A stretch of DNA of 64,000 bases from an uncultured Acidobacteriota bacterium (GTDB taxonomy: Bacteria > Acidobacteriota > Vicinamibacteria > Vicinamibacterales > UBA2999), in contig OY970174.1 of the NCBI GenBank assembly GCA_963707795.1, positions 1,179,359 through 1,243,358 of the forward strand, in the 5' to 3' direction. Shown here in pieces: positions 1 to 64,000 of the stretch. A program made the translations under genes and the position numbers. Numbering within the stretch: the stretch's first letter is position 1; each line of letters begins with the position of its first letter. The notes under the pieces are model-generated. The model did not search any database. It was not told the DNA's origin and worked only from the letters and a program-made list of their open reading frames with translations.

Positions 1-691
1 GCGCGTGGATGGCGTCGAGGGCTTCGATCGGCACGGTCCCCTCCTCGACCAGCGCGTCGTAGATCCGCTTCACCTTGGCCCGGCTGCCGATCAGGCCGAG
101 ATAGCGGAGGCGCTGTTGCGCGAGCGCGCGCAGGGCGTCGAGGTCGTGGCGGTGGCCGCGGGTGACGATGACGGCATAGGCGGACCGGGGCAGCGTGGTG
201 GCCGCCAGCCAGGACGGGATGTCCTCGACGATGATCTCGGCGGCGTCGGGAAAGCGCTCGCGATTGGCGAACTGCGCGCGATCGTCGACGACGTGCACCT
301 GGAAGCCGGCATCGTGCGCGACCCGGCCGACGTACTGCCCGACATGGCCGGCGCCGAACACGTAGACGGCGGGCGACGGCTCGATCGGTTCGATGAAGAC
401 CTCCATCTGGCCGCCGCAGATGAGCCCCGACTCCTCGGCGAAATCGTCCGCGAGCTCGTAGCGGACACGGCAGGCCGTGCGTGTCTGCAGCGACTCGCGC
501 GCCTTCCACAGCGCCTCGTTCTCGTAGCAGCCGCCGCCGATGGTGCCGACCACGCGTCCGTCGGCGTAGACCAGCATCTTGGCGCCGACGCGCTGCGGCG
601 TCGACCCGTTGGCCGACACGATGGTGACCAGCGCGACGTCCTCGCCGCGCTTCAACGCCTCGCCGAGGGCGGCAAACACTTCGTGGTTCAC
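1..691 (-). CDS. XdhC/CoxI-family molybdoenzyme accessory protein; 3' end runs off the window
   Basis: Absent from the ORF track because it has no stop in the window. My reverse-complement translation from GTG at 691 reads VNHEVFAALGEALKRGEDVALVTIVSANGSTPQRVGAKMLVYADGRVVGTIGGGCYENEA...AVYVFGAGHVGQYV...VIVTRGHRHD. That gives an XdhC N-domain (GGGC) plus a Rossmann-like GAGHVG domain. Confidence 0.8.
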   Translation of the reverse strand, partial: MNHEVFAALGEALKRGEDVALVTIVSANGSTPQRVGAKMLVYADGRVVGTIGGGCYENEALWKARESLQTRTACRVRYELADDFAEESGLICGGQMEVFIEPIEPSPAVYVFGAGHVGQYVGRVAHDAGFQVHVVDDRAQFANRERFPDAAEIIVEDIPSWLAATTLPRSAYAVIVTRGHRHDLDALRALAQQRLRYLGLIGSRAKVKRIYDALVEEGTVPIEALDAIHA

Positions 692-755
692 TGCTCGAAT
701 TATAGCCGTTGGCCGGAGCCCGGCGTGGCGTCGACGGCGCCGTGCCGGGTCGCGC

Positions 756-3130
756 TCACCAGCGGTGCAGGTCGCAGACTTCCAGCGGCTCGGTGCCGGC
801 GAGGAAGGCTTCGCTGGTGACGCGCGGGCAGAAGGGGAGTGCCACCCGGCCGGTGTCGCGATCGATGTCGACGAAGCTGATGCCGTCCGGCGGCTGCGAA
901 GGCGACGTTGTCGTGGCCGGCCAGGGCGCGCTTCATGAACTCGGTCCAGATCGGCAGCGCCGCCTGGGTGCCGCTCAGGCCGAGCGGGGTGTTGTCGTCG
1001 AAGCCGACCCAGACCACGGCCAGCAGCTCCGGGGTGAAGCCGACGAACCAGGCATCGCGCAGGTCGTTGGTGGTCCCGGACTTGCCGGCGGCATCGAGCG
1101 TGAACCCGTTGCCGCGGGCGCTGGCGCCGGTGCCCTCGTTGAGCACGCTGCGCATCATGTTGGTCACCAGGTAGGTCGCCGACTCGCGCGCGATGCGCGG
1201 GCCCTGCACCGGCGCCGGCAGCAGCGACTCGTCGCCGCTGACCACGCGCGCGACGCCGCGCGGCGGGCGGATGACGCCGTCGTTGACGAACGCGGTATAC
1301 GCCGTGGCCACCTCCATCGGCGTCAGCTCGAACACGCCGAGCGCAATCGACGGGTAGCCGCGCAGGTCGGCCTTGCCGACCTTGGTCCGCCGCCACAGCG
1401 CCGCCACCTGGTCGAAGCCGGCCTGCTCGGCGACCTTGATGGTGGCGATGTTGCGCGACAAGGCGAGGGCGCGGCGAAATGACACCATGCCGTCGTACTC
1501 GCCGTCGAAGTTGCGCGGCGACCACTCCTGCTGGTCGTAGCTCCACGTGGTCGGCTCGTCGAGGACCAGCGTCGCCGGCGTCAGGTCGGTCCGCCCTTCG
1601 TCGGCCGCGCGCTCGAAGGCGGCGAGGTAGACGAACGGCTTGAAGGTCGATCCGGGCTGCCGGCGCGCCGCGGTGGCGCGATTGAATTGCGACTGGTTGT
1701 AGAACCGGCCGCCCACCATGGCCAGGATCTCGCCGGTGCGCGGGTCGATCGCCACCAGCGCCGCCTGTGCCGGACCGGGCTTGCGCCGCCGCCGCGACAG
1801 CGCCTGGTCCACTTTCGCCAGGCCGTCGCGCACCGCGTCCTGGGCGTAACGCTGCAGGTTGAGGTCGAGCGTCGTGTAGATGTCGAGCGATCCGGCGCGC
1901 TGCGTGATGCCGGGAAAACCGGCCTGCAGTTCCTCGCCGAGGTGATCGACGAAGTACGGCGCCTCGTTGTCCACCGCCCGGGTGACGACGGTGATCGGAT
2001 CGCGGGCCGCGCGCTCGGCCGCCTCGCGGCTGATGTAGTCGGCGTCGGCCATCGCCGTCAGGACCAGGTCGCGCCGCTCCTTGGCGCGCTCGCGATTCAC
2101 GAACGGCGAATGCTGATAGGGGTTCTGGATCACGCCGGCAATCAGCGCCGCCTCCGACAGCGAGACGTTGCTCACGTCCTTGCCGAAGAAGATGCGCGCT
2201 GCTTCGGCGACGCCGTGCAGCGCGAACGACCCGCGGTTGCCCAGGTAGACGTCGTTGAGGTAGAGCTCGAGAATCTCCTCCTTGGTCGCCTTGGTCTCGA
2301 GGATCAGCGCCATGAAGCCCTCGAGCGCCTTGCGCCGGTACCGAGCGCTGCCCGGACTGCAGCTCGGCGTTGAACTCGGCGCTGAGGAAGAACATCCGCG
2401 ACAGTTGCTGCGTGATGGTGCTGCGGCCGACCGGCTGCCGGCGGGTCGAGGTGAGGTTGGTCACCAGTGCGCCGACGACGCCGATCGGATCGATGCCCGG
2501 ATGCCCGTAGAAGCGGCGGTCCTCGATCGCCAGCACCGCCTGCTGCATGCGCGGCGGGATGTTCGCCAGCGGCACGCGGCGCCGCTTTTCGCGCGACGCC
2601 GTCACCAGCCCCGCCAGCAGCGGCGGATCGAGGACCACATCGTCCACCGACCGGCCCCCGGCATCGAGGCGGGCAATGCGGCCCGGCGCCGGGGCCGCGC
2701 GGGTCTGCGCCGCCGGCACCGCCCGCGCTTCGGCAAAGGTCACGCGCACCGGCGCCCCGGCGTGATCGCCGCCGCGCGGGACGACGAGCACCGCGCGCCG
2801 CTCGAGGGCGAACTCGCCCGGACGCTCGACCCGCGACTTCTCGGTGTAGCCGACGTCGTTGAGCCGCGCCACCAGTTCCACGTCGCTCAGCCCCTGCCCG
2901 GTGCGCAGCGACAGCGGCCGCGCGAAGACGCGCGGAATCACACGGTCGCGTTCGCCGTGCAGCCGCGCTTCGATGATGCGCGAGAACTGGCCGTAGTAGT
3001 GGTTGAGGAACCCGAGGCCGACGATGGCGCCGGCCGCGGCGACGATGAGGAAGGCACGCGTCCAGGCGCCGCGGGGAATCCGGATCCGCCAGCCGCGGGT
3101 TCGCCTCGGTCGCGGCGCGGCCCTGGGCAT
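756..3130 (-). pseudogene. Class A penicillin-binding protein (PBP1A-type transglycosylase/transpeptidase), interrupted by two 1-nt frameshifts as sequenced
   Basis: The N-terminal part, from ATG at 3130, has a TM segment and GT51 motifs (EDRRFYGHPGIDP, GRSTITQQLSR). It lies in a frame not listed in the track, because that frame stays open to the window edge. The middle part is ORF 700..2313 (RKALEGFMALILE..., STFKPF, KSGTTND). The true C-terminus PDGISFVDIDRDTGRVALPFCPRVTSEAFLAGTEPLEVCDLHRW-stop (stop 756-758) is in a third frame. The shifts are near 2340 and near 895. Confidence 0.9.
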
Positions 3131-4830
3131 CAGAGCACGAGCACGGAGTGATGGCCCATGTCGGTGGGCAGGCTCGACAAGAGCCGCTCGACCAGCGCCG
3201 GGCCGTACCGGTTGGCGAACCAGATACAGGCGATTTCCCGTTCCTGCGGATGGCCGTTCGGGAACGTGATCACCTGCGCATGCTGGAACTGCCGGCGCAG
3301 CGTCTCGTCGCGACGCTTGGCCGCCTGAATCACCTTGTTGCGCAGCGTGTGCAGATCGTGCTGCATCTTCCCGAGCGTGGACTCGACCGTGCCGCGCAGC
3401 GTCGGATCGATCTGCGGCACCGTCGTCGCCACCTGCGCCATCTGTGCCGCGACCGCGCGCGTGGCGTCGTTGAGCGACGCTTCGACGGTCGGCGGCAGCT
3501 GGTCCTGCAGCAACTGGTTGAGCGCCGACTCGTCCTGCGGCGCCAGTGCCGGCAGCGGCACGGCATACTTCGACAGGAACCGGAGCGTGGCCGAGTCGAC
3601 GATCGTCGCCGTCGCGCGCTGGTACATCAACGGCATCGGCACGTTGAAATGCGCGTAGACACCCTGCAACTGCCCGAGGTACGCCAGCTCGTTCGGGCCG
3701 GCGACGTAGCACACCGTCGGGAACAGTGTGTCCTGGACGATCGGGCGCAGCAGCACGTTCGGGCTGAAGCGCTCCGGGGTGCGCTCCACTTCTTCGAGCA
3801 GGGCCGCCACGGTCGTCTGGCGCTCGCCGACAGTGGCACGGTCGCCGGCGAAGCGGATCCCGTCGCGTCCCGCGTTCAAATAGAAGAGCGAGACGGCATC
3901 GTCGTGCGGCGTGACTTGCGCGTGGTAGCCCGCCGCGACCAGCCCCTGGCCGGCGAGGCTCGCCAGCCGCGCCGTTTCGCCGGGTCGGCTCAGCTCGTGT
4001 GCGAAGACGTGCCGCGCCAGCGGCTTCGCCGCCGGATCCGACGCGTCATAGACCACCAGCCCGTGCGGACCCAGGACGGATTCGATCCAGCGGCCGAACG
4101 CCTCGGTCATGCTGCGGCCGGGACTGTAGGCGCGGCGGAGGTCCGCGAGCAACGCGTCGGTGAACTCGGTCGTGGGCAGCGCCGCCTGGAGCGCCGCGAC
4201 GGCGGCGTGAATCTGCTCGTCGAGCGTCAATCGGCCAATCGGCAGCTGCCCGGCTCCCGCGAGGTCGCCGAGCTGAATCGTCTGCGGCGTCATCTCCGCA
4301 TCGAGCACGGTGGCGCGATTGACTTCGGGCCAGTCGTGATCTTCGGCATCGATCCAGAAGACCGCCACGACGGGGATGTCGTGGGCGCTGGCGACGCTGC
4401 GTGCGAGCTTCATCGCCGTCAACGCCTTGAGGAGGGTGAACAGCGGCCCGCCGAACAGGCCGGCCTGCTGGCCGGTGACAACTGCGACGGCGCGCGGATC
4501 GGCGAGCAGCCGGGCGGCGGTGCGCGCGGCCGGCGGTGCGTCCCGGCGCTCCTGCTGGGCCTCGACGACACGAGCGATGTCCACCGTCGCGTCGGCCGCG
4601 ACGCCGCGGCGATGTCCGTGCCGCCGGGCGATGGCCGTGGCCCAGGCGTCGGGCTGCGCCGGGTTCCCGGCGAAATAGGGCGCCAGCCCCTCGAACGCAA
4701 AGACGTAGTCGGTGGCGAGTCGCCGCAGCCAGGGGAAGCGGCGGATGTCGACGGACAACGCCATCCGCTCGCTCGCGGCGCCAGGATCAACCGCCGCTGG
4801 CGCTGTGCTCGAGTGACTGTCTGAATGCAC
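3130..4830 (-). CDS. bshC: Bacillithiol biosynthesis cysteine-adding enzyme BshC (DUF2317 family)
   Basis: 566-aa ORF with VVTGQQAGLFGGPLFTLLKALTAMKLA, FWIDAEDHDW, SPNVLLRPIVQDTLFPTVCYVAGPNELAYLGQL and a C-terminal coiled-coil region. The start may instead be the internal ATG at 4764 (MALSVDIRRFPWL). Confidence 0.85.
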   Translation of the reverse strand: MHSDSHSSTAPAAVDPGAASERMALSVDIRRFPWLRRLATDYVFAFEGLAPYFAGNPAQPDAWATAIARRHGHRRGVAADATVDIARVVEAQQERRDAPPAARTAARLLADPRAVAVVTGQQAGLFGGPLFTLLKALTAMKLARSVASAHDIPVVAVFWIDAEDHDWPEVNRATVLDAEMTPQTIQLGDLAGAGQLPIGRLTLDEQIHAAVAALQAALPTTEFTDALLADLRRAYSPGRSMTEAFGRWIESVLGPHGLVVYDASDPAAKPLARHVFAHELSRPGETARLASLAGQGLVAAGYHAQVTPHDDAVSLFYLNAGRDGIRFAGDRATVGERQTTVAALLEEVERTPERFSPNVLLRPIVQDTLFPTVCYVAGPNELAYLGQLQGVYAHFNVPMPLMYQRATATIVDSATLRFLSKYAVPLPALAPQDESALNQLLQDQLPPTVEASLNDATRAVAAQMAQVATTVPQIDPTLRGTVESTLGKMQHDLHTLRNKVIQAAKRRDETLRRQFQHAQVITFPNGHPQEREIACIWFANRYGPALVERLLSSLPTDMGHHSVLVL

Positions 4831-4937
4831 CGGCTGGTACTGTCGCAGAGGGGTACAGATACTGTCAAGCTACGAGCCGGACGAGGGCTAAGTTACTGGG
4901 CCCTCGGAAGATTGCGTGATAAGATCGGGGTCCAACC

Positions 4938-6788
4938 TTGCCCGGGGAAGTTCCCTCCGACGTTCCGCCGGCGGCCTTCGGCCGCTTTCGCTCGCTGCAC
5001 CAGATCGGGGTCGGCAGCCTGGGTCCCGTGTTTCGCGGCGAGGACCCACGTACGCAGGAAGCCGTCGCCATCAAGCAGCTGCGGCTCAACCTGCCGCCCG
5101 AGCTGGCGGGCCGCGTGGCCGACCAGCTGCGCGCGCTCGTCGATCGCCAGCCCCAGCACCCGGGCCTGATCCCGCTGCTCGACGCCGGCCGGCAAGAGGT
5201 CGATCCGTTCCTGGTCACGCCGCTTGTCGCAGGAGAGTCGCTGGACGTCGCCCTCAGGGAGTTCGGCCCGGCCGTGATCGTCGACGCGTTGCCGCGCCTG
5301 CAGCGGCTGGCCGACGCACTCGACCGGGCGGCCGCCGCGGGCGTCTGGCACGGGGCGCTGCATCCGCGAGACATTCTGGTTTCGGGGCGGGAGACGCAGC
5401 TCGCGGGCATCGGCATCCAGCCCATCCTCGAGCGGGTCGGCGTACGGCGGCCCGCCCGGCGGCCCTATGCGGCGCCGGAAGTCGTGGACGGCGCTCCCTC
5501 GAGCCCGCGCGCCGACCAGTACGCCCTGGCCGCCATTGCCTACGAGTGGCTGTTCGGCGGCCGCGCCCCGATTTCGGCCGAATCGGTCCTCGACGCGCCG
5601 GCGCTGGACGGCGTGGACGCCGAGGCGCTCGCGGCAGCGTTGATGACCGCCCTCGCCCCTCAGCCAGCCAACCGCTTCGAGAGCTGCGCCGCGTTTGTCG
5701 CTGCAGTGTCTGGGGCGGTACGCGGGGCCGTCCCGCCCGTCGCGCGCGTGGCCGCCGCCGGTCCGCCGGCCGCCCCCAGTCCTCCGGCGCTGCTGCCCTT
5801 CGGTCGCGGCGAACCGTCGGGCGCGGAAGCGTTGCTGCCCGACGACCCGGCCGAGGCCTTGCTGCCCGACGATCCAATCGTCGAGATTACGCCGCCGTCG
5901 CTGGCCCTCGACGATCTGGTCCTCGATGACGAGGCGGAGCAGGAGCCGCCGATGCGGCCGCCTCCGCCACGCCCGGCGGCGCCGCTCGCCAGCGGGTCGC
6001 GTCCGGGGCGCGTCGCGTGGCAGGGGAGTTTCGGCGCTGCGGCCGAACCACCGGCGGACAATCCGCGTCGCGGCGTCGCCACCGGCACGCTGGTGGCGGC
6101 GGTCGTCGCCGCCCTGGCAATCGGCGGCGTCGGCGGCTACCTGCTGGGCTCGAGCCGCGCCACGCGCACGGCGGCGGATGCGGCGGCCGCGGCCGATGCG
6201 CCGAGCGACGCGGTGGCGGGCACCGAGGCGGGCCGCGACTTCACCGACGCCCCGGTGGCGGCGGCTCCCGACGCGACGGCCGCCACGCGTCCCGTCGCGG
6301 CGCCGCCCGCCGCGCCGGTGTCGGCCCGGCTGCTGGTGCGCAGTTCCCCGGCGGGTGCGAGCGTCGCCGTCGACGGCACGCCCCGCGGGACCACACCCCT
6401 GACGTTGCGGGATCTGACGCTGGGCACGCGAACGGTGGTCATCAGCCGGCCAGGCTACCGGGCGGTCGAACGGTCCATTACCCTGACGGCGGATCGGCCC
6501 TCCCGTTCGCTCGAGGTGCAGTTGACGCCGTCAAACCCACCGGCGCGGGCGGCGCGGCCGACGCCGCCGGTGACGACGGCGACGTTGGTGATCGAGTCGC
6601 GGCCGAGCGGTGCGTCGATCACCCTCGACGGCAAGCCCGTGGGCACCACGCCCTTGACGCTGGAGTCGATCGCGCCGGGAAAACACAGCGTGCGTCTCGA
6701 GCTGATCGGGCACCTCCCGGTCACCATCGCCGCCGAGGTCAAGGCCGGCGAGCGCCGGCGCGTGGCCGCCTCGCTCGAGGCAAGATAG
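4938..6788 (+). CDS. Membrane-anchored Ser/Thr protein-kinase-like protein (probable pseudokinase) with two C-terminal PEGA domains
   Basis: Contains a kinase G-loop [14 protein letters not shown] and YAAPEV. The catalytic loop reads [11 protein letters not shown] where HRDLKPxNILV is expected, and DFG is replaced by GIG. There is a Pro/Ala-rich linker and a TM segment [21 protein letters not shown]. Two PEGA-like repeats follow ([24 protein letters not shown]; [24 protein letters not shown]). Confidence 0.8.
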
Positions 6789-6795
6789 GGGAGGC

Positions 6796-7935
6796 ATGAA
6801 CGCGATTCTCGCACTCGAAGACGGCACCTGGTTCCGTGGCGTGTCGGCCGGCGCGCCGGGCGAGGCCTCGGGCGAGGTGGTCTTCAACACCAGCATGACC
6901 GGCTACCAGGAAGTGTTGACCGATCCGTCGTACGCCGGGCAGATCGTCACGATGACGGCGCCGCAGATCGGCAATTACGGTGTGACGGCCGCCGATCACG
7001 AGTCTGGCGCCCCGTGCGTCGCCGGCTTCGTGATGCGGGATCTGTCGCCGATCGCCAGCAACTGGCGCGCGCAGTCCACGCTCCGCGACTACCTCGCCAA
7101 CCACGGCATCGTCGCCATCTCCGATATCGACACCCGCGCGCTGACGCGCAAGCTCCGGTCGGGCGGGGTGATGCGCGGGGTCATCGGCACCGGCGCCGCC
7201 CTCGACCCCGAGGCGCTGGTGGCGCGTGCCCGCACCATTCCCACCATGGAAGGCGCCGACCTGGTCAAGGAGGTCACCTGTGCCACGGCCTACGATTTTT
7301 CGCCGTCGTTGGCCGACACCGTGGCGGAGACGACGTTCGGGCTGGCGCCGCTGCGCCGCGCGAAGCGGCCGCTCCGGGTCGCGGCCTACGATTACGGCAT
7401 CAAGACCAACATCCTGCGCCGGCTGGCGGCGCATGGCTGCGAGATCCGCGTGTTCCCGGCGTCGGCGCCGGCCGCCGACCTGCTCGCCACGGATCCGGAC
7501 GGCATCTTCCTCAGCAACGGCCCCGGCGACCCGGCGGCCGTGACCTACGCCGTCGACCACATCCGGACGCTCGTGGACCACGCCGACCGGCCGATCTTCG
7601 GCATCTGCCTCGGGCACCAGCTGCTCGGGCTGGCGCTGGGCGCCAGCACCTACAAGCTCAAGTTCGGGCATCGCGGGGCGAACCATCCGGTCAAGGATCT
7701 CGACAGCAACCAGATCGAGATCACGTCCCAGAATCACGGCTTCGCCGTCGACCCGGACTCGCTGCCGGCCGACGCCCGGGTCACGCACCTCAACCTCTAC
7801 GACGGCACGGTCGAGGGGCTGCGGCACGTGAGCAAGCAGATTTACTCCGTCCAGTACCATCCCGAGGCGTCGCCTGGCCCGCACGACGCGGATTACCTGT
7901 TCACGCAGTTCATCGAAGAGATGGAAAAGCGCTGA
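6796..7935 (+). CDS. carA: Carbamoyl-phosphate synthase small (glutaminase) subunit
   Basis: 379 aa with [33 protein letters not shown] and the GATase triad region GICLGHQLL...HGFAV. An SD-like ggggagg precedes the ATG. Confidence 0.97.
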
Positions 7936-7956
7936 CGCGCCCATCGTCCCACGTTC

Positions 7957-11226
<3,270 letters not shown>

Positions 11227-11389
11227 GCGCGTCCGCTCCCACCACCGCGGCAGGCGCGGAACCCGCGTCGTGTTGCAGCAATTGCGATCGTGCCATGCGT
11301 CGCGCGTTGCAGATCCTGCGCGTCCAACCGCCTCTCCACGTCATTTGACCCGCACACGCTGACGCCACGCCGATTGCATCGCTCCCGGC

Positions 11390-13840
11390 GTGCCGCACCT
11401 GCCGCTGGGACTGGCCATTGCGCTCGCGGCTGGACTCGGCCTCGCGTTGATCGTCGAAGAACCGGGGCAGATGCTGCCGTCGGTGATGCTGGCCGCGGCG
11501 TGGGGGGCCGCGATGGTCGGGCTCGCGACCGGCAGGGGACGCGTGCTGCTGGCCGGATCGATCGGCGCCGTGTGCGCCGCCGGCTGGCTGCTCGGCGCCC
11601 AGGCGCTCGATCGTGCCGTGCATGCGCCGCTGCGCCGGGTCGTCGAGCAACGTCTCGGCGGATTGGCGAGCGACCAGGCCGCTGCGCCGGACGCCGCCGG
11701 TCCGATCACCATCGAGGGTCGGTTGCGCGAAGACGCCACCATGACCGGCGCCGGCGCGACGCTGCGGATAGACGTCGAGCGGGTGTGGCTCGGCCCGTGT
11801 CCGGAAGCAGCGCCGGGCGGCGTGTTCGTCACCGTGCTCGGGGCGCAGCACGCGGCGCACGTGGGGCAATGGACGGCCGGCCGCGTGGTGCGGGCGCCGG
11901 CCTGGCTGCGACGTCCGGCGCGATACCTCAACCACGGCGTGCCGGACCAGGAGCGGGCACTGGCGCAGCGCGAGGCCACGCTCGTCGGGTCGGTGAAGAG
12001 TGCGTCGCTGGTCGAGGTCAGGGCGCGAGGGCGCTGGTGGCAGGAGGGCGCCGCGTGGCTGCGCGCCCGCAGTCGCGCGGCCATCCGGCGGCACGTGCCG
12101 GCGGGCGATGGGCAGGCGGCGGCGATCGGGACCGCCATCCTCATCGGCGATCGAAGCACGATCGACGTGCAGGTCGAGCGCCGGCTGCAGGAGGCCGGGA
12201 CCTATCACGTCATCGCCATTTCCGGCGGCAACATTGCCATCCTCGCGGGCCTGCTCATCGGAACGCTGGCGCTCGCGGGACTACGCGGGCGAGGCGCGGC
12301 CGTGGCGGCCATCGCCGCGCTGGCGGCCTACGCTGTAGTGGCGGCCGGCGGGCCGTCGGTCGCTCGGGCGACCGTGATGGCGGTGTTGTACCTGGCCGTC
12401 CGCCTGATCGACCAGCGGACGGCGGCGGCGAACGCGATTGCCTTCGCCGGCGCGGTGCTGCTGATCGCCAGCCCGTTGTCGATTGCCGATATCGGATTCT
12501 GGCTCACCTTCGGCGCCACGGGCGCCATCCTGGTTGGCGTGGCGCACGCGCCGCGGCTCACGGGATCGCTGCGAACCCTCGCGCTCGGCGTGCTGCTCGC
12601 CTCGGCCTGTGCCGAAGTGGCACTGGCGCCGATGGCCGCGCGGGTCTTCCAGCGGGTGACCCTGGCCGGCCTGCTGCTCAATTTCGTGGCGCTACCCGCG
12701 ATGACGGCCGTGCAGCTGGGTGCCCTGGCGGTCGTGCTGCTCGACACCGCCGGGCTTGCCGCTGCGGCTGGCTGGGCGGGCCAACTCGTGGCCGCCGGCA
12801 GCAGCGCGCTGACCGGGAGCGCGCGCCTGCTCGATGTGGCGCCGTGGCTGACCTGGCGTGTCCCGTCGCCCTCGCCGGCGGTCATGGCCGGCTACTACAC
12901 CGCGCTGGGGACCGCGATGATCGGCAGCGTCCTGCGGGTTCCCGGCTGGCTTCGCCGCGTGAGTGCGGCCGCGACCGTGCTGTTGCTGGTGTGGATCGTC
13001 GCCGCTCCACACGCCCGGGTGCGCGCGCGTGGCGACGGCAGGCTGCACCTCAGCCTCCTCGACGTGGGTCAGGGCGACGCGATGCTCGTGACCTTTCCGG
13101 ACGGCCGCCGCCTGGTCGTCGACACCGGCGGCGCCGCGTCGAGCGCCTTCGACATCGGCGAGCGCGTCGTCGCGCCGGCGCTGCGGGCGCGGCACGTCCT
13201 CGGCGTCGACTACCTGGCGGTGACGCACGCCGATCCCGATCACGTCGGCGGCGCGCGCGCGCTCGTCCGCGATTTCCGCCCGCGGGAAATCTGGTGGGGC
13301 ATCCCGGTCGCCGGACATGCGCCGACTGACGCGCTCCGGCACGAGGCCGCGCGGGCCGGCAGCGCCTGGCGCACGTTACAACGCGGCGATCGGTTCGAAG
13401 CCGGCGGCGTCGACGTGCGGGTCCTGCACCCGCCGCCGCCCGATTGGGAACGGCAGCGCGTGCGCAACGACGACTCGCTGGTCCTGGAGCTGCGGTTCGG
13501 ACGCGTCTCGGTGCTCCTCACCGGTGATATCAGTCGCGAGGTCGAGGGCGCGCTGTTGACCGCGTTGGACCTGCTGCCCACGGTGGTCCTCAAGGTGCCG
13601 CATCACGGCAGCGCGACCTCGAGCGGGGCAGCGTTCATTGCCGCGGTGGCGCCGGCCATCGCGCTCATCGGCGTCGGACGCGGCAATCCGTACGGTCACC
13701 CGGTAGGGCGCGTGCTGGAACGGCTGCAGGCCGCTGGGGCGGACGTGTACCGCACGGACCAGGACGGGCAAGTGGACGTCGCGACCGATGGGCGGACCGT
13801 GGCCGTGTCGACCTGGACCGGACGGCGGGGGTCGAGGTGA
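11390..13840 (+). CDS. comEC: DNA internalization-related competence protein ComEC/Rec2 (polytopic membrane domain plus C-terminal metallo-beta-lactamase domain)
   Basis: 816 aa with many TM helices, TGTYHVIAISGGNIAIL (competence domain), LLDVGQGDAMLVTFPDGRRLVVDTG, VTHADPDHVGG and VPHHGS. Confidence 0.88.
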   Translation: MPHLPLGLAIALAAGLGLALIVEEPGQMLPSVMLAAAWGAAMVGLATGRGRVLLAGSIGAVCAAGWLLGAQALDRAVHAPLRRVVEQRLGGLASDQAAAPDAAGPITIEGRLREDATMTGAGATLRIDVERVWLGPCPEAAPGGVFVTVLGAQHAAHVGQWTAGRVVRAPAWLRRPARYLNHGVPDQERALAQREATLVGSVKSASLVEVRARGRWWQEGAAWLRARSRAAIRRHVPAGDGQAAAIGTAILIGDRSTIDVQVERRLQEAGTYHVIAISGGNIAILAGLLIGTLALAGLRGRGAAVAAIAALAAYAVVAAGGPSVARATVMAVLYLAVRLIDQRTAAANAIAFAGAVLLIASPLSIADIGFWLTFGATGAILVGVAHAPRLTGSLRTLALGVLLASACAEVALAPMAARVFQRVTLAGLLLNFVALPAMTAVQLGALAVVLLDTAGLAAAAGWAGQLVAAGSSALTGSARLLDVAPWLTWRVPSPSPAVMAGYYTALGTAMIGSVLRVPGWLRRVSAAATVLLLVWIVAAPHARVRARGDGRLHLSLLDVGQGDAMLVTFPDGRRLVVDTGGAASSAFDIGERVVAPALRARHVLGVDYLAVTHADPDHVGGARALVRDFRPREIWWGIPVAGHAPTDALRHEAARAGSAWRTLQRGDRFEAGGVDVRVLHPPPPDWERQRVRNDDSLVLELRFGRVSVLLTGDISREVEGALLTALDLLPTVVLKVPHHGSATSSGAAFIAAVAPAIALIGVGRGNPYGHPVGRVLERLQAAGADVYRTDQDGQVDVATDGRTVAVSTWTGRRGSR

Positions 13841-13859
13841 GGCAAATCGTTCGGCGAGG

Positions 13860-14687
13860 TCAGCCCGCCGCGTCCTTCTGCTCCTGCCACAGCATCTCGA
13901 GATCGTCGAGCGGCAGGTCGCCGAGCGACTGGCCGGCGGCGGCCGCAGCGTGCTCCATCCCCTCGAAGCGCCGCTGGAACTTGTTGCTGGCGCCACGCAG
14001 CGCCGCCTCCGGTTCGACGCCGAGCTTGCGGGCGAGGTTCACGATTGCGAACAGCAGGTCGCCCATCTCCTCCTCCACGCGCCCGCGGTCGGGCTGGGCG
14101 GCCGTCACCATCTCCTTCAGCTCGAGCACTTCCTCGTCGATCTTGTCGAGCACTTCGGCGGTTCTGACCCAGTCGAACCCGACCGCGGCCGCGCGGGCGC
14201 CGAGCTCGTAGGCGCGCAGCAGAGCGGGCAGCGTGCGCGGCACGCCGCTCAGGATCGTGCGGTCGGACTGTCCGGCACGGCGGCGCTCGCCCGCCTTGAG
14301 GTCCTCCCATTGTTCGACGACCGCTGTGGGCGTCATCGACCTCCGGTCGTCGGCCAGCGCGCGCCCCTCCGGCGTGAAGACGTGAGGATGGCGGCGTACG
14401 AGCTTGTCGGTGACCGCCTGGATCGCATCGGCCACGGCGAAGCGGCCCTGTTCGTCGGCCATCTGTGCCAGGAACACCACCTCGAACAGCACGTCGCCGA
14501 GCTCCTCCGCCATCGCCTCCCAATCCTCGCGATCGAGCGCATCGAGCAGTTCGTACGTTTCCTCGAGCACGAAGGGACGCAGCGACGCCGGCGTCTGCTC
14601 GCGATCCCACGGACAGCCGTCGGGTCCGCGCAGCGTGCGCATGATGTCGACGAGCCGATCGAAGCGGGCGCCGGCTGAGTCTGCCAT
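13860..14687 (-). CDS. mazG: Nucleoside triphosphate pyrophosphohydrolase MazG
   Basis: 275 aa with tandem MazG domains (CPWDREQT...EETYELLDA...EELGDVLF...RRHPHVF; EEVLELKE...EEMGDLLFAIVNLAR). Confidence 0.93.
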   Translation of the reverse strand: MADSAGARFDRLVDIMRTLRGPDGCPWDREQTPASLRPFVLEETYELLDALDREDWEAMAEELGDVLFEVVFLAQMADEQGRFAVADAIQAVTDKLVRRHPHVFTPEGRALADDRRSMTPTAVVEQWEDLKAGERRRAGQSDRTILSGVPRTLPALLRAYELGARAAAVGFDWVRTAEVLDKIDEEVLELKEMVTAAQPDRGRVEEEMGDLLFAIVNLARKLGVEPEAALRGASNKFQRRFEGMEHAAAAAGQSLGDLPLDDLEMLWQEQKDAAG

Positions 14688-14725
14688 GGCCCGTATGGTA
14701 CCATTCGGCTTCTGGAGGATGGCCC

Positions 14726-15016
14726 GTGAGTGAGTCCGCCGAACGCCCCGAGGTGAGCTTCATCGCGTTCCTGTTCTCGCTGGCCAGCAACGCCGCGGTG
14801 CACTTCGGCGACCTCCCCGATCCGCTGACCAATGAGACGCGTCCGGCCGATCTCGAGGCCGCGGCGCAGCTCATCGACATCATCTCGATGCTCGAGGTGA
14901 AGACGCGCGGCAACCTCACCGCGGAAGAGCGCCAGCTCATCGACCAGGTGCTGTTCGAGCTGCGGATGCGCTACGTCGAGGCGAAGAAGGGCGAGAGCCC
15001 GATCATCCAGCCGTGA
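14726..15016 (+). CDS. DUF1844-family small protein
   Basis: 96 aa with the pattern SFIAFLFSLASNAAVHFGDLPDPLTNE...LEAAAQLIDIISMLEVKTRGNLTAEE typical of DUF1844. Its stop overlaps the next start (GTGA). Confidence 0.7.
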   Translation: MSESAERPEVSFIAFLFSLASNAAVHFGDLPDPLTNETRPADLEAAAQLIDIISMLEVKTRGNLTAEERQLIDQVLFELRMRYVEAKKGESPIIQP

Positions 15017-15807
15017 AGGCGCGGGTCACCTTCCTGGGCACCGGTACGTCGCACGGGGTGCCGATGATCGGCTGTCGCTGCGAGACCTGCCGGTCGGACG
15101 ACCCGCGCGATCGCCGGCTGCGGCCGTCGATCTACCTGCAGGTGGAGCGGGGGCCTTCGGTGCTGGTGGACACCGCCACCGACCTGCGGCAGCAGGCCCT
15201 GACCCACGAGGTGCCGCGCGTGGACGCCATCCTGTTCACGCACAGCCACGCCGACCATGTCATGGGGATCGACGAGGTCCGGCGCTTCAACGTGATGCAG
15301 CGCGGGGCCATTCCCGCCTACGCCGATGCCCGCACCGGCGCCGACTTGCGGCGCATGTTCCACTACATCTTCACGCCGCCGGCGGAACTGGGCGGCGGGG
15401 TGCCCCAGATCGAGCTGCACGCGATCGACGGGCCCTTTGCCGTGCAGGGAATCCAGGTCCGTCCGGTCCCGGTCTTCCACGGCGAGCTGCCGGTGCTCGG
15501 CTTCCGCTTCGGGCGCTTCGCCTATCTCACCGACTGCAATCGCATTCCCGACGCGTCGTTTACGCTGCTGCACGATCTCGACGTGCTCGTCCTCGACGCG
15601 CTGCGCCATCGCCCGCACCCCACGCACTTCACCGTGGCCGAGGCCGTGGCCGCCGTCGCGCGCATCGCCCCGCGGCGGGCGCTGTTCACACACATCTGCC
15701 ACGATTTGCCCCACGCCGCCAGCGAGGCGGCGCTGCCGGCGGGGGTCGAACTCGCGTTCGACGGGCTGCGGCTCGACGTCGAGGTCGAGGCGGCGGCGCT
15801 GGTATGA
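15013..15807 (+). CDS. MBL-fold metallo-hydrolase (PhnP-like)
   Basis: 264 aa with FLGTGTSHGVP, a CxCxxC motif (CRCETC) and the HxHxDH motif (FTHSHADHVMG). Confidence 0.85.
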   Translation: MKARVTFLGTGTSHGVPMIGCRCETCRSDDPRDRRLRPSIYLQVERGPSVLVDTATDLRQQALTHEVPRVDAILFTHSHADHVMGIDEVRRFNVMQRGAIPAYADARTGADLRRMFHYIFTPPAELGGGVPQIELHAIDGPFAVQGIQVRPVPVFHGELPVLGFRFGRFAYLTDCNRIPDASFTLLHDLDVLVLDALRHRPHPTHFTVAEAVAAVARIAPRRALFTHICHDLPHAASEAALPAGVELAFDGLRLDVEVEAAALV

Positions 15808-15817
15808 TCCTCCCCTC

Positions 15818-16756
15818 GTGGAGGTGGCCTGGTTTCCGGATGATGCGCGCACGCCGCGGTGGCACCAGCCGGTGCTCGCCCTCGGCAATTTCGACGGCCT
15901 GCATCGCGGGCACAGCAAGATCATCGACCGCATCCGCCGCGGCGCGGCCGAACGCGGCGGCACCGCCCTGGTCCTGACCTTCGATCCGCATCCACCCCGG
16001 GTCGTCCGTCCCGACAAGGCGCCGCTGCTGCTGATGACCCTGGACCAGAAGATCGAGGCGCTCGGGCGGGCCGGCGTCCAGGGCGCGGCGGTCGTGCGCT
16101 TCACGCACGAGCTGTCGCGCTGGGCACCGGAGACGTTCGTCAAGACCGTGCTCGTGGACTGGCTGCGGGTGGCCGAGGTCTGGGTGGGCGCCGATTTCCT
16201 CTTCGGGCGCGATCGATCGGGCAACTTCTCGCTGCTGCGCGCGCTCGGCGGCCAGCACGGCTTCCGCGCCGAGAAGATCGACCCGGTCCGCTACAAGGAC
16301 TTCGTGGTTTCCAGCACCCGCATTCGCCGGCTGGTCGCGGAAGGGCGCGTGGACGAGGCCGGCGCCCTGCTCGGACATCATTTTTTCATCGACGGGACGG
16401 TGGTGCGCGGCGCCGGACGGGGGCGGGAGCTGGGCATCCCGACCGCCAACCTCGAGACGCCGAACGAGCTGGTGCCGCCTGACGGCGTCTACGCGACCAC
16501 GGTCAGCATCGAGGGGGTCGTGCATCCGAGCGTGACCAACATCGGGCTGCGCCCGACGTTTGCCGACGCCGCCCGCGCCGTGGTCGAGACGCACGTGCTC
16601 GGCGTGGATCGCGATCTCTACGGGCAATGCCTCCGGGTCGGCTTCGTCCAGCGGCTGCGGGACGAGCGGCGATTTCCCGACGTGGACGCCCTCAAGGCGC
16701 AGATTGACGCCGACGTGCGGCGGGCGAGGCGATTGTTCGATAGACTGAGCGTTTGA
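15818..16756 (+). CDS. ribF: Bifunctional riboflavin kinase / FMN adenylyltransferase
   Basis: This is the C-terminal 312 aa of ORF 15326..16756. It contains LALGNFDGLHRGHSKII, SSTRIRRLV and GxVVRGAGRGRELGIPTANL. The upstream part of that ORF overlaps the MBL gene out of frame. The start is assigned to in-frame GTG 15818 (alternative 15824). Confidence 0.9.
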   Translation: MEVAWFPDDARTPRWHQPVLALGNFDGLHRGHSKIIDRIRRGAAERGGTALVLTFDPHPPRVVRPDKAPLLLMTLDQKIEALGRAGVQGAAVVRFTHELSRWAPETFVKTVLVDWLRVAEVWVGADFLFGRDRSGNFSLLRALGGQHGFRAEKIDPVRYKDFVVSSTRIRRLVAEGRVDEAGALLGHHFFIDGTVVRGAGRGRELGIPTANLETPNELVPPDGVYATTVSIEGVVHPSVTNIGLRPTFADAARAVVETHVLGVDRDLYGQCLRVGFVQRLRDERRFPDVDALKAQIDADVRRARRLFDRLSV

Positions 16757-17046
16757 CGATGACCCCAACTGCGTTCGAGTTCACGGTGACCCTGCCGGGA
16801 GACGCCCGGTTTCTCGAGGCCATTCGCCTGCTGGCGGTCCAGGCCGCGGGATACGCCGGGCTGTCCGCCGACCAGGGGACCGCGCTGGCCGCCGACGTCG
16901 CACGGGAGGCCCAGGCGGCGCTGACGGCCTCGCACCATGGCCAGCCGTCCCTCGAGCTGGTGTTTGCCGGCGACGAGGGTGGCGTCAGTATCCGGATCTC
17001 GGGAGGGGGTCCGCCGCGCCACGTCCGCCAGCCGCCCCCCGCCTGA
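16753..17046 (+). CDS. Hypothetical small protein
   Basis: 97-aa ORF filling the ribF-cysS gap. ATG 16759 is a likelier start than TTG 16753. It shows only weak resemblance to the N-terminus of RsbW-type ATP-binding proteins and has no diagnostic motif. Confidence 0.35.
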   Translation: MTMTPTAFEFTVTLPGDARFLEAIRLLAVQAAGYAGLSADQGTALAADVAREAQAALTASHHGQPSLELVFAGDEGGVSIRISGGGPPRHVRQPPPA

Positions 17047-17052
17047 CCCGCC

Positions 17053-18469
17053 ATGCGCCTGTTCAATACCCTCACGCGCCAGGAGGAGACGTTTGCGCCG
17101 CTGCGCGACGACACCGTCCGCATGTACACCTGCGGCCTGACGGTCTACGCGCGCGGCCACATCGGCAACTTCCGCACCTTCGTCTGCATGGACGTCCTCC
17201 GCCGCACGCTGCGCTACGTGGCCGGCTGGCGGATGCGCCACATCGTCAACTTCACCGACGTGGACGACAAGACGATTGCCGGCGCGCAGCGCGAAGGCGT
17301 GTCGCTGCGCGAGTACACCGATCGTTACATCGCCGCGTTCCACGAGGATGCGGCGGCGCTCGGGCTCGAGCCGGTGGAGGAGATGCCGCGGGCGACCGAC
17401 CCGGAGAACCTCGCCGCCATGGCCGAGGTCATCCGCGCCCTCGAGGCGCGCGGCCACACCTACGTGAGCGACGGATCGATCTACTTCAAGATTGCCACGA
17501 TGCCCGAGTACGGCAAGCTCGCCCGGCTCGATCACGACGGCATGCAGGCCGGCGCGCGCGTGGATTCCGACACCTACGGCAAGGAGGACGCCCGCGACTT
17601 CGTGCTGTGGAAGGCGACCAAGCCCGGCGAGCCCACCTGGGACGTGCGGCGTCGGTCCCGGCCGACCCGGCTGGCACATCGAGTGCTCGGCGATGGCGCT
17701 GCGGCTGCTCGGCGAGCCGCCGATCGACATTCACGCCGGCGGCATCGACCTGATCTTTCCGCATCACGAGAACGAGATCGCGCAGAGCGAGTGCGCCACC
17801 GGCACGCCGTTCGCGCGCTTCTGGGTGCACGTCGAGCACCTGCTCGTGGACGACGCAGAAGATGTCGAAGTCGCTCGGCAACGTCTACACGCTGCAGGAC
17901 CTGACCGAGCGCGGCCACCGCATTTCGGCGCTGCGCTACCTGCTGCTGTCGTCGCACTATCGCAAGCAGCTCAACTTCACGTGTCAAGGGCCTCGAACAG
18001 GCGGAGGAGTCGCTGACCCGGCTCACCGACTTCCTCGCCCGCATCGACGCGGTGTCCGCGGGCGAGGCGCATCCGGCGATCGCCGACCGCGTGCGGGAGG
18101 CGCGCGCCGCCTTCGACGAGGCGCTGGGCGCCGACCTCAATACCGCCGCCGGGCTGGCCGCCGTGTTCGATCTGGTGCGCGTGGTCAACTCCGCCATCGA
18201 CGCCCGCGAGTGCAGCGCGGCCGACGCCGCGGTGGTGACCGCCGCGTTCGACTCATTTCGACCGCGTCCTCGGCGTGCTGTCGCTGCGCCGTGCCGAGGA
18301 CGAGCGGCCGCCGGTGCCGCTCGAGGAGATCGAGGCGGCCATCGCCGCGCGGCGGGACGCGCGCCGGCGGCGGGATTTCGCCGAGGCCGATCGCATTCGC
18401 CAGGCGCTCGCGGGCCGCGGCGTGCTGCTCGAGGATGGCCCACAGGGAACACGATGGAAACGGAAATGA
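17053..18469 (+). pseudogene. cysS: Cysteine--tRNA ligase, split over five frame segments by four +1 shifts as sequenced
   Basis: Segment 1 (17053 to about 17643): MRLFNTLT...TCGLTVYARGHIGNF...KPGEPTWD. Segment 2 (to about 17855): [16 protein letters not shown]...[12 protein letters not shown]...VEHLLVD. Segment 3 (to about 17988): [15 protein letters not shown]...HYRKQLNFT. Segment 4 (to about 18255): [12 protein letters not shown]...AAFDS. Segment 5 (to 18469): [16 protein letters not shown]...GTRWKRK-stop. The HIGH-like and KMSKS motifs are both present. Confidence 0.9.
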
Positions 18470-19814
18470 AGAGCGACACGCACGATCGGCAGACCTCCGT
18501 TCCCGAGATCAAGACCGCGCTGCCCGGACCACGGGCGAAGGCGCTGATCGAGCGCGACGGCGTGGTCGTTTCTCCGTCGTACACCCGCTCCTATCCGTTC
18601 GTCATGGCGCGCGGGCAGGGCGCGGCGGTCGAGGACGTGGACGGCAACGTCTTCCTCGACTGCGCGGCGGGCATCGCCGTCAACTCCACCGGGCACGCCC
18701 ATCCCGACGTCGTCGCCGCCATCGTGGAACAGGCGGGGAAGTTCCTCCACATGTCGGGCACCGACTTCTACTACGAGCCGCAGGTCCGGCTGGCGGAGGC
18801 GATGAACGAACTGGCGCCGTGGCGGGGGCCGAAGCGGTCGTTCTTCTCCAATTCGGGGACCGAGGCGATGGAGGCGGCCCTCAAGCTGGCGCGCTACTCG
18901 ACCCGGCGGACGGGCGTGATCGCGTTTCTCGGCAGTTTTCACGGCCGCACGCTCGGCTCGCTGTCGCTGACCTCGAGCAAGGCGATCCAGCGCAAGGGCT
19001 TCGGCCCGCCGCTGGCCGGCGTCTATCACGCGCCGTTTCCCAACCCGTATCGCCAGCCGGCGGGGCAGAGCGGGGAGGCGTGCGCCGCGGCGACGCTGGA
19101 CTACATCGAAGAGCAGATCCTGGTGCACCTGGTGTCCCCGGACGAAGTCGCGGCGGTCGTCGTCGAGCCCATCCAGGGCGAGGGCGGCTACGTCGTGCCG
19201 CCGGTCGAGTTCCACCAGCGGCTGCGGGCGTTGACCAGCAAGCACGGCATGCAGCTGATTGCGGACGAAGTGCAGTCGGGCATGGGCCGGACCGGGAAGA
19301 TGTTCGCGATGGAGCACTTCGGCGTCGAGCCGGACATGGTGACGGTCGCCAAGGGCATCGCGTCGGGGCTGCCGCTGGGCGTCACCACGGCGCGCGCGGA
19401 CGTGATGACGTGGCCGCCGGGATCCCATGCCAGCACGTTCGGCGGCAATCCCGTGTGCTGTGCGGCGGCACTGGCGACGATTCGGCTGATTCGCGGATCG
19501 CTGATGGACAATGCCGCAGCGGTGGGTGAACACATGATGGAGGCGCTCCGCGCGCTGCAGGACAAGCACCGGCTGATTGGCGACGTGCGCGGCAAGGGGC
19601 TGATGATCGGCATCGAGCTGGTGCGCGATCGGCAGACCAAGGAGCGGGCGCCGCAGGAGCGCGATCGCCTGGTCGAGGAGTGCTTTCGCCGTGGGCTGCT
19701 GGTCCTCGGCGCCGGCCGGATACCCTGCGACTGTCGCCGCCCCTGCTGCTGACGCGGGCACAGGCGGACACCGCCGTCGGCATCATCGACGCGTCATTGA
19801 CCGCCATCGGCTGA
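18454..19814 (+). CDS. Class-III PLP-dependent aminotransferase (GabT/ArgD-like); C-terminal 30 aa displaced by a 1-nt deletion near 19721
   Basis: Starts at ATG 18454 (METEMKSD) inside ORF 18052..19752. Contains [38 protein letters not shown] and TVAKGIASG. The expected end [30 protein letters not shown]-stop (19812-19814) is in the -1 frame. Confidence 0.88.
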
Positions 19815-19839
19815 TCCGCGGGGCGGGTACGCCGCTTGC

Positions 19840-20220
19840 GTGGCGATGGGCGTGTCGTATGCCCGTCAGGCGTTCGGTGTGCGGGGCGAGGATCAGGCGC
19901 GCGCGGAGCTGGAGCGGCGCGGTTACGTCATCGTGGCGCGGCGGTATCGGACGCGCCACGGCGAGATCGACATCGTCGCGCGGGACGGCGACGTGCTGGT
20001 GTTCGTCGAGGTCAAGGCGCGCACGAGCGGCAGTTTTGGCGATCCCGAGGAGGCGGTGACGCTGCAGAAACAGCAGCGCGTCGTGTGGATGGCCCTCGAT
20101 TACCTGGCGCGGCAGCGGCTGGGCGAGGTGGCGTGCCGGTTCGACGTCGTCAGCGTCCAGGCGGGGACGAGCCCGCCGACGGTGACGGTGATTCCGGACG
20201 CGTTTCGTCCTGGGTGGTAG
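19840..20220 (+). CDS. yraN: YraN-family (UPF0102) endonuclease-like protein
   Basis: 126 aa with GEDQARAELERRGYVIVARRYRTRHGEIDIVARDGDVLVFVEVKART. Confidence 0.85.
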   Translation: MAMGVSYARQAFGVRGEDQARAELERRGYVIVARRYRTRHGEIDIVARDGDVLVFVEVKARTSGSFGDPEEAVTLQKQQRVVWMALDYLARQRLGEVACRFDVVSVQAGTSPPTVTVIPDAFRPGW

Positions 20221-20366
20221 CGGGGATTGGGCGGGTCGCGACGGGTTCCACTCCGGGGGCGATGCGGGGTTGTGCCTCTGCGGTGCCGTGCGTGCGCACG
20301 GGTGGCGGCGGCGGTTGGTTGTCTGGGCGGGTCGGCTTTGCTACACTGAGGGACTGCGACCCGCGG

Positions 20367-20441
20367 GCGGGAATAACTCAGTGGTAGAGTGCGACCTTGC
20401 CAAGGTCGAAGTCGCGGGTTCGAATCCCGTTTCCCGCTCCA
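20367..20441 (+). tRNA. tRNA-Gly (anticodon GCC)
   Basis: Hand-folded cloverleaf. Acceptor stem gcgggaa/ttcccgc, anticodon loop cttGCCaag, T-arm gcgggttcgaatcccgt, encoded CCA end. Confidence 0.93.
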
Positions 20442-20692
20442 ACCTTCGCGCGTGATTCAGGCGAAGGTTGCCCGCCGTAATCCAGGCGAAGGCGGGCAGT
20501 TCGAGTTGTGAGCGCTACGGTTGGCAAGCCATCCGGTCTCGGCGCGAGCGTACTCACGGTTGGGTTGAGCACTCGATTCCGTCACACATCCTCTATGCGT
20601 CTCGCTCCCTCTGGCCAATCGTGCTTCAGCGATCGCTGTTGATCGCGGTATCATCCGCGGCCGGACATTCTTCGCGCAGAGTCATTCCGAGC

Positions 20693-20766
<74 letters not shown>

Positions 20767-20909
20767 ACCTTCACTGGGTCCATTCCGGGGACATGGGTGC
20801 CGCGTACGCAGCCCAGACGCGGACACATCCCTGGTGCGAATGCCGCCTGCCGACGCGCTAACAGATCTACTCTCATGTAAGTGCAATGCCCGCGAACACG
20901 CGTAGTGCA

Positions 20910-22727
20910 TCAACGCGGTGCGGATCGGGTAGCTCCGGTACCCCCTCCGCAGCTCGGCGGCACCACTCGATGCCGCCAGATGGTGATGGTCTGACCATCG
21001 GGCGTAAGCCGACGCTCCGTCGGCGTGAAGTCCGCCCGCTCCGCCGCCTCGCGCATGCGGGCCGGGTTGACGACCGGTGCGAACTGGCCGCGGTCGCTGT
21101 CGGACGTGACCAGGACACAGGCGGTCGCGGCCTCGCCGGCCAACCACGCCACGTAATCCTGCACCGACACGCCCGTCACCGTCGGCTCCACCTGACGGGC
21201 ATCGAACCGCATGCCGGTACCGAGCACCTGCTGGAGGTTGACCGTGTTCACGTTGAACAGGCGATGGCGAAACCCGAATGCGATCGAGGCGCTAGCGCCG
21301 TGCGCCCGAGTAATGGCCGCCGCGGTGTCACGGTCGAGGCTGAGCCACTGCGCGCCGGCGGTGCGGTCAATCGAGTCCGCGACGTCGAGTGATCCAATGT
21401 CTCCTGCCGCCGCGTAGTCCTGGAACGTGCCGCGCCCATCAGTGACGGTGACCCGGCCGAGGAGCGGAACCTCGGTCAACCACGGAAAAGCGATGCCACT
21501 CCGCAGGTCCACGAGCGGAGCACTCGCCATGATGGCCACGACCGCGGCAACCACGCGGAGCGTCAACTGGTAGTAGCGGTGCGGGCTGAGGCCGAGACAC
21601 GCCCACACCGTCACCACCATGGCCGCTGGCACGATCGGCGCGAAGAACGCGCTGCCGCTCTGATTGCGCGACGACGCCAGCGCCAGCAGCGCCTCGGCGA
21701 CGACGATGACGACCGGAACCACCGGCGCGCGAACGATCTGAAGGAACGGCAGACGGCGGGCACCACGCAGCCGAGTCCAGGCAACGACCATCGTCGCCAC
21801 GCCGCCACCGGCCATGACCAGCAAGTGCGGCAGATAGACGTCGTGGTTACAGAGCGCCCGTACGGTGGTCAGCCACGCGTCCCACGCGGAGACGGAGCCC
21901 GCAGCCTCGTATTCCACCGCGCGGGCGCCGTAGCCAAAACTGAACAGGTACTGGTACACGCGCCCGCCGTTCGGAACGAGCCAGGTCGCCGCCGTGAGCG
22001 CGGCCAACCCCAGCGACGCCGACAGCACCAGCATGCGCCGCACACGGCTGGCAGGCTCGGCGAGTGCATACACGGCGGCCGCGGCCACCGCCCCTGGCAC
22101 GAAGCCGATCGTCATCGTCCGCGCCAGCGGCATCAAGCCGAGGGTGAGACCAAAGAGCGCGCTCCAGCCGATTCGTTCGAAGCGCTGCGACTTGACCAGC
22201 GCCGTGAGCATCACCGTGCACAGGAGGGCCGCCGGCAGCGAGAAATGAAAGCTGCGCGAGTACGACAGGATCACCGGACATGAGGCCACGAGGATGCTGG
22301 CGCCGAGGCCGATCTGCCGGGACCCGATCGCTTTGCCGAGGAAATAGGTGGCGATCACACAACCGGTTCCGGCGAGGAGCGGGACCGCGAAGCCGGCGAT
22401 GATTTGGGGTCCGGTCCCATAGAAGATCAGCGACGCTAGCGCTGTCGTCAACGGCCCCTGCAGGCTGGGGCCCAGGACCGAGGACAACCAGCCGCCAACC
22501 CCGTCGTCAATCAACGCGTGGTAGTTACCCAGCGCGATCATCAGATAGCCCGCCTCGTCGATGTCGAAGGGCTGTCCGCGACGGTAGAGCCAAAGCCACC
22601 GGGCGCCGATCGCGAAAAAGCTGACGACCAGGCCCAGTAAGGCCAGACCGTACGACGAACCGGATGCAGCGGTGGCGATGCCAATGGTCCGGTTCCGCGA
22701 CCGTCCGCGCTGCTTATCGGACATCAC
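20910..22727 (-). CDS. GT-C fold membrane glycosyltransferase (ArnT/PMT, GT39-like) with soluble C-terminal domain
   Basis: 605 aa. About 11 hydrophobic helices occupy the first ~400 aa, and an acidic first-loop motif (FDIDEAGY) follows TM1. A non-membrane C-terminal ~200 aa follows. Confidence 0.7.
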   Translation of the reverse strand: MMSDKQRGRSRNRTIGIATAASGSSYGLALLGLVVSFFAIGARWLWLYRRGQPFDIDEAGYLMIALGNYHALIDDGVGGWLSSVLGPSLQGPLTTALASLIFYGTGPQIIAGFAVPLLAGTGCVIATYFLGKAIGSRQIGLGASILVASCPVILSYSRSFHFSLPAALLCTVMLTALVKSQRFERIGWSALFGLTLGLMPLARTMTIGFVPGAVAAAAVYALAEPASRVRRMLVLSASLGLAALTAATWLVPNGGRVYQYLFSFGYGARAVEYEAAGSVSAWDAWLTTVRALCNHDVYLPHLLVMAGGGVATMVVAWTRLRGARRLPFLQIVRAPVVPVVIVVAEALLALASSRNQSGSAFFAPIVPAAMVVTVWACLGLSPHRYYQLTLRVVAAVVAIMASAPLVDLRSGIAFPWLTEVPLLGRVTVTDGRGTFQDYAAAGDIGSLDVADSIDRTAGAQWLSLDRDTAAAITRAHGASASIAFGFRHRLFNVNTVNLQQVLGTGMRFDARQVEPTVTGVSVQDYVAWLAGEAATACVLVTSDSDRGQFAPVVNPARMREAAERADFTPTERRLTPDGQTITIWRHRVVPPSCGGGTGATRSAPR

Positions 22728-22976
22728 CGTCCCGACGAGATTGTGGCGATACGTCGACCAGAGCGACCTCCCATTGACCGGCGTCGCCCCCGGAGGTGGT
22801 TGATGCGATGACGCACCAGCATACTTCTCCTGAGAATCATTCAGTTGCTGTTGGGCGGGGGCGGTTGTTCCTGGCGTGGCCTGTTACAGCAGAATCAGTG
22901 GAACTGCGATACACCGGATTGCTGCAGGTCCAGCCGTGCCCAACCCGCGTGTTAGCATCCGCGCCAGGAGGCGTCC

Positions 22977-25397
22977 ATGTCGCAGGCCCGCGAGCTCGTC
23001 CGCAGTGTGCGTGTCGCTCCTCTGATCACCGCCGCGGCAATCGTGACGCTCGGGCTCGGCATCGCCGGCACGACCGCCATCTTCAGCGTGGTGAACGGCG
23101 TCCTCATCAAGCCGTTGCCCTACCCGGCCCCTGATGCCCTGGTGCGGCTGGTCCACGCGATCGGCGGCATCGACCAGCCGTATTTCTCGGATGCCATCTA
23201 CCTGGCGTATGTCGACAACGCAGAGGCGTTCGACGACATCGGCGTGTGGAGCCCGGGCGAAACGGTGACGATCGCCGGCCACGGCGACCCGGAGGAGGTG
23301 CGCGCGCTACGAGCCAGCCGCGGCCTGCTGACGACACTCGGCGTGCGGCCGGAGCTGGGACGCTGGTTGTCGCCGGCGGATGACACGCCGGGATCAGCCG
23401 ACACGGTGATCATCACCAGCGCGTACTGGCAGCAGACGTTGGCCGGAGAGCGCAGCGTGTTGGAGCGAACGCTCGCCATCAACGGCCGTCCTCATCAGAT
23501 CGTCGGCGTGATGCCGGCCGACTTCCAATTCGACGGCGAGTTCGACATCGTGCTCCCGCTGAAGATTGACCGCGCGGCGCCGACACCCGGCTTCCGGCTG
23601 CTCGGTGTCGCGAGGCTGCGGCAGGGAGTCACCCTGGTGCAGGCCAACGCCGACGTCTCGCGGCTGTTCCCGATCTGGGTGAAGAACCCCGCGGTGCTGG
23701 CCCGTTGGGCGCCGGCGCTGCGGCCGCTCAAACAGGACGTGGTCGGCGATGTCGGTACCACGCTGTGGACGTTGCTGGGCGCCATCGCGGTCGTGTTGTT
23801 GATCGCCTGTGCGAATGTGGCCAACCTGCTGCTGGTTCGAGGGTTCGCCCGCTCGCAGGAGTTTGCGATTCGCACGGCACTGGGCGCGACATGGACACGA
23901 ATTGCGCGGTCGATCCTGCTCGAGAGTCTCGCGCTGGCACTCGTGGGCGGTATCTGTGGAGTCGCCATCGCCCATGCGGGTCTCCGCCTGTTGCTGAGGA
24001 TGGCACCGACCAATCTGCCACGCGTGCCCGAGATCTCCATCGACCCGGTGGTGCTGAGTGTGGCCTTCGCGGTGTCGCTGATCTCAGGGGTGCTGTTCGC
24101 GTTGACACCAATCGTCAGGTACGCCCGGTCCCAGGGGATGGGCTTGCTCGGCCTGCACGCGCGAGGAAGTAGCCTCACGCCGTCGCACGGGCGGTCCCAG
24201 CAGGTGCTCGTGGCGGCCCAGATTGCGCTCGCGCTCGTGCTCGTGCTCGGTGCGGCGGTGATGATGCGGAGCTTCTCCGCACTTCGCAGCGTGTCCCCGG
24301 GTTTCGTCGAGCCGGGGCACGTCCAGACGTTCACGATTTCCATTCCCGCAGGCATCGTGGCCGAACCGGAACGGGTCGTGCGCATTCAGCACGCGGTGCT
24401 CGACAGCGTCCGCGGTGTTCCCGGCGTCTCCGCGGTCGCCTTCACCACGCGCGTGCCGATGGGCAGCGATCGGAGCAGCACCGCGCTGGCGATCGACGGT
24501 CGTGCTGACGAGGGCCAGACGCCTCCCGACCGGCAGGTCAAGATCGCGTCGCCCGAACTGTTCCAGACCCTGGGGATTCCGCTGGCGGCCGGCCGCGACT
24601 TCACGTGGACGGATGTGTACGACACGCGGCCTGTGGCGATTGTGTCCGAGAATCTGGCGCGCGAGCTGTTCGGGTCGGCCGCGGCGGCGCTCGGCCGGCG
24701 CGTGCGCGAGTACTACGACAAGGCGGCGCCGTGGCTCGAGATCGTGGGGGTGTCTGGCGACGTTCACGACGATGGAGCGGATCAACCGCCGCCGGGGACG
24801 ATCTACTGGCCGGCGCAGCCCGACGAGCGGCTGCTCAGCATGTCCGGGTACCAGGCCCGCCGAGTGACCGTGGCCGTTCGAACCGATCGGGCCGGGCGGC
24901 AGGAGCTGCTGCCGCAGTTACGGGAGGCAGTGCGGGCGGTCGCGCCGACGGTACCGGTGTCGCAGGTGCGCACGCTCGACGAGGTGTACGGTCGTTCGAT
25001 GGCGCGAACGTCGTTCACACTCGTGATGCTGGGCATTGGTGGCGCGATGGCACTCGTGTTGAGTGTGTCCGGAATTTATGGCCTCGTCGCGTACACAGTC
25101 GCCCGACGCGGCCGCGAGATTGGCATTCGGCTGGCCGTCGGCGCGCAGCGAGCCGACATCAGCCGCTTGTTCATGCGCCGTGCGCTCGCGATGACGGCAA
25201 TCGGAGTCGCCGCCGGCCTCGGCGGCGCAGCGGCCGTGACGCGGCTGTTGGAGGGACTCCTGTTCGGCATTGATCCGCTGGACCCGGTGGCCTTCGCCGC
25301 CGCGCCCGTTCTGCTGGTTGGCGCTGCGGTGCTGGCGAGCTACCTGGCGGTCCGGCGGGCCACCGGGCTGGACCCCGTGGACACGCTACGGGAGTAG
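22977..25397 (+). CDS. ADOP-family duplicated orphan permease (MacB/FtsX-type ABC permease, two FtsX halves)
   Basis: 806 aa. The N-terminus TAAAIVTLGLGIAGTTAIFSVVNGVLIKPLPYPAPDALVRL is typical of ADOP proteins. Two MacB-periplasmic plus FtsX 4-TM units are present. An SD aggagg precedes the ATG. No ABC ATPase gene is adjacent. Confidence 0.85.
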   Translation: MSQARELVRSVRVAPLITAAAIVTLGLGIAGTTAIFSVVNGVLIKPLPYPAPDALVRLVHAIGGIDQPYFSDAIYLAYVDNAEAFDDIGVWSPGETVTIAGHGDPEEVRALRASRGLLTTLGVRPELGRWLSPADDTPGSADTVIITSAYWQQTLAGERSVLERTLAINGRPHQIVGVMPADFQFDGEFDIVLPLKIDRAAPTPGFRLLGVARLRQGVTLVQANADVSRLFPIWVKNPAVLARWAPALRPLKQDVVGDVGTTLWTLLGAIAVVLLIACANVANLLLVRGFARSQEFAIRTALGATWTRIARSILLESLALALVGGICGVAIAHAGLRLLLRMAPTNLPRVPEISIDPVVLSVAFAVSLISGVLFALTPIVRYARSQGMGLLGLHARGSSLTPSHGRSQQVLVAAQIALALVLVLGAAVMMRSFSALRSVSPGFVEPGHVQTFTISIPAGIVAEPERVVRIQHAVLDSVRGVPGVSAVAFTTRVPMGSDRSSTALAIDGRADEGQTPPDRQVKIASPELFQTLGIPLAAGRDFTWTDVYDTRPVAIVSENLARELFGSAAAALGRRVREYYDKAAPWLEIVGVSGDVHDDGADQPPPGTIYWPAQPDERLLSMSGYQARRVTVAVRTDRAGRQELLPQLREAVRAVAPTVPVSQVRTLDEVYGRSMARTSFTLVMLGIGGAMALVLSVSGIYGLVAYTVARRGREIGIRLAVGAQRADISRLFMRRALAMTAIGVAAGLGGAAAVTRLLEGLLFGIDPLDPVAFAAAPVLLVGAAVLASYLAVRRATGLDPVDTLRE

Positions 25398-25449
25398 CCA
25401 TTCGCCGCACGACCCTCCGAGCTGACGCGTGCACGCGGCACACCCGGCC

Positions 25450-25668
25450 TCATCGAGCCGCCCCACCGCCCGGCGGCCCGGTGCGACGTAGCAGCGCCCA
25501 TCCGCCTCCGACCGCCATCGCGACGAGCAAGGCCGTCACCGCCAGCACGCCCCAGCGCGGGGCGGCGCCATGGTCCACGATCTCGTGCACCACCGGCATG
25601 TGGAGGCCGACGAGAAACGACGAGAGCAGCGAGCCGACGACGAGGAGTCGATAGGTCCAGGTGTGCAT
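25450..25668 (-). CDS. Hypothetical small membrane protein (2 predicted TM helices)
   Basis: 72-aa ORF with two hydrophobic stretches (YRLLVVGSLLSSFLVGL; WGVLAVTALLVAMAVGGGWALL). It sits just upstream on the strand of the creatininase gene. No family was recognised. Confidence 0.4.
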   Translation of the reverse strand: MHTWTYRLLVVGSLLSSFLVGLHMPVVHEIVDHGAAPRWGVLAVTALLVAMAVGGGWALLRRTGPPGGGAAR

Positions 25669-25716
25669 GATCGGGTCCGGTGTGGCGGCTGCGGCGCGGG
25701 ACTGGACCGGCCGCCA

Positions 25717-26642
25717 TCAGCGGGCCATCGGCCGCAGTTCATTCCACCGCTCGATGAACCGCACCGCGGCCTGCACGAAGTTCTCGGTCTCGCGCCGGCC
25801 CTGTTCGGCCGTCGCCTCCTTCGGATCGCGCACCCCCCAGGTGCCGGTGTCCGACATCTCGCGCGTCGACGTGCCCTTGCCGGTGGTCGTCGCCTTCAGC
25901 CCCTCGGCCAGGAACACGAGCGTGGCGGTCGGGTCGCCGGCGACGACCGCCGGCAGCATCGCGTCGAGATGGTCGGGCATGGTCAGCGTGGCCGCGCGCG
26001 CCGCATCCAGGTCGACCAGCGACGGGGCCAGGTAGAGCGTCGCGGACGTTTCCCCGACCCCGCCGTGCCGGTCGAACGAGCGCGGGCCTGGCGCGGGCGG
26101 CTCCGGCGTCCGGGTCAGGAACGGCGCGGCCGCGTCGCCGAGCTCGACGGCGATGCCTGCAGTCTCCTGGTTGATGCGATCCGCGATATAGCGCGTGATC
26201 GCCTGGTTGCCGCCGTGGCTGTTGAGCAGCAGGAACCGCGTGAAGCCGTGCCGGATCAGGCTCTGGGCGGCCTCGAAGTAGACCTGCTGGATGGTCGTCG
26301 ACGACAGGGTGATGGTGCCGGGAAACTCCATGTGATACGGCGAGTTGCCGGGCAGCAGGATCGGCGCCACGAGCACGTCCGCCCGCTGTGCGACGAGCTT
26401 CGCCCGCTCGAGTCCGTTCAGGTAGTCGGTGCCGATGGGCAGGTGCAGGCTGTGCTGCTCCATGGCCGCAACCGGGATGATGACCATGTCGGTGCGGGTG
26501 CGTAGTTCCTGCACTTCCGGCCACGTCATGTGTGGCAGGTAGTTGCGGACCTTGGCCTCGCGCCACAGCGGGCTGGCGGGCGCCTGGCGGCGGCGCCGAT
26601 CGTGACAGGGGCAAGCAGGAGCCATAGCAGGGCGATCTTCAT
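25717..26642 (-). CDS. Creatininase (creatinine amidohydrolase) family protein, probably secreted; possible frameshift in the signal-peptide region
   Basis: ORF 25717..26625 contains MTWPEVQEL...IIPVAAMEQHSLHLPIGTD...LLNSHGGN. A canonical signal peptide MKIALLWLLLAPVTIGAAA starts at ATG 26642, forming an ATGA overlap with the upstream stop, but in another frame. Joining the two requires a 1-nt indel near 26585. The alternative is an unshifted start at 26625. Confidence 0.8.
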
Positions 26643-28087
26643 CGGGACCTCACAGCCGTCATGGTCAGCTCGAGTCGCGCGCCGCGGGCCAGCGCCGCGA
26701 CGGCCACCGTCGACCGCGCCGGCAACGGTTCGGCGGTGAAGTACTCGCGGTAGATCGCGTTGAAGCGCGGAAAGTCGGCCATGTCCGCCAGGTAGGCGGT
26801 GACCGACACCACGTCGGCGAGCGTCATCCCCGCCTCCTTCAGAACGATCTGCAGGTTCGCCATGATCTGCCGCATCTCCGGCTCGAAGCCGCCCGCCACC
26901 AGGTGCCCGGTCGCCGGATCGCCGCCGGTACTGCCCGAGAGGTACAGCGTGTCCCCGACGAGAATCCCCGGCGTCAGCGGCGAGGGGGTCGGCTTGTAGC
27001 CCGGCGGCTGAATCGCCCGCCGGCGACCAGGCGGCTGCGTGATGCCATCGAAGTGATCGACCACCAGCCGGGCGATGCGCCCGATGCGATCCTCGGCCTC
27101 GCCGTAAACGCCGGTGATGCCGCTGGCGAGAAACGCGATCACCACGGGTCCCGAGCGCGTGTAGATGATGCCGACGTCGTTGGCGATGTTGCCGCTGTCG
27201 CCGGTCTTGTGGGCGACCGGCACGTCCACGAAGTGGGGAAGCCGCCGCGACCCCGCCAGCTGCCGGCGCATGATCGTCCGCATCGCTGCCGTGCTCGCCG
27301 GGGACGCGATGGTCGCGCGCTCGATCGCCTCCAACAGCCGCCCCATCTCCCGCGCGGTGATCTCGCCGAGCCAGATGTCCCGGTCCTCGACCATCAGCCG
27401 TCGCTGATTCTCGCGGTGGCGCTGACGCGTGGCCGGATCGCGGACGATGTCGAGCCAGCCGGCCCGCTCGCCGGTGAACAGGCCGCGATAGTGCTCGAAC
27501 GACGGGTTGTCGCTCATCGCATACTGCAGGCCGGTCGTCTCTTCCGCCGTGATCGATGCGAAGCGCGGATCGAGACGGGCGAGGAGCTTGCGGCGGTATT
27601 CGTAGCCGCGGTTGATCATCCGCATCCGGTACCCGGCGTCCGCGAGCCAGGCGTTCAACGCGGCCATGCCGCCGACGCGAGTAATCATGATGTCGGTGGC
27701 GGTGTTGTCGCTGGTGATGATCATCTGCACGATCAGGTCGCGGATCGTCGGCGCGAGCCCCGGATCGGCGTACTGGAAGACGCCGGTGCCATCGCGCACG
27801 TCGGCGCGACCGAGCGTGACGCGCTCGTCGAGCGCCAGCCGTCCCTGCTCGGCGAGCTGGAACGCCCGTACCATGATGGGGATCTTGATGACGCTCTGGC
27901 TGTTGAACGACGCGTCGGCCCGCACCGCGACCTCGTCGCCGGTCGTCAGGTGCTTCAGGTAGACCGCCGTGCGGCCGGGAAACGCGGTGAGCGCCGCCTC
28001 GATGGCGGCGGCCAGCGGCGCCGTCGCCGTCTGGGCCGTGGCCGTCGCCGGCAGGGCAATGGCGAGGAGGAAATTGAAGAGTCGCAT
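26639..28087 (-). CDS. Secreted class-A-beta-lactamase-like serine hydrolase fused to a C-terminal RidA/YjgF (L-PSP) domain
   Basis: Starts at ATG 28087 with signal peptide MRLFNFLLAIALPATATAQ. SxxK (SQSVIK), SDN (ITSDNTATD) and KTG (AHKTGDS) motifs are present. The last ~125 aa (GDTLYLSGSTGGDPATG...VTAYLADMADFPRFNAIYREYF...PARSTVAVAALARGARLEL) are RidA-like. The ORF-track extension to 28738 is antisense to the oxygenase gene. Confidence 0.8.
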   Translation of the reverse strand: MRLFNFLLAIALPATATAQTATAPLAAAIEAALTAFPGRTAVYLKHLTTGDEVAVRADASFNSQSVIKIPIMVRAFQLAEQGRLALDERVTLGRADVRDGTGVFQYADPGLAPTIRDLIVQMIITSDNTATDIMITRVGGMAALNAWLADAGYRMRMINRGYEYRRKLLARLDPRFASITAEETTGLQYAMSDNPSFEHYRGLFTGERAGWLDIVRDPATRQRHRENQRRLMVEDRDIWLGEITAREMGRLLEAIERATIASPASTAAMRTIMRRQLAGSRRLPHFVDVPVAHKTGDSGNIANDVGIIYTRSGPVVIAFLASGITGVYGEAEDRIGRIARLVVDHFDGITQPPGRRRAIQPPGYKPTPSPLTPGILVGDTLYLSGSTGGDPATGHLVAGGFEPEMRQIMANLQIVLKEAGMTLADVVSVTAYLADMADFPRFNAIYREYFTAEPLPARSTVAVAALARGARLELTMTAVRSR

Positions 28088-28228
28088 CGGCAGGCCTCGT
28101 GGAGGGGGATGATACGGCGCCAGTCGCGGAGTTGTCGATCCGGCACGGCCGCAGGCCCTGATTCGCCCGCAAGATTCGGAGTGCGTGGCGCCGCGGCGCA
28201 CGGCACAGTAGACGGAGGAGGCAGCCAG

Positions 28229-29008
28229 ATGTCCAGGGCACTCGCGCGGGAGAGAGAGGGCGTGGCAGGCGCCGGGCCCCGGAATGATGGCCCGCCAGTG
28301 GTGCCCCTCGAGCCGCGCGTCGGCGACCAGGACTGGGCGGCCATGGGTCGCGACCTCGACGACCACGGGTGTGCGGTGGCACCGCAACTCCTCACGGCAG
28401 CCGAGTGCCGCGAGATCGCCGGCTGGTTCGACGACGACCGGCGGTTCCGGAGCCACGTGGTCATGGCGCGGCACGGGTTCGGGCGCGGGGAATACAAGTA
28501 CTTCACCTATCCGCTGCCGGACGCGATCGCGTCGTTGCGCGCGGCGCTCTATCCGCGGCTGGCGCCGATCGCCAACCGGTGGAACGACGCGATGGGCCTC
28601 GCCGTCCGCTATCCCGAGGCGCACGCCGACTTCCTCGCGCGCTGTCACGCCGCCGGCCAGACCCGCCCGACGCCGCTGCTGCTGCAGTACGGCGCGGGCG
28701 ACTTCAACGCGCTGCACCAGGACGTCTACGGCGAGCACGTGTTTCCCCTACAGGTGGCGATTCTGCTGTCGGCCCCCGGACAGGACTTCACCGGCGGGGA
28801 ATTCGTGCTGACCGAGCAGCGGCCGCGGATGCAGTCTCGTGTCGAGGTGGTGCCCCTCGACCGCGGCGACGCCGTAATGTTCGCGGTCCGCGACCGGCCG
28901 GTGCAAGGGACGCGGGGCGTCTATCGCGTGAGCCTGCGCCACGGCGTCAGCCGGCTGCGCGGCGGCCGCCGTCACACGCTTGGCGTGATCTTCCACGACG
29001 CGACGTAG
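28229..29008 (+). CDS. 2OG-Fe(II) oxygenase (Oxygenase-NA / proline-hydroxylase-like family)
   Basis: Starts at ATG 28229 after SD ggaggagg. Contains RFRSHVVMARHGFGRGEYKYFTYPLP, TPLLLQYGAGDFNALHQDVYGEHVFPLQ, FTGGEFVLTEQRPRMQSR and RHGVSRLRGGRRHTLGVIFHDA. Confidence 0.8.
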   Translation: MSRALAREREGVAGAGPRNDGPPVVPLEPRVGDQDWAAMGRDLDDHGCAVAPQLLTAAECREIAGWFDDDRRFRSHVVMARHGFGRGEYKYFTYPLPDAIASLRAALYPRLAPIANRWNDAMGLAVRYPEAHADFLARCHAAGQTRPTPLLLQYGAGDFNALHQDVYGEHVFPLQVAILLSAPGQDFTGGEFVLTEQRPRMQSRVEVVPLDRGDAVMFAVRDRPVQGTRGVYRVSLRHGVSRLRGGRRHTLGVIFHDAT

Positions 29009-29020
29009 CGCCGCCGACGG

Positions 29021-29197
29021 TCAGGAGCGGCGCGACAGGCTCCAGAGGATCCCGAGCACCACCGCCCCGACGAGGGTCCACGTGCCGGGGCCGGCGTCGG
29101 CGACGAACGCACGCGCGGCAAACGACACCTTCTGCCCGGCGAGGACGAGCGAGTCGAGCAGGCCGTACTCGGCGACCGCTTGCGCAATGATCGTCAT
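29021..29197 (-). CDS. Hypothetical small protein (58 aa) with C-terminal TM helix
   Basis: Internal ATG 29197 of ORF 29021..29389 gives MTIIAQAVAEYGLLDSLVLAG...WTLVGAVVLGILWSLSRRS. No family was recognised, and coding is uncertain. Confidence 0.3.
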   Translation of the reverse strand: MTIIAQAVAEYGLLDSLVLAGQKVSFAARAFVADAGPGTWTLVGAVVLGILWSLSRRS

Positions 29198-29273
29198 CGA
29201 TGCTCTGCCTGTCGCGCCGGAGGCGCGACGACGACGATAGCGGCCCGCGGGCTGCCGTGTAAAGGCCGGCGCC

Positions 29274-29711
29274 ATGCGAGAATCGTGGGCGCGCTTCATG
29301 CCCGTGCACACCGTTGACCAGGCCGGCGCCGTCGTTTTCCGGCGGCGCGCCGGCCGTCCGCAAATCCTGCTCGTCCGCGCGCGGCGCACGCCCGGGCAAT
29401 GGATCTTTCCGAAGGGTCACATCGAGGACGGCGAGTCGCCGCAAGCCGCGGCTGTGCGCGAGACGCAGGAGGAAGCCGGCGTGGACGGTGAGGCGGTGGC
29501 GCGTTTGCGCCCGCGGGTCGAGTTCACGGTCGGCCGCACGCGCGTCCGCGTGCGCTATTTCCTGCTGCGGGCGACTGGACGCGTGCCGTCGAGCGAGGAG
29601 CGGAAGAAGCGGTGGGTGGCGCCGGCGGCGGCGGCGCGCCTGCTCACTCACGACGGAGCCCGCAGGGTGCTGCGCGCGGCAGTGGCCCGCATCGCCGCGA
29701 TCACCAGCTGA
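29274..29711 (+). CDS. NUDIX hydrolase
   Basis: 145 aa with the Nudix box [23 protein letters not shown]. Confidence 0.88.
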
Positions 29712-29726
29712 TCGACGAGCTGACGC

Positions 29727-31994
29727 TCACCGCGCGAGGGCGTCGAGGGCCGCGCGGGCGCTGGCGCGATCCGGGAAGTGTGCGTCGCTCTGCAGGGCGC
29801 GGGTCAGCGCCTCGCGGGCCTTGCTCGTGTCGCCGGCCGCCGCGTACGCCTTGCCGAGGTGATACTGATACATCGGCGCCTGCGGATCGGCGCGTGCCGC
29901 CTCCTCCAGCTGGGCCACGGCGCGGGCGACATGTCCCTTGTGCAGGTAGACCCATCCCAGGGCATCGGCCACGGCCGGGTCGTCGGGCGCGCGCTGCCGC
30001 GTGGCCGAGAGGCGCCCCAGGGTGACGTCGAGGTTTTCGCCCATCGTGACATCGAGCAGGGCGAGCCGGGCGGCGGCGCTCGCCGCGGCAGGATCCTGCC
30101 CGAGGATCCGCTGATAGCGGGCGCGCGCGTCGGCGTGACGCCCGGCTTGCTCCAGCAGGCCGGCGAGGGCCATTTGCGCGGCGAGCGAGGTCGGCTGCCG
30201 GGTGAGCACCTGCTCGATGGCGCGCATGGCATCGTCGCGACGGTCCTGCGCCTGCAGCAGGTCCGCGAGCGCCAGCGCCGCGCCGACGTGATCCGGCGTG
30301 CGCCCCAGCACGCGGCGCAGCGCCGCCTCCGCCCCTGCCGAGTCACCGGCGGCCACAAAGACACGACTCGACAGCACCAGGTACGCCGGATCGTCGGGCC
30401 GCTCGAGCAGCGCCTGGTCGATGCGTCGGCGCGCATTCGCCAGCTGGCCCTGGGCAAGGTCCAGCGAGGCCAATCCAGTGAGCGCGTCGTGCAGGCCCGG
30501 GCGCAACTCGAGCGCGCGTTCGTACGCGGCGCGCGCCGCGGGGACATTCCGCTGCGCGTCGCGGATGGCTCCGAGCTGCACCTGGAGCTCGGCCGACGCC
30601 GGGTTGCGCGCGATCAAGGAGCGCAGCGCCTGATCGGCGGCGGGGAGACGTCCGGTGCGGACGAGCGCGGTGACCTCGACGAGTGCCGCGTCATCGTCCT
30701 CGGGCCGTTTGCGGCGCGCCTCGCGCGCGTAATCCAGCGCCAGGCGGTCCCGCCCGGTGGCGAGGGCCGCCCGCGCCAGCGGCGCGGGTACGTGTGCGGC
30801 GTCGGGACTGAGCCGGAGCGCCTCGCGGAGCTCGGTGAACGCCCCATCGGGCTGGCCGGTGTCCCACAGCGCCTGGCCGAGCACGAAACGGGCGTCGCTC
30901 GACTGCGGCGCGGCGGCGACGGCGGCACGGGCGGATGGGAGCGCTGCGCTGAGGTTGCCCATGGCGAACAGCAGCTGGGCCTTCAGCAGCAGGCCCTGCG
31001 GCTGGCTGGGGTGACGTGTGAGGACGCGCTCGACCCGGACCAGCGCCTCGGCGCGTTTGCCGGCCGAGGCCTCGAGGCTGGCAGCCCGCAGGGACGCGAC
31101 GCCGGTGTCGTCGTCGGCGGCCAGCTGTTCGTACATCCGCAGCGCCTCCTCGTCCCGTCCGACCGAGGCGTAGTGGTCGGCGAGCGCGAGATGTGCCGCG
31201 CGACTGTCGGGCGGGTCTCCGGCGGCAGCGCTCGCGAGATACCGTTCGCCGTCCGCCATGCGGTTGCGCGACAGATAGAACATCCCGAGCGCGTGGTGCA
31301 GCGTCGCGTAACCCGGCATCTCGTCGGCCGCCTGCCGCAGCCACGTCTCGCCCTCATCCAGGCGGCCGGTGGCCCAAAGGAAGTTGGCCAGCGCCAGCTT
31401 CGAATCGGCCGACGGGGCGACCGCAAGCGCCTTGCGGAATGCGGCTTCGGCGGCCTGGTCCTGCTCGGGGCTGACCGGCGGCCGCAGCTGGCGCCGGGCG
31501 ACATCGAATGCCACCGGATCGGTAACCACGCTCACGAGCTTGTAGATGGCCCACGCGCGATTGATCAGGTGCGCGCGCGCATTGCCCAGCACGATGAGCG
31601 CTTCAGGGTTGTCGGGCTCGGCTTGCAGCACCGCCGACGCAAAATCGGCCGCATCGACGAATCGCTGCTGCGTCAGGATCAATCGTGCGGCCAGCAGCCG
31701 GGCTTCCATGTTGCCGGGCAGGAGGTCGGCGGCGCGGACCGCCTCGGCCACGGCTTCCCCGTGCAGCCCGGCTCGTTCGGCAGCATTGGAGAGCGTCATC
31801 CGCGCCAGGCCATCGAATGGGTCGGCGAGGACGGCGCGGCGAAACGCGGCCGTGGCCTCGGCATGCTGGCCGGCGGCGGCCAGGGCCTGGCCTTGGCGCT
31901 GGGCCTCGGCCTTGACGACCGCGGGGTCCGGCGCACACGCCGTGGCGGCCAGGGTCAGAAGCGCTCCGGCGGCGAGATACAGGGCCCCGCTCAT
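29727..31994 (-). CDS. Tetratricopeptide-repeat (TPR) protein with probable lipoprotein signal; last gene of the minus-strand glycan operon
   Basis: 755 aa. The N-terminus is MSGALYLAAGALLTLAATAC. The rest is uninterrupted TPR-like Ala/Leu-rich repeats (...AxxxYxxAL...P...A...LG...). Confidence 0.8.
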   Translation of the reverse strand: MSGALYLAAGALLTLAATACAPDPAVVKAEAQRQGQALAAAGQHAEATAAFRRAVLADPFDGLARMTLSNAAERAGLHGEAVAEAVRAADLLPGNMEARLLAARLILTQQRFVDAADFASAVLQAEPDNPEALIVLGNARAHLINRAWAIYKLVSVVTDPVAFDVARRQLRPPVSPEQDQAAEAAFRKALAVAPSADSKLALANFLWATGRLDEGETWLRQAADEMPGYATLHHALGMFYLSRNRMADGERYLASAAAGDPPDSRAAHLALADHYASVGRDEEALRMYEQLAADDDTGVASLRAASLEASAGKRAEALVRVERVLTRHPSQPQGLLLKAQLLFAMGNLSAALPSARAAVAAAPQSSDARFVLGQALWDTGQPDGAFTELREALRLSPDAAHVPAPLARAALATGRDRLALDYAREARRKRPEDDDAALVEVTALVRTGRLPAADQALRSLIARNPASAELQVQLGAIRDAQRNVPAARAAYERALELRPGLHDALTGLASLDLAQGQLANARRRIDQALLERPDDPAYLVLSSRVFVAAGDSAGAEAALRRVLGRTPDHVGAALALADLLQAQDRRDDAMRAIEQVLTRQPTSLAAQMALAGLLEQAGRHADARARYQRILGQDPAAASAAARLALLDVTMGENLDVTLGRLSATRQRAPDDPAVADALGWVYLHKGHVARAVAQLEEAARADPQAPMYQYHLGKAYAAAGDTSKAREALTRALQSDAHFPDRASARAALDALAR

Positions 31995-32023
31995 GGTCGG
32001 ATCGTCAGTCTACCCACGTCAGG

Positions 32024-32833
32024 CTACCGCCGCCGGCCGATTATCCGGGCGACCCGGATGGCCAGCGCCGGGTCGTCGGTCTCGATGCCGTCCACGCCGC
32101 CCTCGATCAACCGCCGCATCGTCGGCTCGTCGTTGATGGTGTAGGCGTACACGGGCATCCCTCTGGCATGCGCGTCGGCGATGAATGCAGGCGTCGCGTT
32201 GGGGATCTCGAAAATGGTGACCCCGGCGGCCTTTACCTCACGGAAGTAGCCCTCGTCCCAGCTCGCGGGCGCTCCCTCCGAGAGCAACAGCGTGACGTCC
32301 GGCAGGTGACGCGCGAAGTCTGCCCGTTGCGCGCCGTCCCAGGTGCCGAGCATGACCGCGCCGGGCGGAGTGCCGGTCGCGCGCAGTTCGGCCGCGATGG
32401 CGCTGCCCAAGCCATCGACGGGGACGTCGAGCAGCAGGCGCCCCTTACCGCGCGCGGCGTGCAGCGCCTCTGCCAGCGTCGGAACCCGCTCGCCGGCGAA
32501 GCGGGCATCCTTCCAGGATCCGGCATCGAGCGCCTTGAGCTCCGCCAGCGTGAGCTCGGCGATTGCTCCGTGGCCGCTCGTCGTCCGATTGACGGTTTCG
32601 TCGTGCATGACGACGAGGGTACCGTCGCGAGTCAATCGGATGTCCAGCTCGACGACGTCGCTGCCGGCTGCGAATGCCGAGTGCAGCGACGCGATCGTGT
32701 TCTCCGGCGCGTCCACCGGGTTGCCGCGATGGCCGATGACAATCAGGGGCGCCGCTGGGGGCGGTGCTGGTGCACATGCGACGAGGGCCGCGACATTTGC
32801 CAGCGCGGCCGCGGCCAGTCGCCGGAGACTCAT
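32024..32833 (-). CDS. Glycerophosphodiester phosphodiesterase (GDPD) family lipoprotein
   Basis: 269 aa with a signal/lipobox ...AALVAC and VIGHRGNPVDAPENTIASLHSAFAAGSDVVELDIRLTRDGTLVVMHDETVNRTT. Its start overlaps the upstream stop (ATGA). Confidence 0.88.
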   Translation of the reverse strand: MSLRRLAAAALANVAALVACAPAPPPAAPLIVIGHRGNPVDAPENTIASLHSAFAAGSDVVELDIRLTRDGTLVVMHDETVNRTTSGHGAIAELTLAELKALDAGSWKDARFAGERVPTLAEALHAARGKGRLLLDVPVDGLGSAIAAELRATGTPPGAVMLGTWDGAQRADFARHLPDVTLLLSEGAPASWDEGYFREVKAAGVTIFEIPNATPAFIADAHARGMPVYAYTINDEPTMRRLIEGGVDGIETDDPALAIRVARIIGRRR

Positions 32834-34624
32834 CCTGACGCTCCGGCGAATGCGCGGGAAAGGAGCGACGGGGCCGCCGCCGCATTCGCGGGACCGATCT
32901 CGAGACGGGGGAGCAGCAAGCGCTCAGTACCGACGCCGACGACCCCCGGTTCGACGGTCACTGCGCGTGCGAAGCCGCAGACGCGGGCGGCCTCGACCGT
33001 CTCGCGGCTGTACTCGCCGTACGGGTAGGCGAGATTGTCGACCGGCTGACGCAACGCTCGCTGCAGCGCCACCTTGCAGTCGGCCATTTCGCGGACTTGG
33101 ACCTCGTACGGCTGGCGGGGCAGACATAAGTGATGCACCGTATGCGCGCCGATGTGGTGGTCCGGCTGCGCCGACAGCCGGACGGCCTCGTCAACCGTCA
33201 ACGTGCGATGCGAGGGCCGCGGCGACAGGTCGAGGCCGCTCCAGTCGCACACCCGGTCGAGCAGGGCGCGACGGGCGTCGGCGGGCAGCGGATAGGCCGC
33301 TTCCATCAGCGCGCGATGGGTCGCCCGCCGTTCCGCCTCGGTGGTTGTGCCGCGCACCAGGGCGCCGTCGCCATGGACATCGAGGGTGGGCGGCAGCGGC
33401 ACACCGGTGAGCAGCGCGCGTTCGAGTAAATCCCACCATGCCTCGTGGGCGAGGTCGAAGCGGTCGGTGTTGAGGTAGAACGTCGCCGGAATGCCGTACT
33501 CAACGAGGATGGGCGAGACGACCGTGAGGTGCTCGAGATACCCGTCATCGAAGGTGACCGCCACCGCGCGTGCGGGCAGCCGCCCCTGGCGTGCGGCTTG
33601 GACGAGATCGCCGAGCGCCATCGGCTGACACTCGTCCCGCACGTGGCGCATGTGCTCGCGAAAGACGCCAACATCGACGCACAGGTCGTGAACGTCCGGC
33701 TGGCGCGCCCCGACGCGGTGGTACAGCAGCACCGCGCCGCTGGGGCGGGCGTGCACGGCGCGCGCATCCAGAACGAGCCCCGGCGGTTCGGCGCTCGCGG
33801 CGCTGGTCGCCGGCGGCTTCACGGCGCGGACGCAGCAGATCAGCGGAAAGGCACGGTCGGTGTCGTCGAGAGCGCCGGCCGGCACTTCGCCGGGGTCCAG
33901 TCCGAGGAGGAACGCCGCGCACACCAGCACGTTGCCGTGCGTGGTGACTTCCACCGCCTCCACCGGAAAGGCCTCGGCCATCACCCTGCGAATCGACGCC
34001 TCGGTGAAGCGCCAGAAATCGCCATTGTCGAGACCGCCATCCTCGAACGAGATCCGACTCACGCACGGCACCGTGCACAGCAGCACACCGCCCGGCCGGA
34101 GGACGCGGAATGCCGTGGCCAGGACGGCTTGGATGTCATAGATGATGTGCAGGGTCTGGGTGAGGACGAAGCAGTCATAGGCCGCGGATGGGATCGCCCC
34201 TTCGCCGTCGGTCAGGTCAGCCATGATCGTCGCGGCGGCATTCGAGGTATCGACATCGATCACGTCGGCATGGGTCACGCGCGCGGCGCCGAAACGAGTC
34301 GTGTAGTACGCGTCCTTCACTTCGAGCACGCGGCCGCTGATGTCCTGGTGATGCCGCTCCAGAAAGCCCTCGATGTATGTACCGATCCAGCGGCCGGCCG
34401 CGGTCGAGTCCCCAGACCGGGCTGACAGGAGAAGTGCGACGAAGGTCCCCCCAGTCCAGCGCCGCACGCCCGTTCGCCTCGAGTTCGGCCGTCGCTGCCT
34501 GCAGCGCGGTACTCAGGTCGGCCAGGGACTGCTCCAGGCGGGACCGCTGCCCGAGCAGGTGGCGCTGATGCGCGCGCTGCTCTTCCAGGAAGCGATCCTT
34601 CTCAGTCAGCAGTTCGGTGGTCAT
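32830..34624 (-). CDS. Three-module protein: N-terminal coiled coil, class I SAM methyltransferase, NodB-type polysaccharide deacetylase; one 1-nt insertion near 34378
   Basis: ORF 34217..34624 (MTTELLTEKDRFLEEQRAHQ...DWGDLRRTSPVSPVWGLDRGRPLDRY) joins ORF 32830..34467 (YIEGFLERHHQDISGRVLEV...CFVLTQTLHIIYD...RPGGVLL; then VAVTFDDGYLEHL...PATFYLNTD...GAHTVHH). Removing one base restores DRYYIEGFLE, matching the paralog's DRYYIEQFLE. Confidence 0.82.
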
Positions 34625-35307
34625 CTGCGCGGTCGGCGGCGGATGGCGGCGATGGATCGGCTCATGGTTTCGACGTACGGCCCCCGGAGAATCGCCCGAC
34701 GGTAGCGGGACGACGGGCGCACCCGGTAGCGGAGCAGGGGCTCGGGCACGACCTCGCCGCGCAGCCCGCGCTCGATCGCCGACAGCCAGAAATCCAGGTC
34801 CTCATAGCCGGTCAGGCCCTCGTCGAACCCACCCACCGCCTGCCATAAATTCCGGCGGAACATCGTCGAGACGTGCGGCCCTCCGCGCACGAACGTCTGC
34901 ACCCAGGTGCACGGCGGCGGCGTCCACACGTAGCTGGCGTCACCGAAGGCCTCGATGCCGGTGGTCACGAAATCGAGATTGGACCGCTCGTCGAGCAGGC
35001 CGGCCAGGCGCGCGAGATACTCGGCGTGCAGCGCGTCGTCGGCGTCGAGCAGGACGATGTACGGCGAGTGGGTCAGGCCGACGCCCAGGCCTCTGGCCGC
35101 GGCGACGCCGCGGTTCGGAGTTCGCACGACGCAGGTCCCGCGTCGGGCCTCCGCCGCCAGGGCCCACTGCGTGTGCGGGTCGTCCGAGCCGTCGTCGACG
35201 ACGACCAGCTCGGTGGCCGGCCGCGTCTGCCGGTGTACGCTGTCGAGCGCCTCGGCGATGAAGCGCCCGAGGTTGTGGCACGCGATGACGACGGCGATGG
35301 GTGTCAT
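34621..35307 (-). CDS. Family 2 glycosyltransferase
   Basis: 228 aa with IAVVIACHNLGRFIAEALDSVHRQT, ELVVVDDGSDD, VLLDADD and GGFDEGLTGYEDLDFW. Confidence 0.88.
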   Translation of the reverse strand: MTPIAVVIACHNLGRFIAEALDSVHRQTRPATELVVVDDGSDDPHTQWALAAEARRGTCVVRTPNRGVAAARGLGVGLTHSPYIVLLDADDALHAEYLARLAGLLDERSNLDFVTTGIEAFGDASYVWTPPPCTWVQTFVRGGPHVSTMFRRNLWQAVGGFDEGLTGYEDLDFWLSAIERGLRGEVVPEPLLRYRVRPSSRYRRAILRGPYVETMSRSIAAIRRRPRR

Positions 35308-35319
35308 CGGAGCCGCCCG

Positions 35320-36773
35320 CTATTTCCGGGCGCGAACAGAAACGAGCGCCGGAAAATACGGATTGTGCGTTTCGAACTCGTGCGGGGTGAGCTCGTGACA
35401 GGCGAGACCGTACAGGAAGGCGATATTGACGAGCACGTTGCCGTACGCCCGCACGTCGAGCCGGTCGGGTGCGAAGCACTCTTCGAACAGGCGGCGGGCG
35501 GCCGCCGGCGCGAACCGCCAGAAGTCCCCATCTGGTCCCTGCTCCGGCGCCAGCCGGCTGGCGAATGGCAGGGTCGCGAGCAGCACCCCGTCCGGCTTCA
35601 GAATCCGCGCGCACTCGCGCAGCACCGCCCGCACGTCGTAGATCACGTGCAGCGTCTGCGTGAGGATCACGCAGTCGTAGCTGTCCGAGGCGATAACGTC
35701 GGCGCGGCGCAGGTCGGCGGAAATCGTCGCGCGCTGGTTCGTGGGATCGATATCGAGCACGTCCGACCGCACGACGCGACTGCCGCCATAGGCGCGGGTG
35801 TAGTCGTCGTCGTGCACTTCGAGCACGTCGCCGTGCACATCGGCGGCGTGCGCCTCGAGAAACTGTTCGATGTAGTAGCGGTCGATGCAGCGGCCGCGAT
35901 CGGCGCCCCAGTCCGTGCTGATGGGGGTCAGCCGCGCGAAGTCGCCCCATTCGAAGCGAGAGCGGCCGGTGCCCAGCAGCGCCGCTGCGGCCCCGGCCAC
36001 CGCGGCATCCGCTCGCTGTTGCTCCTGTTCGCCGGCGCGCAGCCGTTCGCGCAGGGCGGCCTGCGTGCGCCGCATCTCCTCGAGGCGCCGTTCGCGCCGG
36101 CCCAGCGCCGCCGCCGCGTGTTCCGCAAACAGGGCACGGTGGCGGGCGAGGGCGGCCGTCAGGCCGGCTGACGCCGATGCGCCCCCTGGCGCCGGCGCCG
36201 AACGGCGCACCAGGAGCGGTTCGTCGACGGCGATGCCGCGCCCCCCGGCGGCGAGGACGCGAATCCAGAAGTCGTAGGCGACGTGTTGCTCGAGATCCTC
36301 CGCAAAGCCGCCGGCCTGGTCCCAGACGTCCCGGCGGAAGAGCGTGGCCGGATGGTACGAGATCGGGATCGCTCAGCACGGAGGACAGCGACACATCCGG
36401 TGCGTCCGGCCGCAGGGTCATGCCGCCCGGCCATCGGCTCCCGGTGGTGACGAAGGCGGCCGACTCGGCCGCCGCCCAGGTCGAGGCGACGTAGCGCGGC
36501 GCCAGCGCGTCGTCCGGATCGAGGAGGCCGATCCAGGCGCCGCGACTGGCGCGGACGGCGGCGTTGAGCAGGGCCCCCTGGCGCCCGTCCTCGCCGCAGA
36601 CGACCCGAACGCCGCGCCGGGCGATGGCCTGTCGCTGCCCCGAGGCGAGCAACCGTGGCGGGGCCTCGATCATCACCACCTCGTGCGGCGGCAGCGTCTG
36701 GCCGAGCGCACTGTCGATGGCGTTCAGCACCTGCGCGCCGGTGCCGACGATCGACAAGCGACAACGAGGTCAT
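35320..36773 (-). CDS. GT2 glycosyltransferase - coiled coil - class I SAM methyltransferase fusion; 1-nt frameshift near 36355
   Basis: The N-terminal part lies in ORF 34940..36757 (SIVGTGAQVLNAIDSALGQT...LLDPDDAL). After the shift it reads YHPATLFRRDVWDQAGGFAEDLEQHVAYDFW...LLV, continuing into ORF 35320..36210 (coiled coil RRERRLEEMRRTQAALRERLRAGEQEQQ, then FEWGDF...DRYYIEQFLE...VILTQTLHVIYD...KPDGVLL). The start is either in-frame TTG 36757 or ATG 36773; the latter makes an ATGA overlap with the upstream stop but would need a second indel. Confidence 0.78.
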
Positions 36774-37835
36774 GGCTGGCCGGCGGTGAGGCGCATCACC
36801 AGATTGTGCACCGCGCGCAGCGGCGCCGTCAGCCGCCAGCTCCGCGACCGCCGCAGGCCCGTGACCTCCGCCGACGCCGCTGCGAGCGCTGCGGCGGCGT
36901 CGTGCAAACGCCTCTCCAGCTCGGCGACACGGGTGCGGGCGATGCGCTCGGCCTCGACCTGACGCAGCTTCTCCTGCAGACCCTCCAGCTCCTCCTGCCG
37001 CCGCGCGACGAGCGGCTGGAGCGAACCCGTGATCTCGCGCTCGATGTCGTCGTTGGCGCGGAGCAGGTCGGCCACGTCACCGTCCTTGCGCGCCAGGACT
37101 TCCGGCAGATGCGCCTGGTAGCTCGCGTGATGCTTCTCGATCAGGTAAGTCATCAAGGCGAGGTGGACGTCGCCGCTGCAGCAGGTCAGGCTCATCGAGT
37201 CGGGGCGGCGGCGGTAGCGGAACAGCACTTCGGGAATGATGGCACCGGCGTAACCCCGGGCGACCAGGGAGATCCACAGGTCCCAGTCCTCGTAGCCCTG
37301 CGCCGGCATGCCCTCGTCGTAGCCGCCCACGGCCAGCACGGCGGAGCGGCGCACGATTGCCGCGGTGCAGACCGTGCATTCGGCGAGCAGCGTGGCCAGG
37401 TCGCAACGGTGTTGGCGCCACACCCAGCTCTCGTCGCCGAAGGTTTCCAGCCAGCTCGAGACGAATGCCACCGACGGGTCGGCCTCGAGGATTGCGCTCG
37501 CCTTGGCGAAATAGTCGGGGAGCAGTGCATCGTCCGCATCGAGCGCACAGACGTAGCGGCCGGTGGCCGACTGGATGCCGAGGTTGCGGGCGGCGGCGAG
37601 GCCGCGGTTCGCGGTGGTCAGCACGCGGGTCTTCGGCCGCTGGAAGTCGCGCAGCAGATTGTTGGTCGCCGGATTGGTGGACCCGTCGTTGACCACGATG
37701 ATTCTCGATGTCGTCGCAAGTCTGGGCGAGGGCGCTGTCCACGGCCTCGCCGACGAACGAACCGAGGTTGTAGCAGGGAATGATGACCGATATTTTCGGC
37801 GGCGCCATCCGGTTCCTGTCCTCGTCGTCGCCCAT
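36770..37835 (-). CDS. GT2 glycosyltransferase with C-terminal coiled coil; 1-nt insertion near 37702
   Basis: ORF 37077..37835 gives MGDDEDRNRMAPPKISVIIPCYNLGSFVGEAVDSALAQTCDDIE. ORF 36770..38035 continues IIVVNDGSTNP...ALDADDAL...GGYDEGMPAQGYEDWDLW. A coiled coil follows (REITGSLQPLVARRQEELEGLQEKLRQVEAERIARTRVAELERRL), ending in RSRSWRLTAPLRAVHNLV. Confidence 0.82.
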
Positions 37836-37955
37836 GCCGGCGTCCGGCGCGTACCGGGCCTTCCGCGGGCGGCGGGGCCGACCACATCGCCCGTTCGATG
37901 ATACCCCACGGCGCGCGGCCGGAGCGGCGGTCGGGCCGCCCCGCCGGCGGAACGA

Positions 37956-39179
37956 TCATGGTGCGCGCGGCAGCGCACGTAGCCTGGCGGCGACAGACGA
38001 AATCTGGAGCAGCCGCTGGTAGAGCGCGCGGGCAATGAACCGATTGCCGCGAACGGTGTAGTGGCCTTCGCTCCCGGGATAGGGGAGCTCGCCCACCTTG
38101 AAGAAGAAGGTCTCGGCTTCGGGCCGCGGGACGGCGTCCAGCGCCGGGACGAGGTCGATCAGCGCCAGGCCGTGTCTGGCGGCTGCCTCGTGCGCGAAGG
38201 TGCGCCATGGGTGCGGCACGCCGCCGCCATACTCCTCCTCACCGGGCAGGTACACCAAAACCAGCTCGCTGCCGCGAGCGTCGTGCCAGTCACGAAGCGA
38301 CTCGAACAGTTTCTCGGCGACCGGGCGCACCGCATCGTCTGGCCCTCCGCTCGGCATCGCCCAGATGCTGGCGGCGGGCGCCGCCGGCCCGCGCAGGACA
38401 CGGCGGAACAACTGGGCGAGACGAAAGTCGCTCGCCGTGCGGCCCATGCTCCGCAGGTGTACGGACAGTGCCGATTGCGGCGGCACAGGGACGTGGCGGA
38501 CGACCAGGCGATCGTCCTCGACGGCGAGCGTCGGCTTGGCGTAGCCGAGGAACGTCTCGCCCCGCATCCGCGAGAAGTCGTCACTGATGAAGGCCAGGAC
38601 ATGGACGTCGTGGTCGAGGAGCACGCCGTCTCGCATATACCAGAGCCACGCCTGGTCCAGGCCATACCCGCCCTGACCCATGTTGACCGGCTCAATCCCG
38701 GGATCGAGCGCGGCCAGGGCATTGCACCAGGCGTCGTCGTTGGCGACCCCATAACCCAGCGTGAAGGAATCGCCCGAACAGATCAGCCGCAAGCGACCGG
38801 GGGGAACCGCACGGGCAAAGGGGCGATCACTGCGGAAGCCCTGGGCGTTGGTGCGCAAGGAGATCCCCGGACCGTACATGTCCGGAATGACGAGATCGGG
38901 TATGTTGACCCATCCCAGTTCGGGGTCGTGCCGCACGTGAATCCGTTCCGCCAGCGTCCGACTCTGTTCGACGGCCAGATCGGCGACGACGAGGAGGCTG
39001 GCCAGGCCTTCCAGCGCGAGAATCATCACGACCGCGACGGCGATCAGGATCGCGGTTCGCGTGATCGGGTTCACGAACGTCGGCCGTCCCGGTTGCGTCG
39101 CCAGGTCGTCACCCTCGAATGCGCCGGATAGTACCACGCGGGTTGGGAGCATTCGCGCGCGGCGCCGGTCGCGACGCAT
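37956..39179 (-). CDS. SGNH/GDSL-type hydrolase/acyltransferase-like protein with N-terminal TM anchor
   Basis: A TM segment ILIAVAVVMILALEGLASLLVV is followed by a GDS block (LICSGDSFTLGYGV). The start was chosen at ATG 39179 (alternatives 39152 or 39299), because 39299 would overlap the divergent gene. Confidence 0.65.
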   Translation of the reverse strand: MRRDRRRARMLPTRVVLSGAFEGDDLATQPGRPTFVNPITRTAILIAVAVVMILALEGLASLLVVADLAVEQSRTLAERIHVRHDPELGWVNIPDLVIPDMYGPGISLRTNAQGFRSDRPFARAVPPGRLRLICSGDSFTLGYGVANDDAWCNALAALDPGIEPVNMGQGGYGLDQAWLWYMRDGVLLDHDVHVLAFISDDFSRMRGETFLGYAKPTLAVEDDRLVVRHVPVPPQSALSVHLRSMGRTASDFRLAQLFRRVLRGPAAPAASIWAMPSGGPDDAVRPVAEKLFESLRDWHDARGSELVLVYLPGEEEYGGGVPHPWRTFAHEAAARHGLALIDLVPALDAVPRPEAETFFFKVGELPYPGSEGHYTVRGNRFIARALYQRLLQISSVAARLRALPRAP

Positions 39180-39241
39180 GTGCGGCCACTGCGACGACGA
39201 ACTCACGAGGATGAGCGCATGAGCAGGACTGTCTGCGTCGC

Positions 39242-40592
39242 ATGACGACCCGTCGCCGCCGCGGCCTCGGGTGGGTGTTCGTCCTGGCTTTGCTGGCACG
39301 ATTGCTGTTCATCGTCGTCTTCAGCCTTGACGACCCGGCACGCCTGCAGCGAACCATCGGCAGAGACGGGACCGAAATCGGCCGCATCGCGGTCAACCTG
39401 TCCGAGGGTCGGGGCTACAGTTCGCCGTTCGATGTTGGCAACCAGCCGACCGCGTGGGTGTGTCCCGCAGTCCCCGCCCTCTGGGCCGCGATCCTGATCG
39501 TCGCCGGCGGTGACACGCCCGAGGCCATGCTCGCGGTGTGGCTGTCGCAGGCACTGGCGAGCAGCCTGGCGGCGGTGTTCTACGTCGCCAGCCTGCGGCG
39601 CGTGCTGCCGGTGCCTCCCGAGAGTTTCGGGCTGACGTGGTGGGCGCTCACCGTCGGTACTCTGGCCGGAGTCGATTCTGCGGATCACCGAACTCTGGTA
39701 CTACACCTGGCAGGAGCTGGGGGTCGCCGTTCTCGTGTGGCTCGGGATTGCGTGGCACGAGAATCCCAGCCGCAGGAACGCGGTACGGCTTGGCGTGGCC
39801 GGCGGCGCGGTCGCACTGGTCAACATCACCCCGCTGCCGGTGTTCCTGCTGGCCCTCGGACGGCCGCTGGTCGGCCGGGTGGCCGCGGGCGTCCGTGCTC
39901 GGGCGGCCCTGGCAGTCGGAATCGCGGCTCTGATGGTGACTCCGTGGCTGGTGCGGAACGCCATCGTGTTCGGATCGCCGGTCCTGCTGCGCGGCAACGC
40001 CGGCTTCGAGCTCTGGCAGGGCAACAACCCGCGGGCCGCGATCCGGCAGACCAGCGATTCGGTGCATCCAGGGATCGACGGGCGTGAACTGCGGCGGTAT
40101 CAGGAGATCGGCGAGGTGGCCTACAACCGCGAGAGCTTTGCCCAGGCGATCGACTGGATGCGCCTGCATCCGCGGCAGGTCGCCGTCAACGCCGCGGCAC
40201 GGGTTTACGTGACCTGGTGCACGGACCTGACGGATCGCTGGTCATGGGACGGGCGGCCATGGTGGACGATGGCGCACATCGGGTGGTTCGTCATCGCGCG
40301 TCAGGTGAGCTCGTCGGCCACGGCGGTCGCGGCGCTCGCTGCCGTGGTGGTCGCGCTGCTGGCGGGAAGCCTGCGCCGCGTGCCCCATGCCGTCCTCCTT
40401 CTCGGCGTGCCGCTCCTGATTCCGCTTCCGCACTATCTGACACAAATCGATCCGTCGTACGTCGCGTTCACGCGTGTGTGGCTGGTGATCATCGCCATCG
40501 CGGCGCTCGCACACCACCGGCGTTCCGGCGCGCAGCCCCACGCTGTCTGGACGCGGGTTGCCGACTCGCGGCAGCACCGGTCGCGGCCATGA
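39242..40592 (+). CDS. GT-C fold membrane glycosyltransferase (PMT_2/ArnT-like); 1-nt insertion near 39670
   Basis: ORF 39242..40087 (LGWVFVLALLARLLFIVVF...DGTEIGRIAVNLSEGRGYSSPF...) joins ORF 39735..40592 (SILRITELWYYTWQELGVAVLVWLGIAWHE..., more TM helices). The protein is polytopic throughout. Confidence 0.7.
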
Positions 40593-42892
40593 GGAGCTGG
40601 GACGTGCCGACGTGGTCCCACGCCGCCCTGTTCGCGGCGTTCCCCCTGGCGCTGTGGCTGAAGCTCGTCATCATCGGTCGCAGCCTCTCGTGCTGCGGTG
40701 CCTTTCCCGAGCACGTGCACCCGCTGAGCGCCACTGCCGCCATCCTGCTGCTGATGACAGCGGTCGTGGTGCGGCTGGCGCCGGTGGCACGGCTCGCCGG
40801 CTGGCTGATCGCCGCTTCCGTGCTGACCACCATCGCGCTCGCCGACCTGGTGTACTTCCGGTTCTTCGGTGACCTGCTGTCGGTCTACGAGGCGGCGGCC
40901 GCCTGGCAGCTGTCGATGGTGCACGCCAGCGTCATCACGGCGCTGCGCTGGAGCGATCTCCTCTACTGGGCTGATGTCGTCCTCGGCCTGAGTGTCGTCG
41001 CCCTGCTCCGGCGTCGGCGCGTCACCGGCCAGGACGCGGGTGCGCGGGCCGGCCGCCGGGCGCAGGCCGCACTCGTCGTGCTCGGTATCCTCTTGCTGCT
41101 GCCGTCGCTGCGCCTGGTGGCGCGCGACCCTGACGGGGTGTTCGAGTACACGATCGGGCGCCGCCAGGTTGTCGCAGCCATCGGCCTGGTGGGTTATCAC
41201 CTGCACGACGCGGCCGCGTTTGTCGTTCGCGACGCGCGCGACCGGCGCGCGGTGGGCGAGACCGGGCGGCAGCGCGTCCGCGAGTCGTTCACGGCGCGGC
41301 AGGCCGCGCGCCACCCGCCGTCGCCGCTGGCGGGCGTCGCCACCGGCCGCAATCTCATCGTGGTGCAGGTGGAATCGCTGCAGGCGTTTGCGGTGGGGCT
41401 GACCATCGAGGGGCGTGACGTCACGCCGCGGCTGTCACAGTTCGCGCGCGAGAGCCTGCATTTCACCAGGTTCTTCGACCAGACCTACGGCGGCGCGACG
41501 TCGGACGCGATCTTCTCGTCGCTGCAGTCGCTGCACCCGCTGCCGGTGGGCGCCGTGGCGACGCGCTATCCCGCCATCCCGTACCGCGGACTGCCCGCCG
41601 TGCTGGGAGCCGCCGGCTACGACACGCTCGCCGCAACCGGGACCCGCGGCGAATTCTGGAATCTGCGCCTGTTGTTGCCCGCCCTCGGATTCGGCCGCTC
41701 GCTGTTTCCCGAACACCTGGAACCAGGCGAGACGTTCGGCCAGGGTTTGTCCGATGCCGACGTGTTTCGCCAGATGCCGCGGCGCCTGGACGGACTGCGC
41801 GAGCCGTTTTTCGGCTTCATCGCATCGGTCTCCAGCCACCATCCGTTCCGCGACGGGCCGCGGAATCCACCGCCGTTCGAGCTCGGCGCCCTGCGCGGGA
41901 CTGAGCTTGGCGGCTACCTGGCGCTCGTGCACTATTTCGACCGCGCATTCGGCACGCTGCTCGACGGCTTGCGCGAATCAGGGCGCTTGGACAGGTCCAT
42001 CATCGTGGTGTACGGCGATCACGAAGCCTTTCTCGAGCAGACGCCGGCCCTGCACCGTCACGCCGGGATTGCCTCCGATGACGGGTTCGCCCGTTGGCGG
42101 CTGCGACATCGCCTGCCCCTCATGGTCCGGCTGCCGAACGGCGCGCACGCGGGCGAGCACACCGTGACGGCCGGGCACCTGGATATCGCGCCCACGCTGC
42201 TGTCGCTGCTCGGCGTCACCGACCGCGGCAGTGTCATGCTCGGGCGAGACCTCACGACCGGCGAGGAACAGCCGGTGGTGTTTCGCAACGGCGGTGTCGC
42301 GACGCGCGACGGGTATGCGATCGTCGCCGACGAGGGGCAGACCTGCTATCGCGGGAGCGCGGTGACAGACTGTGTGGCGCTCGCCGGCGAGCAACGCGCG
42401 GCGGTCGAACGCTTGGAGCTGTCCGATCTCACGTTGCGCGGCGGCATTCCGTGGCCGCTGCCCGCCGGACCGGCGCTGATACGCGCGCGGCTGGAAACGC
42501 TCGCGCCGGCGCACGGCGAGGCGCCCCAATCCGGGGCCGGCACGCCCCTCGTCGGCGGGGACGATTTCGTTTCCCCCGCGCCGAGCGGGAGTTCCTTCGT
42601 CATCGACACCGCGCGTCGCCACGTGAACGTCGCCTTTACGCCGTTCCTGGACGCGCCGGCACGGGAGTCTGGGCCAGGCGGGGTGCTGTTTCAGGTCCTC
42701 GGCGACGGCGCGCTGCTGTTCGAGCGCCTGCTGCGGCCCGGCGAGGCGAGCGGGCCGGTGGTGATGCCGATCGCGGACGGCAGCCGGCAGCAGGTGGTGC
42801 TGACCTTCGTCACCACACCGGGAGGCCAGGGTGCCGGGGGTGGATATCCGTCCGTGTGGAAGGACGTCGCGATCATCGTCGAGCGCCCGTAA
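40589..42892 (+). CDS. LTA-synthase-like (LtaS/sulfatase-fold) membrane phosphotransferase with extra C-terminal beta-rich domain
   Basis: ATG 40589 makes an ATGA overlap with the upstream stop. Five N-terminal TM helices are followed by a sulfatase-fold domain (NLIVVQVESLQAF...GGATSDAIFSSLQSL...SVSSHHPF...VVYGDHEAF). The last ~110 aa are an unassigned domain. Confidence 0.8.
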   Translation: MRSWDVPTWSHAALFAAFPLALWLKLVIIGRSLSCCGAFPEHVHPLSATAAILLLMTAVVVRLAPVARLAGWLIAASVLTTIALADLVYFRFFGDLLSVYEAAAAWQLSMVHASVITALRWSDLLYWADVVLGLSVVALLRRRRVTGQDAGARAGRRAQAALVVLGILLLLPSLRLVARDPDGVFEYTIGRRQVVAAIGLVGYHLHDAAAFVVRDARDRRAVGETGRQRVRESFTARQAARHPPSPLAGVATGRNLIVVQVESLQAFAVGLTIEGRDVTPRLSQFARESLHFTRFFDQTYGGATSDAIFSSLQSLHPLPVGAVATRYPAIPYRGLPAVLGAAGYDTLAATGTRGEFWNLRLLLPALGFGRSLFPEHLEPGETFGQGLSDADVFRQMPRRLDGLREPFFGFIASVSSHHPFRDGPRNPPPFELGALRGTELGGYLALVHYFDRAFGTLLDGLRESGRLDRSIIVVYGDHEAFLEQTPALHRHAGIASDDGFARWRLRHRLPLMVRLPNGAHAGEHTVTAGHLDIAPTLLSLLGVTDRGSVMLGRDLTTGEEQPVVFRNGGVATRDGYAIVADEGQTCYRGSAVTDCVALAGEQRAAVERLELSDLTLRGGIPWPLPAGPALIRARLETLAPAHGEAPQSGAGTPLVGGDDFVSPAPSGSSFVIDTARRHVNVAFTPFLDAPARESGPGGVLFQVLGDGALLFERLLRPGEASGPVVMPIADGSRQQVVLTFVTTPGGQGAGGGYPSVWKDVAIIVERP

Positions 42893-42930
42893 CGACGCCC
42901 GCGCGGGGGTTTCGGGTTCCGGCTGCGCAG

Positions 42931-44223
42931 TCACGGCCCGGATTGCCGCGGGCCGAAGACGCGATCGTAGACGGCCCGCAACAGGGTCGTCGATCGCCAG
43001 CTCAGCGAGTCGTAGAGCGACTGGATCTGACCACGCGCCGCCACGAGTTCACCCGCCATCACCGCCAATCGATCCGCGTGAACGCCGGCCTGTTGCGCGG
43101 CGTCCCGGTCGCGGGCCTCGAGTGCCGCCTGCAGGCCGGCGATCGCCTCGCCGCCGGCGCGAAGCCGGCTCTCGATGCCGGCCCTGACCTGTTCCTGCGT
43201 CTCGGCGTCGCGCATCAGGCGTGCCACCTCGTGATTCCGCGCATCGAGGTCCCGGGCGAGGCGGGTCACTTCGTGATTGCGGGCGTCGAGTTCGTGCGCC
43301 AGACGCGCCACCTCGTGATTGCGCAGGTCCAGATCGTGGCCCAGTCGTGCGGCATGACGCTCGGCTTGCCCGGCGGCACGCTGCCGCGTCTCCGGCGCGT
43401 CCTCGAGCGCTTCCACGCCGCGATGGCGCAACACGAGGTTCAGCCGGGCGCGTTCCGGATCGTAGCGAGTCAGCGATGCGGCACTGCGGACGAACGTCTG
43501 GCCTTCGGCAAACCGATTGTACTGGCGATGCCACCCGCGCGCGCGCTCGGCGGCGACGAACCGGGGCCGCCGCTCGGCGAAGATCTTGCGCTCGGCGTGG
43601 CGCTGCCCGCGCAGGGGGTAATGCCGCAGCAGGAACCGGATGGGAAACACACGCCGCCCGGAAAAGACCGCTTCGTGACCGCCCGATGACACGAGATCGA
43701 CGGGCAACGCCGTCTGCTTCCAGCACCGGATCTGCAGCTTGTCCCATTCCTGTGCGGGCTCGAAGTACTCAAATGCGGCGCGGATGTCGTCGCCCGCCTC
43801 CTCGCGTGCCTCGGTTGGCCAGAAATTCAGGACCTCGAAGTCGATGGCGTTATAGCCCAGCCGATCCACCCTGGCGATCGCGTCGCGCAAATCGAGTCCC
43901 TCCCACGGCGACTCGCGGAACTCGTCGGCGTCCTGATGCATGAGCCAGTCGGCGTCGAGCGTCCGAGCGAGCTCCTCCTTGCGGCGCAGGATGCGCTCCC
44001 ATTCGTAGGCGGGCGCGCCGGCCTCGTCAGGCGGAAACGGCTCGACCTGCACCATCCCGGCGTCGACGTGCGGCTGAACAGCCGCGGCCGTGCCGTCGGT
44101 GGAGCCGGCGTCGAGCAGATGGACCTTGATGCGCTGCCGCACGAGGTCGTCCACGACCTGGCCGATGATGTCGCGTTCGTTGTAGGCGGCGATAATGGCG
44201 ACGATTCGGCAGTCTGGTTGCAT
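42931..44223 (-). CDS. GT2-like glycosyltransferase with long C-terminal coiled coil containing three tandem 14-aa repeats
   Basis: Starts at ATG 44223 (MQPDCRIVAIIAAYNERDIIGQVVDDL...LLDAGSTDGT...HQDADEF). The coiled coil includes LDLRNHEVARLAHE LDARNHEVTRLARD LDARNHEVARLMRD. The protein ends DSLSWRSTTLLRAVYDRV. The track ORF extension to 44508 is not supported. Confidence 0.78.
   Translation of the reverse strand: MQPDCRIVAIIAAYNERDIIGQVVDDLVRQRIKVHLLDAGSTDGTAAAVQPHVDAGMVQVEPFPPDEAGAPAYEWERILRRKEELARTLDADWLMHQDADEFRESPWEGLDLRDAIARVDRLGYNAIDFEVLNFWPTEAREEAGDDIRAAFEYFEPAQEWDKLQIRCWKQTALPVDLVSSGGHEAVFSGRRVFPIRFLLRHYPLRGQRHAERKIFAERRPRFVAAERARGWHRQYNRFAEGQTFVRSAASLTRYDPERARLNLVLRHRGVEALEDAPETRQRAAGQAERHAARLGHDLDLRNHEVARLAHELDARNHEVTRLARDLDARNHEVARLMRDAETQEQVRAGIESRLRAGGEAIAGLQAALEARDRDAAQQAGVHADRLAVMAGELVAARGQIQSLYDSLSWRSTTLLRAVYDRVFGPRQSGP
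43219..43344. repeat. Three imperfect tandem 42-bp repeats inside the coiled-coil coding region of CDS 42931..44223
   Basis: Units lie at 43219-43260, 43261-43302 and 43303-43344. They share the core g(c/t)cac(c/t)tcgtgatt(c/g)cg. On the minus strand each encodes 14 aa: LD(L/A)RNHEV(A/T)RL(A/M)(H/R)(E/D). Confidence 0.85.
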
Positions 44224-44293
44224 CGTTCCGGTCCTTGCCGCAGCGCTCCAGCCTTCTCCCGTGGGAGCGCGGGGACCGCGCCGCTCGCAGCGA

Positions 44294-45644
44294 TCAGCCC
44301 GCCCCGCCACGACGGCCGGAAGCGAGCGACCGCTCGATATGCGATCGGTAGATACGATACGTCGCGTCGGCGTCTTCGTCGACGCCGCGGACTGCGCCGA
44401 TGCCCGCCCGCAGCGCCGGCAGGAGCGCCGGTTCGTCGAGCAGCCGCAGCAACGCGGCGCGAAGGCCGGACACGCTGCCGGCGGCGAACAGGAGTCCGTT
44501 CTCGCCATGGCGCACGAGCTCGGCCATCCCGCCGATGTCGGAGGTCACGACTGGAATGCCGGCGGCGAGGGCCTCGCGGATGACGAGTGGCGAGTTCTCG
44601 AGCCAGATGGACGGCGCGACCAGCACGTCGATCGACCGCAGGGCGTCGGGGACGCGCGCGTGGGGAATGGATCCCATGTGGTGCACGCCCGGAATGGCCA
44701 ACAGCGGCGCGAGCTCGTGGCGATAACTGTCGTCGCCGTGATAGCCGACCGGATCGCCGTAGACGTGTAGGGAGGCGCGCGGGTGCAGCGGCGCGAACGC
44801 CTCGAGCAGGACGTGCGCCCCCTTCGAGATCATCAGGCTGCCGAGGAAACCGAGGCGGAGCCGATCGGCGGGGGAGGGCCGTGCGTCCGCGAGCCGCGCC
44901 AGGTCGATGCCGTAGTCGTGGCGCACCATCCGATCGTCGGGAATGCCGAACTCGAGGAAGCGCTGCTGCATCGTCCGGGAGGGGGCGAGGAACTGGTCCA
45001 CCTGGCGGCAGATCGCCCGCATGTGCCGCAGCCGTTTCCAGGACTGGCGCCGTCCGGCCTCACGGCGGGCGAGGTCGCCAAGGGCGCGGCAGGCCCGCAG
45101 GCGCAGCGGGTTGTCGTGGCCGGCACCGGCGCCCTCGCTGCCGACCACGCGCTGCGACGTGCCGACACACCGGCCGCAGCCGAACGGGTAGGGCCCGCGG
45201 CACAGGCGGTAGTCGAGGTCCAGCAGTTGCCCACGATGGCAGATCATCCAGAAATCGTGCAGCGTGAACACGATGGGGACGCGGCGTCGGGTGAGCTCGA
45301 CGACCAGATCCGTGGACAGGCAGGTGAGGTGATGCACGTGGGCGACGTCCGGGCGCACCTCGTCGATGAGGGCGCTGCCGAGCGCGCGGATGGGCGGATT
45401 GCGGTAGCTCTCCTCGAGGGACGTGGTCAGGCGGAACAGGTTGTTGACGCGGACGGTGTCGATGCCATCGACGACCTCGCGCCGGGTCGCATACTCGGGG
45501 CGCGCCGGATTCCGCCTCGCGCGTGAACACCACGACCTCGGCCTGGTGCCGGCGCTGCAGCGCGGCCGCCAGGCCGTGCGCGTAGACCTCGGTGCCCCCC
45601 ATCGCCAGCGGGGGGAAGCCATGAACGATGAACAGGACCCGCAT
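44294..45644 (-). CDS. Family 4 (GT-B) glycosyltransferase; 1-nt insertion in a C/G run near 45498
   Basis: The N-terminus MRVLFIVHGFPPLAMGGTEVYAHGLAAAL...FTREAESGAP lies in the frame of ORF 45060..46751. It continues as EYATRREVVDGIDTVRV... in ORF 44294..45622. A Cys-rich insert (CRGPYPFGCGRC) and the GT4 motif PSIWLENSPLVIREALAAGIPVVTSDIGGMAELV are present. Confidence 0.85.
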
Positions 45645-46588
45645 CAGACGCCCTTGACGTGCAGCAGCCGCCAGCCCCTGGCCGCCCACAGTCCTCCCAG
45701 GTATTGGCCCAGCGGATACGCGAAGGCGAGCGTCATCGTCCGCAGCGCCGCGCGCAGCGAGGGCGGGCGGTCGTCGCGGACGAGACAGCGGGCGTGGGCC
45801 GGGACCATCACCGTGAACGCCCAGAACAGGTGGCGCAGGCTCGGAATCGTCCGCACGCCAAACAGGTGATGCAGGCGATGGTGGACGAGGTACTCGCGCT
45901 TCAACTCGTACAGGGGAGACCGATCGTGGGAGTGGCGGACACCAGCGGCGGGAGTGTAGGCAATCCGGTAGCCGGCCTGCAGCACCTCCAACGCCCATTC
46001 GAGGTCCTCGGCAATCCGCGTCTCGCGAAACGGGATGCGCTCCCAGACCGACCGTCGCACGCACGAACAGACATCGTCGAAGGTGCACAGATCGAGTTGT
46101 TCCAGTGGCGGCCGGGCGGCGAACTCGGTCGGCGACACGATCGCCGCCGTCCGCGGGGCGTCTCCCAGGCCCATCCAGCTGCGCGTGTAGTAATAGCGCG
46201 TAATGGCGCTGGCGTCGTCGCGCGGATGCTGGCGCGCGAACGTCCCGGCGACCGTCGCATCGGCCAGGAGCGGCCGCGTGAGCTCGGCGAGCCACGTGGG
46301 ACCGATCGGGACGGCATCCTGGACCAGGAGCACGACGTGTTCGCCGCGGCAGGCGGCGATCCCGTGATTGCGGGTGAGCCCGTGATTGAACGCGGCCGGC
46401 GAAACGTCGATCAGACGATCGACACGCACCGCGAGCAGCTCGCGCGTGCCGTCGGTAGACCCGGAGTCCACGGCCACCACCTCGAAGGGCCAGTCGGTAT
46501 CCTGCGCGGCGATGCCGTCGAGCACGCCGGGCAGCGTGGCGGCACCGTTGTAGGTCAGGATCAGCACCGAGACCGTTGGGCTCGTCAT
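45644..46588 (-). CDS. Family 2 glycosyltransferase
   Basis: Starts at ATG 46588 (ATGA overlap with the upstream stop). Contains MTSPTVSVLILTYNGAATLPGVLDGIAAQ, VVAVDSGSTDGT, LLVQDAVP and AEDLEWA. Confidence 0.85.
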   Translation of the reverse strand: MTSPTVSVLILTYNGAATLPGVLDGIAAQDTDWPFEVVAVDSGSTDGTRELLAVRVDRLIDVSPAAFNHGLTRNHGIAACRGEHVVLLVQDAVPIGPTWLAELTRPLLADATVAGTFARQHPRDDASAITRYYYTRSWMGLGDAPRTAAIVSPTEFAARPPLEQLDLCTFDDVCSCVRRSVWERIPFRETRIAEDLEWALEVLQAGYRIAYTPAAGVRHSHDRSPLYELKREYLVHHRLHHLFGVRTIPSLRHLFWAFTVMVPAHARCLVRDDRPPSLRAALRTMTLAFAYPLGQYLGGLWAARGWRLLHVKGV

Positions 46589-47961
46589 GGGGCGGCGGCG
46601 GCCCCGTGACGGCGCGCAACGACACGGGCATAGACCGCCTCCCACTCGCGCGCGTCCTCGTCCATGGCCTTGACCGCCGGTGCCCGCGCACCCAGGCGGC
46701 GCACCAGTGCGGGATCCGCGACCAATCGCTGCAGCGCCCCGGCGAGCGCATCGGGCGAGAACGCGTCGTAGAGAAACCCGTTGACGCCGTCGCTGACCAG
46801 ATCGACGATGCCGCCGCTGCGAGCGCCGATCACGGGAAGGCCGGCCATGAACGCCTCGTGGATGACCAGCGGCGAGTTCTCCATCCACAGCGAGGGCACC
46901 ACCAGGACATCGATCTGGCCGTAGGCCCGGGCGGCACCGGCGGTCTCGAAGCGGCCCATGAATCGCACGGGATACCCCGCGGCGCGCGCGCGCAGCCCGG
47001 CGACGTAGTCAGGGAACACCTCGACGTCGCCAAACAGAATGAGCTCGAACGTGCCAGGCGGCAGGCGCTGGATCGCCTCGACCAGCACGTGCACGCCCTT
47101 GTGCCAGACGAGCGTGCCGACGAAGCCAATCCGCAGCGGCGCGCCGCGAGGCGTCGGGGTCTTCGCCGGGCTCTGCGCGAGCGGCACGAAGCCGTAATCG
47201 GCCACGTGAATCTTGTCGGCGGGCAGGCCGAGCCGGACGTACTCCGCGCCGAGCGCCGGCGACGGCGCGACGAAGAGCGACACGGCGTCGAACACTTCGG
47301 CGACCTTGGCGAGGCGTCGGCGGATGGCGTCCGGGGTCGGCCGCAGCCGTGCGGCTGCCGGCTGGTTCACCCGGGTCAGCAGCCGCGCCGCGCGCGCCGG
47401 CAGCGAGGCCGCGACAGCCGGGACCGAGAGCAGCCGGGCGGCCGGCGTGTGGATGGCCATCTGATGGTGAAACGGCGATTGCGGGAAGCAGCGGCTGCAG
47501 CGATCGACGTCGATCGTTTCGCACACGTGCGCCTCGGCGAGATGCACCCGCTGGCCACCCGATGGGCAGACCAGCGTGTAGTCGTGCAGGGTGGCCACGC
47601 TCGGAATGCCGCGCGCGCGAGCGAGGGCGGGCAGATCCATCGACAGGTTGAGCAGGTTGTGGATGTGCAGGAGGTCCGGCCGGACGTTGTCGAGCACCCG
47701 ATCGAGCTGCCGGTTCAGCCGCGGCGAGGCGTAACTGTGCGCAAAGGCCGGGAAGCGCCAGTTGTTCACGATCTCGACGATGGGGAGCGCCTCGTGCTGC
47801 CGCCAATGCAGCGATCCGTGCCGCCGGCCGCCGTCGTACTCCGCGCACAGAACGTAGATGCCGTGTCGGCGGGCGAGTGCGCGGCACAACTGGAAGGCAT
47901 AAATCTCCGACCCGGCCTGATGGCGGGGGAGAAAATCGTGAATGACGTGCAGGACTCGCAT
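46585..47961 (-). CDS. Family 4 (GT-B) glycosyltransferase
   Basis: 458 aa with MRVLHVIHDFLPRHQAGSEIY, a Cys-rich insert (CPSGG...CETIDVDRCSRC) and PSLWMENSPLVIHEAFMAGLPVIGARSGGIVDLV. It is a paralog of 44294..45644. Confidence 0.88.
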   Translation of the reverse strand: MRVLHVIHDFLPRHQAGSEIYAFQLCRALARRHGIYVLCAEYDGGRRHGSLHWRQHEALPIVEIVNNWRFPAFAHSYASPRLNRQLDRVLDNVRPDLLHIHNLLNLSMDLPALARARGIPSVATLHDYTLVCPSGGQRVHLAEAHVCETIDVDRCSRCFPQSPFHHQMAIHTPAARLLSVPAVAASLPARAARLLTRVNQPAAARLRPTPDAIRRRLAKVAEVFDAVSLFVAPSPALGAEYVRLGLPADKIHVADYGFVPLAQSPAKTPTPRGAPLRIGFVGTLVWHKGVHVLVEAIQRLPPGTFELILFGDVEVFPDYVAGLRARAAGYPVRFMGRFETAGAARAYGQIDVLVVPSLWMENSPLVIHEAFMAGLPVIGARSGGIVDLVSDGVNGFLYDAFSPDALAGALQRLVADPALVRRLGARAPAVKAMDEDAREWEAVYARVVARRHGAAAAP

Positions 47962-48022
47962 CGGGCCCGATCAGCGCGCGCCGGCCTCGGCGACCGCTGG
48001 CCCTGCGATACAATCGAGCGCC

Positions 48023-48817
48023 ATGCTGTCGACGGCGAGCGCGCTGGGATGGGTGGCGCGGCGCGCCCATGGTCGCGACCTGCTGCGCGAGCTGATCGCC
48101 CGCGACCTGAAGCTGCGATACCGCGGCTCGGCGCTGGGCATGGCCTGGACGCTGCTCAACCCGGTGATCGAGCTGCTGGTGCTGCTCTTCATCTTCAGCG
48201 TGGTGCTCCCCGTCGAGATTCCCAACTACTCGGCCTTCCTGTTCACCGGGCTGCTGGTCTACAACTGGTTCTCGTCGGCCCTGATGTTCGCCACCGGCGC
48301 CGTGGTCAACAATCGCGAGCTGATTAAGCGGCCGGGCGTGCCGTTCGTCATCCTGCCGATGGTCACCGTGGCGAGCACGCTGGCCCATTTTATCCTCGCG
48401 CTGCCGGTCCTGTTCGGGTTGCTGCTCGCCAGCCGCATCGAGCTCACCGGCCTCGTTTTCCTCCTGCCGGTCGTCATGGCGGTGCAGTTCGTGTTGACCG
48501 TGAGCCTCGCCTATCCGTTGGCCACCGTCCACGTCTGGTTCCGGGACACCCAGCATTTCCTGCGCGTCGGCCTCCAGCTGCTGTTCTACCTGACGCCAAT
48601 CTTCTACGAGGCCAGCATGATTCCGGAGCGCTGGCAAACGGCCTATCACCTGAACCCGATGGTCTACGTGATCGAGTCCTATCGATCCGTGCTGCTGTAC
48701 GGACGGCCGCCCGACTGGGGCCCGTTGCTGGTGGTGACTGCGATCAGCGGAGGCGTCCTCGCCCTGGCCCTCGCCGCCTTTCGACGCGCCAGCAGCCGAT
48801 TCGCCGACGAGTTGTGA
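48023..48817 (+). CDS. wzm: ABC-2 type polysaccharide/teichoic-acid export permease (Wzm/TagG-like)
   Basis: Starts at ATG 48023 within ORF 47942..48817. Contains LIARDLKLRYRGSALGMAWTLLNPV and six hydrophobic helices. It lies immediately upstream of the ATPase gene, with a GTGA overlap. Confidence 0.88.
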   Translation: MLSTASALGWVARRAHGRDLLRELIARDLKLRYRGSALGMAWTLLNPVIELLVLLFIFSVVLPVEIPNYSAFLFTGLLVYNWFSSALMFATGAVVNNRELIKRPGVPFVILPMVTVASTLAHFILALPVLFGLLLASRIELTGLVFLLPVVMAVQFVLTVSLAYPLATVHVWFRDTQHFLRVGLQLLFYLTPIFYEASMIPERWQTAYHLNPMVYVIESYRSVLLYGRPPDWGPLLVVTAISGGVLALALAAFRRASSRFADEL

Positions 48818-50106
48818 CACCCCCCGCCATCGTTGTCAGCCACGTCAGCAAGCAGTTCCGCCGCTACCACCCGGACCGGCCGTGGACCCTGCAGGAGGCG
48901 CTGGCGCAGGGCTGGCGGCGCCTGCGACCGGTCGAGACGTTCTGGGGGTTGCGCGACGTCAGCTTTACCGTCGGCGTCGGACGCACCGTGGGCATCATCG
49001 GCGCCAATGGCTCCGGCAAGTCGACGCTGTTGCGGTTGATCGGCGGCGTCGGCCGCCCCGACGGCGGGCGGATCGCGGTGCGCGGGCGGATCGGCGCGCT
49101 GCTCGACCTCGGCGCGGGCTTCCACCCGGACCTGACCGGACGGGAGAACGCCGTATTGGCCGGCGTCCTGGCCGGGCTGACGCGCGAGGAAGTAATGGGA
49201 CGCCTGGACGCGATCGTCGCGTTTGCCGAGGTCGAAAAGTTCATCGACAACCCGCTGCGCACCTACAGCACCGGCATGCAGATGCGGCTGGCGTTCTCGA
49301 CCGCGGTGCACGCCGATCCCGAAGTGCTGCTCATCGACGAAGTGCTGTCGGTCGGCGACGTCGCGTTTCAGCGCAAGTGCCTGGATCGGATCGAGCAGTT
49401 CAAGGCCCGCGGCTGTTCCATCCTGCTGGTGTCGCACGAAGCGTCGGCGATTCGCGACATCTGCGACGAGGCCCTGTGGCTGCATGGCGGTCATTTGATG
49501 GCGCTCGGGGCGGCGCCCGAGGTGGTACGGCATTACCTGGTCCACATCACCGGCGGCGAGCCGGCCGCGGAGCTGCTGGACGATGTGCCCGCGCCACCGG
49601 GCGTCAGCCCGCATCCCACCGTCCGCACCCGGGACGGCGCTGAGGTGGTCCTCGACGAGCAGCGCTTCGGTTCGGTGGAACTGCAGATCGCCGACGTGCG
49701 CGTGCTCGAGCATGACGGCCAGCACGCCGGCGACTTCCGCCCCGGCGAGCCGGTAAACATCGAGATCGCGTATCAGGTCACCGAGCGGCTGGTCGGCCCG
49801 ATCTTCGCCGTACGGTTCCTCCGCGGCGACGGCGTCGTCTGCGTGGACCTGAACAGCGAGATGTCGGCGCTCAGCGCGTCGGTGATCGAGGGCGCCGGCA
49901 CCGCCATCCTCCACATCGAGCGGCTCGATCTGGCTGAGGGAACGTACACGATCGACGTCGCCTGCTATGCGAATGGCTGGACCTACGCCTACGACTATCG
50001 CGCGTCGGTCCATACCCTGACAGTTGGCCGCGGCGAACCGACGAGCGCGGTGTTGTCCGCGCCACATCATTGGGAGGTGTCCGGCGTCGAGCAGGCGGAG
50101 CCCTGA
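48814..50106 (+). CDS. wzt: Polysaccharide ABC exporter ATP-binding protein with C-terminal beta-rich (Wzt_C-like) domain
   Basis: 430 aa with Walker A GANGSGKST, signature YSTGMQMRL and Walker B LLIDEVL. The ~170-aa C-terminal extension (VELQIADVRVLEHDG...GEPVNIEIAY...TYTIDVACY) has the size and pattern of Wzt carbohydrate-binding domains. Confidence 0.88.
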   Translation: MTPPAIVVSHVSKQFRRYHPDRPWTLQEALAQGWRRLRPVETFWGLRDVSFTVGVGRTVGIIGANGSGKSTLLRLIGGVGRPDGGRIAVRGRIGALLDLGAGFHPDLTGRENAVLAGVLAGLTREEVMGRLDAIVAFAEVEKFIDNPLRTYSTGMQMRLAFSTAVHADPEVLLIDEVLSVGDVAFQRKCLDRIEQFKARGCSILLVSHEASAIRDICDEALWLHGGHLMALGAAPEVVRHYLVHITGGEPAAELLDDVPAPPGVSPHPTVRTRDGAEVVLDEQRFGSVELQIADVRVLEHDGQHAGDFRPGEPVNIEIAYQVTERLVGPIFAVRFLRGDGVVCVDLNSEMSALSASVIEGAGTAILHIERLDLAEGTYTIDVACYANGWTYAYDYRASVHTLTVGRGEPTSAVLSAPHHWEVSGVEQAEP

Positions 50107-50114
50107 CGGGGCCG

Positions 50115-51545
50115 TTACGTCCGGGCGTCCGGCGGCGGCCGCGGCGTGTGGTCACCCGCGGCGCCGTCGCGGGCCGGGCCCCCGCCCAGCAGGTCGCGCA
50201 GGCGCTGGTGAAACACCCGTTCGCCGGCGTCCGCGTCGAACCATTGCCGCACGCGGCTCGCGGCGGCGCGTCCGAGCACGGCCCGTCGCGACGGATCGGC
50301 AGCGAGCGACGCAATCGCCTCGGCGAGTGCCGCCGGATCGCGCTGCGCGACGATTACGCCGTTGCGGTCGTGCTCGACGATTTCGGGGATCGACCCGGCG
50401 TCGGTGGCGACCACCGGCAGCCCCGATGCCATCGCTTCCAGCAGCGCTGTCGGCAGACCGTCCTTGTCGCCGGTTTCGGTCTCGATGAATGGCGCCGCGA
50501 AGACATGGGCGGTGGCGAACCACGCGTTGATCTGGTCTTCCGACTGGCGGCCGCGCAGATGGACCAGGCCCCCGAGGTCGAGCGCACGGATGGTCCGCGC
50601 CAGCTCGTGCGCATAGACCCGGCTCGCCCGGCTGCCGTCCACCCCGCCCAGCACATTCACCTCGAGGCGCACGCCATGGTCCGCGAGCAGCCGCACCGCC
50701 TGTACCAGGTATTGCAGGCCCTTCTTCGGCTCGATGCGGCACAGCGAAACCACCCGAAACAGTTCGGCGCCATTCGGATTCGGGCGATCGACGAGAGGAA
50801 AGGCGGCGGCGTTGATGCCGTTTGGCTTGACGAGAATCCGCGCCGCGCTCATCGCCGGTTCGAGCGCGAGCAACTCGCTCCGGATTCGATCCGACGTGGC
50901 AATCACGATCTGACTCTGCCGGAGGTGTGCCCCCACCATCTTGAGCGGGTAATCGTCGAGCATGTGGTCGGCGTAACAGCTCACGCCGCGCGGGATCTCC
51001 AGCAGCACCGAGGCAACCAGCGCGAAGAGCGTGCCCTCATAGAAGAAATACGAATGCAGGTAGCGCGGGCGGTAGGCCTCGACCATCCGGGCGAAGGCGA
51101 ACGCCTGGGCCACGTGCGGGTGGGCGCGCAGCGCCAGTGCCGGCAATCCCGACGCGCGGCCGAGCAGGGCCATCAGCGCGTCGAGCCGTTCCGGCTTGCG
51201 GCGCTCGAAGTATCGGAAGCTCTGCTCGCACACGGCCCGGTGCAGCAGCAGCCGCCGCCTGGCGTGCCACAGCGGGCGGAACTGCGAGGGAAACGGATCG
51301 CGCCGGTTGAGGTGGGAGTAGAAGAATCTCACCGCAAACCCGGCCTTGATGAGCTGGGTGAGTTCCTGATAGACGAACGACTGCGAGTAGATGGGAAAGC
51401 TCCAGCAGGCCGTCGCCACGACGCGCGGCCGTCCGGCGGATCGGCCGAGCGCCGCGCGGCGCCGCTCGGCGCGCAGCCGCAGCAACTGCAGCGCAAAGAC
51501 GATCTTCGCGCTCAGCGCCAGCACGCGATACGCGACGAACCGCAC
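50115..51545 (-). CDS. Family 4 (GT-B) glycosyltransferase
   Basis: 476 aa with FRVVSLCRIEPKKGLQYLV and FIETETGDKDGLPTALLEAMASGLPVVATDAGSIPEIV. Confidence 0.85.
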   Translation of the reverse strand: MRFVAYRVLALSAKIVFALQLLRLRAERRRAALGRSAGRPRVVATACWSFPIYSQSFVYQELTQLIKAGFAVRFFYSHLNRRDPFPSQFRPLWHARRRLLLHRAVCEQSFRYFERRKPERLDALMALLGRASGLPALALRAHPHVAQAFAFARMVEAYRPRYLHSYFFYEGTLFALVASVLLEIPRGVSCYADHMLDDYPLKMVGAHLRQSQIVIATSDRIRSELLALEPAMSAARILVKPNGINAAAFPLVDRPNPNGAELFRVVSLCRIEPKKGLQYLVQAVRLLADHGVRLEVNVLGGVDGSRASRVYAHELARTIRALDLGGLVHLRGRQSEDQINAWFATAHVFAAPFIETETGDKDGLPTALLEAMASGLPVVATDAGSIPEIVEHDRNGVIVAQRDPAALAEAIASLAADPSRRAVLGRAAASRVRQWFDADAGERVFHQRLRDLLGGGPARDGAAGDHTPRPPPDART

Positions 51546-51578
51546 CGTGTCACCTCCTGCGCCGACCGGGCCGGGCGC

Positions 51579-52799
51579 TCACGCGGCGGGCCGGCCGTCC
51601 GCCACCGTCTCATACAAGGTCACCGAGCGGCTCGCGATGTCGGTATCCCGGTGCGAGCGCTCGACCGCGTGCCGCGCCGCGGCGCCGAGGCGGCCCCGCA
51701 GGTCGGCGTCGTGCATCAGCCGCTCGATCGCGCGGATGAACGCCGCCGCGTCCCCCGAAGCGGCCAGCACCCCAGTCACCCCGTCGGCGATGAGCTCGGG
51801 CATCCCGCCCTGGTCCGCCGCGACGATGGCGCGTCCGGCGGCCATTGCCTCGAGGCACGAGTAGGGACAGTTCTCCCACAGGCTGGGCAGCAGGAAGATG
51901 TCGCACGCGCGTGCCAGCCGTCGCACCTCGGGCAGCGGGAGCGGGCCGAGCCAGTGGACGGATCCCTTCAACCGCCGGCCGGCGAGCGCCGGCAGCAGGG
52001 TCTGCTGCATGTAGCCGAACAGGTCGTCGCCGGCGAACACGAAGGTGACATCGTAACGCTCGAGAATCGACGCGGCGATCTGCGGACACAGGTGAATGCC
52101 CTTGCGTCGCTCCATGCGGCCGGCAAACAGGATCATTACCGGTCGGCGCGGCAGGTTGTAGCGCCGATGGACGTCGACGGGCTCGCCGCTGGTGTCGAAC
52201 CAGTCGAGATCGAGGCCGTTGGGAATGACGGCCATCGGGCGGTCGAGGTGCAGCTCCCGGGCGGCTGCGGCCGCCACGAAGCGGGAACACGCGGTAATCG
52301 CCGTGCCGCGTACGAGGGCCCGCCGTTCGAGCGCGCTGCAGAGGACGGTATCGGTACGCCGTACCTCGTAGAACGGCATGATGAGCTCGGCCGGCGAGTG
52401 CAGCCTCACCACGGTGGGGACCTCGAGCCGGCGCGTGACGAGACCACCCTCGGCGCCGCACTCCGGCATCTCGATGACGTCGTAGCGATGTTGCCGATGC
52501 AGGGCGGCGAGACCGCGATACATGCTCCACGCATTCTGCAGCCGCTGCCGCGTCCACCACAGTTGCAGCCGGCCGAGCGCGGCGGCGGTGCGCATGACCA
52601 CGCCGCCCGCCCAGAACCGGTAGACGCGGACGCCGTCGAGCTCTACCGCCTGCAGCGGCGTGGCCGCCCTGGCGCCGGCCAGCACGTGCACGTCGTGGCC
52701 CAACTTGACCAGCGCCCGCGCCTGGTGCCAGGTGTAAGTGCCGATGCCGCCGAACCCCGTGTCGGGCGGAAACTCGTAGGAGAGCAACGCAATTCTCAC
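51579..52799 (-). CDS. Family 4 (GT-B) glycosyltransferase
   Basis: 406 aa with MRIALLSYEFPPDTGFGGIGTYT, FAGRMERRKG and PSLWENCPYSCLEAMAAGRAIVAADQGGMPELI. Confidence 0.88.
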   Translation of the reverse strand: MRIALLSYEFPPDTGFGGIGTYTWHQARALVKLGHDVHVLAGARAATPLQAVELDGVRVYRFWAGGVVMRTAAALGRLQLWWTRQRLQNAWSMYRGLAALHRQHRYDVIEMPECGAEGGLVTRRLEVPTVVRLHSPAELIMPFYEVRRTDTVLCSALERRALVRGTAITACSRFVAAAAARELHLDRPMAVIPNGLDLDWFDTSGEPVDVHRRYNLPRRPVMILFAGRMERRKGIHLCPQIAASILERYDVTFVFAGDDLFGYMQQTLLPALAGRRLKGSVHWLGPLPLPEVRRLARACDIFLLPSLWENCPYSCLEAMAAGRAIVAADQGGMPELIADGVTGVLAASGDAAAFIRAIERLMHDADLRGRLGAAARHAVERSHRDTDIASRSVTLYETVADGRPAA

Positions 52800-52812
52800 G
52801 ATGGGGCGCCCG

Positions 52813-53886
52813 TCAGTCGCGGACCTGGCGTCGCCAGCGGCGGTCGTAGATGCGTTCGTAGGGGATGAGCGGCTTGGACGGGACTGCGTCGTCGAAATGT
52901 CCGTCGGTGTCGTGCAGCGTCGGTGCCCGCTCGCCGGCGCCGAACATCCGCCGCGCCAGCAGGCGGGCCACGTGTGGCAGGACGGCCAGCGTCAACGGCA
53001 GGGACCGGGCGCGCAGACCCCAGCGCACGGCCTCCAGGTACTGCCCGGACCAGAACGCGATGCCCGCCAGATGCAGCGCGAACTGGCCGCGCGAGCGCCG
53101 AATCGCCGCCGGCGTCAGTCCCGCTTGCCGGCCGGCGAGCGCACGCATGACCTGCGCCTGCGAATGCCACATCGTTTCGCAGGCCGCCGACATGCTGTCG
53201 CGCCGGCGCCGATAGCCGACGAGGACCGCGGGTACGGCGGCGACGGCAAAGCGTTCGGCGACGCGCAACGCGAGATCCCAGTCCTCGCACCCCTGGCACC
53301 CGCGCTGCCTGAGGTCGACGCTGTAGCCGCCGACCACGTCGAGCGCCGCCCGCCGGAACATTGGCACGCTGGCGCTGCCGGTAAAGTTCACCTCGACGAG
53401 CTTCGGCAGCACGAAGCCTTCGATCTCCCAGCGCGGCGAGCGATCGAGGACATGCCCGGCCTGGTCGATCCACGCCCACCAGCAGTAGGCGAGGCCGGTA
53501 TCAGCCCCCGCCTCGCGCAGCCGCCGGACCTGCCGTTCGAGCTTCGCCGGCGCCCAGACGTCATCGGAGTCGATTGGAGCGACGAACGCGCCCTGCGCGG
53601 CCGATATTCCCGCGTTGCGCGCGGCGGCGACACCACTGTTCGCCTGGGTGATCAGCCGCACCCGCGGATCCGCTTCACCCAGGGCCGCGACGACATCGCT
53701 CGTACCATCCGTCGACCCGTCGTCGACGACGATGAGCTCGAGGCACGCATGGCTCTGCGCCAGCACGCTGCGACAGGTCTGCTCGATGTAGGGCCGAGCG
53801 TTGTAGGCCGCCATGATCACCGAGACCAGCGGCTCCTTGGCGTCGGCGAACGGATGGGCGTCGGCCGTGGAGTTAGCGAGATTCAT
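52813..53886 (-). CDS. Family 2 glycosyltransferase
   Basis: Contains VSVIMAAYNARPYIEQTCRSVLAQS, LIVVDDGSTDGT, APIDSDD and CEDWDLALR. The start is ATG 53886 or 53916. Confidence 0.87.
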   Translation of the reverse strand: MNLANSTADAHPFADAKEPLVSVIMAAYNARPYIEQTCRSVLAQSHACLELIVVDDGSTDGTSDVVAALGEADPRVRLITQANSGVAAARNAGISAAQGAFVAPIDSDDVWAPAKLERQVRRLREAGADTGLAYCWWAWIDQAGHVLDRSPRWEIEGFVLPKLVEVNFTGSASVPMFRRAALDVVGGYSVDLRQRGCQGCEDWDLALRVAERFAVAAVPAVLVGYRRRRDSMSAACETMWHSQAQVMRALAGRQAGLTPAAIRRSRGQFALHLAGIAFWSGQYLEAVRWGLRARSLPLTLAVLPHVARLLARRMFGAGERAPTLHDTDGHFDDAVPSKPLIPYERIYDRRWRRQVRD

Positions 53887-56032
53887 GGCTGAGGTCGCTG
53901 TCTTGGGGCGCGGCAAGCGGGCGTCCCTCAGCCGGGGTCACCGGACCGCTCCATCGGCGCAACGCCCGCCCGGCGAGCCACCGCGCGGTACGAGCCGGGT
54001 GACGCAGGCCCTGCCGCACGAACGCCCGGCGCTCGTGCACCGGCGCGGCCAGCAGCCACCGCATCAACGGCGTGTGCAACCGCTGCACCGCGCGGGCCAT
54101 CGACGAGTAGACCGGCGCCGGCCGCCGACCGCCGCCGCGCGCGCCGATGACGGATCCCAGCACGGCGGGATAGGTCGCGCCACGCCAACCCGCGCGGATC
54201 ACCGCCTCGCAGATCGCACGCACGTCGTCAGAGCGGGTGTGCCCGGCGGCCTGGGAGAAGGCGTCGGTCCTGATTATCACGACGGGGAGCAGCGCGCCCC
54301 CGGCGTCCAGGTGCGGCGCGTCGGGCCGGTAGGGCAGTGTGACCCGGCGTCGCGCCACGTCGCGCATCCAGCCGCCAAGCAGTCCGAGCCGGCTGTCGGC
54401 GGCAAACGCAGCGTCGCACCAGGCGAGCGCTTCCGGCGCGAGCCGCACCGAGGATGCCACCCACGCGATCGCGAGGGGCCGGGGATCTGCCGACGCCATG
54501 CGAGCGGCGGTGGACGCCTCGATCCCAGTCTGGCCACGAGCCGTGCGCGCAGCCACCGTCCAGCCATCCGGCGACCCGGTGGCGACGGGCGTGTCGATCA
54601 CGATCGCGGCGGCGACGGCGGGGGCGGTTTGCGTGGTGACGCTGGCGATGCACGCCGCGACGTCGAATACGCCGGGCGGCGCGCTCACGATGACCGCCAC
54701 GCCCCGGCGGGCGGGGCGGTCATCGGGGACCGGACCGGAAACGCTCACCGCCAACGCGTCGCCGTGGGCCTGCACCAGCGGGGCCTGCACGAGCGAGCGC
54801 TTGACTTCGAGGTGGCGCGCGAGCACACGGTCGTCACTGCAGTGGTCGCGAACGGCCGCGCCGGCCGCCGCGCCCAGATGCTCGCGTTTGGCGGGCGGCG
54901 TGTCGAGCGCCCGTTGCAGGGCGCCGGCCAGACCACCCGCGGTCCCATCGCGGGCAACCCAGCCCGATTCCCCGTCGGTGACGAGCTCGGTCATGCCCCC
55001 GTGCGGCGAGGTGATGATCGGCAGGCCGCTGCTCATCGCTTCGATGCAGCTGTAAGGAAGGTTGTCCCAGCGCGACGGCACGACCGCGGCCCACGAACGG
55101 GCCAGGACGAGGTTCACGCCCCGGCGGTCGAGATTGCCGTGAAACCGGAAGCGCGGGCGCAGCTCGCGGGGAATGCGGTGGCGAACAGCGTCGCCGACCG
55201 TCGCACCACCCGCGACGCCAACCGGTGTATCGGCGCCCACGAACTCGACCGTGAAGCCGGGCCGGGCACGAGCCACCGAGACGGCGGCGTCGACCCACTC
55301 GAAGATGCCCTTGCGCACTTCGAGCCGGCCGACATGGCAGATCGCGCCCGCCGACCAGACCTCGGAGGGGCGAGCAAGGGGAGCCGCGTCGCCGCGCGGG
55401 TACGGGATCACATGCAGGGCCGCCGCATCGACGCCGTAGCGGCGCCGCGCATCGGCAGCCATGAACCGGCTGGGGCAGAGCAGCGCGTCGGCCGCCTGAA
55501 TCGACAGCGTCTCCATGGCGGCAGCCGGCGCGTAATCGACGACCGAGGTGTCCCAGCCGTTGGCCTCGAAGATCTGCGCCGCCGACGAGTGCAGATGGAC
55601 GAGGCAGGGAGGACGGCGCCGAGGTCCGAGACCGAGCGCCCGGCGCAGCTGCAGGTAATACAACGGCGCTTCCCATTCCTGGGCCTCGACGATGTCGATG
55701 CCTTCGGACTCGATGAGCCGCTCGGCGAGACGCGCGGCTTGCCATGCGAAGGCCTGTACCGGGCAGGCGGACGCCAGCAGGCCTTCGGGGACCTCCCGTC
55801 CGCCCGACCCGGTAAAGGCCCCGCGCGGAGCGGGCTCGTCGAGCGCCACCCGGTGGACGACCAGCCGGCCCGCCAGCAACTCCTCGCGTGGCCGGGCCGC
55901 GCCATCCCACCTGTGGGCAATCACATGCACGACCTCGCCATGCTGTGCGAGCAGGGTCGCCATTTTGCGCACGTACGTGCCGATACCCCCGGGCGGGTGA
56001 ACCGCCGGCGGGTACTCGCGGCACAGGAACAA
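53873..56032 (-). CDS. GT4 glycosyltransferase fused to a C-terminal degenerate GT2-like domain
   Basis: 719 aa with a TTG start. The N-terminal half contains REYPPAVHPPGGIGTYV and PSRWDNLPYSCIEAMSSGLPIITSPHGGMTELV. The C-terminal ~280 aa begins VAVIVSAPPGVFDVAACIASVTTQT...IVIDTP, which resembles GT2 but lacks the DD/DxD acidic motifs. Confidence 0.8.
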   Translation of the reverse strand: MFLCREYPPAVHPPGGIGTYVRKMATLLAQHGEVVHVIAHRWDGAARPREELLAGRLVVHRVALDEPAPRGAFTGSGGREVPEGLLASACPVQAFAWQAARLAERLIESEGIDIVEAQEWEAPLYYLQLRRALGLGPRRRPPCLVHLHSSAAQIFEANGWDTSVVDYAPAAAMETLSIQAADALLCPSRFMAADARRRYGVDAAALHVIPYPRGDAAPLARPSEVWSAGAICHVGRLEVRKGIFEWVDAAVSVARARPGFTVEFVGADTPVGVAGGATVGDAVRHRIPRELRPRFRFHGNLDRRGVNLVLARSWAAVVPSRWDNLPYSCIEAMSSGLPIITSPHGGMTELVTDGESGWVARDGTAGGLAGALQRALDTPPAKREHLGAAAGAAVRDHCSDDRVLARHLEVKRSLVQAPLVQAHGDALAVSVSGPVPDDRPARRGVAVIVSAPPGVFDVAACIASVTTQTAPAVAAAIVIDTPVATGSPDGWTVAARTARGQTGIEASTAARMASADPRPLAIAWVASSVRLAPEALAWCDAAFAADSRLGLLGGWMRDVARRRVTLPYRPDAPHLDAGGALLPVVIIRTDAFSQAAGHTRSDDVRAICEAVIRAGWRGATYPAVLGSVIGARGGGRRPAPVYSSMARAVQRLHTPLMRWLLAAPVHERRAFVRQGLRHPARTARWLAGRALRRWSGPVTPAEGRPLAAPQDSDLSHESR

Positions 56033-56175
56033 ATGCGTCAGTGTAATTACCTTTTAGTTCGTTATACGGCGTGATTGGACTATTCTGTCGTAACTATCGG
56101 TGTAAGTTTATCAGGGCGGTATCTGCCTGGCGATGGCTTGGCGATCGCGAGGACAAAATCGCGGATGGGCGACGG
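56033..56175. promoter_or_regulatory. AT-rich divergent intergenic control region between the two largest operons of the glycan locus
   Basis: It is the only clearly AT-rich stretch in the window (gtgtaattaccttttagttcgttatacgg...taactatcggtgtaagtttatcag). It lies between the TTG start at 56032 (minus strand) and ATG 56176 (plus strand). It contains an 8-bp palindrome gtaattac (56042-56049) and an ops-like GGCGGTA at 56115-56121. Confidence 0.55.
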
Positions 56176-58422
56176 ATGGACGCGCGTGTCGTGAGCGGAG
56201 GACGGTTGCAGTACGCGGACAGCGCCGCGAGCGACGCGCGGACGCCGCGACGGCTCGCCGTACGGAGATGGATCCGTGCTGTCGCGCTCGCCGCCGCCTT
56301 GCTGACGATCGGGTGGGCGTTGGCCGACGCGCGCTTTCGCGACGCGGAAGGCGCCTTCACCGGTCTGCTCGTGTTCCCGCTGTCAGCCGGAGTGGGGCTC
56401 GCGGTCGCCGGCCTCGCGGTCGCGACCGAGTGGCAGCGCGCGGCGCTCTGGTGCGGCCTGGCCCTGGTCGGGCAGGCGGCGTGCCTGCAACTAATCAACG
56501 CCGGATGGCAGCTTCGCTACCAGCATTACAAGGCGCCGGCGGACGTTCTGGCGACCGTCTCGCCGCTGGTCTGGGGCCTCATCGTCGCGCAAGCCCTCGT
56601 CGTGACGGTGGCGCTCGTCGCGCGATGGGCCGGCATCCGCGCCTGGATTCGTGCGCACGTGCGGCCCTGGCAGTTGGCGCTGGTGGCCAGCGTGTTCCTC
56701 GTGTGCACGGCGACCGTTTCGGAAGATGTCGGCTTCTACCTGCGCGAGCTGGCGTTCGCCGGCGCCGTGCAGACCGTGCAACTGGCGAACTTGACGCTGG
56801 TGGCCATGGCGCTGCCCGCGTCCGGCCTGCGGGGGCTGAGGCCATGGCTGGAACGCCTGGTGGGAGCGCCGGACGATCGCGTGCAGCCGGGAGCGCCGGG
56901 CCGCACGGTGATCGCCGCCGCGCTCGGGGTCGTCGTGGTGAGCGCGCTCCTGAACGTGCTCGCGTACGATCGTCACCCGCACGTCCCCGACGAGGTCGTC
57001 TACCTGACGCATGCGGCGTTCTTCGCCCATGGCGCGTTGACCATGCCGGCGCCAGCGGTGCCCGAAGGGTTCGAGGTCTACCTCATGGAGGTCATGGGCG
57101 ACCGCTGGTATCCGGTGCCGCCGCCGGGCTGGCCGGCGGTGCTGGCGCTCGGCGTGCTGCTCGGGGCGCCGTGGCTGGTCAACCCGGTGCTCGCCGGGAT
57201 CAACGTGCTGCTCGGCTACGTGCTGCTGCGCGAGTTGTATCCCCCGCGCGTGGCGCGGCTGGCGGTGCTGCTTCTCGCGGTGTCGCCGTGGTACCTGTTC
57301 CTGGGCATGAGCTTCATGACGCACATGCTCGCGCTGACCTGTGCGCTGCTGGCGACGCTGGGGGTCGCGTGGGCGCGCCGCACCGGCCGCGCCACGTGGG
57401 CGTGGGGCGGCGGACTGGCACTGGGGACGATTTCGTTGATCCGGCCGCTCGAAGCGGTAGCGGTCGCCGCACTGCTGGGCCTGTGGGCTCTCGGCGTCGG
57501 CGGGGCCCGGTTGCGGCTCGCCGCGACGACCGGGCTCGTCGTCGGGGCCCTCATCACCGGCGCGCTGGGGCTCCTCTACAACCACGCGCTCACCGGCGAC
57601 CCGCTGCAATTTCCGATCAACGCCTACACCGATCGGCTGTTTGGACCCAACGTGAACGCGTACGGCTTCGGCCCCGATCGCGGCATGGGCTGGGCGTTCG
57701 ATCCGTATCCGGGGCACAGCGCGCGCGACGCGTTGATCAACAGCAACCTGAACGTCTCCACGCTCAACACCGAACTGTTCGGCTGGAGCATCGGTTCGCT
57801 GCTGCCGCTCGCGGTGCTCGTCGCATTCGAGCGCCTGCGTCGCAGCGATCGGCTGATGGCCGCGGCCATGGCGACCATCTATGGGCTGCACTTCTTCTTC
57901 TACTTCAGCGGCGGCCCGGACTTCGCCGCGCGCTACTGGTTCCTGATGGTGATCCCGCTGGTGGTCCTCGCCGCGCGCGGCTGCGAGGTGCTGGCGGCGC
58001 GCGCCGGGGGCCAGCACGCGGATGCGGACGTGCGCGTCTATGCCGCGCTGGCCGTGGTCTGCCTGATGGCCCTGGTGACCTTCCTGCCCTGGCGTGCCCT
58101 GGACAAGTACCACATGTTCCGCGGGATGCGGCCGGATGTGCGCGCGCTCGCGCACGATTACGCATTCGGTTCGAGCCTGGTGCTGATTCGCGGCAATCAG
58201 CACCCGGACTACGACTCGGCCATGGTATATAACCCGGTAGACCTCCGCGCCGCGGCGCCGATTTATGCGTGGGATCGCGATGCGCGGACTCGCACGCGCC
58301 TGCTGGCGGCGTACGCGGACCGACCAGTCTGGTTGGTAGACAGCCCTTCCATCACCGGACGCGCCTTCGAGGTCGTGGCAGGTCCGATGGCCGCGGGCGA
58401 TCTCCTGCAGGGTGAGAAGTAG
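56176..58422 (+). CDS. Large polytopic GT-C-like membrane glycosyltransferase
   Basis: ATG 56176 was preferred over GTG 56071, which lies in the AT-rich region. More than 12 hydrophobic helices are present. An acidic loop motif (HVPDEVVYLTHAAFF) occurs as in ArnT/PMT-type enzymes, followed by a soluble C-terminal ~100 aa. Confidence 0.65.
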   Translation: MDARVVSGGRLQYADSAASDARTPRRLAVRRWIRAVALAAALLTIGWALADARFRDAEGAFTGLLVFPLSAGVGLAVAGLAVATEWQRAALWCGLALVGQAACLQLINAGWQLRYQHYKAPADVLATVSPLVWGLIVAQALVVTVALVARWAGIRAWIRAHVRPWQLALVASVFLVCTATVSEDVGFYLRELAFAGAVQTVQLANLTLVAMALPASGLRGLRPWLERLVGAPDDRVQPGAPGRTVIAAALGVVVVSALLNVLAYDRHPHVPDEVVYLTHAAFFAHGALTMPAPAVPEGFEVYLMEVMGDRWYPVPPPGWPAVLALGVLLGAPWLVNPVLAGINVLLGYVLLRELYPPRVARLAVLLLAVSPWYLFLGMSFMTHMLALTCALLATLGVAWARRTGRATWAWGGGLALGTISLIRPLEAVAVAALLGLWALGVGGARLRLAATTGLVVGALITGALGLLYNHALTGDPLQFPINAYTDRLFGPNVNAYGFGPDRGMGWAFDPYPGHSARDALINSNLNVSTLNTELFGWSIGSLLPLAVLVAFERLRRSDRLMAAAMATIYGLHFFFYFSGGPDFAARYWFLMVIPLVVLAARGCEVLAARAGGQHADADVRVYAALAVVCLMALVTFLPWRALDKYHMFRGMRPDVRALAHDYAFGSSLVLIRGNQHPDYDSAMVYNPVDLRAAAPIYAWDRDARTRTRLLAAYADRPVWLVDSPSITGRAFEVVAGPMAAGDLLQGEK

Positions 58423-59440
58423 CGTGGCCGAGCTTGCCGCGTCCGTCCGCGATTTCGATGCCGGCTACCGCGGCGCGCCGGTGGTCGTGCTCGGCGCCGC
58501 CGGCTTCATCGGCCGGTGGGTCGCCCGCGGGCTGACGGCTGCGGGCGCGGCGGTGACGCTCGTCGTTCGCGATCGGACGGCGGCGCAGGGCGTGTTCGAT
58601 CGGTTCGACGTGGGCGGCACGATCGCGGAACTGGACCTTGCCGACGAGCGGGCGCTCGGCGCGCTGCTCGGCCGCGTCCGCCCCGCCGTCGTGTTCAACC
58701 TCGCCGGCTACGGCGTCGATCGCACCGAGGTCGATGTCGACACTGCGTACCACATCAACGCCGGCGTGGTCGGACGGCTGTGCGCGGCGATGGTGAGCTG
58801 CGGCGATCCTGATTGGCCGGGGCAGGCCGTGGTGCATGCGGGGACGGCGATGGAGTACGGCGGGGTCGAGGGCGACCTGGATGAAGCCGGGCCGGCGCAG
58901 CCGACGACTCTCTACGGCCGGTCCAAGCTCGAGGGGACGCGGGCGCTGACGACCTGTGTCGAGCAGCGGGGCTTGAAGGGTCTGACGGCGCGGTTGTTTG
59001 CGGTCTATGGGCCGGGCGAGGCGCCGGAACGCCTGCTGCCGACGCTGCTGCACGCCGCCGCCGGTCGCCAGCCCATCGGGTTGACCGCCGGCGCGCACGC
59101 GCGCGATTTCGTGTATGTCGAGGAGGTGGCGGAGGCGTTGCTCCGCCTGGGCCTGGCCGCGGAGCGGACCGCCACACCGGTCAACGTCGCCACCGGCGCG
59201 CTGACCTCGATTCGGGCGTTCGTCGAGACCGCGGCCGCGGTGCTGGAGATCGACCAGGCGCGTCTCCGGTTCGGGGCGCTGCCGACGCGCCTCGAGGAGA
59301 TGCGCCATGCGCCGGTGACCAACGCGCGGCTGCAGCGTCTCACCGGGTGGGCGCCGGCGACGAGCATCGCCGAGGGCATCCGGCGGGCGACGCGCTTTGC
59401 CGGGCGCCCGGCGTTGCCGGTCGCGCATCATGGGCCGTAG
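58412..59440 (+). CDS. NAD(P)-dependent sugar epimerase/dehydratase/reductase (extended SDR)
   Basis: 342 aa with VLGAAGFIGRWV (GxxGxxG) and catalytic YGRSK. The start is GTG 58412 or GTG 58424. Confidence 0.85.
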   Translation: MRSSVAELAASVRDFDAGYRGAPVVVLGAAGFIGRWVARGLTAAGAAVTLVVRDRTAAQGVFDRFDVGGTIAELDLADERALGALLGRVRPAVVFNLAGYGVDRTEVDVDTAYHINAGVVGRLCAAMVSCGDPDWPGQAVVHAGTAMEYGGVEGDLDEAGPAQPTTLYGRSKLEGTRALTTCVEQRGLKGLTARLFAVYGPGEAPERLLPTLLHAAAGRQPIGLTAGAHARDFVYVEEVAEALLRLGLAAERTATPVNVATGALTSIRAFVETAAAVLEIDQARLRFGALPTRLEEMRHAPVTNARLQRLTGWAPATSIAEGIRRATRFAGRPALPVAHHGP

Positions 59441-59479
59441 GCGGAGGGGGGCACCGCGGGTGCGGTGCGGAGGAAGAAC

Positions 59480-61540
59480 ATGCGGATCGTTTTAGCGGAC
59501 CTCGGCCACAATCGCGTCACCAAGTCGTCGGACGTCTACCCGCTGGGGGTGGCGAACCTGGCGACCTACGCCGGTGCGCACGTGCGCGCCCGTCAGCCGC
59601 TGGCCATCAGCCTCGTGCGCGAGCCGCAGGACCTGAAGGCGGAGATCGACCGCGACCCGCCGGACGTGCTCGGGCTGAGCAGCTATTCGTGGAACCACGA
59701 GCTGTCCTATCACTTCGCCGAGTACGCCAAGGCGCGGCGCCCCGAGACGCTCACCCTGATGGGCGGGCCGAACTTTCCCCTGACCGTCGCCGAGCAGGAG
59801 AGCTACGTGCGCACGCTGCCGGCGATCGACGTGTCCGTGCGTGGGCCGACGTACGAGGGCGAGCGGGCGTTCGCCAACCTGATCCAGCGCTATGCCGACT
59901 GCGGGCAGTCCGTCGAGGGGCTGCAGGAGGAGGCGGTGCCCGGCAACATCTGGATCGACCGCACGACCGGCGCCTTCGTCAACGGCGGCGAGGTCCCGCG
60001 CATGCGCGATCTCGATGAGATTCCGTCGCCCTATCTCGCCGGGCTGCTCGACCCGTTCTTCGCCACCGGCTACTTTCCGATGATGCAGATCGCGCGCGGC
60101 TGCCCGTTCAGCTGCGAGTTCTGCAACTCGAGCGTCGTCTCCAACAACCGCGTGTTCAGCCACTCGCTGGAGAACGTGAAGGCCGATCTGCAGTACATCG
60201 CCGAGCACGTGCGGCCGGAGATTCCGCTGTGCTTCGCCGACGACAATTTCGGGATGTACACGCTGGACGAGGAGGTCGCCGACTTCATCGCCTACCTGCA
60301 GAAGACGCACAACTTTCCGCAGTACATCCGCACCACGACCGGCAAGAACAAGCACGAGCGCATCATCCGCGTGATGCGCAAGACCAACGGCGTCCTGCCG
60401 ATGACCTCGGCGGTGCAGTCGCTCAATCCGGTGGTGCTGGAGAACATCAAGCGCTCGAACATCAAGCTCGAGGCCTACACCGAGATCCAGAAGGCGCTGC
60501 TGGCGCAGGGGATGCAGTCGTACGGCGAGCTGATCCTGTGCATGCCGGGCGAGACCAAGGCGTCGTTCATGAAGTCGGTCGAGGACCTGCTCGATTCCGG
60601 TGTCAAGCGCATCTCGGCGCACCAGCTGATGCTGCTGCATGGCGCCCCGTTGAACAACCCGGAGACGCGGCAGAAGTGGCAGTTCAACACCCGCTTCCGC
60701 GTTGTCGCGCGCAACATCGGTGAGTACACCGGCGCGCCGATCGTCGAGGTCGAGGAGATCGTGGTCGAGACGCCGACCTTCAGCTTCGACGAGTATCTGG
60801 AGTCGCGCGTCTTTCACCTGCTGCTCACCATCTTCCACTACGAGGGGAACTACGACGAGCTGTTCGAGGCGGCGGCTCAGCTCGGCGTGAAGCCGTACCG
60901 GCTGATCGTGGCGATGACCGAGCGGCTCGACCGGGCGCCGGAGAAGTTCCGCGACGTGATCACCCGCTTCGTGGCGGAGAGCCGCGAGGAGCTGTTCGAC
61001 AGCAAGGAGGAGTGCATCGAGTGGGCCCAGCGCCATTACGAGGGGCTGGTCGACGGCTCGGTGGGCGGCAACCTGTTGAGCAAGTATTCGATGATCGGGC
61101 GATTCTACGTGCTGAAGGAGGGGCTCGACTTCCTCGAGCTGGCGCTGCGCGAGACGCTGGGTGCGTCGCTGACCGACAAGACGGCGGAGAAGCTGAGCGC
61201 GGTGTCGGAGTACCTCCGCGTCGTGCTGCTGCACGTCCCGTTCGCCGAGTCGCTCGACGAGGCGCCGGTCCTGCGCACGACCTACGACGTCGACCGCTGG
61301 CGCGCGGATCGCTATGAGCGGCCGCTCGAGGCCTACCGCTTCGCCGAGCCGCGCACCTTCGCGACGCACGTCTCGCCGGAGACCCGTGCCCGGATCATGG
61401 CGCGGGTGACGACGTTCGGCGAACACCCGGCCGGGCTCGGCAAGTTCACGCGGACGATGTTTGCGCAGGACCTCCGCCGGGTGCTGGAGGGCCGCGCGGC
61501 GGACTCCGCCCAGCCGCTGGAAGTGGGCGTGCAGCCATGA
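59480..61540 (+). CDS. B12-binding-domain radical SAM enzyme (class B rSAM, candidate methyltransferase) with ~250-aa C-terminal extension
   Basis: ATG 59480 follows SD ggaggaag. The N-terminal region resembles a cobalamin-binding Rossmann-like domain (VLGLSSYSWN...). The radical SAM cluster motif is ARGCPFSCEFC (CxxxCxxC). The C-terminal third is unassigned. Confidence 0.85.
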   Translation: MRIVLADLGHNRVTKSSDVYPLGVANLATYAGAHVRARQPLAISLVREPQDLKAEIDRDPPDVLGLSSYSWNHELSYHFAEYAKARRPETLTLMGGPNFPLTVAEQESYVRTLPAIDVSVRGPTYEGERAFANLIQRYADCGQSVEGLQEEAVPGNIWIDRTTGAFVNGGEVPRMRDLDEIPSPYLAGLLDPFFATGYFPMMQIARGCPFSCEFCNSSVVSNNRVFSHSLENVKADLQYIAEHVRPEIPLCFADDNFGMYTLDEEVADFIAYLQKTHNFPQYIRTTTGKNKHERIIRVMRKTNGVLPMTSAVQSLNPVVLENIKRSNIKLEAYTEIQKALLAQGMQSYGELILCMPGETKASFMKSVEDLLDSGVKRISAHQLMLLHGAPLNNPETRQKWQFNTRFRVVARNIGEYTGAPIVEVEEIVVETPTFSFDEYLESRVFHLLLTIFHYEGNYDELFEAAAQLGVKPYRLIVAMTERLDRAPEKFRDVITRFVAESREELFDSKEECIEWAQRHYEGLVDGSVGGNLLSKYSMIGRFYVLKEGLDFLELALRETLGASLTDKTAEKLSAVSEYLRVVLLHVPFAESLDEAPVLRTTYDVDRWRADRYERPLEAYRFAEPRTFATHVSPETRARIMARVTTFGEHPAGLGKFTRTMFAQDLRRVLEGRAADSAQPLEVGVQP

Positions 61541-62343
61541 CCGCGGTGCCGCGACCGCCCGACGTCTCGATCATCGTGCCGTGCTACAACGAGGAGGCGA
61601 TCCTCGCCTACACGCTGCAGCGCCTGCACGCCGCCTTCGACAAGGCGGGCTACGCCGTGGAACTGGTCGCCGTGGACAATGGCTCGCACGATCGCACCGG
61701 GGAGATCATCCACGAGCTGGCCGCGCGTCTGCCCGGGATCGTCGGACACCGGGTCGAGGTGAATCAAGGCTACGGATTCGGGGTCCTCAGCGGCATTCCC
61801 CGGTGCACGGCGCCCTGGATCGGCATGATTCCCGCCGATGGACAGGTGGACGCCGAGGACGTGGTGCGCCTCTATGAGACCGTCCTCGCCAGCGACGGCA
61901 ACGTGCTGGCCAAGGTGCGGCGCCGGTTTCGTATGGACGGGCTCTATCGCAAGCTGGTCTCCACCTCCTACAACGTGCTGGTGCGGATCCTGTTCCCGAC
62001 GCTGCAATCGATCGACATCAACGGCACGCCCAAACTCCTGCCGGCGGAGGTGCTGCGGGCCATGGACCTGCAATCGAAGGGGTGGGTGCTCGATCCGGAG
62101 ATCATGATCAAGGCCCACTACATGGGGCTGCGCGTCGTCGAGCTGAACGTGTTCTCGCGCTTGCGCGGCAACGGCGTCTCGCACATCCGGGTGGAGACGT
62201 GCTGGGAGTTCCTGCGCCACGTGCTGACGTTCCGCTTTTCGCCGACGTGGAAGGCGCAGTACCGGCAGCTGGCGGCGCGCCGGGTGTCGCGCCCGGGCAG
62301 CGCCCCGGTCGGCAAGCCGATGCCGACGGGGCCGCAGTCCTAG
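61537..62343 (+). CDS. GT2 polyprenyl-phosphate glycosyltransferase (Dpm1/ArnC/GtrB-like)
   Basis: 268 aa with VSIIVPCYNEEAIL, LVAVDNGSHDRTGEII, IPADGQ, FRMDGLYRKLVS and PKLLP. The short single-domain form is typical of polyprenol-P sugar synthases. Confidence 0.75.
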   Translation: MTAVPRPPDVSIIVPCYNEEAILAYTLQRLHAAFDKAGYAVELVAVDNGSHDRTGEIIHELAARLPGIVGHRVEVNQGYGFGVLSGIPRCTAPWIGMIPADGQVDAEDVVRLYETVLASDGNVLAKVRRRFRMDGLYRKLVSTSYNVLVRILFPTLQSIDINGTPKLLPAEVLRAMDLQSKGWVLDPEIMIKAHYMGLRVVELNVFSRLRGNGVSHIRVETCWEFLRHVLTFRFSPTWKAQYRQLAARRVSRPGSAPVGKPMPTGPQS

Positions 62344-62363
62344 ATGATGGCCGTGCCCGGGAT

Positions 62364-63614
62364 GTGCCGGTGAGCGCCTCGCAACGGACCGCCTGCCGCG
62401 CCTGCGGCAGTGAGACGCTGACGCCGTTCCTGACCCTCGGGCCGACGCCCCTGGCCAACGCATTCCTGGCGGCGCCCGAGCAGTTCGCCGACGAGCGGCG
62501 CTATCCGCTCGACGTCTACTTCTGCCGCACCTGTTCGTTGGTGCAGCTCGCCGATGTCGTGGACCCGCACGTGCTGTTCGGCACCTATCTCTACGTCACC
62601 GGCACCTCCGACACGATCGTGGCGCACAATCGCGGCTACGCGCACACCGTGGTGGAGCGCCTGTCGCTCGGCGCCGGCGACCTGGTGGTCGAGGTGGCGA
62701 GCAACAACGGCCATCTGCTGCAGTGCTTCCAGCCGTTCGGGGTCCGCGTTCTCGGCGTCGAGCCGGCGGCAAACATCGCGCAGATGGCGGAGGCGGCGGG
62801 CGTGCCGACCGTCAACCGGTTCTTCAACGCCGCGGCGGCGCGCGAGCTGGTGGCGGCGCATGGCCCGGCCCGGGCCGTCATCGGCAACAACGTCCTCGCG
62901 CACGTGGACGACCCGCAGGATTTTCTCCGCGGCTGCGCCACGCTGCTCGCAGCGGACGGCGCGGTCGTCATCGAGGTCCCGTACCTGCGCGAGTTTCTCG
63001 ACGCGGTCGAGTTCGACACCGTCTACCACGAGCACCTGTGCTATTTCTCCGTCACGTCGCTGATGCGGTTGTGCGACGCCGCCGGGCTGGCGATCGCGGG
63101 CATCGACCGCGTGGCGGTGCACGGCGGCTCGATCCGCATGTATGCGCGCCGGAGCGAGGGCGCGGGGGACCATGCGGCCACGGTGCTGCGCCTGGTGGAC
63201 GAGGAGGCGGCGGCCGGCCTGCACGACCTGGACACCTACCAGCAGTTCGCCGCCCGTGTGGAAGCGACGCGGGCGCAACTGGTCGCCCTGCTCGAGCGCC
63301 TGCGCGGCGAGGGCAAGTCGGTGGCCGCCTACGGGGCGCCGGCCAAGGGCAATACGCTGTTGAACTACTGCGGCATCGATACGCGGCTGATCGAGTACAC
63401 GGTGGACAAGAACCCGTTGAAGGTCGGGCTGTACACGCCCGGGGCGCACCTCCCGGTGCTGCCGGTGTCCACCTTGCTCGAGCGGCAGCCCGATTACGTG
63501 CTCATCCTGGCGTGGAACTTCGCCGACGAGATCATGCGCCAGCAGGACGAGTATCGCGCCCGCGGCGGGCGCTTCATCCTGCCCATCCCGGAGCCGAGGA
63601 TCGCCGCGTCATGA
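62364..63614 (+). CDS. NDP-hexose C-methyltransferase (TylCIII-like; Zn-ribbon, SAM-MT and C-methyltransferase C-terminal domains)
   Basis: In-frame GTG 62364 or 62370 within ORF 62082..63614. Contains CRACGSETLTPFLTLGPTPLANAF...YFCRTCSLVQL (Zn ribbon), VVEVASNNGHLL and AYGAPAKGNTLLNYCGI. Confidence 0.82.
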   Translation: MPVSASQRTACRACGSETLTPFLTLGPTPLANAFLAAPEQFADERRYPLDVYFCRTCSLVQLADVVDPHVLFGTYLYVTGTSDTIVAHNRGYAHTVVERLSLGAGDLVVEVASNNGHLLQCFQPFGVRVLGVEPAANIAQMAEAAGVPTVNRFFNAAAARELVAAHGPARAVIGNNVLAHVDDPQDFLRGCATLLAADGAVVIEVPYLREFLDAVEFDTVYHEHLCYFSVTSLMRLCDAAGLAIAGIDRVAVHGGSIRMYARRSEGAGDHAATVLRLVDEEAAAGLHDLDTYQQFAARVEATRAQLVALLERLRGEGKSVAAYGAPAKGNTLLNYCGIDTRLIEYTVDKNPLKVGLYTPGAHLPVLPVSTLLERQPDYVLILAWNFADEIMRQQDEYRARGGRFILPIPEPRIAAS

Positions 63615-64000
63615 AGGTGGTCATCCTCGCCGGCGGCCTGGGGACGCGGTTCTCCGAGGAGACCACCCTGCGGCCCAAGCCGATGATCGAGATCGGCGGC
63701 AAGCCGATGCTGTGGCACATCATGCAGATCTACGCCGGCCATGGCTACAAGGACTTTCTCGTCGCCTGCGGTTACCGCGGGGAGCAGATCAAGGAGTATT
63801 TCCAGAACTTCGCCTTCCGCTCCAGCGACTGCTTCGTCGACCTGCAGAGCGGCTCGTACGACGTGGTCAACCGCCACGCCGCGGACTGGCGGGTGGGCCT
63901 CATCGACACCGGGCTCAACACGATGACCGGCGGCCGGCTGCTGCGGCTGCGCGAGTGGCTGAAGGAGGCGACGTTCATGGTCACCTACGGCGATGGCGTC
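63611..64000 (+). CDS. rfbF: Glucose-1-phosphate cytidylyltransferase (CDP-glucose synthase), 3' end beyond the window
   Basis: ATG 63611 makes an ATGA overlap with the upstream stop. My translation reads MKVVILAGGLGTRFSEETTLRPKPMIEIGGKPMLWHIMQIYAGHGYKDFLVACGYRGEQIKEYF...TGGRL...VTYGDGV. Confidence 0.9.
   Translation, partial: MKVVILAGGLGTRFSEETTLRPKPMIEIGGKPMLWHIMQIYAGHGYKDFLVACGYRGEQIKEYFQNFAFRSSDCFVDLQSGSYDVVNRHAADWRVGLIDTGLNTMTGGRLLRLREWLKEATFMVTYGDGV

Follow-up and report, generated by a model that had tools for sequence, protein, structure and literature searches.

To our knowledge, the stopping and measuring of glycan chains in ABC-transporter pathways is known from a few enterobacterial prototypes. 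WbdD (E. coli O8/O9a and K. pneumoniae O3/O5), which both terminates the chain and serves as its coiled-coil ruler, acts in such a pathway together with a Wzt that carries a carbohydrate-binding domain (CBM). Its catalytic domain is N-terminal and is followed by a long coil, with the membrane anchor and polymerase dock at the C-terminus. WsaE of Geobacillus, a methyltransferase fused to rhamnosyltransferases, caps an S-layer glycan; of the Nod enzymes, NodC adds sugars as a GT2, NodB (CE4) de-N-acetylates the residue at the non-reducing terminus and NodS performs a SAM-dependent N-methylation. The O8/O5-type WbdD is methyltransferase-only, K. pneumoniae O7 ORF6 is a fusion of glycosyltransferase, coiled coil and methyltransferase, and a coiled-coil protein bearing the terminator marks this mode of assembly (PMC11231755). 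In P. syringae, the CPA ‘TET’ operon comprises wzm, wzt, a WbdA-like glycosyltransferase and a methyltransferase-only WbdD-like candidate terminator, which some strains carry as a glycosyltransferase fusion (PMC7820976).

Here we describe three adjacent genes, A, B and C, in a 64,000-nucleotide window of DNA from an uncultured Acidobacteriota bacterium. A preliminary description of the window had presented their arrangement as undescribed; the family amounts to no fewer than 545 genome loci and, at 50% identity, 1652 clusters, and is thus not rare, and comparable fusions are on record (PMC11231755, PMC7820976). A-B-C is a variation on a known theme, not a new kind of system.

Gene structure and genomic setting

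The GC3 frame plot placed the coding frames of 32830-37835 on the minus strand, as first described. The four open reading frames and three indels of that description became three genes and five frame-breaking single-base indels on DNA alignment to an intact relative (L084): an extra base in A (~37702), two extra bases in B (~36751 and ~36354), and a missing G (~34658) and an extra A (~34378) in C. With these corrected, A (36770..37835, minus strand) encodes 354 aa, a repair also supported by a homologue of 360 aa (P0122, 80% identical), B (35320..36773, minus strand) encodes 483 aa and C (32830..35307, minus strand) about 826 aa. The apparent split of C into two genes with an ATGA overlap is an artefact of the missing G. 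The alternative frame upstream of the second ATG matches C orthologues (815-832 aa), L084 is continuous over the junction (74% identity, no gaps) and the window lacks one G in CCGGAT at this point; C is therefore a single gene.

Five frame-breaking indels within 5 kb, along with a truncated A (P0121, 308 aa) already present in the public record of the source genome, could be taken as genuine mutations in decaying pseudogenes, a reading that is hardly credible given that the essential gene cysS in the same window needs at least four frame changes within ~800 bp, that another gene of the glycan cluster is broken as well, that GC3 codon bias continues unbroken across every indel in A-B-C, and that the corrected genes contain no stop codons and no other lesions. 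Furthermore, the nearest relatives are MFD-named MAGs, which we take to be long-read assemblies. Since cysS is frameshifted to the same degree and the close relative has all three genes intact, the five indels are most likely assembly errors; in practical terms, this assembly has frequent single-base indels.

The three genes are paralogous, as had been proposed, with all pairs matching in blastp at 27-45% identity (A and the GT2 domain of C, 43% over 199 aa, E=3e-49; B and C, 45% over 264 aa, E=9e-63; B and the GT2 domain of C, 32%, E=2e-16; A and B, 27%, E=2e-10), and the motifs GGF/YDE, DRYYIE.FLE and LTQTLH.IYD were all recovered. Orthologues in other genomes are nearer (A 61-80%; B 47-65% for P0001-P0008, of 474-503 aa; C 55-74%) than the paralogues are to one another, and a recent tandem triplication was therefore rejected. 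The methyltransferase is present in two copies (B and C) rather than three, and Pfam and NCBIfam scans found no kinase in A, B or C, in line with the first description. Stop and start codons overlap between genes, the ATG of B with the stop codon of A (ATGA), and the order A-B-C is shared by L084 and by L001, the closest genome to carry all three. A flippase-like gene (Polysacc_synt) is found near the L001 triplet.

The final gene of the operon, whose start overlaps the C stop codon, encodes a glycerophosphodiester phosphodiesterase with a lipoprotein-like leader (GDPD; 32024..32833, minus strand; Pfam GDPD E=2e-46); the neighbourhood C-GDPD-LtaS recurs at two other loci (L002 and L029). Protein D (42931..44223, minus strand) is a fourth coiled-coil protein with a Glyco_tranf_2_4 GT2-like domain (Pfam GT2 and Tropomyosin), a coil of ~130 aa in 14-residue repeats and a tail, SWRxT..LR, that resembles that of A (blastp of the two tails, E=5e-5). 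The expected transporter was found nearby, as the Wzm ABC-2 permease (47942..48817, plus strand; Pfam ABC2_membrane E=3e-16) and a Wzt ATPase with a C-terminal carbohydrate-binding domain (48814..50106, plus strand; Pfam ABC_tran and Wzt_C, the latter E=7e-19). The best PDB sequence match of this Wzt was 8dku_A (E=2e-57), deposited as ‘ABC transporter’ and presumably the Aquifex O-antigen Wzm-Wzt transporter. With seven more glycosyltransferases and genes fitting sugar-nucleotide modification, 32-64 kb forms an unbroken block of glycan genes.

Domain architecture of A, B and C

A joins a canonical GT2 domain (Pfam 105 bits against a curated cut-off of 23.3, all GT2 motifs kept) to a predicted coiled coil of ~60 aa (36839..37027, minus strand; approximately residues 270-332) and a C-terminal motif, SWRLTAPLR (36815..36841, minus strand; consensus SxSWRxTxPLR), ~13 aa before the C-terminus, which bears out the GT2 described for it. 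The heptad score of the coil, a home-made measure, exceeded the 95th percentile of shuffles. Across the A family, GT2 and tail motif were 135 to 164 aa apart, with peaks spaced by 7 residues (p=7.5e-5 in a set filtered to <70% identity), and the coil varies by up to four heptads; judged from sequence, A is the only one of the three whose predicted coil differs in length between homologues, and it does so one heptad at a time. The tail motif occurs in 101 of 120 A homologues, always close to the C-terminus, and a motif scan of the window gave one further copy, in protein D (42976-43002).

B had been described as GT2, coil and methyltransferase in one polypeptide; the domains are present (Pfam GT2 and Methyltransf_11/12/23), but the GT2 match is weak (27 bits, cut-off 23.3) and none of the GT2 motifs PxYN, DDGS and YED was found in B or its orthologues. 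AlphaFold2 was applied to a 295-aa helix and methyltransferase fragment of B, the GT2-like domain being assigned from Pfam and alignment. The model contains a long single helix of 71 residues (35971..36183, minus strand; fragment residues 9-79, pLDDT 74-97) ahead of the methyltransferase domain (35326..35886, minus strand), which has the N-terminal extension WGD..WGxDRGxxIDRYYIExFLE.

The AlphaFold2 model of C (mean pLDDT 90.4) comprises a GT-A domain (residues 1-221), a 52-residue helix (residues 227-278; 34475..34630, minus strand; the heptad score covers residues 238-286), a methyltransferase (300-496) and a CE4 deacetylase (524-825). Its GT2 domain is canonical (Pfam 77 bits, cut-off 23.3, all motifs kept), while in most C-type homologues this domain lacks canonical motifs, DxD among them. 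WrtF, the R. tropici O-antigen GT-A fucosyltransferase, was among its best structural matches (E=3e-13), with an identity of only ~20% and neither coiled coil nor fused modifying domains. WrtF belongs to a Wzm/Wzt-CBM pathway, ends in a C-terminal membrane helix and is active despite a non-canonical DxD (PMC12595478); loss of DxD need not therefore mean an inactive GT2. The NodB-type CE4 domain of C (32833..33738, minus strand) matched PF01522 (Polysacc_deac_1) at 75.8 bits, and the TFDDG and HxxxH metal/catalytic motifs are preserved in the family consensus. Foldseek matched this domain to PplD (6dq3, E=4e-15), its best structural match, and PgaB, and NCBIfam gave a weak match to HfsH.

Streptococcal rhamnan has a linkage-unit GlcNAc that PplD de-N-acetylates, and the CE4 enzyme HfsH works in the cytoplasm on lipid-linked sugars. 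These roles, and a high conservation of the cassette across phyla that would fit a conserved adaptor, suggest that the enzymes might act on a reducing-end primer or adaptor, for instance by de-N-acetylation and methylation of the first sugars on the lipid carrier, rather than on the growing end; we give this a slim chance, because priming transferases occur neither as fusions nor as regular neighbours, adaptor synthesis has no known methyltransferases and a coiled-coil stalk is hard to explain with a membrane-proximal substrate.

Pfam bore out a methyltransferase in both B and C (Methyltransf_11, 36.9 and 28.4 bits, cut-off 21.2), and the fold is that of class I (Foldseek probability 1.00 to many SAM-bound methyltransferases). 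For B, Foldseek matched Coq5, UbiG, RebM and AtmM (E~1e-8); the nearest folds include sugar O-methyltransferases (RebM and AtmM) as well as generic small-molecule methyltransferases. The Pfam models align from motif II onward, that is, over the second half only; conservation extends to the acidic residues that follow strands 2 and 3. The glycine-rich motif I (E/DxGxGxG) was absent on sequence comparison, with VLEV(H/Q/K)DxxYTxxFGG conserved in its place. Since the SAM-binding glycine loop is non-canonical, the methyltransferase activity of B and C is putative.

Heptad scores and AlphaFold2 place a helical, heptad-like segment before each methyltransferase. Scores for A, B, C and D were all above shuffles by our own crude measure, and the models show single helices of 52 and 71 aa. 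The spacing from a KH motif to DRYYIE was 87 aa in 38 of ~50 homologues and the same across phyla, and B and C have no C-terminal or membrane anchor, nothing following their catalytic domains. B and C thus do not resemble known molecular rulers, their helix being short (52-71 aa), constant in length across phyla and N-terminal to the methyltransferase. Stand-alone methyltransferases of the family still carry the N-terminal helix.

The suggested WbdD homology was not detected by sequence, profile or fold. No chain named WbdD was returned from all PDB sequences by phmmer with B (E≤1) or by a profile of 25 helix-methyltransferase sequences (E≤10), nor was WbdD in the top 50 Foldseek matches; solved WbdD structures are present in the PDB. 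The likeness lies in the ABC-transporter pathway, with a Wzt that bears a CBM in the window, and in a methyltransferase beside a predicted coiled coil in B and C. In contrast to WbdD, their helix precedes the methyltransferase, is of fixed length and has no anchor after it, and the kinase of the O9a/O3 type is missing; only A shows the WbdD-like topology of catalytic domain, coil and tail, and its catalytic domain is a GT2. The layout of O7 ORF6 and O12 WbbB, a GT2 and a putative terminating or modifying enzyme joined by a helix in one polypeptide, was seen in the models (GT-A, long helix and methyltransferase in C; helix and methyltransferase in the B fragment), and in both cases modules are spread variably over several proteins (PMC11231755). 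However, GT2 is N-terminal in B and C, which reverses the domain order. Their helix is also far shorter, their methyltransferase is of another subfamily, marked by its non-canonical motif I, a CE4 domain is added and the GT2 is often non-canonical. The P. syringae operon is alike in layout, in that a methyltransferase-only candidate terminator adjoins wzm/wzt, but its glycosyltransferase is a GT4-type WbdA and it has no CE4. The Nod enzymes provide the same three activities as predicted for C, but as separate proteins on chitin oligomers; NodS was not found among the PDB sequence matches or fold matches of the methyltransferase.

Family distribution and transporter linkage

The family spans at least seven phyla, with members in Acidobacteriota, Bacteroidota, Cyanobacteria, Alphaproteobacteria and others. 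At 80 genome-scan loci (L004-L083) searched within 10 kb, Wzm was present at 46 and the Wzt nucleotide-binding domain at 53, often as immediate neighbours. Wzt C-terminal extensions at related loci measured at least 120 aa in 28 matches and less than 40 aa in 26. Co-conservation with Wzm/Wzt(CBM) thus holds for the transporter (~60% of loci), but a CBM-length tail is found in only about half of the Wzt proteins. Fusions were observed of the Wzt ATPase with A (P0160) and of A with a methyltransferase (P0058), and additional decorating domains occur in other family members, for example a pyruvyl transferase in P0272.

Whereas the usual Acidobacteriota cassette is wzm-wzt(short)-A-C, the window transporter lies 10 kb off, has a CBM and has its own protein D. 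This departure, and the L001 triplet, which has a flippase-like gene nearby and from whose surrounding 10 kb Wzm/Wzt is missing, would fit A-B-C serving another glycan pathway, through a second transporter or a flippase route, with its nearness to Wzm/Wzt-CBM being coincidental. Such a coincidence is quite improbable in view of the strong Wzm/Wzt association across the family, the single glycan block at 32-64 kb and the C-terminal motif common to A and D.

Candidate role in glycan modification

Our tentative reading, to which we give slightly less than an even chance, is that A-B-C forms a cytoplasmic complex that modifies, and probably caps, an ABC-transporter-exported glycan. A would be an active GT2 on a length-variable coil, its conserved tail motif probably docking to the membrane or the transporter; B and C would each present a GT2-type domain, a rigid fixed-length helix and an unusual class I methyltransferase, C adding a CE4 de-N-acetylase. 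The three proteins may assemble via their helices and act on the lipid-linked glycan ahead of export, adding a sugar, probably an N-acetyl-hexosamine, that would then be de-N-acetylated and methylated, perhaps twice, given two methyltransferases. The likeliest site is the non-reducing end, where the product would bring elongation to a halt and serve as the ligand of the Wzt carbohydrate-binding domain, matching the logic of WbdD and WbbB with unrelated proteins. Taken jointly with this role in a Wzm/Wzt pathway, A, B and C may well be anciently diverged, co-transcribed cytoplasmic enzymes.

The capping reading is favoured by the domains and folds, the overlapping-codon operon, the glycan cluster context, the Wzm/Wzt linkage across the family, the fusions in other genomes, the A-B-C order in L001 and L084, the heptad-step coil of A and the helix retained on stand-alone methyltransferases, as well as by the coiled-coil terminator as a marker (PMC11231755) and the methyltransferase-only terminators described (PMC7820976). 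It is weakened by the lack of detectable WbdD similarity, the short, invariant and unanchored B/C helix, the tail-less half of linked Wzt proteins, the L001 triplet without Wzm/Wzt in 10 kb, the distance of the window transporter, the non-canonical SAM-binding loop and the GT2 domains of B and most C-type proteins without canonical motifs; moreover, protein D looks the better candidate for any ruler function.

Several of the same observations, namely the constant helix length across phyla, the CBM-free half of linked Wzt, the added decorating domains and the fold similarity to RebM, AtmM and generic small-molecule methyltransferases, would also suit enzymes that decorate internal residues of each repeat by O-/N-methylation and de-N-acetylation, with no capping and with the helix as a dimerisation element or spacer. 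We regard this as possible but somewhat unlikely, in that the window Wzt carries a CBM, the module that binds the terminal cap in the prototypes, and a coil beside a modifying enzyme with close Wzt linkage or fusion is typical of termination systems (PMC11231755). If the role were mere repeat decoration, A-B-C would be a commonplace, if highly modular, group of modifying enzymes.

Were the family a terminator, it would represent a chain-capping system that is widespread beyond the Proteobacteria, de-N-acetylation would join the known capping chemistries and Wzt-GT2 fusions would offer a route to CBM-free export coupling. A wider proposal, in which the helix-methyltransferase(-CE4) family and A-type GT2 make up a cross-phylum chain-capping and export-coupling machine, is clearly unlikely to hold in all its details together: the cap would be a de-N-acetylated, methylated amino sugar, A would sometimes be fused to Wzt at the place of the CBM and, in the many systems whose Wzt is CBM-free, a terminating glycosyltransferase physically tied to the transporter would stand in for cap recognition. 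Carriers of the family include cultivable Bacteroidota, Cyanobacteria and rhizobia, with Segetibacter koreensis, a Pontibacter and a Mesorhizobium among the cultured ones, and the homologues P0241-P0250 contain two helix-methyltransferase modules per protein.

Reading frames of the A-B-C operon

The window has a G+C content of about 70%, and third-position GC indicated that minus-strand coding runs unbroken from 32024 to ~39300, the frame shifting at several points with no stop codons there. Three-frame translation revealed that at each frame jump the protein sequence carries on in another frame, and single-base removals or additions restored three open reading frames on the minus strand: A (GT2 glycosyltransferase, coiled coil and C-terminal motif; 36770-37835, 354 aa after repair), B (divergent GT2, helix and methyltransferase; 35320-36773, 483 aa after repair) and C (GT2, helix, methyltransferase and CE4 deacetylase; 32830-35307, about 826 aa after repair). 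Together with a glycerophosphodiester phosphodiesterase (GDPD) gene they form one operon in which stop and start codons overlap. The entire region was compared by blastn with L084, a contig of a close relative built from short reads, in which A (360 aa) and B (486 aa) are intact; lone single-base differences within conserved surroundings were found at exactly five places, ~37702 (+1), 36751 (+1), 36354 (+1), 34658 (-1) and 34378 (+1), all located from this DNA alignment, where the preliminary description had counted three. It had also divided C into a GT2 gene (34621-35307) and a coil-methyltransferase-deacetylase gene (32830-34624) joined by an ATGA overlap, a split that is not real: the alternative-frame peptide directly upstream of the second ATG aligns to single orthologous proteins of 815-832 aa, and C of L084 is continuous across the junction (74% identity over 329 aa, zero gaps). 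In the DNA alignment one G of CCGGAT is missing from the window at this point, and the junction peptide by the L084 alignment is ETMSRIH.

The five indels are most likely assembly errors, as judged from four observations. The essential gene cysS (17047-19752) requires at least four frame changes within ~800 bp, especially at 17500-18350; the assembly is thus rich in single-base indels, making ORF calls anywhere in the window unreliable. The gene of a multi-pass, possibly GT-C-like membrane protein without a Pfam match (39242-40592, plus strand) appears as two overlapping ORFs on the same strand and is probably also broken by a frameshift. Furthermore, the source genome as deposited (one contig of 5.35 Mb) carries A only in a truncated 308-aa form (P0121), and the closest public relatives are MAGs bearing MFD names, which we take to be products of a long-read (nanopore) soil survey. 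We rejected both programmed frameshifting and genuine decay of the locus into pseudogenes, because cysS is hit equally.

Domains, paralogy and helices

In Pfam searches, A and the N-terminal part of C matched GT2 strongly and B weakly (27 bits), B and C each gave partial matches to class I methyltransferases, and C ended in a CE4 polysaccharide deacetylase domain; the searches found no kinase in A, B or C, as had been noted before, and the methyltransferase copies number two (B and C) instead of the three first proposed. Pairwise blastp bore out the paralogy of the three proteins (A and the GT2 of C, 43%, E 3e-49; B and C, 45% across helix and methyltransferase, E 9e-63; B and the GT2 of C, 32%; A and B, 27%). 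Orthologues elsewhere are closer than these paralogues, with identities of 61-80% for A, 47-65% for B and 55-74% for C, so that the duplication is ancient, and the tandem triplication suggested at the outset is not a recent one. The canonical DDGS, DxD and ED motifs are missing from all B-type orthologues examined and from most C-type proteins, unlike C of the window, which retains them. Since WrtF, a GT-A enzyme with GAD in place of DxD, is still active (PMC12595478), the motif-poor GT2 domains are here called divergent, and the notion that they are dead was dropped.

An AlphaFold2 model of repaired C with 90 homologues was confident (mean pLDDT 90.4) and comprised a GT-A domain (residues 1-221), a single 52-residue helix (227-278), a methyltransferase (300-496) and a CE4 domain (524-825); the helix-methyltransferase part of B was modelled as a 71-residue helix followed by a methyltransferase. 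Foldseek hits of the CE4 domain included PplD and PgaB, and those of the GT-A domain a Leptospira GT2, WrtF, K4CP and TarP/TarS. The methyltransferase was searched as a separate helix-methyltransferase model, since CE4 and GT-A matches swamped the whole-C search, and it matched solely generic class I enzymes (E ~1e-8, TM ~0.5), its fold neighbours being Coq5, UbiG, PE N-methyltransferase, RebM and AtmM. Neither WbdD nor NodS was among the top 50 of these matches, and phmmer and profile searches of all PDB chains missed WbdD even at E≤10, the three approaches together yielding generic class I methyltransferases and nothing specific to either protein. In B and C the glycine-rich SAM loop is replaced by a conserved VLEV(H/K)DxxYT..FGG, and a conserved extension, WGD...WGxDRGxxIDRYYIExFLE, lies upstream of the fold; given this non-canonical loop, methyltransferase activity of the two domains is a prediction and not certain.

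A crude home-made heptad score beat 95% of shuffles in A (270-332), B (209-266) and C (238-286), and also in D, a fourth coiled-coil protein (42931-44223, minus strand) that adjoins GT4 genes and wzm/wzt. In B- and C-type proteins the spacing from the end of the GT2 to the methyltransferase is near-invariant: of ~50 homologues drawn from several phyla, 38 have 87 aa between two motifs, which speaks for a structural element of fixed size and against a ruler of adjustable length. In the A family, SxSWRxTxPLR lies near the C-terminus, ~13 residues before the end, in 101 of 120 homologues, and the distance from GT2 to this motif varies from 135 to 164 aa with peaks 7 residues apart (136, 143, 150, 157 and 164), a periodicity that holds after filtering to <70% identity (p = 7.5e-5). 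A thereby shares the layout of known ruler proteins, namely catalytic head, variable coil and conserved tail, but differs from them in that its head is a glycosyltransferase. D consists of a GT2-like domain (Glyco_tranf_2_4), a ~130-aa coil with 14-residue repeats (LDARNHEVxRLAxx) and a C-terminal SWRxT..LR as in A. A ruler, if the four proteins include one, would by their predicted anatomy more likely be A or D than B or C, and D is a better-looking candidate ruler or terminator than either of the latter.

Linkage to glycan export and possible role

A search with B returned 309 proteins at E≤1e-5; the best 120 of these include 82 of 720-850 aa, most of them GT2-helix-methyltransferase-CE4 by precomputed Pfam domains, 20 of 470-560 aa, mostly GT2-helix-methyltransferase, and 14 stand-alone methyltransferases of ~270 aa that keep the N-terminal helix. 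A profile search of 1.84 billion representatives gave 1652 clusters at E≤1e-30, and a scan of species-representative genomes gave at least 545 loci in Acidobacteriota, Bacteroidota, Cyanobacteria, Alphaproteobacteria (including Mesorhizobium), Rokubacteria, Planctomycetota, Chloroflexota and others. Of the 80 loci fetched by the genome scan (L004-L083), 46 have the export permease Wzm and 53 the Wzt ATPase no more than 10 kb away, often as immediate neighbours, and the usual Acidobacteriota cassette is wzm-wzt-A-C. Wzt carries a C-terminal extension of ≥120 aa in 28 cases and of <40 aa in 26. Of the co-conservation named in the preliminary description, that with the transporter is strong, and that with the carbohydrate-binding domain (CBM) of Wzt is not. 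The full A-B-C triplet is rare, being found in the window, in one MAG (L001, the same as L004) and in L084 and L085, two short-read contigs that are almost identical to each other; within 10 kb of the triplet in L001 there was no Wzm or Wzt.

Gene fusions tie the A, methyltransferase and Wzt modules together. In some metagenomic contigs a Wzt ATPase is fused to a complete A, with coil and SWRxTxPLR tail (P0149, P0160 and P0219; L003, 1335-3179), the A part occupying the CBM position of other Wzt proteins. Other proteins join A, the tail motif and a methyltransferase (P0058), carry two helix-methyltransferase modules in 1100-1260 aa (P0241-P0250) or add a polysaccharide pyruvyl transferase domain to a C-type protein (P0272); across the family, glycan-modifying domains are combined in modular fashion. 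A, B and C are three co-transcribed cytoplasmic multi-domain proteins linked by neighbourhood and fusion to each other and to Wzm/Wzt.

We tentatively favour a reading in which A, B and C would assemble via their helices into a complex acting on the lipid-linked glycan ahead of export. A sugar residue, probably an N-acetyl-hexosamine, would be added by protein A, with the GT2 of C perhaps taking part; the CE4 domain would take off its acetyl group, and the two methyltransferases would methylate. Action at the non-reducing end is the likeliest, given that the Wzt of the window has a CBM and that a coiled-coil protein bearing a modifying enzyme is the accepted sign of chain termination in pathways of this type (PMC11231755). 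The main rival, decoration of every repeat, accords with the constant helix length, the many partner Wzt proteins without a CBM and the accretion of other decorating domains by the family; we consider it rather unlikely, and less probable than pre-export modification at the chain end. The logic of the latter resembles that of WbdD, including its methyltransferase-only form, of WbbB and K. pneumoniae O7 ORF6 (PMC11231755), and of the P. syringae TET operon, in which a methyltransferase is in some cases fused to a glycosyltransferase (PMC7820976). Membership of the WbdD family itself fails on homology, topology and kinase domain. An NCBIfam scan of A, B and C matched no family-specific model, and plasmid tblastn returned generic names such as 'methyltransferase domain-containing protein', so that neither gave a characterised member combining a GT2-type domain, fixed helix, methyltransferase with non-canonical motif I and CE4; literature searches on Acidobacteria and on Myxococcus WbgA yielded nothing relevant. 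The tail motif of A-type proteins and the fusions of Wzt with A also seem undescribed. The family is large, cross-phylum and experimentally accessible, and its role in termination is plausible but unproven.

Gene content around the operon

Besides the operon, the ~32-64 kb region encodes D, Wzm, a Wzt with a Wzt_C domain and seven other glycosyltransferases (five GT4, two GT2). An SGNH-like protein, an LtaS-like sulfatase-family protein and two membrane proteins resembling GT-C/PMT_2 are encoded there too. This Wzt matched PDB chain 8dku_A, deposited as 'ABC transporter' (E 2e-57) and presumably the Aquifex O-antigen Wzm-Wzt transporter. Taken together, the GDPD lipoprotein (32024-32833), the 39242-40592 membrane protein and the large LtaS/sulfatase-family membrane protein that follows the latter (40217-42892, plus strand) suggest that glycerol-phosphate is added to, or taken off, the glycan in the periplasm; the C-GDPD-LtaS neighbourhood was seen again in two other loci (L002 and L029). 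At the cluster edge (58340-63614, plus strand), an NAD-dependent epimerase/dehydratase, a B12-binding radical SAM enzyme and a sugar C-methyltransferase (Methyltransf_13/14) could be signs of an unusual sugar precursor, either branched or C-methylated. Nearby lie a 726-aa GT4 with a ~300-aa C-terminal extension (53873-56053, minus strand) and a 791-aa PMT_2-like membrane protein (56047-58422, plus strand). Upstream, a homologue of BshC, of bacillithiol biosynthesis (3130-4869, minus strand), and a Ser/Thr kinase with PEGA domains (4923-6788, plus strand) are unrelated to the A-B-C finding.
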